NCBI GenBank assembly: GCA_030390025.1
Contig: CM059432.1
Coordinates: 49,602,001 to 49,666,000 of the forward strand
From: Squalus acanthias
Taxonomy: Eukaryota
Direction: 5' to 3'
Length of the DNA stretch: 64,000 bases
The position numbers and the translations under genes are program-made. Shown in pieces: positions 1 through 64,000 of this stretch; the first letter of the stretch is position 1, and every line of letters begins with the position of its first letter. Under the pieces are notes generated by a model. That model was given only the letters and a program-made list of their open reading frames with translations. It did no database searches and was not told the origin of the DNA.

Positions 1-465
1 TTTAGTCTGTCCCTTATGTTCATGATGTATAAGAAGAAGGTAGGCAGTGGGATGTCTGCTTGGATTGATTCAGTACAGAGCAGCTTTTTAGCAAGATTAA
101 CTCAAAATTGAACACTAGGACAATTTTTTTTTCTGTATCAAAAGAAATTTCCGTATCAAAAGAAATTGTCAGTGTAACTCTTGGCACTCAAGGAGGTATG
201 TCATGGTAGATAGAAATTATGTAAATATAGGATACTGTGTTATAAGGTAGCAAAAAGAAACAGGGTTCTGGTGAAAAACTAATACAAAAGATAGTAAACA
301 AAGGAAGTGGGGACTGGTAGTTAAAGTGCGAGAGAAAGATAATGGCCCAAAATTTGCGGTCCTGATGACAGTGAACTGGCAGTGTTTGCCATCATTTCAC
401 CTTTGAAACTGACGGCAACTTCAGGATTTAGTGCAAGCGCAGCCTAACGCAGAAATCCTGAAGTT

Positions 466-3400
466 TAAAAAAAATTCATTTATGGGATGTGGGCGTCGCT
501 GGCAAGACCAGCATTTATTGCCCATCCCTAATTGCCCTTGAGAAGGTGGTGGTGAGCTGCTTTCTTGAACCACTGCAGTCCATGTGATGAAGCTACTCCC
601 ACAGTGCTGTTAGGTAGGGAGTTCCAGGATTTTGACCCAGCGACGATGAAGGATCGGCGATATACTTCCAAGTCAGGATGGTGTGTGACTTGGAGGGGAA
701 CTTGGAGGTGGTGGTGTTCCCATGCGTCTGCTGCCCTTGTCCTTCTAGGTGGAAGAGGTCGCGGGTTTGGGAGGTGCTGCCAAAGAAGCCTTGGCGAGTT
801 GCTGCAGTGCATCTTGCAGATGGTAAACACTGCAGCCACGGTACACCAGTGGTGGAAGGAGTGAATGTTTAAGGTGGTCGATGGGGTGCCAATCAAGCGG
901 GCTGCTTTGTCCTGGATGGTGTTGAGCTTCTTGAGTGTTGTTGGAGCTGCACTCATCCAGGCAAGTGGAGAGTATTCCATCACACTCCTGACTTGTGCCT
1001 TGTAGATGGTAGAAAGTCTTTGGGGAGTCAGGAGGTGAGACACTCGCCACAGAATACCTAGCCTCTGACCTGCTCTTGTTGCCACAGTATTTATGTGGCT
1101 GGTCCAGTTAAGTTTCTGGTCAATGGTGACCCCCAGGATGTTGATGGTGGGGGATTCGGCGATTGTAATGCCATTGAATGTCAAGGGGCGGTGGTTAGAC
1201 TCTCGCTTGTTGGAGATAGTCATTGCCTGGCACTTCTGTGGCGCGAATGTTACCTGCCACTTATCAGCCCAAGCCTGAACGTCATTCACATCTTGTTGCA
1301 TGCGGGCATGGACTGCTTCATTATCTGAGGAGTTGTGAATGGTGCTGAACACTGTGCAGTGATCAGCGAACATCCCCATTTCTGACCTTATGTTGGAGGG
1401 AAGGTCATTGATGAAGCAGCTGAAGATAGTTGGGCCTAGGACACTGCCCGGAGGAACTCCTGCAGCGATGTCCCGGGGCTGTGATGATTGACCTTCAATC
1501 ACCACAATCATCTTCCTTTGTGCTAGGTATGACTCTAGCCAGTGAAGAGTTTTCCCCCAATTCCCATTGACTTCAATTTTGCAGGGGCTCCTTCGTGCCA
1601 CACTCGCTCAAATGCTGCCTTGATGTTAAGGGCAGTCACTCTCACTCTCCTCTGGAATTCAGCTCCTTTGTCCATGTTTGGACCAAGGCTGTAATGAGGT
1701 CGGGAGCCGAGTGGTCTTGGCGGAACCCAAACTGGGCATCAGTGAGCAGGTTATTGGTGAGTAATTGCCGCGTGATAGCACTGTCGATGACACCTTCCAT
1801 CACGTTGCTGATGATTGAGAGTAGACTGATGGGGCGGTAATTGGCCTGGATTGGATTTGTCCTGCTTTTTGTGGACTGGGCAGGACATACCTGGGCAGTT
1901 TTCCACATTGTCGGATAGATGCCAGTATTGTAGCTGTACTGGAACAGCTTGGCTAGAGGCGCGGCTAGTTCTGGAGCACAAGTCTTCAGCACGATAGCCG
2001 GGATGTTGTCAAGGCCCATAGCCTTTGCTGTATCCAGTGTGCTCAGTCGTTTCTTGATATCACGTGGAGTGAATCGAATTGGCTGAAGACAGGCTTCTGT
2101 GATGGTGGGGACCTCAGGAGGAGGCCGATATTGATCAAATACTCAGCACTTCTGGCTGAAGATGGTTGCAAATGCTTCAGCCTTGTCTTTTGCACTCACG
2201 TGCTGGGCTTCACCATCATTAAGGGTGGGGATATTCATGGAGCTTCCTCCTCCCGTTAGTTGTTTAATGGTCCACCACCATTCGCGACTGGATGTGGCAG
2301 GACTGCAGAGCTTTGACCTGATCCGTTGATTGTGGGATCGCTTAGCCATGTCTAAAGCATGCTGCTTCCACTTTTTAGCATGCATGTAGTCCTGTGTTGC
2401 AGCTTCCCCAGGTTGGCACCTCATTTTTAGGTACGCCTGGTGCTGCTCCTTGCATGCTCTTCTACACTCCTTATTGAACCAGGGTTTGTCCCCTAGCTTG
2501 ATGGTAATGTTAGAGTGAGGGATATGCCTGGACATGAGGTTACAGATTGTGGTGGAATACAATTCTGCTGCTGCCCCACAGCACCTCATGGATGCCCAGT
2601 TTTGAGCTGCTAGATTTGTTCTGAATCTATCCCATTTAGCACGGTGGTAGTGCCAAACAACATGATGGAGGGTGTCCTCAATGTGAAGACAGGACTTCAT
2701 CTCCACAAGGACTGTGCGGTGGTCACTGCTACCAATACTGTCATGGACACATGCATCTGCGACACGTAGATTGGTGAGGATGAGGTCAAGTAGGTTTTTC
2801 CCCTCGTGTTGGTTCTCTCACACCTGTTGCAGGCCCAGACTGGCAGCTATGTCCTTCATGACTCGGCCAGCTGTGGTGCGACTGAGCCACTCTTAGTGAT
2901 GGTCGTAGAAGTCCCCCACGCAGAGTACATTCTGTGCCCTTGCTACTCTCAGTGCTTCTTCCAAGGGGTGTTCAACATGGCAAAGTACTGATTCATCAGC
3001 TGAGGGAGGACGGTAGGTGGTAATCAGCAGAAGATTTCCTTGCCCATGCTTGACCTGAAGCCATGAGACTTCATAGGGTCCAGAGTCAATGTTGAAGAGT
3101 CCCAGACTGTATACCACTGTGCCACCACCCCTGGTGGGTCTGTCCTGCCGGTGGGACAGGACATACCCAGGGATGGTGATGGAGGAGTCTGGGACATTGG
3201 CTGTAAGGTATGATTCTGTGAGGATGACTATGTCAGGCTGTTGCTTGACTCGTCTGTGGGACAGCTCTCCCAATTCCCAGATGTTGGTGAGGAGGACTTT
3301 GCAGGGTTGACTGAGCTGAGTGTGCCATTGCCGTGTTCGTAGCCGAGGTCGATGCTGGGTGGTCCGTCTGTTTTCATTTTTATTATTTTGTTTCGTAGCC

Positions 3401-3736
3401 ATTTGTTATAACTGAGTGGCTTGCTAGGCCATTTCAGAGGTCAGTTAAGAGTCAACCACATTGCTGTGGGTCTGGAGTCACATATAGGCCAGCCCAGGTA
3501 AGGACAGCAGATTTCCTTCCCTGAAGGACATTAGTGAACCAGATGGGTTTTTACAACAAACCAATAGTTTCATGGTCACCATTACTGATACTAGCTTTTT
3601 ACTCCAGATTTATTTAATTAACTGAATTGAAATTCCCCAGCTACCGTGGTGGGATGTGAACTCACATCTCTGGATCATTAGTCCAGGCCTCTGGATTAGT
3701 AGCCCAGTGACATTACCACAATGCTACCGTTCCATT
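466..3736 (-). mobile_element. Near full-length CR1-group LINE, ORF2 only (APE endonuclease + RT, frameshifted), with tRNA-like 5' head
   Basis: ORF pieces 2893-3402 (PDIVILTESYL endonuclease), 2143-2706, 1642-2019 (NYRPISLLS, QFGFR) and 528-1601 (GVPPGSVLGP, FADH); agtt duplicated at 462-465 and 3737-3740. Confidence 0.92.
3640..3733 (-). promoter_or_regulatory. tRNA-derived Pol III internal promoter-like head (A box / B box) of the LINE
   Basis: Minus strand reads GGTAGCATTGTGG (A-box like) ... GAGTTCACATCCC (B-box like); the related copy at 9565-9808 has TAGCCTAGTGG and GAGTTCAAATCCC. Confidence 0.7.
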
Positions 3737-4487
3737 AGTTGCGGTCTGTCATTCATTGCTCTGACACAGGCCACGCTGTGCCGTTCCACCCCCCCCCGCC
3801 AGAGAGCCGGCAGTTAGTGTAATCTGTCAAATCATGGAAACTGATGACAACTTCAGCTCTTCCATGGTAATTACACTGTTCAATTCCCCATTAAAGGTTA
3901 GACCCTTTTGGATTAGCTGTAACTGGGGTTTTAACAGCATATTGACTGATAAACAAAGGTTAGGGCCCTGAAAAACGAATTTTGATTTTGTGGAGTGTCA
4001 AATGTGTCTATTTTTTTAAAATTAAATTTTTTAAGGAACTTTAAAAAAAAATCTTTTTTTTAAAGTTTATTCATCTTTATTTCAGATTTGCCTTTTCCCC
4101 ATGTGAGAGACCCAATCTTTGTTTTTCTCTCTCTAATATTTTTTAAAAGTTAGAATCAAAGGAGCTGACCCACTTCCTGGTTCACTGTCTGTGAGAATTC
4201 TGCGTTTTGATTGGCTGCTTAGACAGCTTATTGACATCACAGCAGCTCTTCGCTGGGAATCCCCGTTAACTTCTGTTAATTTCAATTACGCGTTGGAAAA
4301 CCTGAAATCCTTGCCACAGAAATCGCGAGATCTTTGTGTGAAGCTTACTTCGGGGCCAGCAGCGAATGCCTTTGCTTCACCGCTGACCGTAAATTCCAGG
4401 CCTATTATAATATTAGGTAAAAAAAGAAGAGATTGTGTGTGCTAATAAATATATCTGTAATTTTTTTTGTGACATTGATGAAACATT

Positions 4488-5050
4488 GGGGGAAAAATTA
4501 GCTAGCGACCATTTTGTGTCGCTAACATCGCCTGGGCGCTAAATTCAGTTTTAGCGCCCCAAAAGGGAGGTGGAGCACTAATTCAAGCGCTCCACTTCCT
4601 TCTTACAGCCCTAACCCCCAATCACACTTGGGAGCTTCCCCTCATTAAAGGGGAGGGCCCAAGCCCACAACTCTGTGGGGCCCTACCTGGACCACCAAGG
4701 AGGAGAGTGCCGTGCCAGCAGCCCGGCACACAAGAGGAGTGCCAGGCTGCCAGATCGTGGCATGGACCCTGCGTTCAAAGAGGAAATGGGCAACAAGTAA
4801 GTCAGCCGATTTTTTTTCCCCCCGCCCGTCACCTCCCCTTTACTTACCGCCCCGCGAGCCTCCTGCCGCTCCGTTCCCGCCCCCTGAATCGATCGCTGTC
4901 ATCGTCGGACGCAGATTCAGAGGGTGCGGGACAATATTGCAGGCGGGGCGAAAACAGGCGCTGCGCACGGTGATGACATCGTCATCGCCAGCAGAGCGGG
5001 GCGCTACTGGTTACTGCATCCGCTAAACTCCTGCTGAATTTAGATTTCAC
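4488..5050. mobile_element. Non-autonomous Harbinger-related element, right end unclear
   Basis: Starts GGGGGAAAAATT; shares the GTGGAGC.TAA.TCAAGC subterminal motif with the ends of the elements at 23172, 44198 and 50082; CpG-rich. Confidence 0.55.
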
Positions 5051-5537
5051 CTGAGTGACTCTTCACACTCCACACTACTGGAACTCCAGAATTTGTTCAG
5101 AATTGCTTCAGGCTGCTTGAGACGGATTTTATACACTTCTTCACTGTTCTGATGTTCTGAATAGCTATGTTGAAACTTAAGACTGCCTCCTTGACCTTTT
5201 TCAAGAAGAATAGAAAAGTGAGGAAGGGATGCATCAGTGGTACGGAGCCTCGGTCAGGCTCTATCTGGAGTACTGTGTCAATTTTGGGCACAGAGCCTCA
5301 GGAAGGATATGTTGGCCTTGGAAGTGGTACAGTGCAGATTCACCATAATGATACCACAGCTTAAAGGGTTAAATTATGAGAACATATTGCATACATTTGG
5401 TTTGTATTCCTTTGAGTTTAGAAGGGTGAGACGTGATCTAATTGAGGTGTTTAAAATGATAAAGGGATATGATAGGGCAGTTACAGAGAAACTATTTCCT
5501 CTTGGGGCAAAATCTTCAAATTAGAACCACACCATTC

Positions 5538-5572
<35 letters not shown>

Positions 5573-5573
5573 C
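5538..5573. repeat. (AAC)12 microsatellite (L2 tail)
   Basis: Directly visible. Confidence 0.95.
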
Positions 5574-6485
5574 GTGTATTTATATAGCGCCTTTAACATA
5601 GTAAAACGATCCAAGGCGCTGCACAGGAGTATTTTAAGACAAAAAATTTGACACCGATCATTAGGGCAGATGACCAAAAGCTTGGTCAAAGAGGTAGGTT
5701 TTAAGGAGCATCTTAAAGGAGGAAAGAGATGTAGCAAGGTGGAGAGGTTTAGGCAGGGAATTCCAGAGCTTAGGGCCTAGGCAACAGAAGGCACGGCCAC
5801 CAATGGTTGAGCGATTATAATCAGCGATGCTCAAGAGGGCAGAATTAGAGGAGCGCAGATATCTCGGGGTGTTGTGGGGCTGGAGGAGATTACAGAGATA
5901 GGAAGGGGCGAGGCCATGGAGGGACTTGAAAACAAGGATGAGAATTTTAAAATCGAGGCGTTGCTTAACCAGGAGCCAATGTAGGTCGGCGAGCACAGGG
6001 GTGATGGGCGAACGGGACTTGGTGCGAGTTAGGACACGGACAGCCGAGTTTTGGATGACCTCAAGTTTACGTAGGGTGGAATGTGGGAGGCCAGCCAGGA
6101 GTGCGTTGGAATAGTCAAGTCTAAAGGTAACAAAGGCATGGATGAGGGTTTCAGCAGTGGATGAGCTGAGGCAAGTGCGGAGACGGGCGATGTTACGGAG
6201 GTGGAAGTAGGCGGTCTTAGTTATGCTGCGGATATGTGGTCGGAAGCTCATTTCAGGGTCAAATATGACACCAAGGTTGCGAACAGTGTGGTTCAGCATC
6301 AGAAAGATGTTAGGGAGAGGAATGGAGTCAATGGCTAGGGAACGGAGTTTGTGGCGGGGACCGAAAACAATGGCTTTGGTCTTCCCAATATTTAATTGGA
6401 GAAAATTTTTGCTCATCCAGAACAGTATGTTGGACAAGCAGTCTGACAATTTAGACACCGTGGAGGGGTCGAGAGAAGAGGTAGT
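5538..6485 (-). mobile_element. L2-clade LINE 3' portion with (GTT)n tail
   Basis: ORF 5661-6758 contains FLQLNIGKT, RNLGVIFD, RLDYSNALL and LWNSLP, typical of the L2 ORF2 C-terminus. Confidence 0.9.
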
Positions 6486-6697
6486 GAAATCAGGAAGCAC
6501 TTTTTCACACAAAGGGTAGTAAAAATCTGGAACTCTCCTTCCCAAAAGTCTGTGACGCAGAGATCGATACATTTTTGTTAGGTAAGCGTATGAAGGTATG
6601 TGGAGAAAAGGCAGGTAAATGGAGTTGAGGTACAAATCTGCATGATCAAAATGGTGGAACAGGCTTGAGGGGCCGAATTGTCTATTCCTGTTCCTAT

Positions 6698-7065
6698 GGC
6701 CTGGAAATTGTGGTCGGAAGCTTGCCGCCGGTGTACGCCTCCGAACTGAAAAAAACATACAAACTTACCTGGTGTCTCCAGAGCTTTGGACTCTTCCGGT
6801 CCTTGGCCAGCGTAATGGCCCTCGGATCCCAGGGGCGCACGCGGATCGCAAGCGTCCCTGGGATCACGTGGGCCAGGCCAACCAATCAAAAAGGTGGATT
6901 CCTATAATGCTTATGGGGAATCCATTTACATACGGAATCCCCATAACCATAACAGAAATCCCCAAATAAATAAAATTTCGCAACACTTAAATAAAAATAA
7001 ATGATCACATGTTCAAAATTAATTAAAAGACTCTTTAATTAAGCGTTTAAAATAAAAATTAAACT
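6698..7065. mobile_element. Truncated Harbinger-type MITE
   Basis: Starts GGCCTGGAAATTG; shares the GGGATCACGTG...CCAAT block and AT-rich core with the MITEs at 18903 and 59558. Confidence 0.6.
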
Positions 7066-7251
7066 GTGCAACTTCCATTGCCTGGCCTGCCCCTATGCTC
7101 ATCCCTCCATTGCTGTCTGTACTTATGTGGCCATTTTCTAAGAGCAACTTTAGAGAAAGAAGAGAATGCTCTTCTTTCAAAAATGCACATCCTGGGTTTA
7201 TACTGGATTATAAACATGATTGGAAAAATAGAGAAAGAATTGGATTATAGA

Positions 7252-7453
7252 AGCAATTAAGTGGTTGTTAAGGGCCTTAAGGGCCTATCCTGCCTCTTGG
7301 AGGCGGGATGTAAACGGGGTCTGAAACCCTGATTCTGGGAAAATTGCTCGGAGGCGGGATGGAGGCAGGATCGGGCCCGCACGCCATTTTTTACGATTTT
7401 ACCACCTCATACGCCTCCAATCCCGCCTCCTCGGCCCTGGCAAAATCGAGCCC
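7252..7453 (-). mobile_element. Solo terminal fragment of the Harbinger family at 33394
   Basis: Reverse complement closely matches 33394-33592; ends in TIR GGCAAAATCGAGCCC. Confidence 0.85.
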
Positions 7454-9224
7454 ATAGGATTTGTATATATGTTTAAAGTAAAGCAGTATACTGTATTTGG
7501 CTCAATTTTAGCAAAACTACATTCGACGGTAAAAGAATCCCAGTTAGAGTTTGGAATGTAGGTTTTGATTTACTGGTCCTGAACTATCTGTAGCCTTTCA
7601 TTAGACTAGAGAAAGAAATTAATGTGAAAGCATCAAAGCCCTCACCTTTGATTGTCAATTAAATCTAACCACATAACTCACACATTGGGATAACAGTATT
7701 TCATTATTTGCTATCTTCATATGGAGGAAAGCCTTTACCAGATCAGAAAGAACAATCTAAATTAATGCTAATGTGTGACCTCTGTTCACCTGGAAACAAA
7801 ACCCAGGCTTGATGGATATTAGTAGCACTGGTGCAGTCAGGTCTGAAGGCAGCAAGGGATGACAGACTGACAAAACTCAGTCTGATCATGGAGATAAAAG
7901 TGAGCAGAGTTAGCTGCACAGTCTTGCGACAAGTCTAGTTAGAGTATCACAGGGATATGAAAGAAGACTGGCATGGAAGATGACAGGTACCAGAGAGCTG
8001 GTCATAAATTGAGTAGAGTTATAGCAATTGAAATCTAGTTTAAAGATATATTTAACAGTTATTTCCATCTACATCCAGAGATTATGTTGTTAAACCAATA
8101 ACAAAACCTTTCTTGAATAATTTATTTTTTATATATTTCATTTAAAATTAATTCTTTTATAATATGCACCTGTTCTTTGTAATTTTCATGTCATTTTAGA
8201 ACTGCAAATTTATTCTCCCATTATGTCCTGTTGTAAAACGCATAACATTATTATCCTATCATTACATCAAAATGGGCAGACACTAACAGAATTTTCATGT
8301 TACTGCTGAACACAACTGATAATTTGCACAATACAAGAAATCGGAAATATATTTGCAAAATGCAAATGTGTGCAAGGAGCAATAATGGTAAGAATGGAGA
8401 AATGGCAAGAGTCTATAATAATGTTGTAAAAAGTAACATAGATTTTAGAGTGAGTACAATGCAGTCATTTAGTCTTGAGGACTAGGGGGCATCTCAGAGC
8501 TATGAGATCATCTGGAACCCTGGCTTAATTCAATACTTTGTTATTTGCACCATGATCATATATTATTGTTCATTTGGCACACATTATATATTAGGCTAAT
8601 TTCCATAGATTGTTAATTCAGGCATAATTCAACTTTATATTCCTGGTACAGTGGTGAAGGAAATCCTTCAACTAATACAGTCAATGAGGTTGGAAACTGA
8701 TGAAAACTGTAAGAGCTATTCTGTGCTCCTTTGATCTTTTATTCATATCATATGTCCTTTACTTGAATTAGACTGTTTCGCTCCTATCAATCTACTTATT
8801 CTCTGGTTAAATTAAAGAAATATCTTAGCTGATATATCAATTAGCAAGTAAATATGTGGAAATTTGCAAAGGCAGAGATTTATTACCTTTTAAAGTTATT
8901 AATAGTCTGTATATTTAAATTTAAATGAGTGGAAAGGCATTCTGATTAAGTCTGTAAAAAATCCTATTGCAATTCTGTGTGGAAACATTAAATTACAATA
9001 ATCCATCAGAGGTAAAGCAACACCAGATATTATGAAGCAAATCCCATTTAGCAGGAAGCATATAATACAATAAGTGATCCTATCTAATTGAATCATCTAA
9101 CATGCTTTTCAGCTACCAAACTGGTACAACTACCAAAAACAAATTTGTATCATATCCTGAGAATCACTTATGGAAGGATGTCATATTATTTCTATTTTAC
9201 TTTGCTTTCGATAAGTGTTGCTTG

Positions 9225-10084
9225 CCCTGTACAAACCCAGGCAGTGCACTCCCAAATTTACCGATGAATTCTTTGAGGTGATGGTCTGTGAAGTAAGGCA
9301 AAGGTGAGGTGCCCTGCTTGGCACTCCAGAACATCCTCCCCATAAAAGAGACGTACAAAATGGGTGGCAACACCCAGAGGACCTGGCTGCAAATGAGAAA
9401 GAAATCTGCCACGGCTATACCAAGTAATTGTTTTCTCCTATTCTTTTTAGACAGCTGCCTCATATAAACAACTGGACAATGTTATAGTTCTTTACCATGC
9501 ATAGCCATACTGCAGCAGATCACATTACTTCTTAATTTGTGGGCAATTCCTTGTTGCCTGATGGCATTAAGAGTCAACCACATAGTATGGGACTGTAGTC
9601 ACATGTAGGTCAATAGGTTAGGGTGGCAGGTTCCCCAAAAGACATTCGTAAACCAGTTAGGTTTTTTCTACAATGTGGCAGCTTTTTCATGCTAGCCCAC
9701 AAATTGCCAGATTTATTGAATTTAATTTCACAATTTACTACAGTGGGATTTGAACTCATGGCCTCTGCATCATTAGTGCTAGTTCCATAGCCACTAGGCT
9801 ACCATACCTTTGATTAACTTATAAATTAAACTCTTGCTACCTTTCCACCTTAAAGGATCTTCACACAGCAAACCTTTCTAATAAAAGCTAATTTCATTTA
9901 CTCATACACGATAGGCTGCAGAATAACCATTTGAAACTTGTAGCATCTTAAGACTGCTTTTCCAATTTCAGGATAAGATGCCTCAGAACAGGAGAGAGAA
10001 GACCCACATGCGAGTAGGTCCCTATAACTTCAATTTCTCGACTCCATTTGAAGAGGCCACACTGTAACAATTTCTGGGCTTTAG
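9225..10084 (+). pseudogene. Old Harbinger Myb/SANT gene remnant (exon 1 about 9225-9422, exon 2 about 9971-10084)
   Basis: Translates PKFTDEFFEVMVCEVRQR* ... RTWLQMRKK and, after ttcag, DKMPQNRREK...TPFEEATL*, resembling exons 1-2 of the younger copies; stops present. Confidence 0.55.
9565..9808 (-). mobile_element. tRNA-derived SINE-like copy homologous to the 5' UTR of the LINE at 466-3736
   Basis: Shares AAGAGTCAACCACA...GTCACAT.TAGG and CCAGATTTATT with 3447-3660; intact A and B boxes. Confidence 0.75.
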
Positions 10085-10814
10085 GTAATCTCTTGAGTTC
10101 AGCGTCACTGGTCACTCCTGTAAGTGGATCTTTCATCCTCTATGATAGGGAGTGCAGTTTTTATTGCCAGATGTCAAATTAAGCAGTAGCGTAACCTGGG
10201 TATTGTAATAGAGAACTCTTGCTCCACATAGCAGCACTAAATATCACATGTGCTGCTACACGCTTTCTCCTTTCTTTATAGAAGGCAAATTAAAAAGCAC
10301 TTTATTGAAATGAAGGATAACTTCAAATCAACAAACTAGTTTATTTTACATAAAATACATGAATGAACAAAGTGTAGGTTTGGCAGTGTGAACAGTCAAT
10401 TCCTGTACTGCTCGGTTATGGAGAAATAATAAAGATGCAACATTACTATTTCTCATAGGCCCAATATTTTCTAGCTAAGCTATTCCAAAACTATCTGGCC
10501 TAGGCCTACTGTTACTGCCTGCTAGGGCACTGCTTGCCTATTCGTCATCTCAGGGAGAGAGAGAGGGGGAAGGGGTGAGAATGAGAGAGAGAGAAAACAA
10601 GGCTCCCAAGTCTATGGGATCAAATATTTGGCCCACTGAGTTATCAATCAAAGTTACCACCCTGATTGAAGTGCCTCCCCTTTAATATGGGAATGCACAG
10701 CTTCCAAATATCCTCACCAGCCAAGCCGCACTAAAATAAGTGATGCCTACCCTCCTAGGTGTCAAAAAGGAACTATTTATCACATGGTGCAAAATGGTTG
10801 AGGTGATACTCAAT

Positions 10815-11399
10815 GGTCGGAATTTTAATTTGAAGGCGGGTAGGGAGCGGGTTGGCTGGAAAACGGTCAGGAAACCTGGGAGAACGGGATTCCCATAGGC
10901 CGTGAGGGGCAGATCGGAGGCCTCTGGGGGGATCGGTGGGTGGGGGGACAGATCGGAGGCCTCAAGGGGCAGATTAGAGGCCTCGGGGGAGATCTGAAGG
11001 ATCGAGGGGGTGTCTGATCGCAAAGTGTTGGCAAAGCAAGGACGCTGGATATAGTAGGTAAGTGGAAAGACACTAACCTCCTGGATCCAGCAGTCCTCGC
11101 CTTCCTTTAGCTGGTGGGTTCCCCGAAGCCCAGGAAACCCGACCAGCCAGAGTTAAATTTAAAATGGTGGATCACCATGCGGCACGCAGCCTATTTATAA
11201 TATATAAAGTGCCAACCCGCCTCCTGGGAGCCCGGTTGGCTGCCCGCTCCCCCAACCACCACCGCCCTGGACCCCCACCTCTGTTAAAACCGGATGTGGG
11301 CGAGTTGGAGGCGGGTTGGGGTTGAGATTCCGTTTTTTAACTCTTTAACCTCCCACCCGACACCAACCCACCTGATTTTTGGGGTTAAAATTCCCCCCC
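10815..11399. mobile_element. Harbinger-type MITE with internal GC-rich minisatellite
   Basis: TIRs GGTCGGAATTTTAA / TTAAAATTCCCCCCC; TSD aat; homologous to 28425-29290 in the opposite orientation. Confidence 0.85.
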
Positions 11400-11739
11400 A
11401 ATGATTCCACTTTGTTTACTAATCATCATTCCAAATTGTTATGTTAAGCAGCGGGGATTCCAGCTGTTGGTTTATTTTTGAGAAAAAGTGCTGAATTTAA
11501 TATTGCAAAAATATTAAAATTAAAATATACAAATAAAAATCCAAGCAAACCTACAAGGGAGCAGGACCCCACAACTTCAATCCCTCATCTCTATTCCAAG
11601 CAGCCAAACTGAACATCATTGCCAATGAAAGAATAAAGGGAGTGGAAGATTATAAAGCCAGAGGCATGCCCCAAGCTAAAGCTATCACCATCCTTCTCAT
11701 GTTATGTCTTCTCTCTCTCACTCACTCACTCACTCTCGT

Positions 11740-13150
11740 ACAGCAACAACATGCATTTATATAGCATCTTTAATGTAGAAAAATATCCCCCAAAAAATCA
11801 GAGGCGTAATCCAAAAGAGGACACTGAGCAAAAGTAGGACATATTAGCTTAGGTGACTAAAAGTTTGTTCAAAGCATTGGATTTTGTAATATATGTGGGT
11901 AGAACAAATGAAGGACAGAGACAGGATGAGTTGCTAGTCAAGGTGTTTGTTTACTAGGCCAGAGTGAACTGAGCATGCTCATACCAAACCATGTGATAAA
12001 CCATGTGATAATACCTTACACTGTTTTCCCCTTAAAAAATGTATGTATTCCCCACTCAAATACAACAAAACTATGGTCCCACCTTTCCCAGCATTACATG
12101 TACCACATAACAAAAACTCAGGCTTTTTTTTTAAATGAACTACAAATTCAGTTTAACAACAGGTTTGCGGAGGCTTCCTGATCTCTTTAAACAAGGTTTT
12201 GGTGTTGAACCAATTTTCGTGCTGTTTTGTTTTGGTTCCGAACTCAAAGATGATCCTGTATCTATCTCAGATTTGTTTGAACCTATATGTTTCACTTCAA
12301 TCCACTTTGCTGACAAGTGATTCAAGATCACTGTCCAATCCGTTAAAGGTGTTTTCATCTACTCTTTTCAGTATTGAGTCTTTTGAGTCTCATCTGCAAT
12401 CTCAGTTGCATTCACAGGAAAGTCTTTGTCAACTGCACCTAGTGTGAAAATAACACCTTCACTCTCAACACGAGTCATCATGTGGCAACCCGGACAAGGC
12501 ATCTGCGATTGTGTTTTGCTTTGAAGTGCGATATTCAGTCGTGTAGTCATATTGTGACAACAACACTGCCCAACATTGCATTCCTGATGCGGCCATTGCA
12601 GGGATGGCAGATTTGGGCCCCAATATTACTAGGAGCGGTTTGTGATTGGTTATCAGGGTAAACTTTCTGCCGATCAGGAAGTGTTGGAATTTCTTGATTC
12701 CAAACACTATGGTGAGTGCTTCCTTTTCAATTTGCGTGTAGTTTCTTTCGCTCTTTGTGAGGGTTCGCGATGTGAACATAATTGGTTTCTCTTGGCCGTC
12801 ATGCATTACGTGGCTTATTACAGCTCCCACACCATAACTAGAAGCATCACACGCTAACTTAAGCTCACACTCTGTGTTGTAGTGCACAAGTAGAGCATCG
12901 CTAGAGAGACTTCTCTTACAAGCATTGTAATGCACCGAATTTCTAGCCCTACAGGTTTTAAGGAGGTTCTTATAAGAGGAGAGGGAGGTGGAGAGGCTGA
13001 AGTGTTTAGGGAAGGAATTCCATAGTGTGGGGTTTAAGAGACCCCAATTTTGAATTGAAGGGAGAAGAGGGTGCACAAGAAGCTGAAATCAGAGGAATAG
13101 AGAGTTCAGAAAGGGGAGCTGTATCACTGGAGGAAGTTACAGAGATACTC
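11740..13150 (-). mobile_element. Old L2 3' fragment split by a Gypsy insertion
   Basis: CATTTATATAGC.CTTTAA L2 3' end at about 11752; continues at 12954 (GGTTTTAAGGAG...GGAATTCCA) colinear with 5570-5790. Confidence 0.7.
11885..12953 (-). mobile_element. Internally deleted Ty3/Gypsy LTR retrotransposon (3' LTR 11885-12020, PPT, pol RNase H)
   Basis: 136-bp TGTAA...TTACA LTR; polypurine tract AAGGGGAAAACAG immediately upstream on the minus strand; ORF 12465-13076 has LACDASSYGVGAVISH, SERNYTQIEKEAL and TNHKPL; near-TSD ggattt/ggtttt. Confidence 0.85.
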
Positions 13151-13179
13151 TCCGATCAACCTCTGATCAATTTCAATTT

Positions 13180-15530
13180 CAATAGCAGCTTGCATTATTT
13201 ACTACCTTTCATGTAGAAAAAACATTCACAGACGTTTCACAGAGGTGTAATCAAAAAAAATGGATGCTAAGCCAAAGAAGGAGATATTTGGAGGGATGAA
13301 CAAAAGCTTGGTCAAAGAAGTGGGTTTTAAAGAAGGCGTTTATATAAGGATAGGGAGGTTGAGCGGTGGAGGGGTTTAGGAGGGAATTTCAGACATGGGG
13401 TCGAGCCAGCTGAACGCACAGCTGCTAATGCTGGACCGAAGGTAGGGGCGATGCACTAGCAGCCAGAGCCAGAGTTTGTGTGATTTGTAGGGCTGGAGGT
13501 GGTTTATAGAAAGTTTGTGGCAGTGGATGAAGACTTTAGTCTTCCAAATGATTATCTGGAAGAAATTGTATCTCCTCCAAGACTAGATCTTGGACAAGCA
13601 GGCTGATAGTTCATAGAAACATAGAAACATAGAAGATAGGAGCAGAGTAGGCCATTTGGCCCCTCGAGCCTGCTCCACCATTCAGTGCGATCATGGCTGA
13701 TCATCCAAACTCAGTATCCTGCCCCTGCTTTCTCCCCATATCCCTTGATCCCCTTAGCCTTAAGAAATATATCTAACTCCTTCTTGAATATATTTAATGA
13801 ATTGGACTCAACTGTCTTCTGTGGTAGAGAATTCCACAGGTTCACCACTCTCTGGGTGAAGAAATTCCTCCTCATCTCAGTCCTAAATGGCTTACCCCTT
13901 ATCCTTTGACTGTGAACCCTGGTTCTGGACTCCCCCACCATCGGGAACATCCTTCCTGCATCTAGTCTGTCTAGTCCTGTTAGAATTTTATAAGTTTCAA
14001 TGAGATCCCCTCTCATTCTTCTAAACTCTAGCGAATACAAGCCCAATCGACCCAATCTCTCTTCATACGTCATTCCTGCCATCCCAGGTATCAGTCTGGT
14101 GAATCTTCACTGCACTCCCTCCAAGGCAAGAACATCCTTCCTCAGATAAGGCGACCAAAACTGCACACAATACTCAAGGTGTGGTCTCACCAAAGCCCTG
14201 TACAACTACAGCAAGACCTCCTTGCTCCTGTACTCGAATCCTCTCGCTATGAAGGCCAACATACCATTTGCCTTCTTAACCGCCTGCTGCACCTGCATGC
14301 TTACCTTCAGCGACTGGTGCACAAGGACTCCCAGGTCTCGTTGCACTTCCCCTTTTCCCAATCTATTGCTGTTCAGAGAATAATCTGCCTTCCTGTTTTT
14401 GCCACCAAAGTGGATAACCTCGCATTTATCCACATTATGCTGCATCTGCCATGCATCTGCCCAATCACCCAACCTGTCCAAATCATACTGGAGTTTCTCT
14501 GCATCCTCCTCACAGCACACACGCCCACCCAGCTTTGTGCCGTCTGCAAACTTGGAGATATTACATCTAGTTCCCTTGTCTAGATCATTAATATATATTG
14601 TGAATAACTGGGGTCCTAGCACCAATCCCTGCGGTACCCCACTAGTCACTGCCTGCCACTCGGAAAAAGACCTGTTTATTCCAACTCTTTGCTTCCTGTC
14701 TGCCAACCAGTTTTCTATCCAAGTCAGTACCTTACCTCCAATCCCATGTGCTTTAACTTTGCATGCTAATCTCTTATGCGGGACCTTATTGAAAGCCTTC
14801 TGAAAGTCCAAATACACCACATCCACTGGTTCTCCCTTATCTATTCTACCAGTTACATCTTCAAAAATTAGTCAAGATTAGTAGATTAGTCAAGCATGAT
14901 TTACCTTTTGTAAATCCATGTTGACTTTGTCCGATCCTGTCACTATTTTCCAAGTGCTCTGCTATTGCATCTTTTATAGAGGACTCTAGCATTTTCCCCA
15001 CTACCGATGTCAGGTCAGATGCCATGGAGCAGTTGAGAGAGGTAGTGTGGAGGTAGAGCTGGGTGTCACCAGCCATCCCTATATCTGCAGATGATGTCAC
15101 AAAGGGGAAGTAAATAGATGTATGTAGATGTAGAAGAGGTGACCAGGGATTTTGTTTTGGGGGACTTCTTAGATACTGTGCAGGGGTGGGAAGAGAAACC
15201 ATTGCTAGAGAGGCTCTGGCTATGATTGGATAGGTAAGATTGCAACCAAGTGAAGGCAGTTCCACAGAGTTGGTGAGGTGTTGGAGGAGGTTGGTGCAGT
15301 CGACTTTGTCAAAGGCAGCAGAGAGGACAAATAGAACAAGGAAGTATAATAAACCACACTCACAGTCACAGACAACGTTGTTCAAGATTTTGGCTAGGAT
15401 CATTTTGGTGCTATGGGAGGGGAAATATGTTCAAAAGGCTCGAAACAGGGAGTTGCAAGAGAGATGGGCATGTATTTGGGAGGTGATGACACATTCAAAC
15501 ACTTTGGCAAGGAAAGGTAGTTTGCAATGA
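13180..15530 (-). mobile_element. Degenerate L2 LINE hosting a CR1 insertion
   Basis: L2 3' end at 13185-13610; RT motif LSAAFDKVD in ORF 14861-15403. Confidence 0.65.
13612..15015 (-). mobile_element. CR1 LINE, 5'-truncated RT to 3' end
   Basis: ORFs 14206-14826 (DFQKAFNKVPH, SGVPQG, KFADG) and 13711-14082; (TTTCTATG)n tail. Confidence 0.92.
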
Positions 15531-16384
15531 CTCAGGAAACGAGGTCCATATTGTGTGCCCACGTGCCAAAGAGGCTAAAGATTGTGGCTGGCTGGAGGGG
15601 GAAGTGGGTGGGGGGGAACAATCCCCCAGAGGGCCCTTTATAAAGAATAGTAAAAATGCTTACTTGTTCTTCAGTGGTCCAGGACACAATCCCAGCTAGG
15701 ATCCGCAGTTGGGGCTAACTACTGTTTGGTGGTCTGGTACACATGATCTGATACTGGGATCCTCTGTGAGCCTAGGATATGGGAACTCCTGGTGTTGTGA
15801 GCTTCCAGCTCCACCCTTCCTCCCCCCCTCCTTTATACCTCTGGCTTGTAACTGGTGGGCAGAAACGTCTCTCCTTACAAGGTCCATGGAATTCCCGACA
15901 GAAGGTTGGAACCCAACATATCCAGGTGCCAGCCTAATTTCTGGACCTTCCAATGCTGGAGTTATGTTAGGAGTGTGCAGGAATAGGCACAGATTTTCAG
16001 CCTATGTATCTGTAAGTGATCCTTTCCAAGTAGGTGACAACCTTGCTTGGCTTTAATGTGCATTTGCAATGGGTGGGTTTAGCAGTAGGTGGGAAAATGA
16101 GAAATCGTGCATTGCCTCATTAAGCCTGGAATTGCATAAACTTTGCCTGCCTAATGAAGCCTGTCTGTGCAAGATAGAACACTGCCAGTAGACAGCCAAG
16201 TCCAAAGTCTTGCATGCATTGCAAAGTGAGTGGGTGGAGCCAGTAAGTTTTTGATTTCACTATTTTCTAGTATCACTTGTCTGGTTCCCACTAGTGAGAT
16301 CACTATTGCCAGCAGGAATTTCTACCATCATGCTTCATTGGCTTTGTGAGAGGAAGTTCCATCAGTGGCGCAGTTGTAAAACAT

Positions 16385-16645
16385 GACGCTCAATAAGGTT
16401 CTGTGCTGAGTTAGCTGATCTTAGCTGAGGAAGTTGTAGTTTTCCTCAGTGGCCCTGGGCTGGGATGAGGAAAAAAATCAGCTAGGGTACCCATTCCTGA
16501 TTGCTATGACATTACTCCTGCTGGAAAGTATGTGTGTGTTGTCAGATAAGGCTCAGCTGTGATATTCCCACAGTTGAATAGTCTGCAAACACTCACTGTC
16601 TAAGTTCACACATGAAAATGATCACTTGGCTGAGATATCAGCATG
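16385..16645 (+). mobile_element. Degenerate SINE-like repeat
   Basis: TCTGTGCTGAGTTAGCTGATCT...AAAATCAGC.AGGG...ACACTCACTGTCTA.G.TCACAC resembles a SINE body I recall from shark genomes; not verified by search. Confidence 0.45.
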
Positions 16646-17319
16646 AATCAGCATTTGTGGAGAAGAGAGGAAGAGAGGTTTTTAAGAGCGAGGGTAAACA
16701 GTCCGTCAAGTGATCAGCCCATTCTGCTCTTCTGATTAGTATCAGAATCTAATGTCGGAAGAAGGAGAAAATATGAAGGAAAATGGTTAAATTCAGGTCT
16801 TTTGTGATGAAGGAACCCTTCATATGTCGTTGAAAATTGTAGGTATGCATGAGTATCACAGTGAAAGCTGGAGAGTCATTTTGTCTTTAAGTATAAAAGC
16901 AAGTTATGGAGCTATTAATAGAAAACCAATTTATTATAATTGCCATGTTCTAGATGTTGCTGTGGGTGGGCATTCCTGTCAATATCACAGCTTTTTGACT
17001 GCTAACAATAAACCTATTATTTTAACGTTAAACTAATTTATAGGAGACAGTCTGGTGCCTTAAAGGTAGGTCCAGTGTCAAACTATGGACCAAATAATAA
17101 ACATTGTATTTAACCTCTCCTGTAATGAGTCAGTCTAAAGTCAATAGAAAGACTGAGTGAATCTGGCTCTGTGGTAGCATTTTGCCCTGTAAAAAGCGAG
17201 TTAACACAGGAGAAGAGCCCATGATGTTTTGACACTTCAAGGAGGATACTAAAGTTTATAACCTACTGTGAATTTACTGTTTGTACTTAGTGCAGTTCAT
17301 GAACTGATTCCTTGGGGTC

Positions 17320-18745
17320 AACTAATTGGACAAGTTAGGCAAATTCTCAACGGTTTGGCAAAATTGGACATGAAACTAAGAATCGCTGAACTCCAATCGC
17401 CCTCGGTGGCTACAACGCCGCCAAAGTGTAGTAAGGCAGGCATCCGCTCATCCCATTTCTTCTCTAGTGACCTGGGCTATTTCCCGGAATCAAACAATCT
17501 GAATTTTGTGGGCTGGCTCCCAGCAGGGGTGCCACCAGTGATTCAGTGTTTGCACGTGGGGGGTGCAAAAAGATGGGTTGCTGCAGGATGTAAAGTTCTG
17601 CAGCAGCTTAAAGGGCCAGGCAAAGGTCAGAAGACTTTTTTTATCAGCAGTAAACATAAACGTTGGAAAATAATGACAGAATGGCCACCTTGTAAGCCGC
17701 ACACGGCCAATTTCTCAGATGAGGACCTGGAGTCCTGTGGCAGAGGAAGGATGGCCTGTTTGGGGTGAGGGAGAGGAGGCCATCTCAAGCTGATCTCCAG
17801 GGTAGGGAGATGGCATTGGCTATACAATTGCAGAAGAAACTGAAAAGGTAACAGCAGTAACCTGCAGCTTCCAAGAGTACACTGTACTGCTATTTGTGTC
17901 AGTTGCTCACACCTTATCCTCACTGTGTTCAAGAGCTGCAACAGATGACTAATAGCACGCAGCATATCGTGGGCACCCTGACACCTCAAGCTGTCACCTC
18001 AAAATGGATCTTCTTTCAAAGCATTTAATGTGTGTTCTCCCTTGAAAGCCTCACCCAGCATATAATGAAGTTTCCTTCCAGCATTTGGCATCATCGTTTA
18101 ATCCTTAGCCTGCTGACACCTGGGTTGCACTGCATATCCTGTTTTGTATTCTCTTTGCATTCTTGATACAGTAGAATACCACCCTGGGAGTCATTCTATT
18201 GAGGTGGGCCACCAGTTTTTGACCTCCTCCCCCCCCCTTGAGGGGGAAACTCTTCAACTTCTGAGGAGGCCCACACTGGAGGGAGTCAATGGCAGAGAAG
18301 TGGGAGGATATGTGACAGCTGAAGGTTCTCCTTGATATTCTGTGGCAGTTTCATCTAATGCTTCACGAGCATGTAACCGCAAATATGCAAGGGATCTCTG
18401 CTTGTCTGACACCCATTCTAATCTCTCTTCCTCGTCTTGTCCTCTTGATGAAATACAGCAAATGAAACAAAGGAGGAGGATGAGGAGGAAGGTTAGCCAG
18501 GCCCCTTTGCTTCAGACCATGTCAGCACATCATCACCAATGCTGTACTTTATCCTCTCCCTGCCAGGCAGCAGCCCAGAGACAACCACCTAGGGTAGATA
18601 GTGAGTATGCGGAGATCACTCTAGGTGAAGCATGGTGCACGATTGTGCAGGAGGAATGGGCAGTGAAAGATGAGGAGCTTGACAATCCTGAGCAGAGGGT
18701 CAGGAGAAGTCAGCTCTTGGCTGAAGAGTCTGCAGACACATGACT
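17320..18745 (+). mobile_element. Highly degenerate Harbinger (Myb/SANT-side) remnant
   Basis: HTANFSDEDLES at about 17700 resembles Myb exon 1; 18460-18740 resembles exon 3 (acidic run, RVRRSQLLAEESADT). Confidence 0.45.
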
Positions 18746-18749
18746 TTTT

Positions 18750-19870
18750 TTAAATGAAGAATGCTGCAGTGCCTAGAACTGAACCCAATACTCCAGATGC
18801 AGTCTAACCAGAACTTTATACAACTATAGTATAACTTCCATCCCTTTGTATTCCAGCCCCCTTGAGATAAAGGCTAACATTCCAGTAGCCTTTTAAATTA
18901 TTGGCCCAAAAATTCGGCCCTTCCCGCGTGAGTACACAGTGCGTACTCACCCGTATTGCTTCCCGAAGTGCCGGTTTCCTGCATGCACTGCGCATGCGCG
19001 GGAAACCGGAACTTCCGGTATGGTGAAGGGGGCGGTTCCTCGGTGAACCGCGTGCGCGCTAGAGGCTGCGCGCACGCAGCACACTTAGATTTTTTTTCAG
19101 GTTTCTACGCGAGGGTAAGTATTGAAGATACTACGCTAATAAAAAGGAGGCGTAAGACCCCTTTTGAACAAGGTAAGTGGTAATTAAGTATAATTTTAAA
19201 TTTTTTTCAACAGGTTTATCTTTTTTAGATACTTTAAAGAAAGGTAAGTTTATTTTTATAACTTTTAAAAAGTATTTTAATTTTTTCAAAAATTTAAATT
19301 TTTGTTTAAAGTGGTTAATTTATTTAACTATAGTTATTTTATAAATGTGATGGTTTTTTTCTTAAATTTATTTTAAGTTTAGCTGTTCTTTTGGGGCCGA
19401 TTTCAATTCACAGATTTGACAGGTCTCCTGTCAAATCTATGAATGAAAGATGGTCTGCTGCCATTGGCTCTCCATGGCCCACGTGATCCCAGGGGTCGCA
19501 TCGCACTAACTGCGCCCCTGGAACACGTAAGCACTGCGCGCCGGCAGTTGGGAGAGGCCCAGGACCCGAAGTTCCCGTGGGCCCAAAACACAACGGCAGG
19601 CGCGGTAGGTAAGAGTGCGTGCGATCCTTACCCCCGCGGCAAGCCGGACACGCGAATTTCTGGGCCATTGTTTTGTACCTGTCCACTGGCTTTTACTGAT
19701 TTCTGTACATGGACCCTTAAATCTCTGCTCCTCTACAGTTCCTAGCTTCTCACATTTAGAAAATATTCTGATCTATCTTTCTTAGGTCTAAAGTGGATGA
19801 CCTCACACTTCCCCACATTGAACACCTTCTGCCACAGTTTTGCCCACTCACTTAATATATCACTGTCACT
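18750..19870 (-). mobile_element. CR1 RT fragment split by a MITE
   Basis: CCCAATACTCCAG...AGGCTAACATTCC before, and CCTCACACTTCCCCACATTGAA after, the MITE. Confidence 0.7.
18903..19666. mobile_element. Harbinger-type MITE (hairpin family)
   Basis: TIRs GGCCCAAAAATTCG / CGAATTTCTGGGCC; TSD att; homologous to 27710 and 59558. Confidence 0.9.
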
Positions 19871-20962
19871 AATGGATAGAGAGGAATGGGTCAAGGACCA
19901 CCAGACTATAAACCGCTAAACCAATATGACCAAGCTATTGTTGGGCTGTTCAGGAGGGATAACTTGGAAATGAGAGCTTTATGAAAGTTTGAGGACAGCG
20001 CAGAGCTCATGATAGAAGAGGAGAGGAAGAAAGCTTTGTAGGAGTGAGGGTAAACTGTCCCTGGGAAGACAAGGATAGTGGAAATCTGAAACTCTCTCTT
20101 CCAAAAAGCTGTGGATGCTGGGTCAATTGACATTTTCCTTTGTGCAATTTTTGATCATTAACCAATTTGACTGAGGGCGCTACTGATAATTCCACTTCTG
20201 TTTAATGTTACACTGTGAAATGTTTCTTTATTTGATCTATTTTATTGCACAGTAGATGCAACTTTAGCTGTCCTTGGGGTAATCTGTTTGATTTTTCTGT
20301 GATCTTTCCAGATAATGGCATAGAAATGAAATGTATCGAGTAGTTCTGTTGACGTCCCTGTCCATAGAGTGCAGTTAGTTTTGGGATATTAAATGAATCC
20401 AAGGGTGTAATTTAATACTGATGATTAACGACCCACTTTGTACAGCAGGGTCTACTGTTTCGGATAACACCAGACTAATTAGTACTTGATTCAGACTAAA
20501 ATAGCAGAGACTTTAAACACCCTGGAGTCAGGAAAGGTAAAGAGCAGGACAATCTTCTAAGGTTGAGAGATTAAATTGATGAGCTTCAGAAAAGTTGGTC
20601 CTTGGAGTTTTGCACTTCCACTTTTAATTGAGACATGCAAAGCTCATCCAGTTGTATGTTGAGAAAGTACTGAGGTATTTTCAGTAATATAAGTTGAACA
20701 GCTTTTGTTAGCTTTTCATGTTGTTTATGCAAAATAAATCAATTCTAATTTCAAGCTGTGCTGAAAGTAAATATCTATCTTATTAATATATCTTTATATA
20801 AATTGAATTCACAGTTACAATTACATTTGTAGATGGGAATATTTAAGAAGCATAAATTCATTCAATTAACATACACTATGAGACACTAAAGGGTGGAAGG
20901 GTGAGCCCTAAAGGTAGCAACTCGACATAGCAAACAGCAACAGCCAGAAGGGTGGTTTTACT

Positions 20963-21275
20963 AACATAAAATAAAAACAGAAAATGCTGGAAATACTCAG
21001 CAGGTCAGGCAGCATCTGTAGAGAGAGAAACAGAGTTAACGTTTCAGGTCAATGACCCTTCGTCAGAACTGGAAAAAAGAGATGTAACAGGTTTTTAAGC
21101 AAGTGTGGGGGCAGGGAAAGGGGGGAGGGGAGGAAAGAACAAAAGGGAAGGTCTGTGAGAGAATGGAAGGCAGGAGAGATTAAAAGACAAAGGGGATGAT
21201 GGTGCAAGACAAAAGGAGATGGTAATGGGACAAGTTAAGAAACAAAAGATGACTCTAGATGAAGTGTAAATGACA
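20963..21275 (-). mobile_element. Penelope-like element terminal fragment
   Basis: AAAACAGAAAATGCTGGAAATACTCAGCAGGTCAGGCAGCATC terminus plus purine-rich tract; embedded minimal hammerhead, as established for Penelope-like termini. Confidence 0.7.
21034..21070 (-). ncRNA. Minimal type I hammerhead ribozyme
   Basis: Minus strand AGTT-CTGACGA-AGGGTCATTGACCT-GAAACGTT-AACT: core boxes, stem II GGTC/GACC, stem I AGTT/AACT, palindromic ACGT stem III. Confidence 0.75.
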
Positions 21276-21279
21276 TAAA

Positions 21280-24200
21280 GTTTAGTTAGTTTTGGGATAT
21301 TAAATGAACCCAATTTAATACTGATGGTTGGCGAATATTACCGTTGTCTTTTTCTCTCTAAGTTAGGGCAGGGGGTTAAACTAAGAAGTTTAGTTAGTCG
21401 TATAATAAATAGAGGCATGGCGGAGCACCTCAGTCCCGGTGAATGCACGAATGCACATCCTGTGCCATGTGGGAACTCCCGGACGCTTCTCGTGTCCTGG
21501 ACAACCACACGTGCAGGAAGTGTCGTCAGCTCGAGGAACTGGCGTCACTGCAGTGCATCCGCAAGGCTGAGAGCTACATGGATACCACGTTTCAGGAGGT
21601 GGTCACCCCACAGTGTAAGATTGTGCAGCAGAGAGGGAATGGGTGACCGCCAGACAGACAAGGAGGACCAGGCAGGTAGTGCAGGAGCCCCCTGAGTGCA
21701 TCTCATTCTCTAACCTGTATTCTGAATACTGGTGAGGGCGATGGTTCCTCTGGGGAGTTCAGCCAGAGCCAAGTCCACGGCACCATGGGTGGCTCAGCTG
21801 TCGGTGGTGGGGGGGTGGGGGGGCGGGTGGTGGGGATGAGGGTGGGTGGGGGGGGTTGGGGGGAAGAGGAAGATCAGGAAAGCAATAGTGATAGGGGATT
21901 CAATAGTTCGGGGAACAGACAGGCGTTTCTGCGGCTGCAGACGTGACTCCAGGATGGCATGTTGCCTCCCTGGTGCCAGGGTCAAAGATGTCACTGAGCG
22001 GTTGCAGGACATTCTGAAGGGGAGGGGTGAACAGGCAGAAGTCATGGTCCATATTGGTACCAATGACATGCGTAGCAAGAGGGATGAGGTCCTGCAGGCA
22101 GAATTTAGGGATCTAGGAAAAAGGTTAGTAAGCAGGATCTCAAAAGGTAGTAATCTCCGGATTACTCCTGGTGCCATGCGCGAGTGAGTACAGAAATAGG
22201 AGGATAGAGCAGATGAATGCGTGGCTGGAGAGATGGTGCAGGAGGGAGGGCTTTAGATTCCTGAGACACTGGGACCGGTTTTGGGGGAGGTGAGACCTGT
22301 ACAAACCGGACGGGTTACACCTCAACAGAGCTGGGACCAATATCCTCGTGGGGAGGTTTGCTAGTACTGTTGGGAGGGTTTAAACTAGCTTGGCAGGGGA
22401 ATGGGAGCCTGAGCGTAGATTTAGAAGGGAGAGAAGCAAAGCTGGAAATGGATGGTAGAAAATTAGTAAGCGAGATTGGAAGGCAGAGGAAACAAAAGCT
22501 AGAAAATAGGCAACAAAGGGGTTCGACAGTGCTTAATGGTATATACTTCAATGTAAGGAGTCTAGGGAATAAGGCAGATGAGCTGAGGGCACAGATAGAC
22601 ATGTGGAAGTATGATATTATAGCTATTATTGAAAAATGGCTGAAAGAAGGGCAGGAATGGCAGCTCAACATTCCTGGTTACAGGGTTTTCAGACGCGATA
22701 GAGAGTGGGATAAAAAGGGAGGGGGGGTCGCAATATTGGTTAAAGAAACAATTACAGCTGTGAGGAAGGATGTTATGTTAGAAGGATCATCAAATGAGGC
22801 CATATGGGTTGAACTGAAGAACAAAAAAGGGGCAATCACAATGTTGGGAGTGTACAACAGTCAGAGGGAGATAGAAGAGCAAATATGAAGGCAAATTTCT
22901 GAGAAGTGCAAAAACAATAGGGCAGTAATAGTACACTAATATTAACAGGGATAAAATTAGTGTAAAAGATATAGAGGGTGCAGAATTCTTAAAATGCATT
23001 CAGGTGAACTTTTTAGCCAGTACGTAGCAAGCCCAACAAGAGAAGGAGCGGTTCTGGACTTCGTTTTAGGGAATGAAGCTGGGTAGGTGGAAGGGGTATC
23101 AGTGGTAGTGATTATAATTCAGTTAGATTTAGCGAAGTTATGGAAAATGACAAAGATAGACCAGGAATAAAGGGGGAGAAATTCGGTTGGTTAGCGCCTC
23201 CCGTTAGTGCCTGGGGGGGTGGGGGGGGGTGCTAACGGGGCGCTAAGGGGTTAGCGACCGGGCACGGCGAATGCAGTGACGCCCGCGAACTTCAGTGCCA
23301 GTTTAGTGCTGGCGCTAACTCTTACCGCTTGGGCCTCTAGCGCCTCGCAGATCGTGATGTCATAAAGTGCGCAGCGCCCCGTTATCGCCCGGATGTGAAA
23401 TTGCCTCCGCCCCCTGCTGTATCGCCGGGCGTGAACAATGGCAGGAAGAGGAGGCGGTGTCAACTCAGCTGGCCACTTGGGGTGCGCTAATTAAAGGGAG
23501 TGGTTTTCAGGTAGGCCAACCTTTATTATTTGCACCAGTCAGGTGCCTGCTCAAAGTTTTTGATGTTTCATTGCTGCAAGATGTCCAAGCCCTCCACTTT
23601 GTGAGAGTGTTTGGGGCTGTAATGGCAGTCACGCAGGTTGCCTTGCAACGCAGACCTGCCGATAAGTAGGTCGTGCACCATCATTGGCCCTTCCCTTTAA
23701 GCGAGGGAAGCAGCCTCTGATGCCGTTAGCGATGCGCTCCAAATTGTTCGGCGCTCTGTCGCTACCGCCCCACTCTCGGACTTTAGCGCCCTAAGAGAAG
23801 TGAAGTGGTTAGTGCTTGATTTAGCGCTCCACTTCCCTCTTGGAGCGCTAAAGCTGAATTTCCCGGCAGGAGAGAATCATAAGCGCCTGGCGCTACTTTT
23901 TCTACTTTGCAAAAGTTAGCGCCCCTGGGGCACTACAGAATTTCTAGCCCAAAAGTTCTCAATCAGGGAAAGGCCAATTTTACTAAGCTGAGATGTGATT
24001 TAGCAAAAGTGGACTGGAAACAGCTACTTGAAGGTAAATCAGTGTCAGAGCAGTGGGAGGTGTTCAAGGAGGAGATAGTGAGGATTCAGAGCAAATATGT
24101 TCCCACAAAGGAAAAGGGTGGGACTCCCATATCTAGAGGCCCCTGGATGTCAAGGATCATACAGGGTAGGTTAAGGAAAAAAGAGAAGCTTTTGTCAGAT

Positions 24201-25953
24201 ACCAAGAGCTCAATACTACAGAAAGACTGGAGGAATATAGAAAGTGCAGGGGTGAAATTAAAAAGAAAATTCGGAAAGCAAAGAGAGGGCATGAAAAAAT
24301 ATTGCCAAGGAAAACCCAAAGATGTTTTATAAATACATAGAGAGCAAGAGGATAACTAAGGAAAGAGTAGGGCCTATTAGAGACCAAAAAGGTAACCTGC
24401 GTGTGGAGGCAGAAGACGTGGGTATGGTTCCTAATGAATACTTTGCGTCTGTCTTCACAAAAGAGGGGGACAATGCAGACATTGTAGTTCAGGAGGAGGA
24501 CTGTGAAATATTAGATGGGATAAACATAGTGAGAGAGGAAGTATTAAGGGGTTTAGCATCTTTGAAAGTAGATAAATCGCCAGGCCCGGATGAAAGGTAT
24601 CCCAGGCTGGAAGAGAAGCAAGGGAGGAAATAGCGGAGGCTCTGACCATCATTTTCCAATCCACTCTGGCTACAGGTGTGGTGCTAGAGGACTGGAGAGC
24701 TGCTAATGTAGTACTGTTGTTTAAAAAGGGAGAAAGGGATAGACTGAGTAACTACAGGCCAGTCAGCCTAACCTCGGTGGTGAGTGAATTATTGTTCAGA
24801 AAAGCTAAGTGGCAGGAAGCAAAGGGTAATGTTTGATGGGTGTTTTTGTGACTGGAAGGCTGTTTCCAGTGGGGTTCCACAGGGGTCAGTACTAGGTCCC
24901 TTGCTTTTTGTGGTATATATCAATGATTTAGACTTCAATGTAGGAGGCATGATTAAGAAGTTTGCAGATAATACAAAAATTGGCCGTGTGGTTGATAGTG
25001 AGGAAAATAGCTGTAGACTGCAGGAAGATATCAATGGACTGGTCAGGTGGGCAGAAAAGTGGCAAATAGAATTCAATCCGGAGAATTGTGAGGTAATGCA
25101 TTTGGGGAGCGCTAACAAGGCAAGGGAATACACAATAAATGGTAGGATACTGAGAACTGTAGAGGAACAGTGGGACCTTGGCGTGCATATCCACAGATCT
25201 CTGAAAGTAGCAGGACAGGTAGATAAGGTGGTTAAGAAGGCATACGGGATACTTTCCTTTATTAGCCGAGGCATAAAATATGAGAGCATGGAGGTTATGC
25301 TTGAACTGTATAAAACATTAGTTAGACCACAGTTAGAGTATTGCATTCAGTTCTGGTCACCACATTACAGGAAAGAAGTGATTGCACTAGATAGGGTACA
25401 GAGGAGATTTACGAGGATGTTGCCAGGACTGGAGAATTTTAGCTGTGAGGAAAGTTTGGATAGGCTGGGGTTGTTTTCATTAGAACAGAGGAGACTGATG
25501 GAAGATTTAATTGAGGTGCATAAAGTTATGAGGGGCCTAGATAGAATGGATAGGATGGACCTATTTCCCTTAGCAGAGAGGTCAATAACCAGGGGGCATA
25601 GATTTAAAGTAATTGGTAGAAGGATTAGAATGGAGTTGAGGAGAACCTTTTTCACCCAGAGGGTGGTGTGGGTCTGGAACTCACTGCCTGAAGGGGTGGT
25701 AGAGGCAGAAACCCTCATCGCATTTAAAAATGTGGGACCTTGTCAAAGGCCTTGCTAAAATCCATATAGACTACATCAAACACGCTGCCCTCATCGACCC
25801 TCCTCGTGCACTTGAAGTGCCATAACCTACAGGGCTACAGACCAAGAGCTGGAAAGTGAGATTAGGATGGCTAGCTCTTTTTTGGCCGGCACAGACACGA
25901 TGGGCTGAATGGCCTCCTTCTGTGCCGTAAATTTCTATGATTCTATGATTCTA
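21280..25953 (+). mobile_element. Near full-length CR1 LINE (ORF1 Zn-finger + SGNH esterase; ORF2 APE + RT), disabled
   Basis: CTSC...CRKC (21443), IVIGDSIVR/VHIGTND (21846), endonuclease 22358-22888, RT 24784-25758, (TTCTATGA)n tail; MITE insertion and internal deletion. Confidence 0.93.
23172..23950. mobile_element. Non-autonomous Harbinger (MITE) related to the 50082-54160 element
   Basis: TIRs GGGGGAGAAATTC / GAATTTCTAGCCC; TSD aaa; TTAGC.CCTCCCGTTAGTGCC shared with the 54160 end; interrupts CR1 ORF2. Confidence 0.9.
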
Positions 25954-26371
25954 CCCTAGTGGGTCCAAGAAATGATATCAAGGGATTGCAATCATCCAAA
26001 AATTTTATCTGTCCATTATCAGATATCTTTTTCTGTATTTGTTGACTTCCAATACTTTATTTATATTGCTGCAGCTGAATTAAAAAAAGCCTTCCTGAGT
26101 TGACACCATCTTGCAAAATTGAAATCAACCCCACTTTGCTCAGAATCCAAGGGCAGAGCCTGAAGGGATAATTACTAGTCCTAGCCCCTTTAGGGCTACC
26201 CTGGATCAGGTGTATTCCTCAGACATTCACTTTCAACTAAAGTTTGAGGTAGCTGAATCCTAAAGACGCTTAATTGGGTCTAAAGGTCCGATCTATCTCT
26301 CCCTAAAGGAAAGGAACAACCTGAAAATGTTACTGTCCTCCAGATAGCACTTTTAATAAGTTTAGCTAGAC

Positions 26372-27295
26372 TGTAACGTTCCGGATATTATGAGGGTCCG
26401 GAAAACTCCCCCAGAATTCTGCAACTCCTCACCAAAGAGTATACAGAGATTGAGTTCGCGAGTTTGATACAGAAGTATTATGTGAGATAATTCTAAAAAT
26501 AAATAGATTTATTAAAGAACCAACATGTAATTTACAGTTGGTGAGTCAATCGCAACATTAACAGTTCCAAAAAGAGAAAGCTTTACAATCTTATTATCAG
26601 AGATCCTTAGTTTCAAATCTTAACTTCGCTACAGTTTTACAGTTCTTAGTCTTATTCAGGATATCCACCAAAATCAAATACAGTACCTTTTGATCCCCGA
26701 GGCACAAAGAGTTGTAGACTTACAGAGCCACCTCTGAAGCCTGAGAATCGCTTTGCCCCTTTACAGCAAATCTATTATCCTATTTGAGAGCTCAATATTT
26801 ATACCCTTTTCCAGTGGTAACTCCTTTAAGGTTTTCTGCTGATGTAAGCTAATTATCTCTAGTCATTTTCTGCTGACTTCTGCAATTCTTAGTCACCTCA
26901 GCTGGTAGCAATACAGACCCGTGTCTCTCCTCTAGGTGTTCCAAGCTTACCATAAAAAACGGTGCAACAGCAGGTGCATTTTATTTGATGTCATTTTTAC
27001 TAAGGCCTTCTGTTTGTGCCTCTTTACGAAGTGTAAATTAGAACACCTTATACAGGGTAAACCATTGTCTGCTCCCAAAGATTCAGACCGTCGGGAGCCT
27101 TCAACCTTCCGCTTCAATAAGGTTATTGATTCAGTGTCAAGTATCTTATCTCTATAGCCAGAATTCTATCACAGCTTTTCCATAGTTTGGGTTTCCCAGT
27201 TTTCCAGACCCAGTTTGTCATGTTTTAATAAGGCCAAAATTCTTTCATAGAATGGTGTATTTTTCTGAATAAGTTATATGGCTTATTCCTTCACA
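26372..27295 (-). mobile_element. Solo LTR (924 bp), ERV- or Gypsy-type
   Basis: TG...CA ends; near-TSD agac/agcc; minus-strand TATAAA (about 26800) upstream of AATAAA (about 26510); second copy starts at 62968. Confidence 0.8.
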
Positions 27296-27709
27296 AGCCT
27301 ATGCCAGATACCCTTTGCCATGCGCTCAGGACCAGGGACTTCCCAGCACAATGGGTGTGGAATATTTATTGATTACCAAGACTGGCTAACTAATTGCTTA
27401 TTATTTTCAATCTTTGGAGAAACAACATCAATGCCTAATGCACAATCATTATACCCACCTTTCATCTCAGTTATATGCTTTTTTTATTTCAACATGTGTG
27501 ATTACACTTATCTTTAAAAAACAAACATTTAAATGTAAATCTTTTCCGAATCCTTTTATGCAAAAATAGTCAACAAATCCCAAGGTGTGGCATATTGTGA
27601 TCAATTTGCTGACTAGGAGTTATTGGAACACCGAGATAGGATTTTAAAAAAATCATCATTTGATCACCAGGGAAAATAGACACATGACTGCTATGCCTTT
27701 ATTAAAAAT

Positions 27710-28385
27710 GGCCCAGATATTCTGATCGCAGGTCTCCCGCGAGCTGGAAAAATCTGCGCCCTTACCTGAGCGCTCCCGGGACGTGCACAGTTCTGATGCT
27801 GGGCCTCTCCAAACGGCAAGTGTGCAGGGCCCACGTATCCCAGGGGCGCATGTAGTTTGCAGATGTAGGAAGACCTGTCAAATATATGAATGGAGATCAC
27901 CCCCAAAACATAGTAAAACTTTAAATAAATAAAAAAAAAATCACGCTTTTAAAATGACTTGAAATTACAATAAATTAACTATTTTAAACAAAAATTTAAA
28001 TTTTTGAAAAAATAATTAAAGTTTTTTACGGGGCTAAAAATAAACTTACCTTTTTTAAAGTATTTTTAAATGATAAATCAGTGAAATTTTTTTTTTTTAC
28101 TTTTTTCAACTCTTATCCTGGTAAAAGCAGGCCTTACGCCTGCTTTTACCAGGCGCAAGAATTGTAAGGGTTTTCTACGGGCAGATGGTCTCCATAAAGC
28201 GGAACTATCCGCCCGCAGAGGCCCTTCTCCAGGGCAGCCGGAGGATCTGTCAAGAGCATTCTTGACAGATCGGAAATGCCGGTTTTCAGCGCATGCGCTG
28301 TGCATGCCCGAAACTGGCATTTCCGATGTCCCTACGGGTGAGTACACAGCGCGTACCCACCCGTAGGGATTGGAATATCTGGCCC
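27710..28385. mobile_element. Harbinger-type MITE (hairpin family, opposite orientation to 18903)
   Basis: TIRs GGCCCAGATATTC / GAATATCTGGCCC; TSD aat. Confidence 0.9.
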
Positions 28386-28424
28386 AATATATTTAAGCTG
28401 CTCCCAGTGAAATGTGAATAGATT

Positions 28425-29290
28425 GGGGGGAATTTTAATCCCCAAAAATGGGCAGGTTGGGGTTGGGAGTTTAAAGTGTTAAAATACTGAATCCCGACCA
28501 GAACCCACCTCCAACCTGCCCACTTCCAGTTTTAACGGAGGCAGGATGGGGGGCAGGCAGCCATCCCGTTCCCAGGAGCCGGGTCGTCCATTTAAATATT
28601 ATAATAAGGCTGGCGTGCCTCAGATTTAACCAGCATTACAAATTTAACTGTGGCTGGTTGGGTGTCGCAGGCCTCGGGGAACCCGACAGCTAATGGAAGA
28701 TGAGGACTGCTGGATCCAAGAGATAAGTGCCTTTACACTTACCTCCTGGACCCAGCGTCCCTGCCTCACTTATCCCCAGCGATTGGAGACCCCCTGAGGC
28801 CTCCGTTCCCCTCCCCGAGTCCTCCGTTCCCCCCCAAGCCTCAGATTCCCCCCCCCCCCCGAGGTGTCCAATCCCTCCGGAGGCCTCCGATCCCTCCCCA
28901 GGACTCCGATCCCTCCCCCACAGGGCTTCCAAGCCCTCCCAGGCCTCCGATCCCCCCCACAAGGCCCCCGATCTTCTCTCCCTCCCCCCCACCCCCCCCG
29001 ATGCTCTGGAGTCCGAATTCCCTCCCTTCCCCATGATACCCGAGTCCGACCAACGACCACCCCCCAGACCCCACCCGATCCCTCCCTCCCTCCTCTCTGC
29101 AGCCTAGTGCCTCAAGCATACCCGCCCGCAGCCTGCCAGCCTCTCCATCTGGCTGGCTGCGGGCGGGAAACAGAGGTTTGAAATACAAATCAGGCCCTGC
29201 TGCTAAATTCCAGGTTTCCTGACCGCTTCCTAGCCCCTACCCCGCGCCCCCACCCTGCTCCCAACCCGCCACCCGATTAAAATTCCGGCC
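28425..29290. mobile_element. Harbinger-type MITE with expanded minisatellite
   Basis: TIRs GGGGGGAATTTTAATC / GATTAAAATTCCGGCC; TSD att; homologous to 10815-11399. Confidence 0.85.
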
Positions 29291-32269
29291 ATTATGTGTA
29301 CATTAGAACAATTAATAGGCATTTCCCCATTTCCCTGGTAGATCCCAATCTGTGCGTGTATGCAACTGAGTCCATGAGGCCTCAATATGATCTCTCCCTG
29401 ATTGTATATTAGCCCTAAATTTTGGTCTTAATGGTAGATTTATACTGGCATTTTTAGAATGCGTGGAAGTAGTTTCCCATTTCAGGTCCCAATCTGACTC
29501 AGATCAAAGTGGCGTGAAACATGCTGAGGGAGACTACCTCACACCATTAGGGTTTGAGACCTATGGAGTATAACTCCAGTGTAGTGTCGTGTCCAAGCTT
29601 AAAAAGTGTTGGATCTCCTCCACACTTTATAACTTAAGGAGAGCTTACTTTAATGCTTGCACTCTAAAAATATTTAAAATGTATTAGTTGTGAGTGGAGC
29701 TCTGCACATCTGTGTGCTGGCCACAAGAGTAGGATTTGTAGCAAGCTAATAGAAATCAGATAATGCCAGCTACAAATCAATACAGTAACTGCTGATCTGA
29801 GATTGGTAGCTACTGCACAGTACAACATAGCCTTAGACTCAATTTGAAATCAAAGCTTTGGAGCCTCAGTAAGCTAATGAATAGAAAACCATAGAAGTAG
29901 TCAGCATGAATTTAGAAATAATGGGGGTGAGATTGGTCTTTGGCAGTTGCACAAAATGGGCGAGAGTGAATCGGCAGCCTGTTTTATACCCCGCCTGAAA
30001 TTCTTTTCCATTGAAGTCACCTGCCCGTTGTCCAGAACTACATCCCTCCTTCTGTAAGTGCATTATAATACAGAATTCATATAGTTACTGGTGGTAATGT
30101 CGGTTTGAGGCACATCTCACAAGATTTATGTATGACAATATAAACTATTTGAATGCCACACAAAAAGTGTACTCTGCAGCGTTATCGATATGCAAGCAAT
30201 ATGTGTAAAAGTTTACGGGTTGGTCCCATGCTTCACATGTTGCCTCCCTTAGGGCGCACCAGGTTACAAGTTCTTTTTTTACTGTGCATGCTATACACCA
30301 ATAATAATAGTCTATTCAGCTTTGGGCATGCTTACATTTGCACTCCACCTGGTGCCTGAAAACTACTTGCATACCTACAGGTCAGGGAGTCTGCATTTAC
30401 TCTCCCAATGCCCTCCAGCTAGGAATTTTGAACTTTGTTTTTAACAGGAGGATGTCCGTCAGCTTCAAAGTTAGGCACTTTCTTTTGTGTACTTCCTACA
30501 ACAGGACTTCCATGAAGTCTTCATTGAAAGGAGGAGTTTTCCTTACATTTCTCCTCCCGTCCATTTCTTTTGCCAGCAGAGGTTTTTGTGCACGCAACCA
30601 TTTACCCTCCATTTAAAGCCAGCAGTGGCCCTTTAACGTGTTCTGTCCCTTGGCCATTTGTGGGTCTCCTACCGCTCCTCGTACTCATTTCACATGGGCA
30701 GGGAGATTATTAAAATGAATATGAAGAAGAACACAGAATTCTCCTGTTGTTCTAGCCAACATTTCTCTTTCAAACAACACCACCAAAAACAGACTAATTG
30801 GACATTCATCCCATTGCTGTATGTGGGATTTTGCTGTGGGCAAAATGTTAGAAATACGAAGCAAATCTTCTTGAAAGCAATTATGATGGAACTGCCAGTG
30901 GAATTTTTACCCCCAGGTGCGGAATAATTCAAGGACATTTTGACCACTTAGTAATGTTTTATAAATGTATCTAGGGATAGAAATTACTTCTATCAATAAT
31001 AGCAGGCAACAGCTTAATGCATTTGGATGACATTCCTGTGCCTGCTATTGTTATGGAAGTCCCCTTTTGAGGAGAAGAACAACATTGAATAATATCTTGT
31101 GGTCTTGAATATGTTATATGTTACATTGTGTTGTAGGACTGTGTTGTAACTGTTATAGTAACCCCTTTTCTGCTGCCAGTCATTTATTTGTAACTGTAAG
31201 GTTACCTTCAGTAAGGCGTTAAATGATTTTTCTCCCAGTGTTTCATAAATGTCAGCAAGGAATTATGCAAATATCACACAGTCAGCTGCTGGGGTACATA
31301 TTTCTAACTGAATAATTATGCTAATTGTGATATGCCTGTCAATGTTGTGCTATCAAGCTTTCATACAAAATCGTTGTCACAGGTTTGGATCAATAAGGAA
31401 CTATTGATGGTTCTGAGGTTACAGACATTGTAGTTCATTTTCAACTCAAAGCAGCAGGAATGCTGAGCAGAGAATAATGTATGCTAATTGGTACCTTGAT
31501 TATGCTATAATAGATTTACAAAAAAACAGTGTTTATAAGATGATTACTGCAGTTGAATGATAATCAGATCATATTTATTTAATGCAAGTTCTATAAACTC
31601 AAACATTTCTCATTTATGCAAATGAGGCAAAGCTATACATTATTACAAAAATTGAACTGTATGAGTATCCTCTTGCAGTACACTGATTGGCCCTTGGTGT
31701 GGTGTCTATTTCTAAAGGTTTGATTGGTCCATGAGAAACATATCACTACAAAATGGTCCTGGTAAGAAAGCAAGCTGAATATCTGGAACCGCCACTTCTG
31801 AAGATTTTCTTTTATTGCAGGTGAGTGAGCTCACTATCTAGTCCAAAAGCTGGAATTTAGACCGGTCCCCTCTGCTGATTTTATTTTCCTGCCCTTCAGT
31901 TTATAGTCACCCCCAGACCTAGAGCCGACTCTGCATATATCTTCCTGGTCCGACCTGTTCCTCTTTCTATCTTCTGGCCCAACTCTAAGCCCACCCTCCC
32001 CACTATAGACTGACTGCCACCCTTACATTGTGCTGGAACTCAACTTGGCCATGGCCTCAACCTCCAGTCTCTGCTCTCTGCTGGCTGTGAAATCTCCCAA
32101 CTTGGTGCAGCCATGGCCTTAGCATCCTGCCTCTCAACTCTTTCCTGCCCCAATATAATCCTGGTATCAGCCCTCTCTCCTGGCCCGGTACAGAAATGAC
32201 CTACAGCCCTTCCTCCCCCTGCCCGCCCCCCCCCCCCCCCCATAACTCTCAAAAATAGATTGTTGGGGC

Positions 32270-32905
32270 CTCTGATGATAATGGTGCAGGGTGGGAAGAG
32301 AAGTCATTGATGGAGATGCTCTGGCTAGGATTTGATAGGTAAGAGTGGAACCAAGTGAGGGTAGTCCTACTGAGCTTGACAACGGAGGAGAGGTGTTGGA
32401 GGAGGATGGTATGGTCAACTGTGTCAAAGACTGAAGAGAGTCAAGCAGGACCAGCAGGGAGAATGCACCACAGTCACAGAGGATGTCGCTTGTGACTTTG
32501 ATGAGGGCCATTTCAGAGCTGTGGCAGAAGCAGAAACTTGACTGGAGAGATTCAAACATGGAATTGAAAGGAAAATGGAATTGGATTTGAGAGAAACCGA
32601 CACTTTAACGAACTTTGGAGTGGAAAGGCAATGTGCAGATGGGGTGGTAGTTTGCAAGGACAGAGAGGTGAAGGATTTTTTTTCAGGAGGGAGGTGATGA
32701 TGGTGGTTTTGAAAAGAAGGGGGGCAGTACCTGAAGAGAGGGATCTAATTAAATAGTCATCTAGCATGGGGGGGCCAGGAAGAGAATTATGTGTTCAGCA
32801 ATTTAGTAGGAGTGGGGTCAAGGGAAGCAATAAAGTGGGTCTCCTGGAGAGGGTATGAGGGGAGATAGGAGAGAAACTCGAGAAGGGCGCCGAATCAAGG
32901 CTGCA
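32270..32905 (-). mobile_element. L2 LINE RT fragment
   Basis: ORF 32167-32559 FESLQSSF...HSSEMALIKVTSDIL...SLLVLLD. Confidence 0.75.
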
Positions 32906-33393
32906 GGGCTGCCTTCCTGTTGGTCCTGGTGTTAACCTGCTCTCTCGAGCAGGTAAGCAGACCACCAGCAGGAAGGCAATGGGATCAGGGGAGTAAGTTG
33001 CTGTCCTTACTTTAACTGCCACCCGCCTGGTTTCTGCCTGGCGGGACGGGACGGTGGGGGGGAGGGGGAGTTAAAATCAGTGCCAAAATCATTTTAACAC
33101 AATCCAGCTACAAGATGGATGGTCACTTACTGACACAGGTTGCAGGTTGGGTAGATAACTATTACTGTATATGTACTTTTACAACTTACAGCATCCTAAG
33201 ACTTCTTCTCTGTGCAACAAAATGACACCTAATCATAGAATCATAGAATGGTTACAGCACAGAAGGAGGCCATTTGACCCGTCGAGCCCATGCTGGCTCT
33301 CTGCAAGAGCACTTCAGCTAGTCCCACTCCCCTGCCTTTTCCCCATAGCCTTGTAAATTATTTTCCTTCAGGTACTTATCTGTCTGTGACGTC

Positions 33394-36300
33394 GGGTTCG
33401 ATTTTGCCAGGCCCGAGGGGGCGGGATTGGAGGCGTGAGGTGTTAAAATCGCAAAAAATGGCGGGCGGCTCCGATCCCGCCTCTAGCCCGCCTCCGAGCA
33501 ATTTTCCCAGAATCGGGGTTTCAGACCCCGTTTCCAGCCCACCTCCAAGAGGCGGGATAGGCCCTTAAGGCACTTAACAACCAGTTAATTGCCTCTATAA
33601 TCCCATTTTGAGAGGCCTTTCTGATTTTAGCACATTTCCCCCATCCTGCACGCCTCCTCTGGAACACGCCAGTTAATCCTGGTGGCCTCACAAGTGGCTT
33701 GCTTACTAACAGCTGCAGCTCCACCATTAAAAAGGAGTTTTCACCAATGATCATTTGCAGGTGGCAGAACTTTGTTGTTTCAGGTCTGGGGGAACTTTTA
33801 GCAGGCATACTCATTGTTGTGGAAGTTTGGAGCCTGATACCCATCTCCAGTGTGACCTCCTGGGAAACCCCTCTCCCCACCTTGACTGAGCGTTTCCTCA
33901 ACTGAGGCATATACCAGAAGCATGGGAACCATTTATTTCCTTTCCTCCTGGACACCAGATTCGGACGAAGACTAGCCGCGGCAGCAGCAGAACCATGAAC
34001 AACAGCAGCACCAACAGCAGCAGCATCAACAGGAGCGCCAAGCTGCTGCTCACCCACCTGAAGCTGCACAGGCCAGAAGGCGCCAGCGCGCGACCACATT
34101 GCTGCCCGGGATGCAAGGGACGCACTCATGTTGGCCAGAATTGCTTAGCCTGCACAATCAAACACTTTTGCCTCGCACCTTCTTACCAGAGCTTCGACAA
34201 TGGACAAGAACCTACGGATTCCTATCACTTTGACCACCATACTGACAATTGCAAGTCGCTCTAAGCCCTCAATGGAAGTTCCACTTGCGAGATGACACAG
34301 GCCACAACTTCAACAGTTTGCCATCAGAAATTTTTAACACAACAAGCAACTGATGGCATTTCAAAAATAAACACAACATAACACCCAAGTGACTACTCTT
34401 GTGACTACTTGTGCATTATCTTCCTCTTACCCGTGCTCCTACGAGGTGCTTCCCCTGTGGCTTCAGCAGATGTGGAGGCCCCTTGCTCACTTTCTTGCTG
34501 CTCCTGTCTCAACACCTTTGGCGGCCGTCCTGTGAGGGCTCGGCAACAGTCTGCTGCTCCTGCGGCTGTGCAGGGGATGAGACGCCCATCTCAGTTGGGT
34601 GAAGACTCTGGTGGGGCTCTGACTGAGGGCTGTGCAGTGGCATGGTTGTGTGAGCGCTTGGAGAGGAGCCCCCACTTCCTTGTTGTCTGCCACCAACATC
34701 CCTCTCATGGGTCAGCCCCACTTCAGAGCTAGCAAGTGGCTTGACAGCACCTTGCTGCACTTCAGGGGGGCCATGAGGACCCGTTTCTGCACTGGAACTC
34801 CTACTCCAGAGGACTTCCATGAAGGTCTGGTTTCTATGCTCAATAGCTGACCATCGCTCCTCAAGAGATGGCAGTCTATTCTGAACAATGACCATGTTTT
34901 TAACACTCTGGCGACTTAGCTCCTCCATGGCCATAGCCAGCCTCTCCTCTACCGTAGCCATCTTTTCCACGGAGCTTGCCATCCTTTCCGTGGTAATGCG
35001 TTCATGCGCCAATGCCTCCACAAAAGCTCTGCTCATGTTTGTGATGGACTCCTCCATTCGCTCCACACTCGCAGCGACCCTGGAGACAAAACCTGCCAGA
35101 GACTCCTGCACCTGTTCCTGGAGTGCCAGCACCGCTCTCCTTCTGGATGGACCCGAAGGCACAGGGTCGACAGGCAGCTGAGCTGAGCTGGGAGAGTCCT
35201 GCGCCCTCCGACGAGGACTCTCCACTGCTGTCCCTGTCTCCACCATCTGCTGATGCTCACTTGTGAGCTGTGATACACCAGGTGACAACACTACTCTATC
35301 TCGCGAAGGTCCCACCGAGGTGTGAGTGTCTGCGCTGGTGCTGGGTGCGCTGAATTCTGCTGACGCTGCGCCCTCAGAGGTTGCAGCTTTCTCTGAGGAG
35401 TCTTGAGGCTCAGGCTGTTCCTCCTGGACAGTGGGGACGGGGGCTGCCGATGGTCCTGTGGGGGAGTAAAGGAAAGAGTTAGAGATGTCTGGTAAAGGTT
35501 GCATGCACATTGAATTGTGCAGATGATCATAAGTCAATCTGTTATAGCATCAGAATCATTATCACTGACTCATGCAATGTCAATGAGAGAGATGCCAAAC
35601 TATTCTGTCACCAGCTTGCTGTGATGCGCCTGTCTATCCATCCCCCACTTGCGAATCGTCCTCCACTCCGGCGATCTCCAGGGCCGCCTCCTCCGTGGTG
35701 GTGAGCTGGGCTACTGAGGGTGGCCCTCCTCCTGTCCTCGCTCTTTCCCTCTTATTGTGGGCTCTCTTTTCCTGCAATGAGGGACACAAGTGGAGTTTGA
35801 GTGAGAATGAAGGAGTGAGTGTAGAGAATGCATAGCATAGATGCTTAGAAGGAGACAAAGGGCCCTCCCTGTGTGTTGTAAGTTGTTATTGTTGTTGCAT
35901 CACAGTGATAGGGAGTGTGAGGGCTGAATGGTCGAATAGTTAAGTGAATGTGACCATAGAGAGAGAGGGAATGGGTAAGGGTGCAGGGATATCAGTGTCA
36001 AGTGGGATGTGGAGGAAGAGGTTGGCAAAGCTGAGTGCTGATGAGGAGAGGTGATGGGGATCAGATTGAGGGTGATGGGAAAGTCATACTCACTTTCCCT
36101 GTGCGGAGAAGGTCATGAAACCTCTTCCTGCACTGCAGCCAGGTTCTGCTGCACATAGAGATTGAGTTGACCTCCTGGGCCACTTGCAGCCACACAGCTT
36201 TAGTCTGCTGGGGAGGCTTTTTCCTCCCTGAGGAAGGGAAGAGCACCTCCTTATTTGATCTTGCTCCCTCCACCAGAGCTTGGAGGGAGGCCTCATCGAA

Positions 36301-36613
36301 CCTTGGAGCACACTTTGGCCTACTGCTGGATATAGTTGCTGAATGAAGCGATCACAACAATGGGCATAAAGTTTAAAGTCTCCAGAAGAAGCAAGGCTGC
36401 TTGCAGGCCTTAAATCCAGCAGCATTGATGACATCATTGGAGGCGACTTTCTGTATGAAAAAACTCATTGGGCCAGGGGTTTCCACACGCTGGAAATCAA
36501 GTGCCCAATTAGGGCAAAATTGCACTTTTTCCCCACTTCACCTCGGAGTCGTGGTCCTGACACAAAAACCACCTGACACGCCCCAGCCTGCCCCCAATGG
36601 CAAAATCGAGCCC
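33394..36613. mobile_element. Harbinger derivative retaining the Myb/SANT gene, lacking the DDE core
   Basis: 15-bp TIRs GGGTTCGATTTTGCC / GGCAAAATCGAGCCC; Myb exons on the minus strand. Confidence 0.88.
34509..36333 (-). pseudogene. Harbinger Myb/SANT-like DNA-binding protein, 3 exons
   Basis: Exon 1 PRFDEASLQAL...WLQVAQEV...RTWLQCRKRFHDL|gtgagt; exon 2 EKRAHNKRERARTGGG with TAG; exon 3 open (ORF 34509-35537, heptad-like); start appears as ATA. Confidence 0.8.
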
Positions 36614-39600
36614 GACGTGTCTGCTGCTCAAGAAACTTCAGCTCCGAGTTGAGGAGCTGGAGTCCGAGCTGCAGAGATTGCGAGACATCAGGGAGGGAGA
36701 AAGTTACCTGGACCTTTTGCTCCAGGAGGCAGCCACACCCCTAAGATTAAATACTTTAGAATTGAGATGTGGTCAGGGACAGGAGGGTGTGACTGTGAGT
36801 GAGGCAGGTACGGGGATCCAGGAGGTAGTATTGCAGGAGCCTCAGTCCCTGCACTTGCCCAATAGATTCAAGGTTCTTGCAAACCTTGTGGACAATTGCG
36901 AGGACTGCAGGGAGGACGAGCAAACTGACCATGGCACCGTGGTACAGGAAGCCATTGAAGTGGGGGGAGTAAAAAGGAAGGTGGTTGTTGTAGGCAACAG
37001 TATAGTTAGGGGGATTGACACTGTTCTCTGCAGCCAGGATAATGAGTCCCGAAGGCTATGTTGCCAACCTGGTGCCAGGGTAAAGGACATCTCCTCCGGG
37101 CTGGAGAAGAACTTGGAGTGGGAGGGGGAAGATCCAGTTGTCGTGGTCCACGTAGGTACCAACGACATAGGTAGGACTAAGAAAAAGGTTCTGCTGAGAG
37201 AGTTTGAGCAGCTAGGGACTAAATTAAAAAGCAGAACCACAAAGGTTATAATCTCTGGATTATTACCTGAGCCACGAGCAAATTGGCATAGGGTCAATAG
37301 GATCAGGGAGATGAATGCATGTCTCAAAGATTGGTGTGGGAGAAGTGGGTTTCGATCCGTGGGGCATTGGCACCAGTACTGGGGAAAGAGAGAGCTGTTC
37401 CATTGGGACGGACAACACCTGAACCATGCTGGGACCAGAGTTCTAGCAAATTGAATAACTAGGGAGGTAGATAGGGCTTTAAACTAAATAGTGGTGGGGG
37501 GGGGGGGGGGGGGGGGGGGGGGAGGGTGGTCCCGGTGGAGAGAAATCTAGATTGCTAAAGAGAAAATACAAGTCAGCAGTGCAGGAAATTGATTGGGGTA
37601 AGGATAACCAGATTGTGTCAGGAAGATGTCTAAAAATGTTAAAAAGACAAATCTAAAGGCACTGTATCTGAATGCATGAAGCATTCAAAATATGGTAGAC
37701 GAATTAACAACGCAAATAGATGTAAACGGATACAATATAATTGCAATTACGGAGACATGGCTACAGGGTGACCAAGGCTGGGAGCTGAATATCCAAGGAT
37801 ATTCGATATTTAGGAAGGACAGGCAAAAAGGAAAAGGAGGTGGGGTGGCATTGTTAATAAAGGATGAAATCAGAGCAATAGTGAGAAAGGATATTGGCTC
37901 AGAAAATCAAGATGTAGAATCAGTCTGGGTGGAGCTAAGAAGCACCAAGGGGCAGAAAACATTGGTGGGAGTTGTCTATAGGCCTCCAAACAGTAGTGGT
38001 AATGTAGGGGATGGCATTAAACAGGAAATTAGAGATGCATGTAACAAGGGTACTACAGTAATCATGACTGACTTTAATCTACATATAGACTGGCCAAACC
38101 AAATTAGCAATAATACTGTGGAGGATGAATTCCTGGAGTGTGTATGAGATGGTTTTTCAGACCAGTACGTTGAGGCGCCAACTAGGGAAAAGGCTATCCT
38201 AGATTGGGTATTATGCAATGAGAAGGGGTTAATTAATAATCTTGTTGTGCGGGGTCCTTTAGGGAAGAGTGACCATAACATGTTAGAATTCTTCATTAAG
38301 ATGGAAAGTGAAGAAGTCCAATCCGAAACTAGGGTCCTAAATCTAAACAAAGGAAACTACGAAGGTAGGAGGAGTGAGTTGGCTATGATAGATTGGGGAG
38401 CTTCATTAAAAGGCAAGACAGTGGATAGGCAATGGCTAACATTTAAGGAACAAATGCATGAATTGCAACAGTTATACATTCCTTTCAGGCACAAAAACAC
38501 AAAAGGAAAAGCAGCCCAACCATGGCTAACAAGAAATTAATGATAGTATTAGATCCAAAGAGGAGTCATATAATGTTACCAGAAAAAGTAGCAAGCCTGA
38601 GGATTGGGAGCAGTTTAGAGTTCAGCAAAAAAGGACCAAGAGATTGATTAAGAGGGGAAAAATAGAGTATGAGAGTAAACTTGTAAAGAATATAAAAGTG
38701 GATTGTAAAAGCTTCTACAAGTATGTAAAAAGAAAAAGAGTAGTGAAGACAAATGTAGGTCCCTTACAGTCAGAAATGGGAGAATTTATAATGGGGAACA
38801 AGGAAATGGCAGAGCAATTAAACAAATACTTTGGTTCTGTCTTCACAGAAGAGGACACAAATAACTTCCTAGAAATGCTAGGGAACCAAGGGTCTAGTGA
38901 GAAGGAGGAATTAAAGGAAATTAGTATTAGTAAAAATATAGTGCTGGAGAAATTAATGGGACTGAAAGCCGATAAATCTCCAGGGCCTGATAATCAGCAT
39001 CCCAGAGTACTAAAAGAGGTAGCCATGGAAATAATGGATGCATTGGTTGTCATCTTCCAAAATTCTATAGATTATGGAACAGTTCCTGCAGATTGGAGGG
39101 TGGCAAATGTAACCCCACTATTTAAAAAAGGAGATAGAGAGAAAACAGGGAACTACAGACCGGTTAGCCTAAGATCAGTAGTAGGGAAAATGCTAGAGTC
39201 TATTATAAAGGATGTGATAACAGGACACTTAGAAGTATCAATGGGATTAGACAAAGTCAACATAGATTTATGAAAGGGAAATTGTGTTTGACAAACCTAC
39301 TGGAGTTTTTTAAGGATGTAACTGGTAGAATAGATAAGGAAGAACCAGTGGATGTGGTGTATTTGGATTTTCAGAAGGCCTTTGATAAAGTCCCACAAAG
39401 GAGGTTAGTGTGCAAAATTAAAGCACATGAGATTGGGGGTAATATATTGATTGAATATTGGTTAACAGACAGGAAACAGAGAGTAGGAATAAATGGGTCT
39501 TTTTCAGGGTGGTAGACGGTGACTAGTGGGGTACCGCAGGGATTAGTGCTTGGGCCCCAGCTATTCACAATATATATCAATGATTTGGATGAGGGAACCA

Positions 39601-39717
39601 AATGTAATATTTCCAAGTTTGCTGACGACATGAAACTAGGTGGGATTGTGAGTTGTGAGGAGGATGCAAAGCGGCTTCAAGGCGATTTAGACAAGTTGAT
39701 TGAGTGGGAAAATACAT

Positions 39718-40021
39718 AAATGAGAAGTCGCACAACACCAGGTTATAGTCCAACAGTTTTATTTAAAATTACGAGCTTTCGGAGCTGCTGCCTCTTCGTC
39801 AGGTAAAGGTACAGTGAGGGAATCTATTACACAGTATATATACACAGAGAGCAATGTGTCTGCAGAGATACAATCTGTTAGGGAGGCATTACATCAAAGA
39901 CACATCATAGTACAGCTAAGACAATGAGGTGGGTCACAGGGGGTCCAACGTGTCAAATGCTGCTGTCTGCAGTTGAGCTTTTAACTTTTTTTTTGTGTTT
40001 TTTAAAAAAAAAACTGGTAAG
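39718..40021 (-). mobile_element. Penelope-like fragment inserted in CR1 RT
   Basis: Interrupts RT exactly; TSD atacat (39712-39717 / 40022-40027); ACAACACCAGGTTATAGTCCAACAG terminus with hammerhead. Confidence 0.75.
39769..39806 (-). ncRNA. Minimal type I hammerhead ribozyme (stem II degraded)
   Basis: Minus strand TTAC-CTGACGA-AGAGGCAGCAGCTCC-GAAAGCTC-GTAA; stem I TTAC/GTAA; palindromic AGCT stem III; CUC site. Confidence 0.65.
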
Positions 40022-41299
40022 ATACATGTCAGATGCAGCATAATGTGAATAAATGTGAAGTTATCCACTTCGGTCAGGAAAATAGAAAGGCAGAGTATTA
40101 TTTAAATGGTGATAGATTGGGAAATGTTGATGTACAAAGAGACCTGGGTGTCCTTGTACAGCAGTCACTGAAAGCAAACATGCAGGTGCAGCAAGCAGTT
40201 AGGAAGGCAAATGGTATGTTGGCCTTCATTGTAAGAGGATTTGAGGTCAGGAGCAAGGATGTCTTACTACAGTTATACAGGGCCTTGGTGAGACAACTCC
40301 TGGAGTACTGTTGCAGTTTTGGTCTCCTTACCTAAGAAAGGATATACTTGCCATAGAGGGAGTGCAGCGAGGGTTCATCAGACTGATTCCTGGGATGGCA
40401 GGACTGTCGTATGAGGAGAGATTGGGTCGACTAGGCCTGTATTCACTAGAGTTTAGAAGAATGAGAGGGGATCTCATTGAAACGTATAAAATTCTGACAG
40501 GGCTAGACAGACTGGATGCAGGGAGGATGTTTCCCCTGGCTGGGGGGTCTAGAATGAGGGGTCACAGTCTCAGGATACGGGGTAGGACATTTAGGACTGA
40601 GATGAGGAAAAATTTCTTCACTCTGAGGGTGGTAAACCTGTGGAATTCTCTACCACAGAAGGCTGTGGAGGCCAAGTCACTGAATATATTTAAGAAGGAG
40701 ATAGATAGATTTCTAGACACAAAAGGCATCAAGGGGTATGGGGAGAGAGCGGAAATATGGTATTGAGATAGAGGATCAGCCATGATCATATTGATTGGCG
40801 GAGCAGGCTCGAAGGGCTGAATGGCCTACTCCTGATCCTATTTTTCTATGTTTTTCTATGTTTCTATCCAATTCCCTTTTGAAAACCACGATTGAGTCTG
40901 CCTCCACCACCCTTTCAGGCAGTGCATTCCAGATCCTAACCACTCGCTGCATAAAAAACTTTTTCCTCATGTTGCCTTTGGTTCTTTTGCCAATCACCTT
41001 GAATCTGTGTCCTCTGGTTCTCGACCTTTCTGCCAATGGGAGCAGTTTCTCTCTATCTACTCTGTCTAGACCCCTCATGATTTTGAATACCTCAATCAAA
41101 TCTCCTCTTAACCTTTCCTGCTCTAAGGAGAACAACCCCAGCTTCTCTAGTCTATCCATGTAACTAAAGTCCCTCATTCCTGGAATCATTCTCGTAAATC
41201 GTTTCTGCACCCTCTCTAAGGCCTTCACATCCTGAAGTGCGGTGCCCAGAATTGGACACAATACTCCAATTGAGGCCGAACCAGTGTTTTATAAAGGTT

Positions 41300-41801
41300 C
41301 ATCATCTACAGACCGGTGTGCCAGCTCTGTTCCAGCCACCACATCAAGCTCGCGGCTTGGCTGCTGGGAGACAAGGGCTATCCACTCTCCACCTGGCTCA
41401 TGACTCCCCTCCACAACCCCAACACTCCTGCCCAGCACTCATATAATGAGAGCCATGCTGCCACCAGGAACATCATTGAGCAGACCATCGGAGTGCTCAA
41501 GCCATGGTTCCGCTGCCTTGACCGTTCGGGAGGAGCCCTCCAGTACTCGGCTGAGCGGGTGTCCCATTTCGTCATTGTCTGCTGCATGCTGCACAACTTG
41601 GCCATCATGAGGGCGCAGCCATTGTCACCAGGCATAGCCGCACCACCTCAGAAGGAGGTAGGGGGAGACGAGGAGGACGAGGATGAGGAGGAGGAGGAGA
41701 GGGAACAGGAGCACAAACAGCAGCGACGGAGGAGCCAGCCACTCAATCGGCCTTGTGGAAGGGCGGTCCGTGACCACATCATCAGACTTCGGTTCCAATG
41801 A
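41300..41801 (+). pseudogene. Harbinger DDE transposase (HARBI1-like), C-terminal part
   Basis: [44 protein letters not shown]. Confidence 0.92.
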
Positions 41802-41966
41802 ATTCGAGGCCACTTCCCGGTTGCTCAATTCGTTCCCATCATTCCATCAATTTCTCATTCCATACCACACCCCAAAGCTGAAATGAGGCACAGCCCCAAA
41901 TCTGCTACATTCCAATAATAAATTTATCCAATTTCAGGAACCACATGTATACAACAACAATATTAA

Positions 41967-43867
41967 CTAATCACCCTTGTGCAAACCCTTACTTCCTCTC
42001 TTTACAGTGCTTTTCCCTAATCTACTGCTCCTACATAGAGTCTCCCCAGTGGCTGCAGCAGGGCTGGTGGAAGGTTGCTGAGTGTTGGTGCCAGAGACTA
42101 CAGATGGCCTTGCAGAATGCCCTCGACCAGCTCTGGGCCAGGAAGGCTCGGCTGTACACTGTACCACCTCAGGATGGGCGGCGGCAGACTGGGTTGGCTG
42201 GGTGACAGGCAGCGAGAAGTGCAATGGCGGAGTGGCAGTGGTGGGATCAGGAATGCTGTCATCCTGAGAGAGGACAGCAGGTTCCTGCTCCCCCTGACCC
42301 ACTGCCACTCCCCCGGGGCAGCTCCTCAGCATCCCTAGCAATGTGCTGGAGTACAGATTGGTGGCCTGCTGTGACATCGTGAGATCCCCAGCAGACTGTG
42401 GTGGAGCCAGCGACGATGGCAGCAGTCAGAGCTTTCATGGCATCAAGCTGAGGCTGCATGAGAGCAGTCTGAGATTCGATGCCACCAACCATTGACTGCA
42501 TGACAGCACTAAGACGTTGCGTTGCTTCTGCCTGTGCTGCAATGGAAGCTGCCACATCGCCCATGACATGCGTCATGAGGTCTGGATCCGCACGGTCTTT
42601 CAGGGAGTCCACCATCCTCTGCAGAGTGGAAATGATGGGCTCCATGGTGTGCGCAGAGCTCTGTGCAATGTTGGAGGCGGACTCCTCCACGCTCCTTACC
42701 ATTGCCAACAGGCTCTCGGGCACCCTTGCCATTGCACCGATCATCTCGGTGTGCATGGCCATCACCCTTCTTGTGAACGCCTCCCCATCGAGGTCCTCAT
42801 CTGCGTCCTGTGCAGCAGAACTCGTGCGTGAACTCGCCCTCCGAGGAGCTGGCATCCGAGCTACCCTTTACCCCTGGCCTTGCTGCAGCCCACTCGTCCC
42901 CAGTGCATCTGTGCAGACCCCTCTACTAATCTTGCCTCTAAAGATGGCATAGTGCCAGTATCTGAGGTGGTGCCTGCGGGTGAGAGATGCAGTGACGCGG
43001 TGATTTGCTCCTCGTCCTCTTCTCCTTCCTCACACTCAGTGGGAGGCTCAGGGATAGGCTGGTCATCTGGTTGCTGATTATTTGAAAGCATAAAGGCACA
43101 AGACTCGCGTTAAGGTGAGGGCAGGGGGGCAGGAAGTGAGCAAGGAATGCAGACAGTATCAGGAGTTGGAAAGTGGGAAAGGCTTGTGGTGTGAGGGGGA
43201 ACTGGGATGAGAGAAGGGGAGGGGATGAACATACCGTTGTTGCCCCCAAGGGGGTGGACGTTGCCGACGGCCACGCTGCCCACCACCTACTGCCGAATGA
43301 GTCGCAGCACTCGCTCCTCCAGGTCTGAAAGCTGCTGGAGCTGCGCATCACCCCCGTCTGTTCTCTGCTGCTCCCTCCTATTGTGAGCCATCTTGGCCTG
43401 CAAGAGAAACGAATGTGTGTGAGTCAGAGTCCAGATATGTGTTTGGGAGATATGCCTGCTGTAGTTGAATAGCTGTTATTGTAGGCAAGGCGTGAGATGT
43501 GGATGTGAGTTTGAGTAGGTGAAGATGTTTGGTGGGTGAGTGGTGGGGTTGTGGTGGCTTGTGAAGTGCGTACAGACTGAGGTTCAGATGCTGGTATGTA
43601 GGACCTGTTCAAGCATGTACTCACCTTGACCACCTGAGTGAGGTCGTTGAATTTCTTCCAGCACTGTGTCAGGCTGCGTACAACCACACTACTGGCCGAG
43701 ACCTCCTGAGTCACTTCCCTCCACATTGCCCTGAAGACCTGGGGCAATGGCCTCCTTCCAGTGTCCGGGAACTGCATTGCCCTCCTTCGCTCCACTCCAG
43801 CCACCAATGCCTCCAATGCCTCGTCCGTGAAATGATGAGCTCTCTCCCTGGGAGTGGGATCAGCCAT
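41967..43867 (-). pseudogene. Harbinger Myb/SANT gene (exons about 43867-43625, 43397-43235, 43081-41967)
   Basis: MADPTPRERAHHFTDEALEAL...MWREV...QCWKKFNDL; exon 3 acceptor mutated and frameshifts present. Confidence 0.85.
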
Positions 43868-45384
43868 CACGATCAGGGGATTGAGTTCCTTGCAGGTCGC
43901 CTTCACAGCCAGCACTGCTGATAATGAGGATCTGCACAATGATGCAACCTCCCCTGTAAGAGCTGGAAGGAAGCCAGTGTGAAGTATCATTCCCAATTGC
44001 ATTGCACCTGAAATTCATTATCGCTCTGCTGGTAACGCCCCTGTAGCGCCCTACTGAGGTCATTAGTGCTTGATTTAACGCTCCACTTCTTTCCAGAAGC
44101 GCTAACAGCCAATTTAAGGGAAGCTCAGAATCGTGGCGCTAATTTTTCATGATTTTAATATTAGTGCCCCAAACGGGGCGATACCGAATTTCTCCCCCAG
44201 TGCCTCTATTTATGAAGCCCAGTATCCCGTATACTTTTTTAACTGCTTTCTCAACCTGCCCTGCCACCTTCAACAATTTATGCAAATATACCCCCAGGTC
44301 TCTCTGTTCATGCACCCCCTTTAGGATTGTACCCTTTAGTTTATATTGCCTCTCCTCGTTCTTCCTACCAAAATGTACTACTTCGCACTTTTCTGCGTTA
44401 AATATCATCTGCCACGTGTCCGCCCATTTCACCAGCCTGTCTATGTCTTCTTGAAGTCTATCAATATCCTCCTCACTGTTCACTATTTCCAAGTTTTGTG
44501 TCATCTGCAAATTTTGAAATTGTGCCCTGTACACCCAAGTCCAAGTCATTAATATATATCAAGAAAAACAGTGGTCCTAGTACCGATCCCTGGGGAACAC
44601 CACTGTATACCTTCCTCCAGTCCGAAAAACAACTGTTCACCACTACTCTCTGTTTCCTGTCACTTAGCCAATTTCGTATCCATGCTGCCATTGTCCCTTT
44701 TATTCCATGAGCTTCAACTTTGCTGGCAAGCCTATTATGTGGCACTTTATCAAACGCCTTTTGGAAGTCCATGTACACCACGTTAACCGCATTACCCTCA
44801 TCAACCCTCACTGTTACCTCATCAAAAAACTCGATCAAGTTAGTTAAACACGATTTGCTTTAATAAATCTGTGCTGGCTTTCCTTAATTAATCCACACTT
44901 GTCCAAGTGACTGTTAACTTTGTCCCTGATTATCGTTTCTAAAAGCTTCCGCACCACCGAGGTTAAACTGACTGGCCTGTAGTTGCTGGGTTTATCCTGA
45001 CACCCTTTTTTGAACAAGGGTGTAACATTGGCACATCTCTAGTCCTCTGGCACCACCCCTGTATCTAAGGAGGATTGGAAGGAAATGAAAGGAAATAGAC
45101 CTGAACTGGTGCTCAGTTAATGGATCTGGCCTGGTTTGGGTGGAAGTTCGCCAAAACGGCTGTTAAAAATGGCCGGGCATCAACGTCTTTGGTGGACCGC
45201 TTGCTTTGAGGCCTCGCACGCACCTTTCCCGACACCCTTGGGGCCTTTATCTGTGAAGCTCTTGAAGATATCAGCGTGCTAAAGAATTCAGTTGTCAGTT
45301 ACAGCTTGAGTGCGTGCTCTGCTTGAGTATGGTCAGAAATGAAAGAGCTGTCAGGCTGTGATTGCTTGTCCTCGGCCAGCAGTT

Positions 45385-47362
45385 TATCATAGAACACATG
45401 GAATCATAGAATGATACAGCACAGAAGGAGGCAATTCGGCCCATCGTGCCAATGCCGCCTCTTTGGTAGAGCTGACCAATTAATCCCACTCGCCTGCTCT
45501 TTCCTCATAGCCCTGTAATTTATTTCCATTCAAGTATTCATCCAATTCTCTTTTGAATGTTACTATGAATGTGCTTTAACCACGCTTTTAGTCAGTGCAT
45601 TCCAGATCACAACAACACACTGTGTAAAAACATGATTCCTCTTTGCCAATCACTTTACTTCTGTGTCCTCTGGTTACTGACCCTTCTGCCACTGGAAACA
45701 GTTTCTCCTTATTTACTCTATCAAAACCATTCATGATTTTGAACACCTCTATCAAATCACCTCTTAACCTTCTCTGCTCTAATGAGAGCAACTGTAGCTT
45801 CTCCAATTTCTCCACATAACTGAAGTCCCTCACCCCTGGTACCATTTCAGTAAATCTCCTCTGCACCCTCTCCAAGGCCTTGACATCCTTCCTAAAGTGT
45901 GGTGCTCAGAATTGAACACAATACTCCAGCTGAGTCCTAACCAATATTGTAGCAAGGTTTAGCATAACTTTCTTGGTTTTGTACTCTATTGCTCTTTTAA
46001 TAATGCCAAGGATCTCATATGCTTTTTTAACAGCCTTCTCAACTTGTCCTGCCACCTACAAAGATTTGTATACATACACCCCCAGGTCTCATATTCCTGC
46101 ACCCCCTCTAAAATTGTACCATTTAGTTCATATTGCCTTTAAAAAAAATGTTTTTTATTCATTCATGGGATGTAGGCATCACCGGCAAGGCCAACATTTA
46201 TTACCCATCCCTGACTGCCCTTGAGAAGGTGGTGGTGAGCCACCTTCTTGAACCGCTGCTGTCCGTATGGTGAAGGTACTCCCACAGTGCTGTTAGGTAG
46301 AGAGTTGCTGGACTTTGACCCACCAATGATGAAGGAACAGCGATATATTTCAAAGTCAGGATGATGTGTGACTTGGGGGGAGCTTGGAGTTGGTGGTGTT
46401 CCCATGTGCCTGCTGCCCTTGTCCTTCTAGGTGGTTGAGGTCGCGGGTTTGGAAGGTGCTGTCGAAGATGCTGCAGTGCATCTTGTAGATGGTACACACT
46501 GCAGCCACGGTACGCCAGTGGTGAAGGGAGTGAATGTTTAAGGTGGTCGATGGGGTGCCAATCAAGCGGGCTGCTTTGTCCTGGATGGTGTCGAGCTTCT
46601 TGAGTGTTGTTGGAGCTGCACTCATCCAGGCAAGTGGAGAGTATTCCAACACACCCCTTACTTGTGCCTTGTAGATGGTGGAAAGGCTTTGGGGAGTCAG
46701 GAGGTGAGACACTCGCTGCAGAATACCTAGCCTCTGACCTGCTCTTGTTGCCACAGTATTTATGTGGCTGGTCCAGTTAAGTTTCTGGTCAAAGGTGATC
46801 CCCAGGATGTTGATGGTGGGGGATTCGGCAATGGTAATGCCATTTAATGTCAAGGGATGGTGGTTAGACTCTCGCTTGTTGGAGATAGTAATTGCCTGGC
46901 ACTACTGTGGCGCGAATGTTACCTGCCACTTATCAGCCCAAACCTGAATGTCGTCCAGGTCTTGTTACATGCAAGCATAGACTGGTTCATTACCTGAGGA
47001 ATTGTGAATGGAACTGAACACTATGCAATCATCAGCGAACATCCTCCCTTCTGACCTTATTATTGAGGGAAGGTCATTGATGAAGCAGGATGTTGCCCTG
47101 AGGAACTCCAGCAGGCACAATGCTGGTACATGTTATTGGCAGCTTCTTTAAATGTCTCTCCTCACTCTTCCTACCAAAGTGTATCACTTTGCACTTCTCT
47201 GTGATAAATTTCATCTGCCCATTTTACCAGTTTGTCTATGTCCTTCTAAAGTCTGTTACTATCCTCCTCATTGTTTACTATATTTTATGAGTTTCGTATC
47301 ATCTGCAAACTTTGAAATGATACCCTGTATACCCAAGTCCAGGTCATTAATATATATCAAAT
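45385..47362 (-). mobile_element. CR1 LINE 3' part interrupted at 46141-47110
   Basis: ORF 45588-45875 (RRLRGDLIEVFK); RT resumes at about 47150 (IYINDLD...KFADD on minus). Confidence 0.85.
46141..47110 (-). mobile_element. 5'-truncated copy of the LINE at 466-3736
   Basis: ORF 46356-46853 nearly identical to the 528-1601 translation. Confidence 0.92.
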
Positions 47363-48249
47363 AATATATATCCAATAAGATGAAAGGCAACCTTTTGTGG
47401 TATGCATATCTGGGCCATCTACCTGGTAAATGGTGCTAGCAGCTTCTTTACATGTGCCATTATCTACCACATCTGTTCCCTCATGTAGTGTACACAGCAA
47501 GCAGTGTACATATTGCTAATCCAGATGCTACCTGCTGCCGGGCATGCTGTACTGCTATTCTTTGAAGAAGTTGTCCTGGAGTGCTAAACCGAGCAACCTT
47601 CCTCACATTTACCTCATGCAGCACCATCTCCACTTTGCCAACTATCAACCAGGAGTTACATACTGTGCTGCTTCATCACTTGCCTACAGAATCCATTTCC
47701 TCTTTCTACATTTGTTTTGCCATCCAGTCCCATAAAGCCTGTGGAAAAGCTGGAAGAAATTGTTATTCCATCATGAAGCCACCTACTTTTATGTGGCTGC
47801 ATTGCTTTAAATCTGGCCTTCATTCTTGAAGAGCTGGTGACGTGTCAAATTTCCCATCTTCCTCCTTTGGTGGGCTGCAGAACTAGGCCCAATCCAGGCA
47901 GAGTATTCATTGTAAACACTAAATGATGGTCAACGCCAAAAAATTTGGCAATTTGCACAATCGCAGAACATGTAGCGCTCTGGTCTTGCCACCTCAACAC
48001 CAAGGTCGGGAAATATTCCCTAACATGTCATTATGTTGGATTACGTCAAATTTAATCCGTCTTCTGCAAAACTTTCCCTGACCCACAAAGGTACTTGACC
48101 AAAATATTAGAGTACCTACCTGCTTCACAACATATATTATTCAATCCTTACCCCTACCTACTATAGATGACATTTCCATGGTCCCATTGTGTTTCACAAA
48201 ATTTTTGATCATCTAGATATATACCTTTATAACTTTCAATCCTGTCCAT

Positions 48250-49400
48250 AGCAGATAATTATCCAGCTTTTATAAAGTATTTAATTGATTTAAGATTAAC
48301 TGGTGTGAGTCTGTCCCACACAACTGTTACTTTGTGTGAAAAACAAATGCACTGAGCTCGATGCTTTCTTGAGGCAACATTAATAGGTTAGATTTTCCAG
48401 TCATTGACTATGAATGGTAAAATAAAATTGACCTCTTTACCCTTGTCCTTTAGCTTCATGCTTACAGTCCAAGTTATATAACCTGCTTTTATCCATATTA
48501 AAAGTCTGGAACATGCCCCTTATTAATATTCTTCTCTCATTTGATAACAAGTTCAGTTTTCTGGGTCTTTAAATCAGCTTTGCCACTCTCTAATCTCTAT
48601 CCAGTGCATCAATGGCCTACTGAAGTTACTGTACATAATAGTCCAAATTGATGATTACCTATTCAGGATTAGAATAATATACTTTGAATATAAGCAAATG
48701 ACCTTGAATTCTATCCTAATATTTGATTCCTCTTGTTAATAACAGTTTTACATTAACTGTATATGTTCAGTGAAAAGAGAGTAAATCACCGTAAAATCCT
48801 TATTCACCTTTGCTAAGGAGCACATTTTTATGGCGGTCATTTATTTCATATAATCCGCTCCAGTGTGCATTGCTTGACATTTATTACTGAAATCCATTTG
48901 TAATTCCTTAACGTTTTGCTTAGTTGGTCCATAATACTTTGTATATTGATCAATCTGCCTTACATAAGTCACATGGCCAGGCAGCTTAAAGCCATCCGTA
49001 AATGTTGGATGACAAGAAGTACCCTCCACTCTATCATTTATTAAATTGTAAACAGCAAGTGACCCAGAACAGACCCCTTAAGAACCCCAATAAGTCACTG
49101 CCCTCAAACAGAACTTTTACTATTTAGCATCACTTTCAGTATTTTGTTGCTAAAACAATTTTAACTCCAACTAGCCTTATACATGGAACTTTATCAAATG
49201 TCTTCTGAAAATTCAAATAAATTATATCCATTGGGTAGACCTCATTTGTGAATTATTTACTTCCTCAAACAATTCCAGCAGATTTGTAAGGCATGACCTT
49301 TTGCTTCTAAATCCATGCTGACTGCTTCTTATGGCCTCTGCCGTGTTTAAATTAATATTAACACCACTACTTAAAAATTCTCCTGAACATTTTCACCAGA
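48250..49400 (-). mobile_element. Old degenerate CR1 RT
   Basis: Minus strand QHGFRSKRSC.TNLLE (about 49265-49325) and DFQKTFDKVP-like sequence (about 49180-49215). Confidence 0.65.
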
Positions 49401-50440
49401 GAGAGTTGGAGGAACACATCCATTGTTCCTGAATCCCCAAATGTTTCAGACTAGATGGGTAATTTTCTGACCTTGCCCACTGGTAGCACATATCGTAAAT
49501 TCAGGCTCACACTGCGCACGGTTTCCTGACTATTTATTTAAATGATGCTTGACCAAAATATTACAATTGCTAATAATGTTGAAAGTCATGTCTATTCTTA
49601 ACATTTTTCTCTCATTTGAAAACATCTTCTGGTGTGTGAAGGTTCCTCCCAGAAGTGCAAAATTGAAAAAAAATCCCTTAAATATCTTCTTTCTTCTTTG
49701 AATATCATGATATTAGACTCGGCCCTCCTGTCCTCTGATAAAAATGCTAGATTTTAATATTCCAGAGGAAAACACAGCAAACTTTAATAGGATATACATA
49801 AGGGTCTATTTTGCTCTCGCAGCATACCCCAGGTGTAATCTGCATTGGAAGTGCGCACTTCTGGTACTTTCACCTCAGTGCCTGAATTTCCTAACAGACC
49901 TCATTTAAATATAATAGGTACTCATAAGATGCATTGGATAGCACACTATTGGACACAGGCCAACACAGAAGAGGAAGTACAGATGTTTATTGGGCCTTAA
50001 AGACAACTGTAACATTAAAGATATATGGACAGCAACAGCCACATGTGAGAAATATGTGTATTTCACTGTTTATGGAAGTTTGGGCTTTAAATTCATTATA
50101 GCCCAGGAATGGGCGGTAAAATGAGAAAAGTTGGAGAATTAGCGCCAGGCACTAATGTTTCAGACTGCACGTAAAATTCGTGCTCTCTGCTCAAAGAAAT
50201 GATTGGAGCACTAATTCAAGTCTTTAAGCCCAAGCTCATTGGCGTTACACTCAAAGGGCAGACCAATATCAGGTGCAGTCTAATCGCAAGTCATGATTGC
50301 CACAGGCTTGTTTCAGTTCATAAAGGGGAGGTTCATTGATGCTGCAGAGCCTCATACTCAGCATTGCTGGCTGTGCAGTTGCTTCAGCAAGCAGCAGCAC
50401 ATCAAGGAGAAGGAGCCAGAGGACTGAAGCAGCTGTACTC

Positions 50441-52309
50441 ATGGCAGATCCACGCCCCAGGGAGAGAGCCCGCAGATTCTATGATCAAGCATTGGAGGCA
50501 TTGGTGTTCACTGTGGAGAGACAGAGGGCGGTTCTCTACCCGGCAAGTGGCAGGAGGCCCTCGCTGCAGTCTTCCATACCATGTGGAGGGAGATAGCGCA
50601 GCACATCTCAGGCAGCAGTGTGATCCCCAGTGCAGGAAGAAATTTAACGACCTCACTCTGGTGGTCAGGGTGAGTGAATGCTTCAACAATTGATACATAC
50701 CACCATCTGAACCACAGTCTTCACACACTGCCCAGCACTCACCCACCAACAATCTCTACCTACCAACACTCACACCCACATCTCACACCTTGCACACAAT
50801 GACAGCTATTCAACTATGACAGGCACATCACCCAAACACATTGCTTCACACTCACTCACACACTTTCCATTCTTTTGCAGGCCAAGGTGGCTCACAACAG
50901 GAGGGAGCAGGTGTGCACAGGTGGGGGACAAGCCGACACCCAACCACTGTCTGTGCTGGAAAATAGAGTGCTGCTGATTAATCGGTGCCAGGTGGTGGGC
51001 ACCATGGCCACCGGCGATGTTGAACCCCTTGGGGACAACAACGGTATGTTCATTTCGACTCCTTCTTCTCACATCCCACTTCCCCCTCACCCCACAAGCG
51101 TTTCACACTTTCCAGCTAATAATGCTGTATGCATGCATTTCTCCCTTCCTGCCCCGCTCCCCTCACCTTAACCCAACTCTTGTGCCTTTATGCTTTCAGA
51201 TAATCAGCAAGCACCTGAGCAGCCTGTCCCTGAGGGCACCATAGAGAGCGATGCGGGAGAAGAGGTGGAGGAAGAATACACCGCGTCACTGCATGTCTCA
51301 CCCGCAAGCACCAGCTCAGACCCTGGCACTATGCATTCTTTAGAGGCTAGTATAGTAGTGGGATCACATAGGGTGATGCACCAGGGACGAGTGGGCTGCA
51401 GCAAGGCAGGGGGAAAGGGTAGCTCGGGGGCCAACTCCCCGGAGGTTGAGTTCGCTTGCGAGTTCTGCTGCACAGGTCTCAGATGAGGATCTCGATGGGG
51501 AGGCCTTTAGAAGAAGGGTGATGGGCATGCACATGGAGATGATAGGTGCAATGGCAAGGATGCCCAAGAGCCTCTCGGCAATGAAAAAGAGCGTGGAGGA
51601 GTCCACGTCCAACATTGCACAAGGCTGTGTGCACACCACGGAGCCCATCATATCCAGTCTGCAAAGGATGGTAGACTCCCAGCGAGACTGTGATGAACCA
51701 GACCTGATGCCGCGTGTAATGGGCGATCTGGCAGCTTCCATTGCAGCACAGGTGGAAGTGATGCAACGTCTTAGTGCTGTACTGGAGTGTATGCTTGGTG
51801 GCATCCAATCTCAGACTGCTCTTCTGCAGTCTCAGCTTGATGCCATGCAAGCTCTGACTGCTGCCATCGTAGCTGGGTCTATCACCGTCGACCAGGGGCT
51901 TTCACGGTGTTGCAGCAGGCCAGCAATCTGTGCTCCAACAGATTACTAGGGATGCTGAGGTGCTGCCCCGGGGAGTGAGTCAGTGGAGCAGGAACCTGCT
52001 GTCCTCTCTCAGGATGACAGCATTCCTGCTTCCACCACTACCACTCCGCCATTGCCCTTGTCGCTGCCTGTCATCCAGCCAGCCCAGACTGCTGCCGCCC
52101 ATGCTGAGGTGGTGCAGTCTACAGCCGGGCCTTCCTGGCCCAGAGCTGGTTGAGGACGTCCTGCAAGGCCATCTGAAGTCTCCCACATGGATACTCAGCA
52201 GCCTTCCACAAGCCCTGCTGCAGCCACTGGGCCAACACTTCATAGGAGTACTAGAGTAGGCAGAGGCACAGTATTGAGTGGTGCTAAGAGATTGCACAAG
52301 GGTGAATAG
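50441..52309 (+). pseudogene. Harbinger Myb/SANT gene (exons 50441-50669, 50881-51043, 51200-52309)
   Basis: MADPRPRERARRFYDQALEAL, QCRKKFNDL|gtgagt, cag|AKVAHNRREQVCTGGG; GT-AG sites; frameshifts. Confidence 0.88.
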
Positions 52310-52474
52310 TTAATATTTTTGGTGTAAATATGTGCTCACTGATTGTTGATAAATTTATTAATTCAGTTTGGATTCTTTTGTAGTGTGTCTCATTTCAGCT
52401 TTGCGCTGTGATATGGCCTGCGACAGGGATGGAATGATGGGGATTTGGTGAGCAACAGGGATCTGGGATTTAAT

Positions 52475-53656
52475 TCATTCGAAGCGCAGTCTGATGAAGC
52501 AATCATGGACCGCCCTTCCAGAAGGACGATTGAGTGGCTGCCTCCTCCCTCACTCCTGTTCCTCCTCCTCCTTGTCCTCCTTGTCATCCTCCTCATCTTC
52601 CTCTTCCTCATCATCCTCCTCCTCCTCCTCCTCCTCTCCCTCTCCTGAGGTGATCCTGCAATCTCTGGTGGCAAGGGCTGGGCCTTCATGATGGCCAAGT
52701 TGTGGAGCATGCAGCAGTCCACCACGAAATGGGACACCCACTCAGCCGAGTACTGGAGGGCTCCTCCTGAGCGATCAAGGCAGTGGAACCGTTGCTTGAG
52801 CACCCCGTGGTCTGCTCGTGGCAGCATGGCTCTCATTATACGAGTGCTGGGCAGGAGTGTTGGGGTTGCGGATGGGAGTCATGAGCCAGGTGGAGAGCAG
52901 ATACCCCTTGTCTCCGAGCAGCCAGCCGCGAGCTTGACGTGATGGCTGGAAGAGTGCTGGCACAACGGTCTGATGCAGGATGAAGGCATCGTGGCTGCTG
53001 CCAGGATAGCAGGCATTGACATTGAGAATTTGCTTTCTGTGGTCGCACACCAACTGCACATTAAGTGAGTGGTAGCCTTTGCGGTTACGAAAGATCTCAG
53101 GATTGTTATGAGGTGCCTGCAAAGCCACGTGGGTGCAGTCAATGGCACCCTGCACCATGGGGAATCCCACTATCCTGGCACGCTCGTCCTGCTTCTCTCT
53201 GGTGATGGGGAAGGAAATGTAGTCCCTTCTCCTACTGTAGAGAGCCTCTGTGACCTCCCGGATACAACGATGAACGGAGAACTGCGAGATGTTAGCTATG
53301 TCTCCTGTTGCAAACTGTAAGGATCCGCTGGTGAAGAAATTGAGGGCGACGGTGACCTTGACTGCCACTGATGGAGCCGTGATCGCCCTGATCTGAGGCT
53401 GGAGGTCTGGTTGCAGGAGGTGGCAGAGTTCTGTGATCACCTCCTTGGTGAAGCGGTGCCTTCTAATACACTGCTCCTCACTTAATTGTAGCTAGGAGAA
53501 GTGCTCTCAGAATACCCTCGGAGGGTAAGGCCTCCTGTTGAGAGCCCTCATGGCCCTCCTTTTCCCTCTGGCCACATGTTCCAGTCTTTCTCGCTGCCTC
53601 CGCTCCCTCCACCGTAGATCCTGGAGGGCGAGCTCCACTGCCAGTATAGCCCCCAT
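52475..53656 (-). pseudogene. Harbinger DDE transposase (HARBI1-like)
   Basis: ORF 52775-53440 GAIDCTHV, NRKGYHSLNVQLVCD, YPGSSHDAFIL, LLGDKGY; C-terminus in 52390-52836; frameshifted. Confidence 0.93.
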
Positions 53657-54449
53657 TAATGGAACCAAGTGTAGCCGTTTGATTTTTTAAAGAATAAATG
53701 TAGCTACTTTTTAGTTGCCACAACACTCCTGATACTAAATAATATTGAAATTACGGAATGAGACTGTTGCACTATGTGAAACTGACAAGAAAGCACTGAA
53801 ACTCCACTAACCTACAGCTGCGACTCATTACTGATGATCCCTATAAATAACATCCCTGGAGCCAGCAACCTGTTGCTTCATGCCAGCTCTCCCTGTTGCT
53901 GTTTCCTCCAGGCGCTAAGGTAGGTAGCAATAATCAATTTTGCAGATCGGGCGGCCAGTGAGCGTTGCACACTCACTGACATCACGATCCACCTGTCGTT
54001 GTGGCTCCCCGCGATAACTGTTAGTGGAGGCGCTGCGGGGGGTGGTGGGATTTGCGGTGCGGCATTGGAATTGCCTCGGCCTGGAGATAATGTGCTAGCG
54101 CCCCATTAGCGCCATCTGCTGGCACTAACGGGAGGAGCTAAGGTACTGAATTTTTCTCCCTTTGACTTTAATAATGCTAGCTGATTGTGAATAATTGAGA
54201 GTTTTGAAATCCATTATATCAGTCAGAATTGAAATTGTGCCTCCCGCTGTGATTGTGTTCGTGCTTCTCTAGCAGGCTGGGATGGCAGCCAAATGGGAGT
54301 CTGTGCACCCCTGCAAAAAGCCATTGAAGGAGTAGGTAAAAGGGAAGCTCTTTAATGACAAGAAATAGATATACATGCACACACTTGTTTCAATAAAAGA
54401 CTGTTTGTAAAGTACTATTATGATATGGTGTTTGAATGTGAAAGAACAG

Positions 54450-55090
54450 AGAAACAAGCGCTGGTCTGAAGAATAATGATGCAGCAGTAGGAGGTGGGTG
54501 TTGGATTGACTATAAGCTTTCTCTTTTTATTCAAGGTGTGATGGAGTAACTATATTGCCAGGGGGAGGGAGGATTCTTGCTCTGCAGAAGGGAAGGAATT
54601 ATTAGTGGCATAGGACAGGGTCAAGCGAACATCTTGGAAAGTTGTCAGGGCGGTTTGTGGTTGTTGCTCTTCGTCTACCTCCAAATAGAACACTTTTAAA
54701 TGAATATTGCTGAGCATGCAGGAAAAATACATTCCCAAAATCAGCAAGATCCAACGAAGCAAACCTGACCCTAAATGAATTAACAAACAAATTAAAAGTG
54801 AGATAAAGAGGAAAAATAGCTTGTACAATTCCTGTAGGGAGAAAGGAGAAAAGGTTCGACTTGGCTAGATTCATGAAAGTGCAGAAACACTTTAAAAGGG
54901 TGATTGGAGGGGCAAAGAGAGACCAGGCAAAAGGCATAGCAGCTGAAGCTAAGCAAAATAGTAAAGCACTCTTTCAGTGCCAAAACAGCAAGAGGACAGT
55001 CAAAGAAGAAGTGAAAGCCATAATAGATGCAAATAGGCTTGAAGCTGAGAATGAGCAAAAATTGTATTATGAATGCCTACTTCCACCAAG
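54450..55090 (+). mobile_element. Old CR1 ORF2 remnant
   Basis: ORF 54861 FKRVIGGAKRD...AKQNSKALF resembles the CR1 EN-RT linker. Confidence 0.5.
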
Positions 55091-58000
55091 GATTCACAAG
55101 TCAACTTCGTGCTGCCTACTCATTATAATGATTTCTGCATGCAGCCATCGCTAACCTTGCTGTTAATTGGCTGCACACATCAGCAGGGGATCCAATATTG
55201 TTAGTAACTTGCACTACTTCAAGCTAGCCTGCACGACTTAAAGCTAGCCTGCACCTCTTAAAGAGGAGGTGCATTGTGGCTGGAGCAGATGCTGGGAGTC
55301 ATTCTGAAATTGAATCTGACCTGGGAAAGAGTGAAGAATTTTTATTTTTTTAATTCATTTATGGGATGTGGGCATCGCTGGCAAGGCCAGCATTTATTGC
55401 CCATCCCTAATTGCCCTTGAGAAGGTGGTGGTGAGCCGCCTTCTTGAACCGCAGCAGTCCGTGTGGTGAAGGTACTCCCACAGTGCTGTTAGGTAGGGAG
55501 TTCCAGGATTTTGACCCAGCGACGATGAAGGATCGGCGATATACTTCTATGTCAGGATGGTGTGTGACTTGGAGGGGAACTTGGAGGTTATGGTGTTCCC
55601 ATGCGCCTGCTGCCCTTGCCCTTCTAGGTGGAAGAGGTCGTGGGTTTGGAAAGTGCTGCCGAAGAAGCCTTTGGTGAGTTGCTGCAGGGCATCTTGTAGA
55701 TGGTACACACTGCAGCCACGGTACGCCGGTGGTGGAGGGAGTGAATGTTTAAGATGGTGGATGGGGTGCCAATTAAGCGGGCTGCTTTGTCCTGGATGGT
55801 GTCGAGCTTCTTGAGTGCTGTTGGAGCTGCACTCATCCAGGCAAGTGGCGAGTATTCCATCACACTCCTTACTTGTGCCTTGTAGATGGTGGAAAGGCTT
55901 TAGGGAGTCAGGAGGTGAGACACTCGCCTCTGACCTGCTCTTGTTGCCACGGTATTGATGTGGCTGGTCCAGTTAAGTTTCTGGTCAATGGTGACCCCCA
56001 GGATGTTGATGGTGGGGGATTCGGCGATGGTGATGCTGTTGAATGTCAAAGGGTGGTGGTTAGACTCTCGCTTGTTGGAGATAGTCATTGCCTGGCACTT
56101 GTGTGGTGCGAATGTTACCTGCCACTTATCAGCCCAAACCTGAACATCGTTCAGGTCTTGTTGCATGCGGGCATGGACTGCTTCATTATGGCTAACCATG
56201 GGAGAGAAGGGGCACCCAGGTTTTTGGATGCTGCACTGGAGGTCTAGGTGGAAAGGAGGAGAGATGTCCTGTATCCTTAAGGGGGCAGGACCCCCCCCCC
56301 CACCACAAACACACGATGAGAAGGCAGTGGGAACAAATATCCGTGGAGGTCAATGCCAGGAGTTTAGCCCCAAGGACCTGAATGCAGTTCTGCAAGAAGT
56401 ATAATGACCTCACATGAGGAGTGAAGGTCAGTGAATGCATCTTCAAATGCCATATCCTACCAACTACACCATTAGCCTCAGCCACTGCTCAATTCACCAC
56501 AGCTCCATCACTTACCTACCAACAATCTCTATCAATCAGAACTCATACCTAACATTCATATGCTTCACCTCACCCTCACACACTTAGCACTGTTGCAAGC
56601 GCCACATCTCACACCTTGCACACACTGCCAGCTATTCAACCATGACAGCCACATCACCCAAACATATTGCACAACACTCACTGACACGCTGCCCTCTCTC
56701 TTGCAGGAGAAGGTGGCGCACAACCAGAGACAGTGGTGCACAACCAGCGGCAGCTGGAACTGACTGGAGGGGAAGAGATCCGTCTGCATGTTCTAACCAC
56801 CATGGAGGAGATGGTGCTGGCCATTATGGGAAGGGCCATTGCTGAGGCCTTGACCACCGGCAGGGCTGAATCCATTGAAGATAACGGTATCCTCATACAT
56901 AATCCTCCTTCTCACATCCTACTTCCCCTTCATCCTGCACTCTCTTCTGACTTACTTTCTCCTCTCCCCTCACCACAACCCAACCATTGTCCTTTTTCAT
57001 TTCAGATATCAAAGAACTGCAACCTGGCCAGGCAGTGGTGAAAGAGGAAGAAGACAGTGATGATGAAGACACACGGTCACTCGATTTCACACTCTCAGCC
57101 ACCAGCTTAGATAGTGACACTGTACATATCTTAGACGATAGCATAGAGGCAGGATCTGCACGTGGTGAGACACCGGGGCACAAGTGCGCTGCAGCCAGGG
57201 CAGGGGGCAAGGAATGTGCAGGTACCAGCTCGCCGGAAGGTGAGGTCGCACACGAGTTCTGCTGCAGTGGATTCAGATGAGGACTTTAATGGGCCAGGCC
57301 ACAGAAAAAGGCTGATGGGTGTACACACCAAAATGCTTGGTGCATTGAGAAGTCTTCCAGAAAGCCTACGTTCAATGTCGAGCATGGAGGAGTCCAGCAC
57401 CAACTTGACACAGGGCTTTGAAATTTGGAGCCCATCCTTTCCAGCATGGAACTGGTGGCCAACTCCATCAACACACTTGTGGACCCAATGCAGCATCTGA
57501 TGGCCGATATATCAGCTTTCATTGCAGCACAAGCAGCTGCCACCCAACATCTGAGTGCTGCAGTGAAAGCTCAGACTGCTTCCATCATGGCTTCGGATAT
57601 CAGTGTTTAAAGGGGCTTCCAGGTTGTCACACCAGTCCAGTAATATGTCCTCCAACAGAATACTAGGAATGCTGAGGCACCATCCCAGGTTGACAACATC
57701 CGTGCTTCCACCCCGCCACTCCACCAGTGCCCTTGCTGTTGCCTGTCAGCCAGCCAGCCCAGACTGCGGCCGCCCTGCCGAGATGGTGCAGTCTGCAGCC
57801 TGGCCTTCTAGGCCCAGAGCTGATCGAGGTCGTCCTCCAAGGCCATCTGCAGTCTCCTTCATGAAAGTCAGCAGCCTTCCACCAGCCATGCTGCAGCCAC
57901 TGGGGTAGCACCTCGTAGGAGCACTAGGACAGGCAAAGGCACAGGGAATGCAGGCATAAAGGAATGCACAAGGGTGATTCTTTAATTCTGTATGCACTAT

Positions 58001-59447
58001 GGCATGATTGAATTTATAAATTTGGATTGAAATGTGTATTTTGTGTTAGCTTTTATTTTTGCATTGTGGGCAAGAGGATGATGTGATGGTCAGTGACAGA
58101 GGGAAGGTATGGAATGTGGGACTGTTGATGAATGGGGGATTGGGGTTGAGGTTACTGGTATCGCACTTGAAGGAGTTCTTCATGTACAGCTCGGGCTGAA
58201 AGGGGCTGTCTAGGTTGTAGCCTCTTCCTCTTCCTCCTCTTCTGCCTCCTCCTCTTCCTCGATCCTCCTCCTCCTCCTCATGCTCCTGCTCCTCAGTTTT
58301 CTGCCTGATAGGTGGTGGCAAGGGCTGTTCCCTCATGATGGCGAGGTTGTGCAGCATGCAGCATACCATCACAAATCTTGAGACCCGCTCAGCCGAGTAC
58401 TGCAGACCTCCTCCAGAGTGGTCCAGGCAGCGGAATCGTTGCTTCAGGACACCAATGGTCTATTCTATCAGATTTCTTGTGGCAGCTTGACTCTCATTGT
58501 ATGCATGCTGTGCACGTGTGCGAGGGTTGCGAAACGGAGTCATGAGCCATGTCAGCGGATAGCCCTTGTCTCCCAGTAGCCACCTTTTGGTTTGCCATGG
58601 TGGATGAAATATACAGAGGATTACCACAGAATGAATGCATCATGTCTGCTGCCAGGATACCAGGCATTGATCTGCATGGGGTTGGGGTTGTGGCTGCAAC
58701 AGTTGGCAGGTTTCAGTGATGACCTCCTTACTGAGACACAGACGTCTCAAACATTGGTCGTTACTGAAGTTCAGGAAGGAGAATTGCTCCCTGAACACCC
58801 TGGGAGGAGATGGCCTCCTGCTGAGAGCCCTTCACCCCCTCCCTCTCCCTCTTCTAGCAGCTTGTCCTGCTCTGCATGATCTCTGCTCATTCTCCCAGTC
58901 ATGCTCGATTCCAAGAGGAAGGCCTACTTGTACAGTCATATCTGGGAGCAACTCGTTTGTGCAAAAGCCTTGAAGTCAGCAAAAATACTTCAGCACCTGC
59001 CACACCACTCTCTGCAGACTTTTGAAACTTGAAACAACTATGGAAAGCACCAAAACGTGTGGAATTATAGCAACAGCCAGAAGAAATCAACCGGCAACTA
59101 ACCTGTAAGTAGTTGATGATCCCTTTAAATAGCACTGGTGGGGGGTCCTTCCTGCTGCTTAACATCATGTTTAGCTGTGCGAGGTTAAGAGAGGGTGTAG
59201 GCTGGAGTGTGGAGCTCCAAAATGGTAGTGCTGGCGTCAAATCAGCATTGCACGCTGATTGATGTCATGATCTGCCTGCTCTGCATACTTCCAGCGGGCA
59301 TTAGGTGCATGCGCTAACCCCTTACCAATATGGTGTCCAGCGCACCGCTTGTCAGATGTGTGTGCCCCCACTGTGGATGCCATTTTGAAACCTTAAGGGG
59401 CATCATAGCGGCCAAAAAACAGGCGCTACCAAGCTTAATTTCACCCC
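55090..59447. mobile_element. Harbinger transposon, left end not found, LINE-interrupted, transposase internally deleted
   Basis: Myb exons on plus (56188 to about 57977); HARBI1-like pieces on minus (about 58150-58940; CCMLHNLA); right TIR AATTTCACCCCC. Confidence 0.85.
55340..56187 (-). mobile_element. 5'-truncated copy of the LINE at 466-3736
   Basis: Near-identical to 474-1322; A-rich tail; inserted at the Myb start codon. Confidence 0.93.
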
Positions 59448-59449
59448 CA

Positions 59450-61228
59450 TAATGAACAACGTGTCCTCATCCAAACAATGATACCCCAAGTAAAGTCACT
59501 AACATTGTTTTAAATGAGATGGAATTCCTTGGACAAGATAATTGAGTGGAAACTAATGGGCCGAAACTTGATCCCGGGACGCGAGAGTACGCACTGCGTA
59601 CTCTCGCGTATTCCCACTCCAATTGCCGGTTTTCTGCATGCCCTGCGCATGCGCTGAAAACCGGCAATTGCTCTTCTGAAAAGGGGGCGGGGCCGGAGTG
59701 CATCGCGTGCGCGCTACAGGCTGCGCGCACGCTGTGCACTTCATGCTTTGGACGCGCAGGTAAGTACTGAAGATTTTGGAAATGTAAAAAGGAGGAGTAA
59801 GACCCGCTTTTAAGAAGGTAAGTAGTGAATTAAGTATTTTTTTGAATTTTTTTTTTACAGGTATATCTTTTTTATAGACTTTAAAGACAGGTAAGTTTAT
59901 TTTTATAACTTTTTAAAAGATTTTAAATTTTTTCAAAAATTTAATTTTTTATTTAAAATGGTTAATTTAATTAACTATACTTATTTTATTAATGTGATGG
60001 TTTTTTTTTTAAATTTAATTGAGGTTTAGCTGTTATTTTGGGGGGGTGTAAGATTCATAAGTCTCTCAGCCATGCTGTGAGACTTATGAATGGAAGATGG
60101 TGTGCTGCCATTGGCTCTAACTGAGTCACGTGATCCCACAGCTCGCACGAATTAACTACGCCGCTGGGATACGCAAGCCCAGCACAGCTGATGTCTGGAA
60201 CATCAATTTCGTGCGAGCTGGATCAGAAAAAGCATAAGCGAGGTGAGACATCGCGGGAAAGGCTTACCCCCGCGGGAACAGAGCGAGATCAATTTCTGGG
60301 CCAATAAGTCCCCTGGGATAGATTGCATTTATCCCAGAGTGCTGCGAAAGCCTAGGGAAGAAATTTGTGAAACACTGATAATCATTATTAGGTAGTCAGT
60401 GGATACTGGGGAGGTACCAGTAGATTAGAAACAGACTAATATGGTACTATTGTTCAAAAATAGACACATGCAAATACAGACCAATTAGTCTTACGTAAAA
60501 TAATGGAATTAATTATCAGAAATAAACTTGAGGATCATCTGTACAGTAACCTAGTTATCAGCATTCAGCATGGATTTAGAAAAGGAAGATCCTGCCTGAC
60601 CAACCTCCTTGACTTCTTTGAACAAGTGACAATCCAATGGACTGTGGTAAGCCCTAAGTAACTCAACGTCCAAAAAGCTTTTGACACAGTTCCACATGAA
60701 AGGTTATTACTTAAACTCAAAGCTGTGGGGATTCAGGGTAAACCCTGGGAATGGATAAGAAACTGGTTAAAGAGTAGAAAATACAGTAGTCATTTGTGGA
60801 ATTATGTCAGATTAGGCAAAAGTGCTGAGTGAGGTGCCTTAGGGATTGGTGCTGAGACAACTGCTATTTCTAATTTACATAAATAACCTGGATTCAGAAA
60901 CTCAATGCAAACTGGTCAAGTTTGCAGATGATACCAAACTAAGAGGGACATTAGAATCAGAAGAGACAATTCAAAAAATACACAATAAACTGGACAAGAT
61001 CTGTAAGTGGGCAGAACAATTTAATGCAGACAAATTTAAAATGTTACACATAGGAAGAACAAATAGACAACATGCATACTCAATAAATGGTGTTGAAATA
61101 GCTAGGATGATGGTGAAAGAGACCAAGGAGTCTAAGTAGACTGGACACTAAACATGTCCAACCTCTGCAGAGCAGCAATCAACAAAGCCAATAGGATGAT
61201 GACTAGCATAACCAAAACAGTAGGCTAT
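59450..61228 (+). mobile_element. Old CR1 RT region split by a MITE
   Basis: TNKSPG across the MITE; QHGFRKGRSCLTNLL; ORF 60846 IYINNLD...KFADDTKL. Confidence 0.8.
59558..60302. mobile_element. Harbinger-type MITE (hairpin family)
   Basis: TIRs GGGCCGAAACTTGATC / GATCAATTTCTGGGCC; TSD aat. Confidence 0.9.
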
Positions 61229-62967
61229 GGCCGCGATTTCCCCTACCTCGGCGGATCCGGTGTGGACGGGGTTGGTGGTGGGTCCCGACCTTGCTGCTGG
61301 CTCCATCCCGCTGTCCAAAGTGATTTTACGCTGATTGGCCTTGTTAAGCCCGCCCAGCACGTTTGCCGGCCAATTGAAGGAAGCGGGTCTGATGACGTCA
61401 CTTGATGAAATGTCATCAGCCAGTTTCCTAAAAGGGACCACGCGCAAATTTATTTTGACAGTTGTGCTGTCAGTGTTCTACAGTATTGAGGTGCTGCAAA
61501 CACTGACAAGCATTGCAAAGAGGTGCACAGCTGCACCGAGGCTCTCCCATGACTCCCTCCATATGCTTATGGAGGGATTCATAGCACACAGGGAGGTTGT
61601 CTTTCCTTCCATGGAAAATACCTCCCCAGGAGACCAATGCAGCCTGGTTGCACATTGCACAGGGGGACACAAGCAGGGATGTCGTCAGGAGGACCAGGCT
61701 GCAGTGGCGCAAACCTTTCAATGATCTCAATAGATCACGAAACGTTACTGCAAAGTCACGCTCAACCTCATCCTGCTGTGCCACTCATCACATCCCCATC
61801 ACTCTGCCTTCCCTACCCTACTCCTGCACATCCTTACTCATACCAACTTACCTTGCACCTCCACCCATCCCTCTCGATCTATATTATCACATCCCCATCT
61901 CACTAGCCAACCCTCACACTCACCCTCATCCTAGTGCAATCATACCAACTAACAACACACAAGGGTAGGCACTTGGGTGTTTTAGCCAATGTTCATGTGA
62001 AGTTTCTGTTAATGTGGTGTCAAACATTGAAATCTTTATTTTCAACACTTTGCGTTCTTGGACAGATTTGTGTGCACCTTTGGAAGTGGCTTAGTGAGTT
62101 GCAGTGAATGGTGAGACATAACGGTACCCCCCGCAATAGCGATGAGTGTGGAAGGAATAGCTTGGGCATTGTAGGGATGCTTTATGGCTGGTGCCAACCT
62201 GGCGCATCATGTGGCAGTCAGGGTGTGCAGCACCAAGTGAAGTAAATCTGGCCATGGTGAGGCCATCCCTGGTCTCCCGGGCAGCAATGTGGTCGGGTGC
62301 TGATTCCCTGCGTCCTGTGCAGCATCAGTTGATTGCAGAGAAGGTTGGTGTTGTTGGTACTGCTGGTGTGCCTGGTGCTGCTGGTGTTCGGGCTGATCGT
62401 GGTGGGATTCTGAGGACCAAGGTGAGATAGTTTCAAGGGCACCGATGCTGATGTGATAGATGGCAGGTGCAGTTGAGATGACAGAAGCGATCTGTCAATG
62501 GTGAGAGAGGTTGTTCCAATGAGGTGACACTGGATACAGAGTTTACTCCAAACACTTGCAACCTGCATAAATCTGTCTTCCAAATGCAGTAAGCAACAGC
62601 TTCTGAGCTTGGAAAGTGAACAGCTGTGAGATGGGAGCTTTTATATCACATTTGCAACTGTCAAGTAAAGAGATGATTTCATGGTAACACAATGGACCGA
62701 AGGGTCTCTTTCTGTGCTGTATAACTCTATGACTCTATGAATCTATAACTCCCGACCTGCTTACCTGACATGATCCCCAGGCAGCGTAGACCCCATGCGC
62801 GACCTCGTAAAATGGTAAGGTGAGCTCAAAATACTTTTTAAGTGGCTCTTAACAAGGTCATAATGACCTAAATTGCCTCCCCCGCCGCTGCATGTCGGGT
62901 CTGTTGTACATTGACAGACATGACATCTGGGAAAGTCACATGGTGGCGAGTTGACAGCGGGTTCCCG
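61229..62967. mobile_element. Harbinger deletion derivative (Myb exon 1 plus transposase tail), right end displaced by an LTR
   Basis: Starts GGCCGCGATTT; APRLSHDSLHML, AAWLHIAQ...RTRLQWRKPFNDL; minus 62235-62420 homologous to 33990-34150. Confidence 0.7.
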
Positions 62968-63616
62968 TGTGAAGGAATAAGCCATATTCAGAAAAATACA
63001 CCATTCTATGAAATAATTCTGGCCTTTGTAACATGACAAACTGGGCTTGAAAATCTAAAAACCTAACAATGGAAAAGCTGTAAACAGCATGCAGGCTATT
63101 GAGATAAGATAAGTTGTTGACACTGAATCAATAGCCTTATTGAAACAGGAGGTTGGAGGTTCCTGAAAGTCTGCAGCATTGGAAAAAACACAATGGTACA
63201 CCTAGTTAAGGTGTTTTAAAGTACATTTCATAAATAGGCATATAAAAGAAGAAACATATGCCTTCGTAAAAATGACATCAAGTAAAAGAAACACCTGCCG
63301 TCAAATCGTTTTTATGTTAAACTTGGAACACCTACGGAGGGGAGACACGAGTCTGTGTTACAACCAACTGAGGTGATTAAGAATTGCATAGATCATCCTA
63401 GTTAAGGTGTTCTAAATGCAAAAGATACAAACAGAAGACCTTGGTAAGAATGACATCAAATAGATGCACCTGCTCCACACCATTTTTTATGATAAGCTTC
63501 GAACACCTAAAGGTAGAGACACGATTCTTAATGCTACCAGCTGAACTGACTGTAAGAATAGCAGGGGTCAACAGAAAAATGACTAGAGATAATTAGCTTA
63601 CATCAGCAGAAAACTT
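62968..63616 (+). mobile_element. LTR 5' part, same family as 26372-27295, with internal tandem duplication
   Basis: TGTGAAGGAATAAGCCATAT...CAGAAAAATACACCATTCTATGAAA matches the reverse complement of the 27295 end. Confidence 0.85.
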
Positions 63617-64000
63617 CATAAGAACATAAGAAATAGGAGCAGGAGTAGGCCAATTGGCCCCTCGAGCCTGCTCCGCCATTCAATAAGATCATGGCTGATC
63701 TGATCCTAACCACCAATCTACTATCACAGAACCATCTCCTGAACCTAACAGAATTAGACACACGAAATAGGAGCAGGATCAGGCTACATGGCCCCTGGGC
63801 CCGCTGCACTACCCACAGGGCCATGACCAATCCAAACCTAGACTCATGTCCAAATTCCTGCCCATTCCCCGTAACCCTTAATTCCCTTTAATTCTAGGAA
63901 ACAGTCTATTTATGTTTTAAATTTATGTAATGATGTAGCTTCTACAGCTTTTTGGGGCAGCATATTCCATGGACCTACCACCCTCTGAGTGAAGTAGTTT
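63616..64000 (-). mobile_element. CR1 3' end fragments
   Basis: (CATAAGAA)n tail and AGGAGCAGGAGTAGGCC; ACCACCCTCTGAGTGAAG at the window edge. Confidence 0.75.

Follow-up and report, generated by a model that had tools for sequence, protein, structure and literature searches.

The locus at 466–3736 in a 64,000-nt stretch of Squalus acanthias DNA (the window, by which the whole stretch is meant) raises the question of which RNA polymerase copies a LINE that begins in the manner of a SINE. LINEs are usually viewed as RNA polymerase II (Pol II) elements, and SINEs as RNA polymerase III (Pol III) parasites which share only the 3' tail of a LINE. The presence of a SINE-type head on all full-length copies of the family described here suggests a protein-coding mobile element copied by Pol III, and Pol III transcription is, as far as sequence analysis can indicate, the best reading, with a probability of roughly one half.

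The interval 466–3736, minus strand, is a decayed member of an old and abundant family of approximately 3.3-kb non-LTR retrotransposons. It is a dead copy of a LINE with a single endonuclease–reverse transcriptase (EN-RT) ORF and without ORF1. The sense strand is the minus strand, the 5' end lies at 3733, and the 331-nt leader is composed of a complete tRNA-derived SINE head and a SINE body. The parts of the element are as follows.

3640..3733 (minus): tRNA-derived head with which the element begins, from motif coordinates
3726-3716 (minus): A-box-like motif TAGCATTGTGG within the tRNA-derived head
3707-3687 and 3686-3666 (minus): tandem 21-nt duplication of the anticodon-arm region, between the A-box-like and B-box-like motifs
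3663-3651 (minus): B-box-like motif GAGTTCACATCCC within the tRNA-derived head
3403..3639 (minus): SINE-type body forming the remainder of the 5' leader, with a core shared with other SINEs
3559-3445 (minus): the SINE core common to other SINEs, inside the leader body
3432-3424 (minus): mini-uORF ATGGCCTAG inside the leader
528..3402 (minus): decayed single endonuclease and RT ORF, from ORF pieces, Pfam and homology
3405-2896, 2817-2146, 2142-1645 and 1607-531 (minus): open ORF pieces, from the ORF list
first third of the ORF (minus): endonuclease, by homology
about 1845-1122 (minus): RT, from Pfam RVT_1 on two 3' pieces
530-528 (minus): stop TAG, end of the decayed ORF
475..527 (minus): 3' UTR/tail common to the SINE derivatives, conserved in all 3' ends read
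519-514 (minus): AATAAA within the 3' UTR/tail, 40 nt before the A-rich tail
512-498 (minus): 6-bp stem with 3-nt loop, GCTGGTcttGCCAGC, in the 3' UTR/tail
486-475 (minus): body end CCCATAAATGAA in the 3' UTR/tail
464..474 (minus): tail of this copy, T8 (474-467) and then AAA, by direct reading

The ORF of the window copy is broken into at least four frames. Pfam RVT_1 matches the piece at 531-1607(-) (E value 4.5e-16) and, more weakly, that at 1645-2142(-), and the RT shares 28% identity (E value 4e-30) with the RT of LINE_B in the same window. Endonuclease families of Pfam did not match the decayed pieces of the window copy itself; in the family copy L049, a 568-aa open frame (P0001) matches PF14529 (1.3e-11) and PF03372 (3e-08) over residues 43-242. 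The family has both an RT domain and an APE-type endonuclease N-terminal to it, as LINEs do, and is CR1/Jockey-like by its domains (PF14529 plus PF00078), while the nearest non-shark proteins are unnamed EN-RT proteins with 31-34% identity. A CR1-type 3' end consists of a hairpin plus a short tandem repeat, without poly(A); here the hairpin GCTGGC-ctt-GCCAGC is present, and the element ends in T(n)A(m), in most cases A7-10, rather than in a microsatellite. The 5'-truncation typical of LINEs is seen in two copies within the window and in 12 of 29 copies elsewhere (from the best 40 of 6,482 scored), and copy number rises toward the 3' end, since contig depth climbs from 5' to 3' in four of four runs, these being contigs of uncertain kind from four organisms. 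No clearly intact ORF of approximately 970 aa occurs among 77 scored matches to the 568-aa probe, of which 11 besides the probe's own locus are stop-free within the match, the longest open frame reaching 844 aa. An earlier note on this DNA placed the start of the ORF at ATG 3402. The frame 3402-2893 does start there, 331 nt after 3733, but of 39 full-length copies in the alignment this is the only one with the ATG, 30 others reading ACC, and the triplet was rejected as the family start codon. The family ORF is without an in-frame ATG, and a conserved ACG is the sole candidate start.

Other elements in the window provide a local frame of reference.

46157..47088 (minus): 0.93-kb copy of this family, truncated at its 5' end, 89% identical, tail A6-CA-T8-AAA
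55352..56189 (minus): 0.84-kb copy of this family, truncated at its 5' end, 92% identical, tail TT-A7-T-A5
9530..9815 (minus): older SINE with a tRNA head, related core and related tail, read by eye
36561-40763 (plus): LINE_C, with a GDSL/esterase-type ORF1 plus endonuclease
21279-25755 (plus): LINE_B, with endonuclease and RT, and an upstream 138-aa frame without Pfam match

The absence of ORF1 from the 466–3736 element was correctly noted before, as only the 331-nt leader precedes the ORF and this is too short for an ORF1. The companion statement that the other long CR1s of the window have one also stands, the candidates being the GDSL/esterase-type ORF1 of LINE_C and, in LINE_B, the 138-aa frame that Pfam does not match.

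With an ORF-only probe (2950-3370), and among the best 40 of 6,482 candidates scored, 28 of 29 other copies run up into the leader. The 5' end falls within 18 nt of the leader start in 17 of these, 11 are truncated inside the leader, and one ends at 3399. None of the 29 copies carries other upstream sequence, nor the ORF1 that is usual upstream of the EN-RT ORF in CR1/L2, with the proviso that a diverged parent could be missed in this sample; an alternative 5' end or an ORF1-bearing subfamily was likewise looked for and not found among the best 40. The flanks upstream of the 12 truncated copies are mutually unrelated, except for two short matches of 33-37 nt, and therefore do not represent an alternative 5' end. 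When the head served as probe, the match continued for at least 1.8 kb into the ORF in 25 of 29 other loci, mostly reaching the locus edge; of the exceptions, L003 and L020 stop approximately 1.0 kb and 0.8 kb into the ORF, respectively, and L004 and L010, which represent a single locus that was duplicated, end at 3339. A well-defined 5' boundary, at GGGAACGGTAGCGTAGTGG, is common to 38 full-length copies, which begin 1-3 nt ahead of the tRNA-like position +1. A target-site duplication of 23 bp, flanking the stretch from the head through A7, was found in one copy, the only clear case among 15 full-length copies, the remainder of which share at most 7 nt. A SINE copy that merely adjoined a 5'-truncated LINE at this locus would explain its appearance at a single site and nothing further. 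Because the same junction recurs base for base in 28 of 29 ORF-probe copies (best 40 of 6,482 scored) and in 25 of 29 head-probe loci, a chance chimera of this kind is ruled out with near certainty. The examination of full-length copies proposed in the earlier note has in this way identified the head as a family-wide, integral 5' end, and its absence from such copies, the opposite outcome, was not seen.

The head might nevertheless matter only to the short SINE derivatives described below, the LINE having no promoter of its own and its full-length RNA consisting mainly of read-through or host-gene co-transcripts processed to the element ends. In its favor, all copies examined are decayed, and co-transcription with genes does occur, because LINE fragments are found inside annotated shark proteins. 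It is difficult to reconcile with the 17 of 29 unselected copies (best 40 of 6,482 scored) that end at most 18 nt from one 5' position without a shared 5' transduced flank, which calls for a defined start or processing site, and at the Rfam gathering level the window contains no ribozyme or other RNA family. We consider this account improbable.

A-box and B-box motifs open the leader, as had been noticed from the letters alone (3726-3716 and 3663-3651, minus strand). In the family sequence, the A box, TAGCGTAGTGG, begins at base 9 of the element, with the B box, GAGTTCAAATCCC, approximately 50 nt further on, and both match the type-2 consensus. Internal boxes with tRNA-like spacing from the start give the layout of a type-2 Pol III promoter, and the gap between the boxes is longer because of the 21-nt duplication. 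On the better-preserved copy L004, the Rfam tRNA model scores 22.3 bits (E value 0.025) with a 22-nt insert, which is under its gathering score of 29. ARAGORN recognizes a head tRNA (Ile-AAT or Thr-AGT) in 4 of 35 loci and none anywhere in the window, the 466–3736 copy included. The element has at its 5' end what tRNA-derived SINEs have, namely a tRNA-related head with A and B boxes, but it is not short and non-coding as a SINE is, being 3.3 kb long and encoding EN-RT. The leader core is 74% identical to the older SINE at 9567-9673, and contig depth shows a bump at 3446-3566 in four of four runs. Since the older SINE at 9530-9815 has the same layout, the head-plus-body module is older than this LINE subfamily.

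A leader of this kind could also have been acquired by a Pol II LINE whose lineage captured the head and body of a SINE to serve as a new 5' UTR, with template switching as one possible mechanism. The element would then be transcribed from an internal promoter starting at the first bases of the head, followed by ordinary polyadenylation, and the paucity of T runs would reflect low T content and codon usage. Capture is plausible because the module predates this subfamily, and LINEs are Pol II elements as far as the account of Kojima (2018, PMC5786205) goes. The start site would, however, have to coincide with the tRNA-like +1 in every full-length copy, and the A and B boxes of the family are intact although Pol II would not need them. 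In addition, the window copy has nine upstream ATGs over its whole 331-nt leader which, together with the lack of an in-frame ATG in the family, fit poorly with cap-dependent scanning. We regard a Pol II origin of the transcript as a real possibility, at distinctly less than even odds.

The SINEs of this genome bear on the same point. A pattern combining the leader end with the tail motif gave 1,036 and 1,115 exact matches, and its reversed control gave 0, so that at least 2,151 ORF-less derivatives are present, each consisting of the leader plus the 3' tail and measuring about 400 nt. Their junctions are many and distinct, several retaining 10-35 nt of the ORF start and C-terminal coding sequence of variable length. 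Joints of 530, 538, 557 and 566 to 3409-3430 occur in contigs of four runs from four organisms, and L102, L103 and L105, which were read as full SINE copies, are composed of 3733-3407 plus about 560-473. As in other bipartite derivatives, only 5' and 3' parts of the parent are represented. The partner SINEs of this genome are this LINE minus its ORF, and arose many times with different junctions. The same 5' end thus heads more than 2,000 elements for which, given their tRNA-headed SINE structure, Pol III transcription is expected, and this argues against Pol II as the polymerase of the parent.

A Pol III unit should contain no run of four or more T (T4+) in its transcribed region. The sense strand at 475-3733 (3,259 nt) has 0 T4+, against 15 A4+, 11 C4+ and 10 G4+. 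The plus-strand scan in the earlier note is confirmed, the only A4+ in 466-3736 being 467-474 (the sense T8), and TTTT, said to occur more than ten times, being represented by 15 T4+. The bodies at 46141 and 55340 also have 0 sense T4+ each, and the former copy ends in the claimed T8 (A6-CA-T8-AAA); these supposed siblings are, however, not independent families but the 5'-truncated copies of the same family listed above. Over 58 family copies (106,918 nt) there are 7 T4+, 580 A4+, 213 C4+ and 307 G4+, and T-run lengths drop sharply at four (T3, 294; T4, 7; T5+, 0). In 12 further 3' parts (9,975 nt), 3 sense T4+ were found; two are private C-to-T changes beside ancestral TTT, and the third (L117) reads ATTTTC versus ATCTTC in the window copy. 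Dead copies thus carry T4+ at about 0.07-0.3 per kb. A subfamily with an internal T4+ near 1010 was considered and rejected, as it consists of two copies with independent C-to-T changes beside ancestral GCCTTTCC. The sense strand of the family ancestor was without T4+ over the whole 3.3 kb, where ancestral states were taken from per-copy counts and printed alignments and not from a family consensus. Both the window copy, with 0 in 3,259 nt, and the ancestor, with 0, show the freedom from T4+ that would be expected of a Pol III unit.

In 10 other retroelement ORF fragments of the same genome, 19 T4+ were counted in 6,252 nt (3.0 per kb), and against this background zero T4+ is not what a Pol II element would lead one to expect. 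The composition of the window copy gives an iid expectation of 5.1 T4+, with P(0) about 0.006 by hand calculation. When synonymous codons were shuffled (919 codons), 2.8 T4+ were expected (P 0.034-0.039) and 14.3 T3+ compared with 9 observed (P 0.033), whereas A runs were as expected. A Markov-2 simulation of the copies predicts 29.6 T4+ in 107 kb, and because this is only about 0.5 per copy, much of the T4+ deficit is a general paucity of TT and TTT. The open pieces of LINE_C, which has an ORF1 and is presumably driven by Pol II, are also poor in T runs (3 versus 7.7 expected, P 0.014). Moreover, the 58 and 12 copies share one ancestor and therefore amount to one single observation of a T4-free sequence. 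The proposal that the ORF was purged of terminators is hence partly sustained: the ancestor is free of T4+ where controls have 3.0 per kb, but the shuffle gives a P of only about 0.035. The codon-shuffled comparison that had been called for yields a moderate depletion (2.8 expected versus 0), with a similar relative deficit in the ORF1-bearing LINE_C, and these results, like the Markov-2 expectation of merely 0.5 or so T4+ per copy, are in favor of Pol II. One TCTTT at 786-782, inside the window copy, is likewise a point against Pol III.

The 3' ends are divided in a similar manner. Tails in the family follow the form GAA-T(n)-A(m), where n is usually 1, and most copies end in GAAT plus A7-10. 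The terminal T8 described in the earlier note is present at 474-467 in the window copy, but it is not a family trait and was rejected as the family terminator, since only 9 of 38 tails hold T4+, directly after the body in only 6, and the remaining 29 are without a T run. In tails without T4+, Pol III termination would depend on a terminator in the flank; the family has no fixed terminator, which argues against Pol III. The AATAAA at 519-514, 40 nt ahead of the A-rich tail, is also compatible with Pol II polyadenylation, and the 29 of 38 tails that lack a T run and mostly consist of GAAT plus A7-10 point in the same direction. Less easily explained with Pol II is that the T(n) stretch, of up to 11 nt, separates the body from the A tail. 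In target-primed reverse transcription, a target T run is expected upstream of the insert and not between body and tail. Derivation of the tail from the target site was rejected, as A runs are not seen where the 5' flanks of full-length copies meet the element.

Under Pol III transcription, the reading we prefer, the element would be transcribed from its own internal A/B-box promoter, as would its SINE derivatives. With such a promoter the RNA would start at the first element base, and the promoter would therefore be carried into each new copy. The lack of T4+ would permit read-through of the ORF, and the polymerase might stop either in flanking DNA or at a T run that lies within the A-rich tail, as in the T(n)A(m) ends, or immediately behind it. 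Such an RNA, lacking a cap, would be translated without scanning, a step proposed alongside the lack of an in-frame ATG in the family ORF and the nine upstream ATGs in the window leader. Neither natural Pol III transcripts of 3 kb nor translated Pol III RNAs are known as an established class, which counts against this reading. The complete proposal is that of an autonomous protein-coding retrotransposon which is a Pol III gene, whose uncapped RNA undergoes non-scanning, non-AUG translation, with the conserved SINE body maybe supplying the route, and whose internal deletion has given rise to shark SINE families again and again. We advance it tentatively, as falling just short of an even chance.

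If the element is indeed a Pol III gene, at least some SINE bodies would be LINE leaders that serve the LINE life cycle. It would be the first autonomous Pol III-transcribed mobile element and would provide a natural translated Pol III RNA. Even if it is driven by Pol II, internal deletion of a headed LINE is a concrete route to the birth of SINEs, and the long-enigmatic conserved central domains of SINEs acquire a testable role as LINE leaders. The line between LINEs and SINEs is blurred, in that a coding element bears both the promoter and the body of a SINE and gives rise to the SINEs by deletion. For annotation, repeat libraries which split such copies into a SINE and a 5'-truncated LINE miss the full-length unit.

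A tRNA-headed or Pol III-driven LINE was not found described in the literature searched, and an earlier Repbase or Dfam entry is possible. The nearest published counterpart is the HE1 SINE of sharks and rays, a member of the V-SINE superfamily, with its partner LINE HER1 (Ogiwara et al. 1999, 2002, as represented in PMC3747384, PMC4824008 and PMC10468316). In common with that pair are the cartilaginous-fish host, the tRNA-derived head, the conserved central body and a SINE 3' tail common to a CR1-like LINE. In HE1/HER1, as far as those accounts describe it, the two elements have only the 3' tail in common, whereas here the LINE itself possesses the head and body of the SINE, and the SINEs are ORF-deleted forms of the LINE; this comparison, including that with the 80-bp V-domain, is by description only.

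Bipartite non-autonomous LINEs with known parents include ingi/RIME, L1Tc/NARTc, and RTE, Vingi and R2 derivatives (Kojima 2018, PMC5786205). As in ingi/RIME-type pairs, the short element consists of the 5' and 3' parts of an autonomous LINE and results from repeated internal deletion (PMC5786205). The sources named in that account are only RTE, Ingi, Vingi and R2, and the pairs are taken there as Pol II-transcribed, while here the parent is CR1/Jockey-like. The bipartite derivatives of the shark element would be true SINEs because the 5' part they share is, from its sequence, a tRNA-type Pol III promoter.

The T+ SINEs, such as B2, Dip and Ves, are transcribed by Pol III into RNAs that combine AATAAA, a terminator of the T-run type and an A tail (PMC8466645). 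The order AATAAA ... T(n) A(m) recurs in 9 of 38 LINE tails and 2 of 6 SINE tails of the present family, but in most copies n = 1 and AATAAA lies 40 nt upstream. T+ SINEs are mammalian, L1-mobilised and non-coding, unlike the shark element.

Fusion of a tRNA sequence to the 5' end of a LINE has been reported for primate tRNA/LINE-1 chimeric insertions, each there the result of one retrotransposition event; these are 21 one-off loci with mostly antisense tRNA halves, and according to that report they founded no families (PMC13174262). The shark head, in contrast, is in sense orientation, complete and promoter-bearing, and forms the 5' terminus in a family numbering thousands of copies. A small-RNA-gene promoter built into a retrotransposon other than a SINE is also known from the LTR retrotransposons Cassandra, Helenus and Ajax; their Pol III promoters derive from 5S or tRNA sequences, and the elements are described as non-autonomous and non-coding (PMC10886601). 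Unlike these, the shark element encodes its own endonuclease and RT.

The genome around the window comprises 3.7 Gb in 3,882 contigs, and both the repeats and the closest protein matches of the window are of shark type. The LINE copy on the minus strand reads as one unit with the parts listed here; the last row is a separate, older SINE built in the same way.

3733 to ~464, minus strand: the element as one unit (sequence read)
3726-3716, minus strand: tRNA-like head, A-box-like TAGCATTGTGG (motif read)
3707-3666, minus strand: tRNA-like head, two tandem 21-nt units (sequence read)
3663-3651, minus strand: tRNA-like head, B-box-like GAGTTCACATCCC (motif read)
Between head and ORF, minus strand: remainder of the leader, ~240 nt
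3402 to a stop at 530-528, minus strand: broken ORF
519-514 and 512-498, minus strand: AATAAA and 6-bp hairpin of the 53-nt 3' UTR
474-467, minus strand: tail, T8 followed by AAA
9530-9815, minus strand: older SINE with tRNA head, 'aaattaaattcaataaatctgg' segment, core 74% identical to 3559-3445, and related tail

Reverse transcriptase was matched in both 3' ORF pieces of the window copy (Pfam). Its endonuclease is too decayed for a match but is clear in a better-preserved copy: residues 43-242 of P0001, a 568-aa open frame from the family locus L049, match PF14529 and PF03372 (Pfam). The window also holds Gypsy-type RT/RNase H remnants (12468-15430, minus), three DDE_Tnp_4 (Harbinger-like) transposase fragments (41295-41798, plus; 52778-53491, minus; 58049-58459, minus) and, close by, a Myb_DNA-bind_5 ORF (43427-44014, minus).

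The earlier note described a LINE with a tRNA head and no ORF1 and proposed, as its main check, to see whether full-length copies consistently begin with the head; the copies surveyed bear this out. In each probe search the best 40 of ~6,500 candidates were scored. Among these, 29 other loci matched the head probe (3380-3736) with 92-94% identity, and 25 of them include 1.8 kb or more of the ORF, in most cases as far as the locus extends. In L003 and L020 the match ends ~1.0 and ~0.8 kb into the ORF, and L004 and L010, which are one duplicated locus, are both interrupted at 3339. The latter two lie ~180 kb apart on the same contig, are nearly identical and continue after 3339 with identical GC-rich sequence, which suggests that a copy already interrupted was segmentally duplicated. 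For an unbiased test of the head, a probe entirely within the ORF (2950-3370) was used and all 29 other copies returned among the best 40 of ~6,500 were checked. Upstream, 28 of the 29 reach into the leader (17 within 18 nt of the common 5' end, 11 ending inside the leader), and one ends at 3399. Upstream of the truncated copies, the flanking sequences are mutually unrelated, and thus neither a second kind of 5' end nor an ORF1 upstream of the leader occurs among these copies. In the alignment of 38 full-length copies, the flanks part ways right before GGGAACGGTAGCGTAGTGG. A 23-bp target-site duplication surrounds the stretch from the head through A7 in one of 15 full-length copies examined (L015/L093); the other 14 are without a clear one, none being longer than 7 nt. 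Presence of the head across family copies refutes a chance SINE-LINE chimera at one locus.

The head of the family is, judged by its sequence, tRNA-derived. That of L004 aligned to the Rfam tRNA model at 22.3 bits (gathering score 29, which it does not reach; E value 0.025), with a 22-nt insertion corresponding to the duplicated anticodon arm. Of 35 loci, 4 gave an ARAGORN tRNA call at the head; the window gave none. In the Rfam alignment the element starts 1 base (3 in some copies) ahead of tRNA position 1, just where tRNA-derived SINEs begin. One SINE copy (L101:852-1211) carries the 21-nt head unit, the duplicated anticodon-arm segment of the A-to-B-box interval, in ~17 tandem copies.

Short derivatives of the LINE are abundant: the SINEs correspond to the LINE minus its ORF. 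Public contigs (four runs, four organisms), mapped onto window positions 300-3900, gave the usual LINE depth gradient (3' > 5') plus a bump at 3446-3566, and contained joints from 530/538/557/566 to 3409/3410/3429/3430, i.e., the leader joined to the last 60-90 nt. In the window's genome, the leader-end motif followed by 20-120 nt and the tail motif is matched exactly 1,036 times in forward and 1,115 times in reverse orientation, and the reversed control 0 times. Junctions are diverse among the 100 matches listed: in some, GTTGTA is joined straight to TTCAAGAAGG, and others retain the ORF-start AACCGCTACGAAAC or extend to AATAATAAGAAT, together with longer C-terminal coding pieces. Whole SINE copies at L102, L103 and L105 correspond to 3733-3407 plus ~560-473. 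These patterns are best explained if the headed LINE underwent internal deletion several times independently. The SINE at 9530-9815 shows the head-plus-body module to be older than the LINE subfamily studied; therefore, capture and re-spawning may both have occurred.

The sense strand lacks runs of four or more T (T4+). The letters bear out the earlier note: plus-strand A4+ within 466-3736 is confined to 467-474, plus-strand T4+ numbers 15, and the bodies of the two truncated window copies (46157-47088 and 55352-56189, both minus) have no sense TTTT. The 3,259 sense bases of the window copy contain 0 T4+, 15 A4+, 11 C4+ and 10 G4+. In 58 copies (106,918 nt, 5' two-thirds) there are 7 sense T4+ versus 580 A4+, 213 C4+ and 307 G4+; the flanks of these loci have 6.5 T4+ per kb. 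Observed and iid-expected run numbers in the 58 copies (T1 16,293/13,811; T2 2,289/2,813; T3 294/573; T4 7/117; T5+ 0/30) drop steeply at four. Twelve further copies covering the 3' third (9,975 nt) have 3 sense T4+, two of which, both at the site examined, arose by C-to-T changes private to their copies beside an ancestral TTT; the third (L117) reads ATTTTC versus ATCTTC in the window copy. The family ancestor thus had none across 3.3 kb. Since the copies descend from one ancestor, the effective sample is one sequence, for which 5.1 T4+ are expected iid (P ~0.006, hand calculation); a Markov-2 simulation gave ~0.5 per ~1.8-kb copy.

Synonymous shuffling of 919 codons of the window copy predicted 2.8 +/- 1.4 T4+ versus 0 observed (P 0.034-0.039), and 14.3 T3+ versus 9 (P 0.033); A, C and G runs are as the synonymous shuffle expects. 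Phe is encoded by TTT 4 times and by TTC 17 times. Ten other retroelement ORF fragments of the same genome, used as control, contain 19 T4+ in 6,252 nt (3.0 per kb). The T4-free state of the headed family is real and unusual in this genome. Under the synonymous shuffle, open pieces of LINE_B (21279-25755, plus; decayed, with endonuclease and RT) show no deficit (11 T4+ versus 7.6 expected), and those of LINE_C (36561-40763, plus; decayed, with GDSL/esterase-type ORF1, PF13472, and endonuclease) do (3 versus 7.7, P 0.014). Few T runs are, however, no peculiarity of the headed family, and the evidence that terminators were actively purged, as the earlier note thought possible, is moderate.

Two supporting details of the earlier note do not extend to the family and are private to the window copy. 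Of 39 aligned copies, one has the ATG at 3402 that was taken as the start codon; the rest read ACC (30), ACT (6), ATC (1) or GCC (1). The family frame begins after an in-frame TAA, and a basic stretch precedes the endonuclease. This frame contains no in-frame ATG, which leaves only two candidate starts, the conserved ACG in gct ACG aaa and an ATG, likewise conserved, that lies out of frame. That ATG, ~21 nt downstream of the ACG, opens an overlapping frame of ~60 codons (length by eye; window 3410-3330 and aligned copies), and the first ~30 codons of the ORF are Arg-rich and CpG-dense. The leader of the window copy has nine ATGs. The terminal T8, regarded as a terminator, is no family trait. 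Among 38 tails read (20, two from one duplicated locus, 15 from full-length copies and 3 in the window), 29 lack T4+ and are mostly GAAT plus A7-10; six have T4-T11 right after the body and three T4+ after a first A run, A's following again in all 9. Six SINE copies likewise have T(n)A(m) tails, two with T4+. The family is an old one. Its copies diverge by 6-14% from the window copy, and among 77 scored matches none has a clearly intact ORF, the longest stop-free frame being 844 aa of ~970.

Transcription of the LINE by Pol III from its own A and B boxes is plausible and unproven, and we give it a probability of about 50%. Pol III would start at the first base of the element, driven by the boxes of the head, which would account for full-length copies all beginning at the tRNA-like +1, boxes intact in the family sequence, deletion products acting as SINEs, and a 3.3-kb coding body without a Pol III terminator. 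That the element is a promoterless passenger is improbable. The T(n)A(m) tails fit transcripts that end in a T run and then receive A's, as for T+ SINEs (PMC8466645), and fit RT slippage equally well. Somewhat less probable, yet possible, is a LINE driven by Pol II that recruited a SINE as its leader, consistent with the AATAAA 40 nt ahead of the tail, the absence of a fixed terminator, the only moderate T-run statistics, and the statement of Kojima 2018 (PMC5786205) that Pol II very likely transcribes both LINEs and their bipartite derivatives. The structural finding (head, SINE derivation, T4 absence) is real and robust. Non-AUG initiation behind the ATG-rich leader would fit translation without cap-dependent scanning, but unconventional translation is also common among LINE ORF2s.

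The nearest non-shark proteins are only 31-34% identical, and fragments 67-87% identical lie inside annotated proteins of four shark species. Full-text literature searches turned up no LINE that has a tRNA head or is driven by Pol III, and the headed-LINE structure is, as far as searched, undescribed. Primate tRNA/L1 chimeras are one-off and mostly carry antisense tRNA halves (PMC13174262), the LTR elements with internal Pol III promoters (Cassandra, Helenus, Ajax) are all non-coding (PMC10886601), and the bipartite non-autonomous LINEs named by Kojima 2018 (PMC5786205) come from RTE, Ingi, Vingi and R2 alone and are regarded there as Pol II units. The relation between the LINE and its short derivatives is that of bipartite non-autonomous LINEs, and the closest named system, by its description in PMC3747384, PMC10468316 and PMC4824008, consists of HE1, a V-SINE of sharks, and the CR1-like HER1 as its partner.
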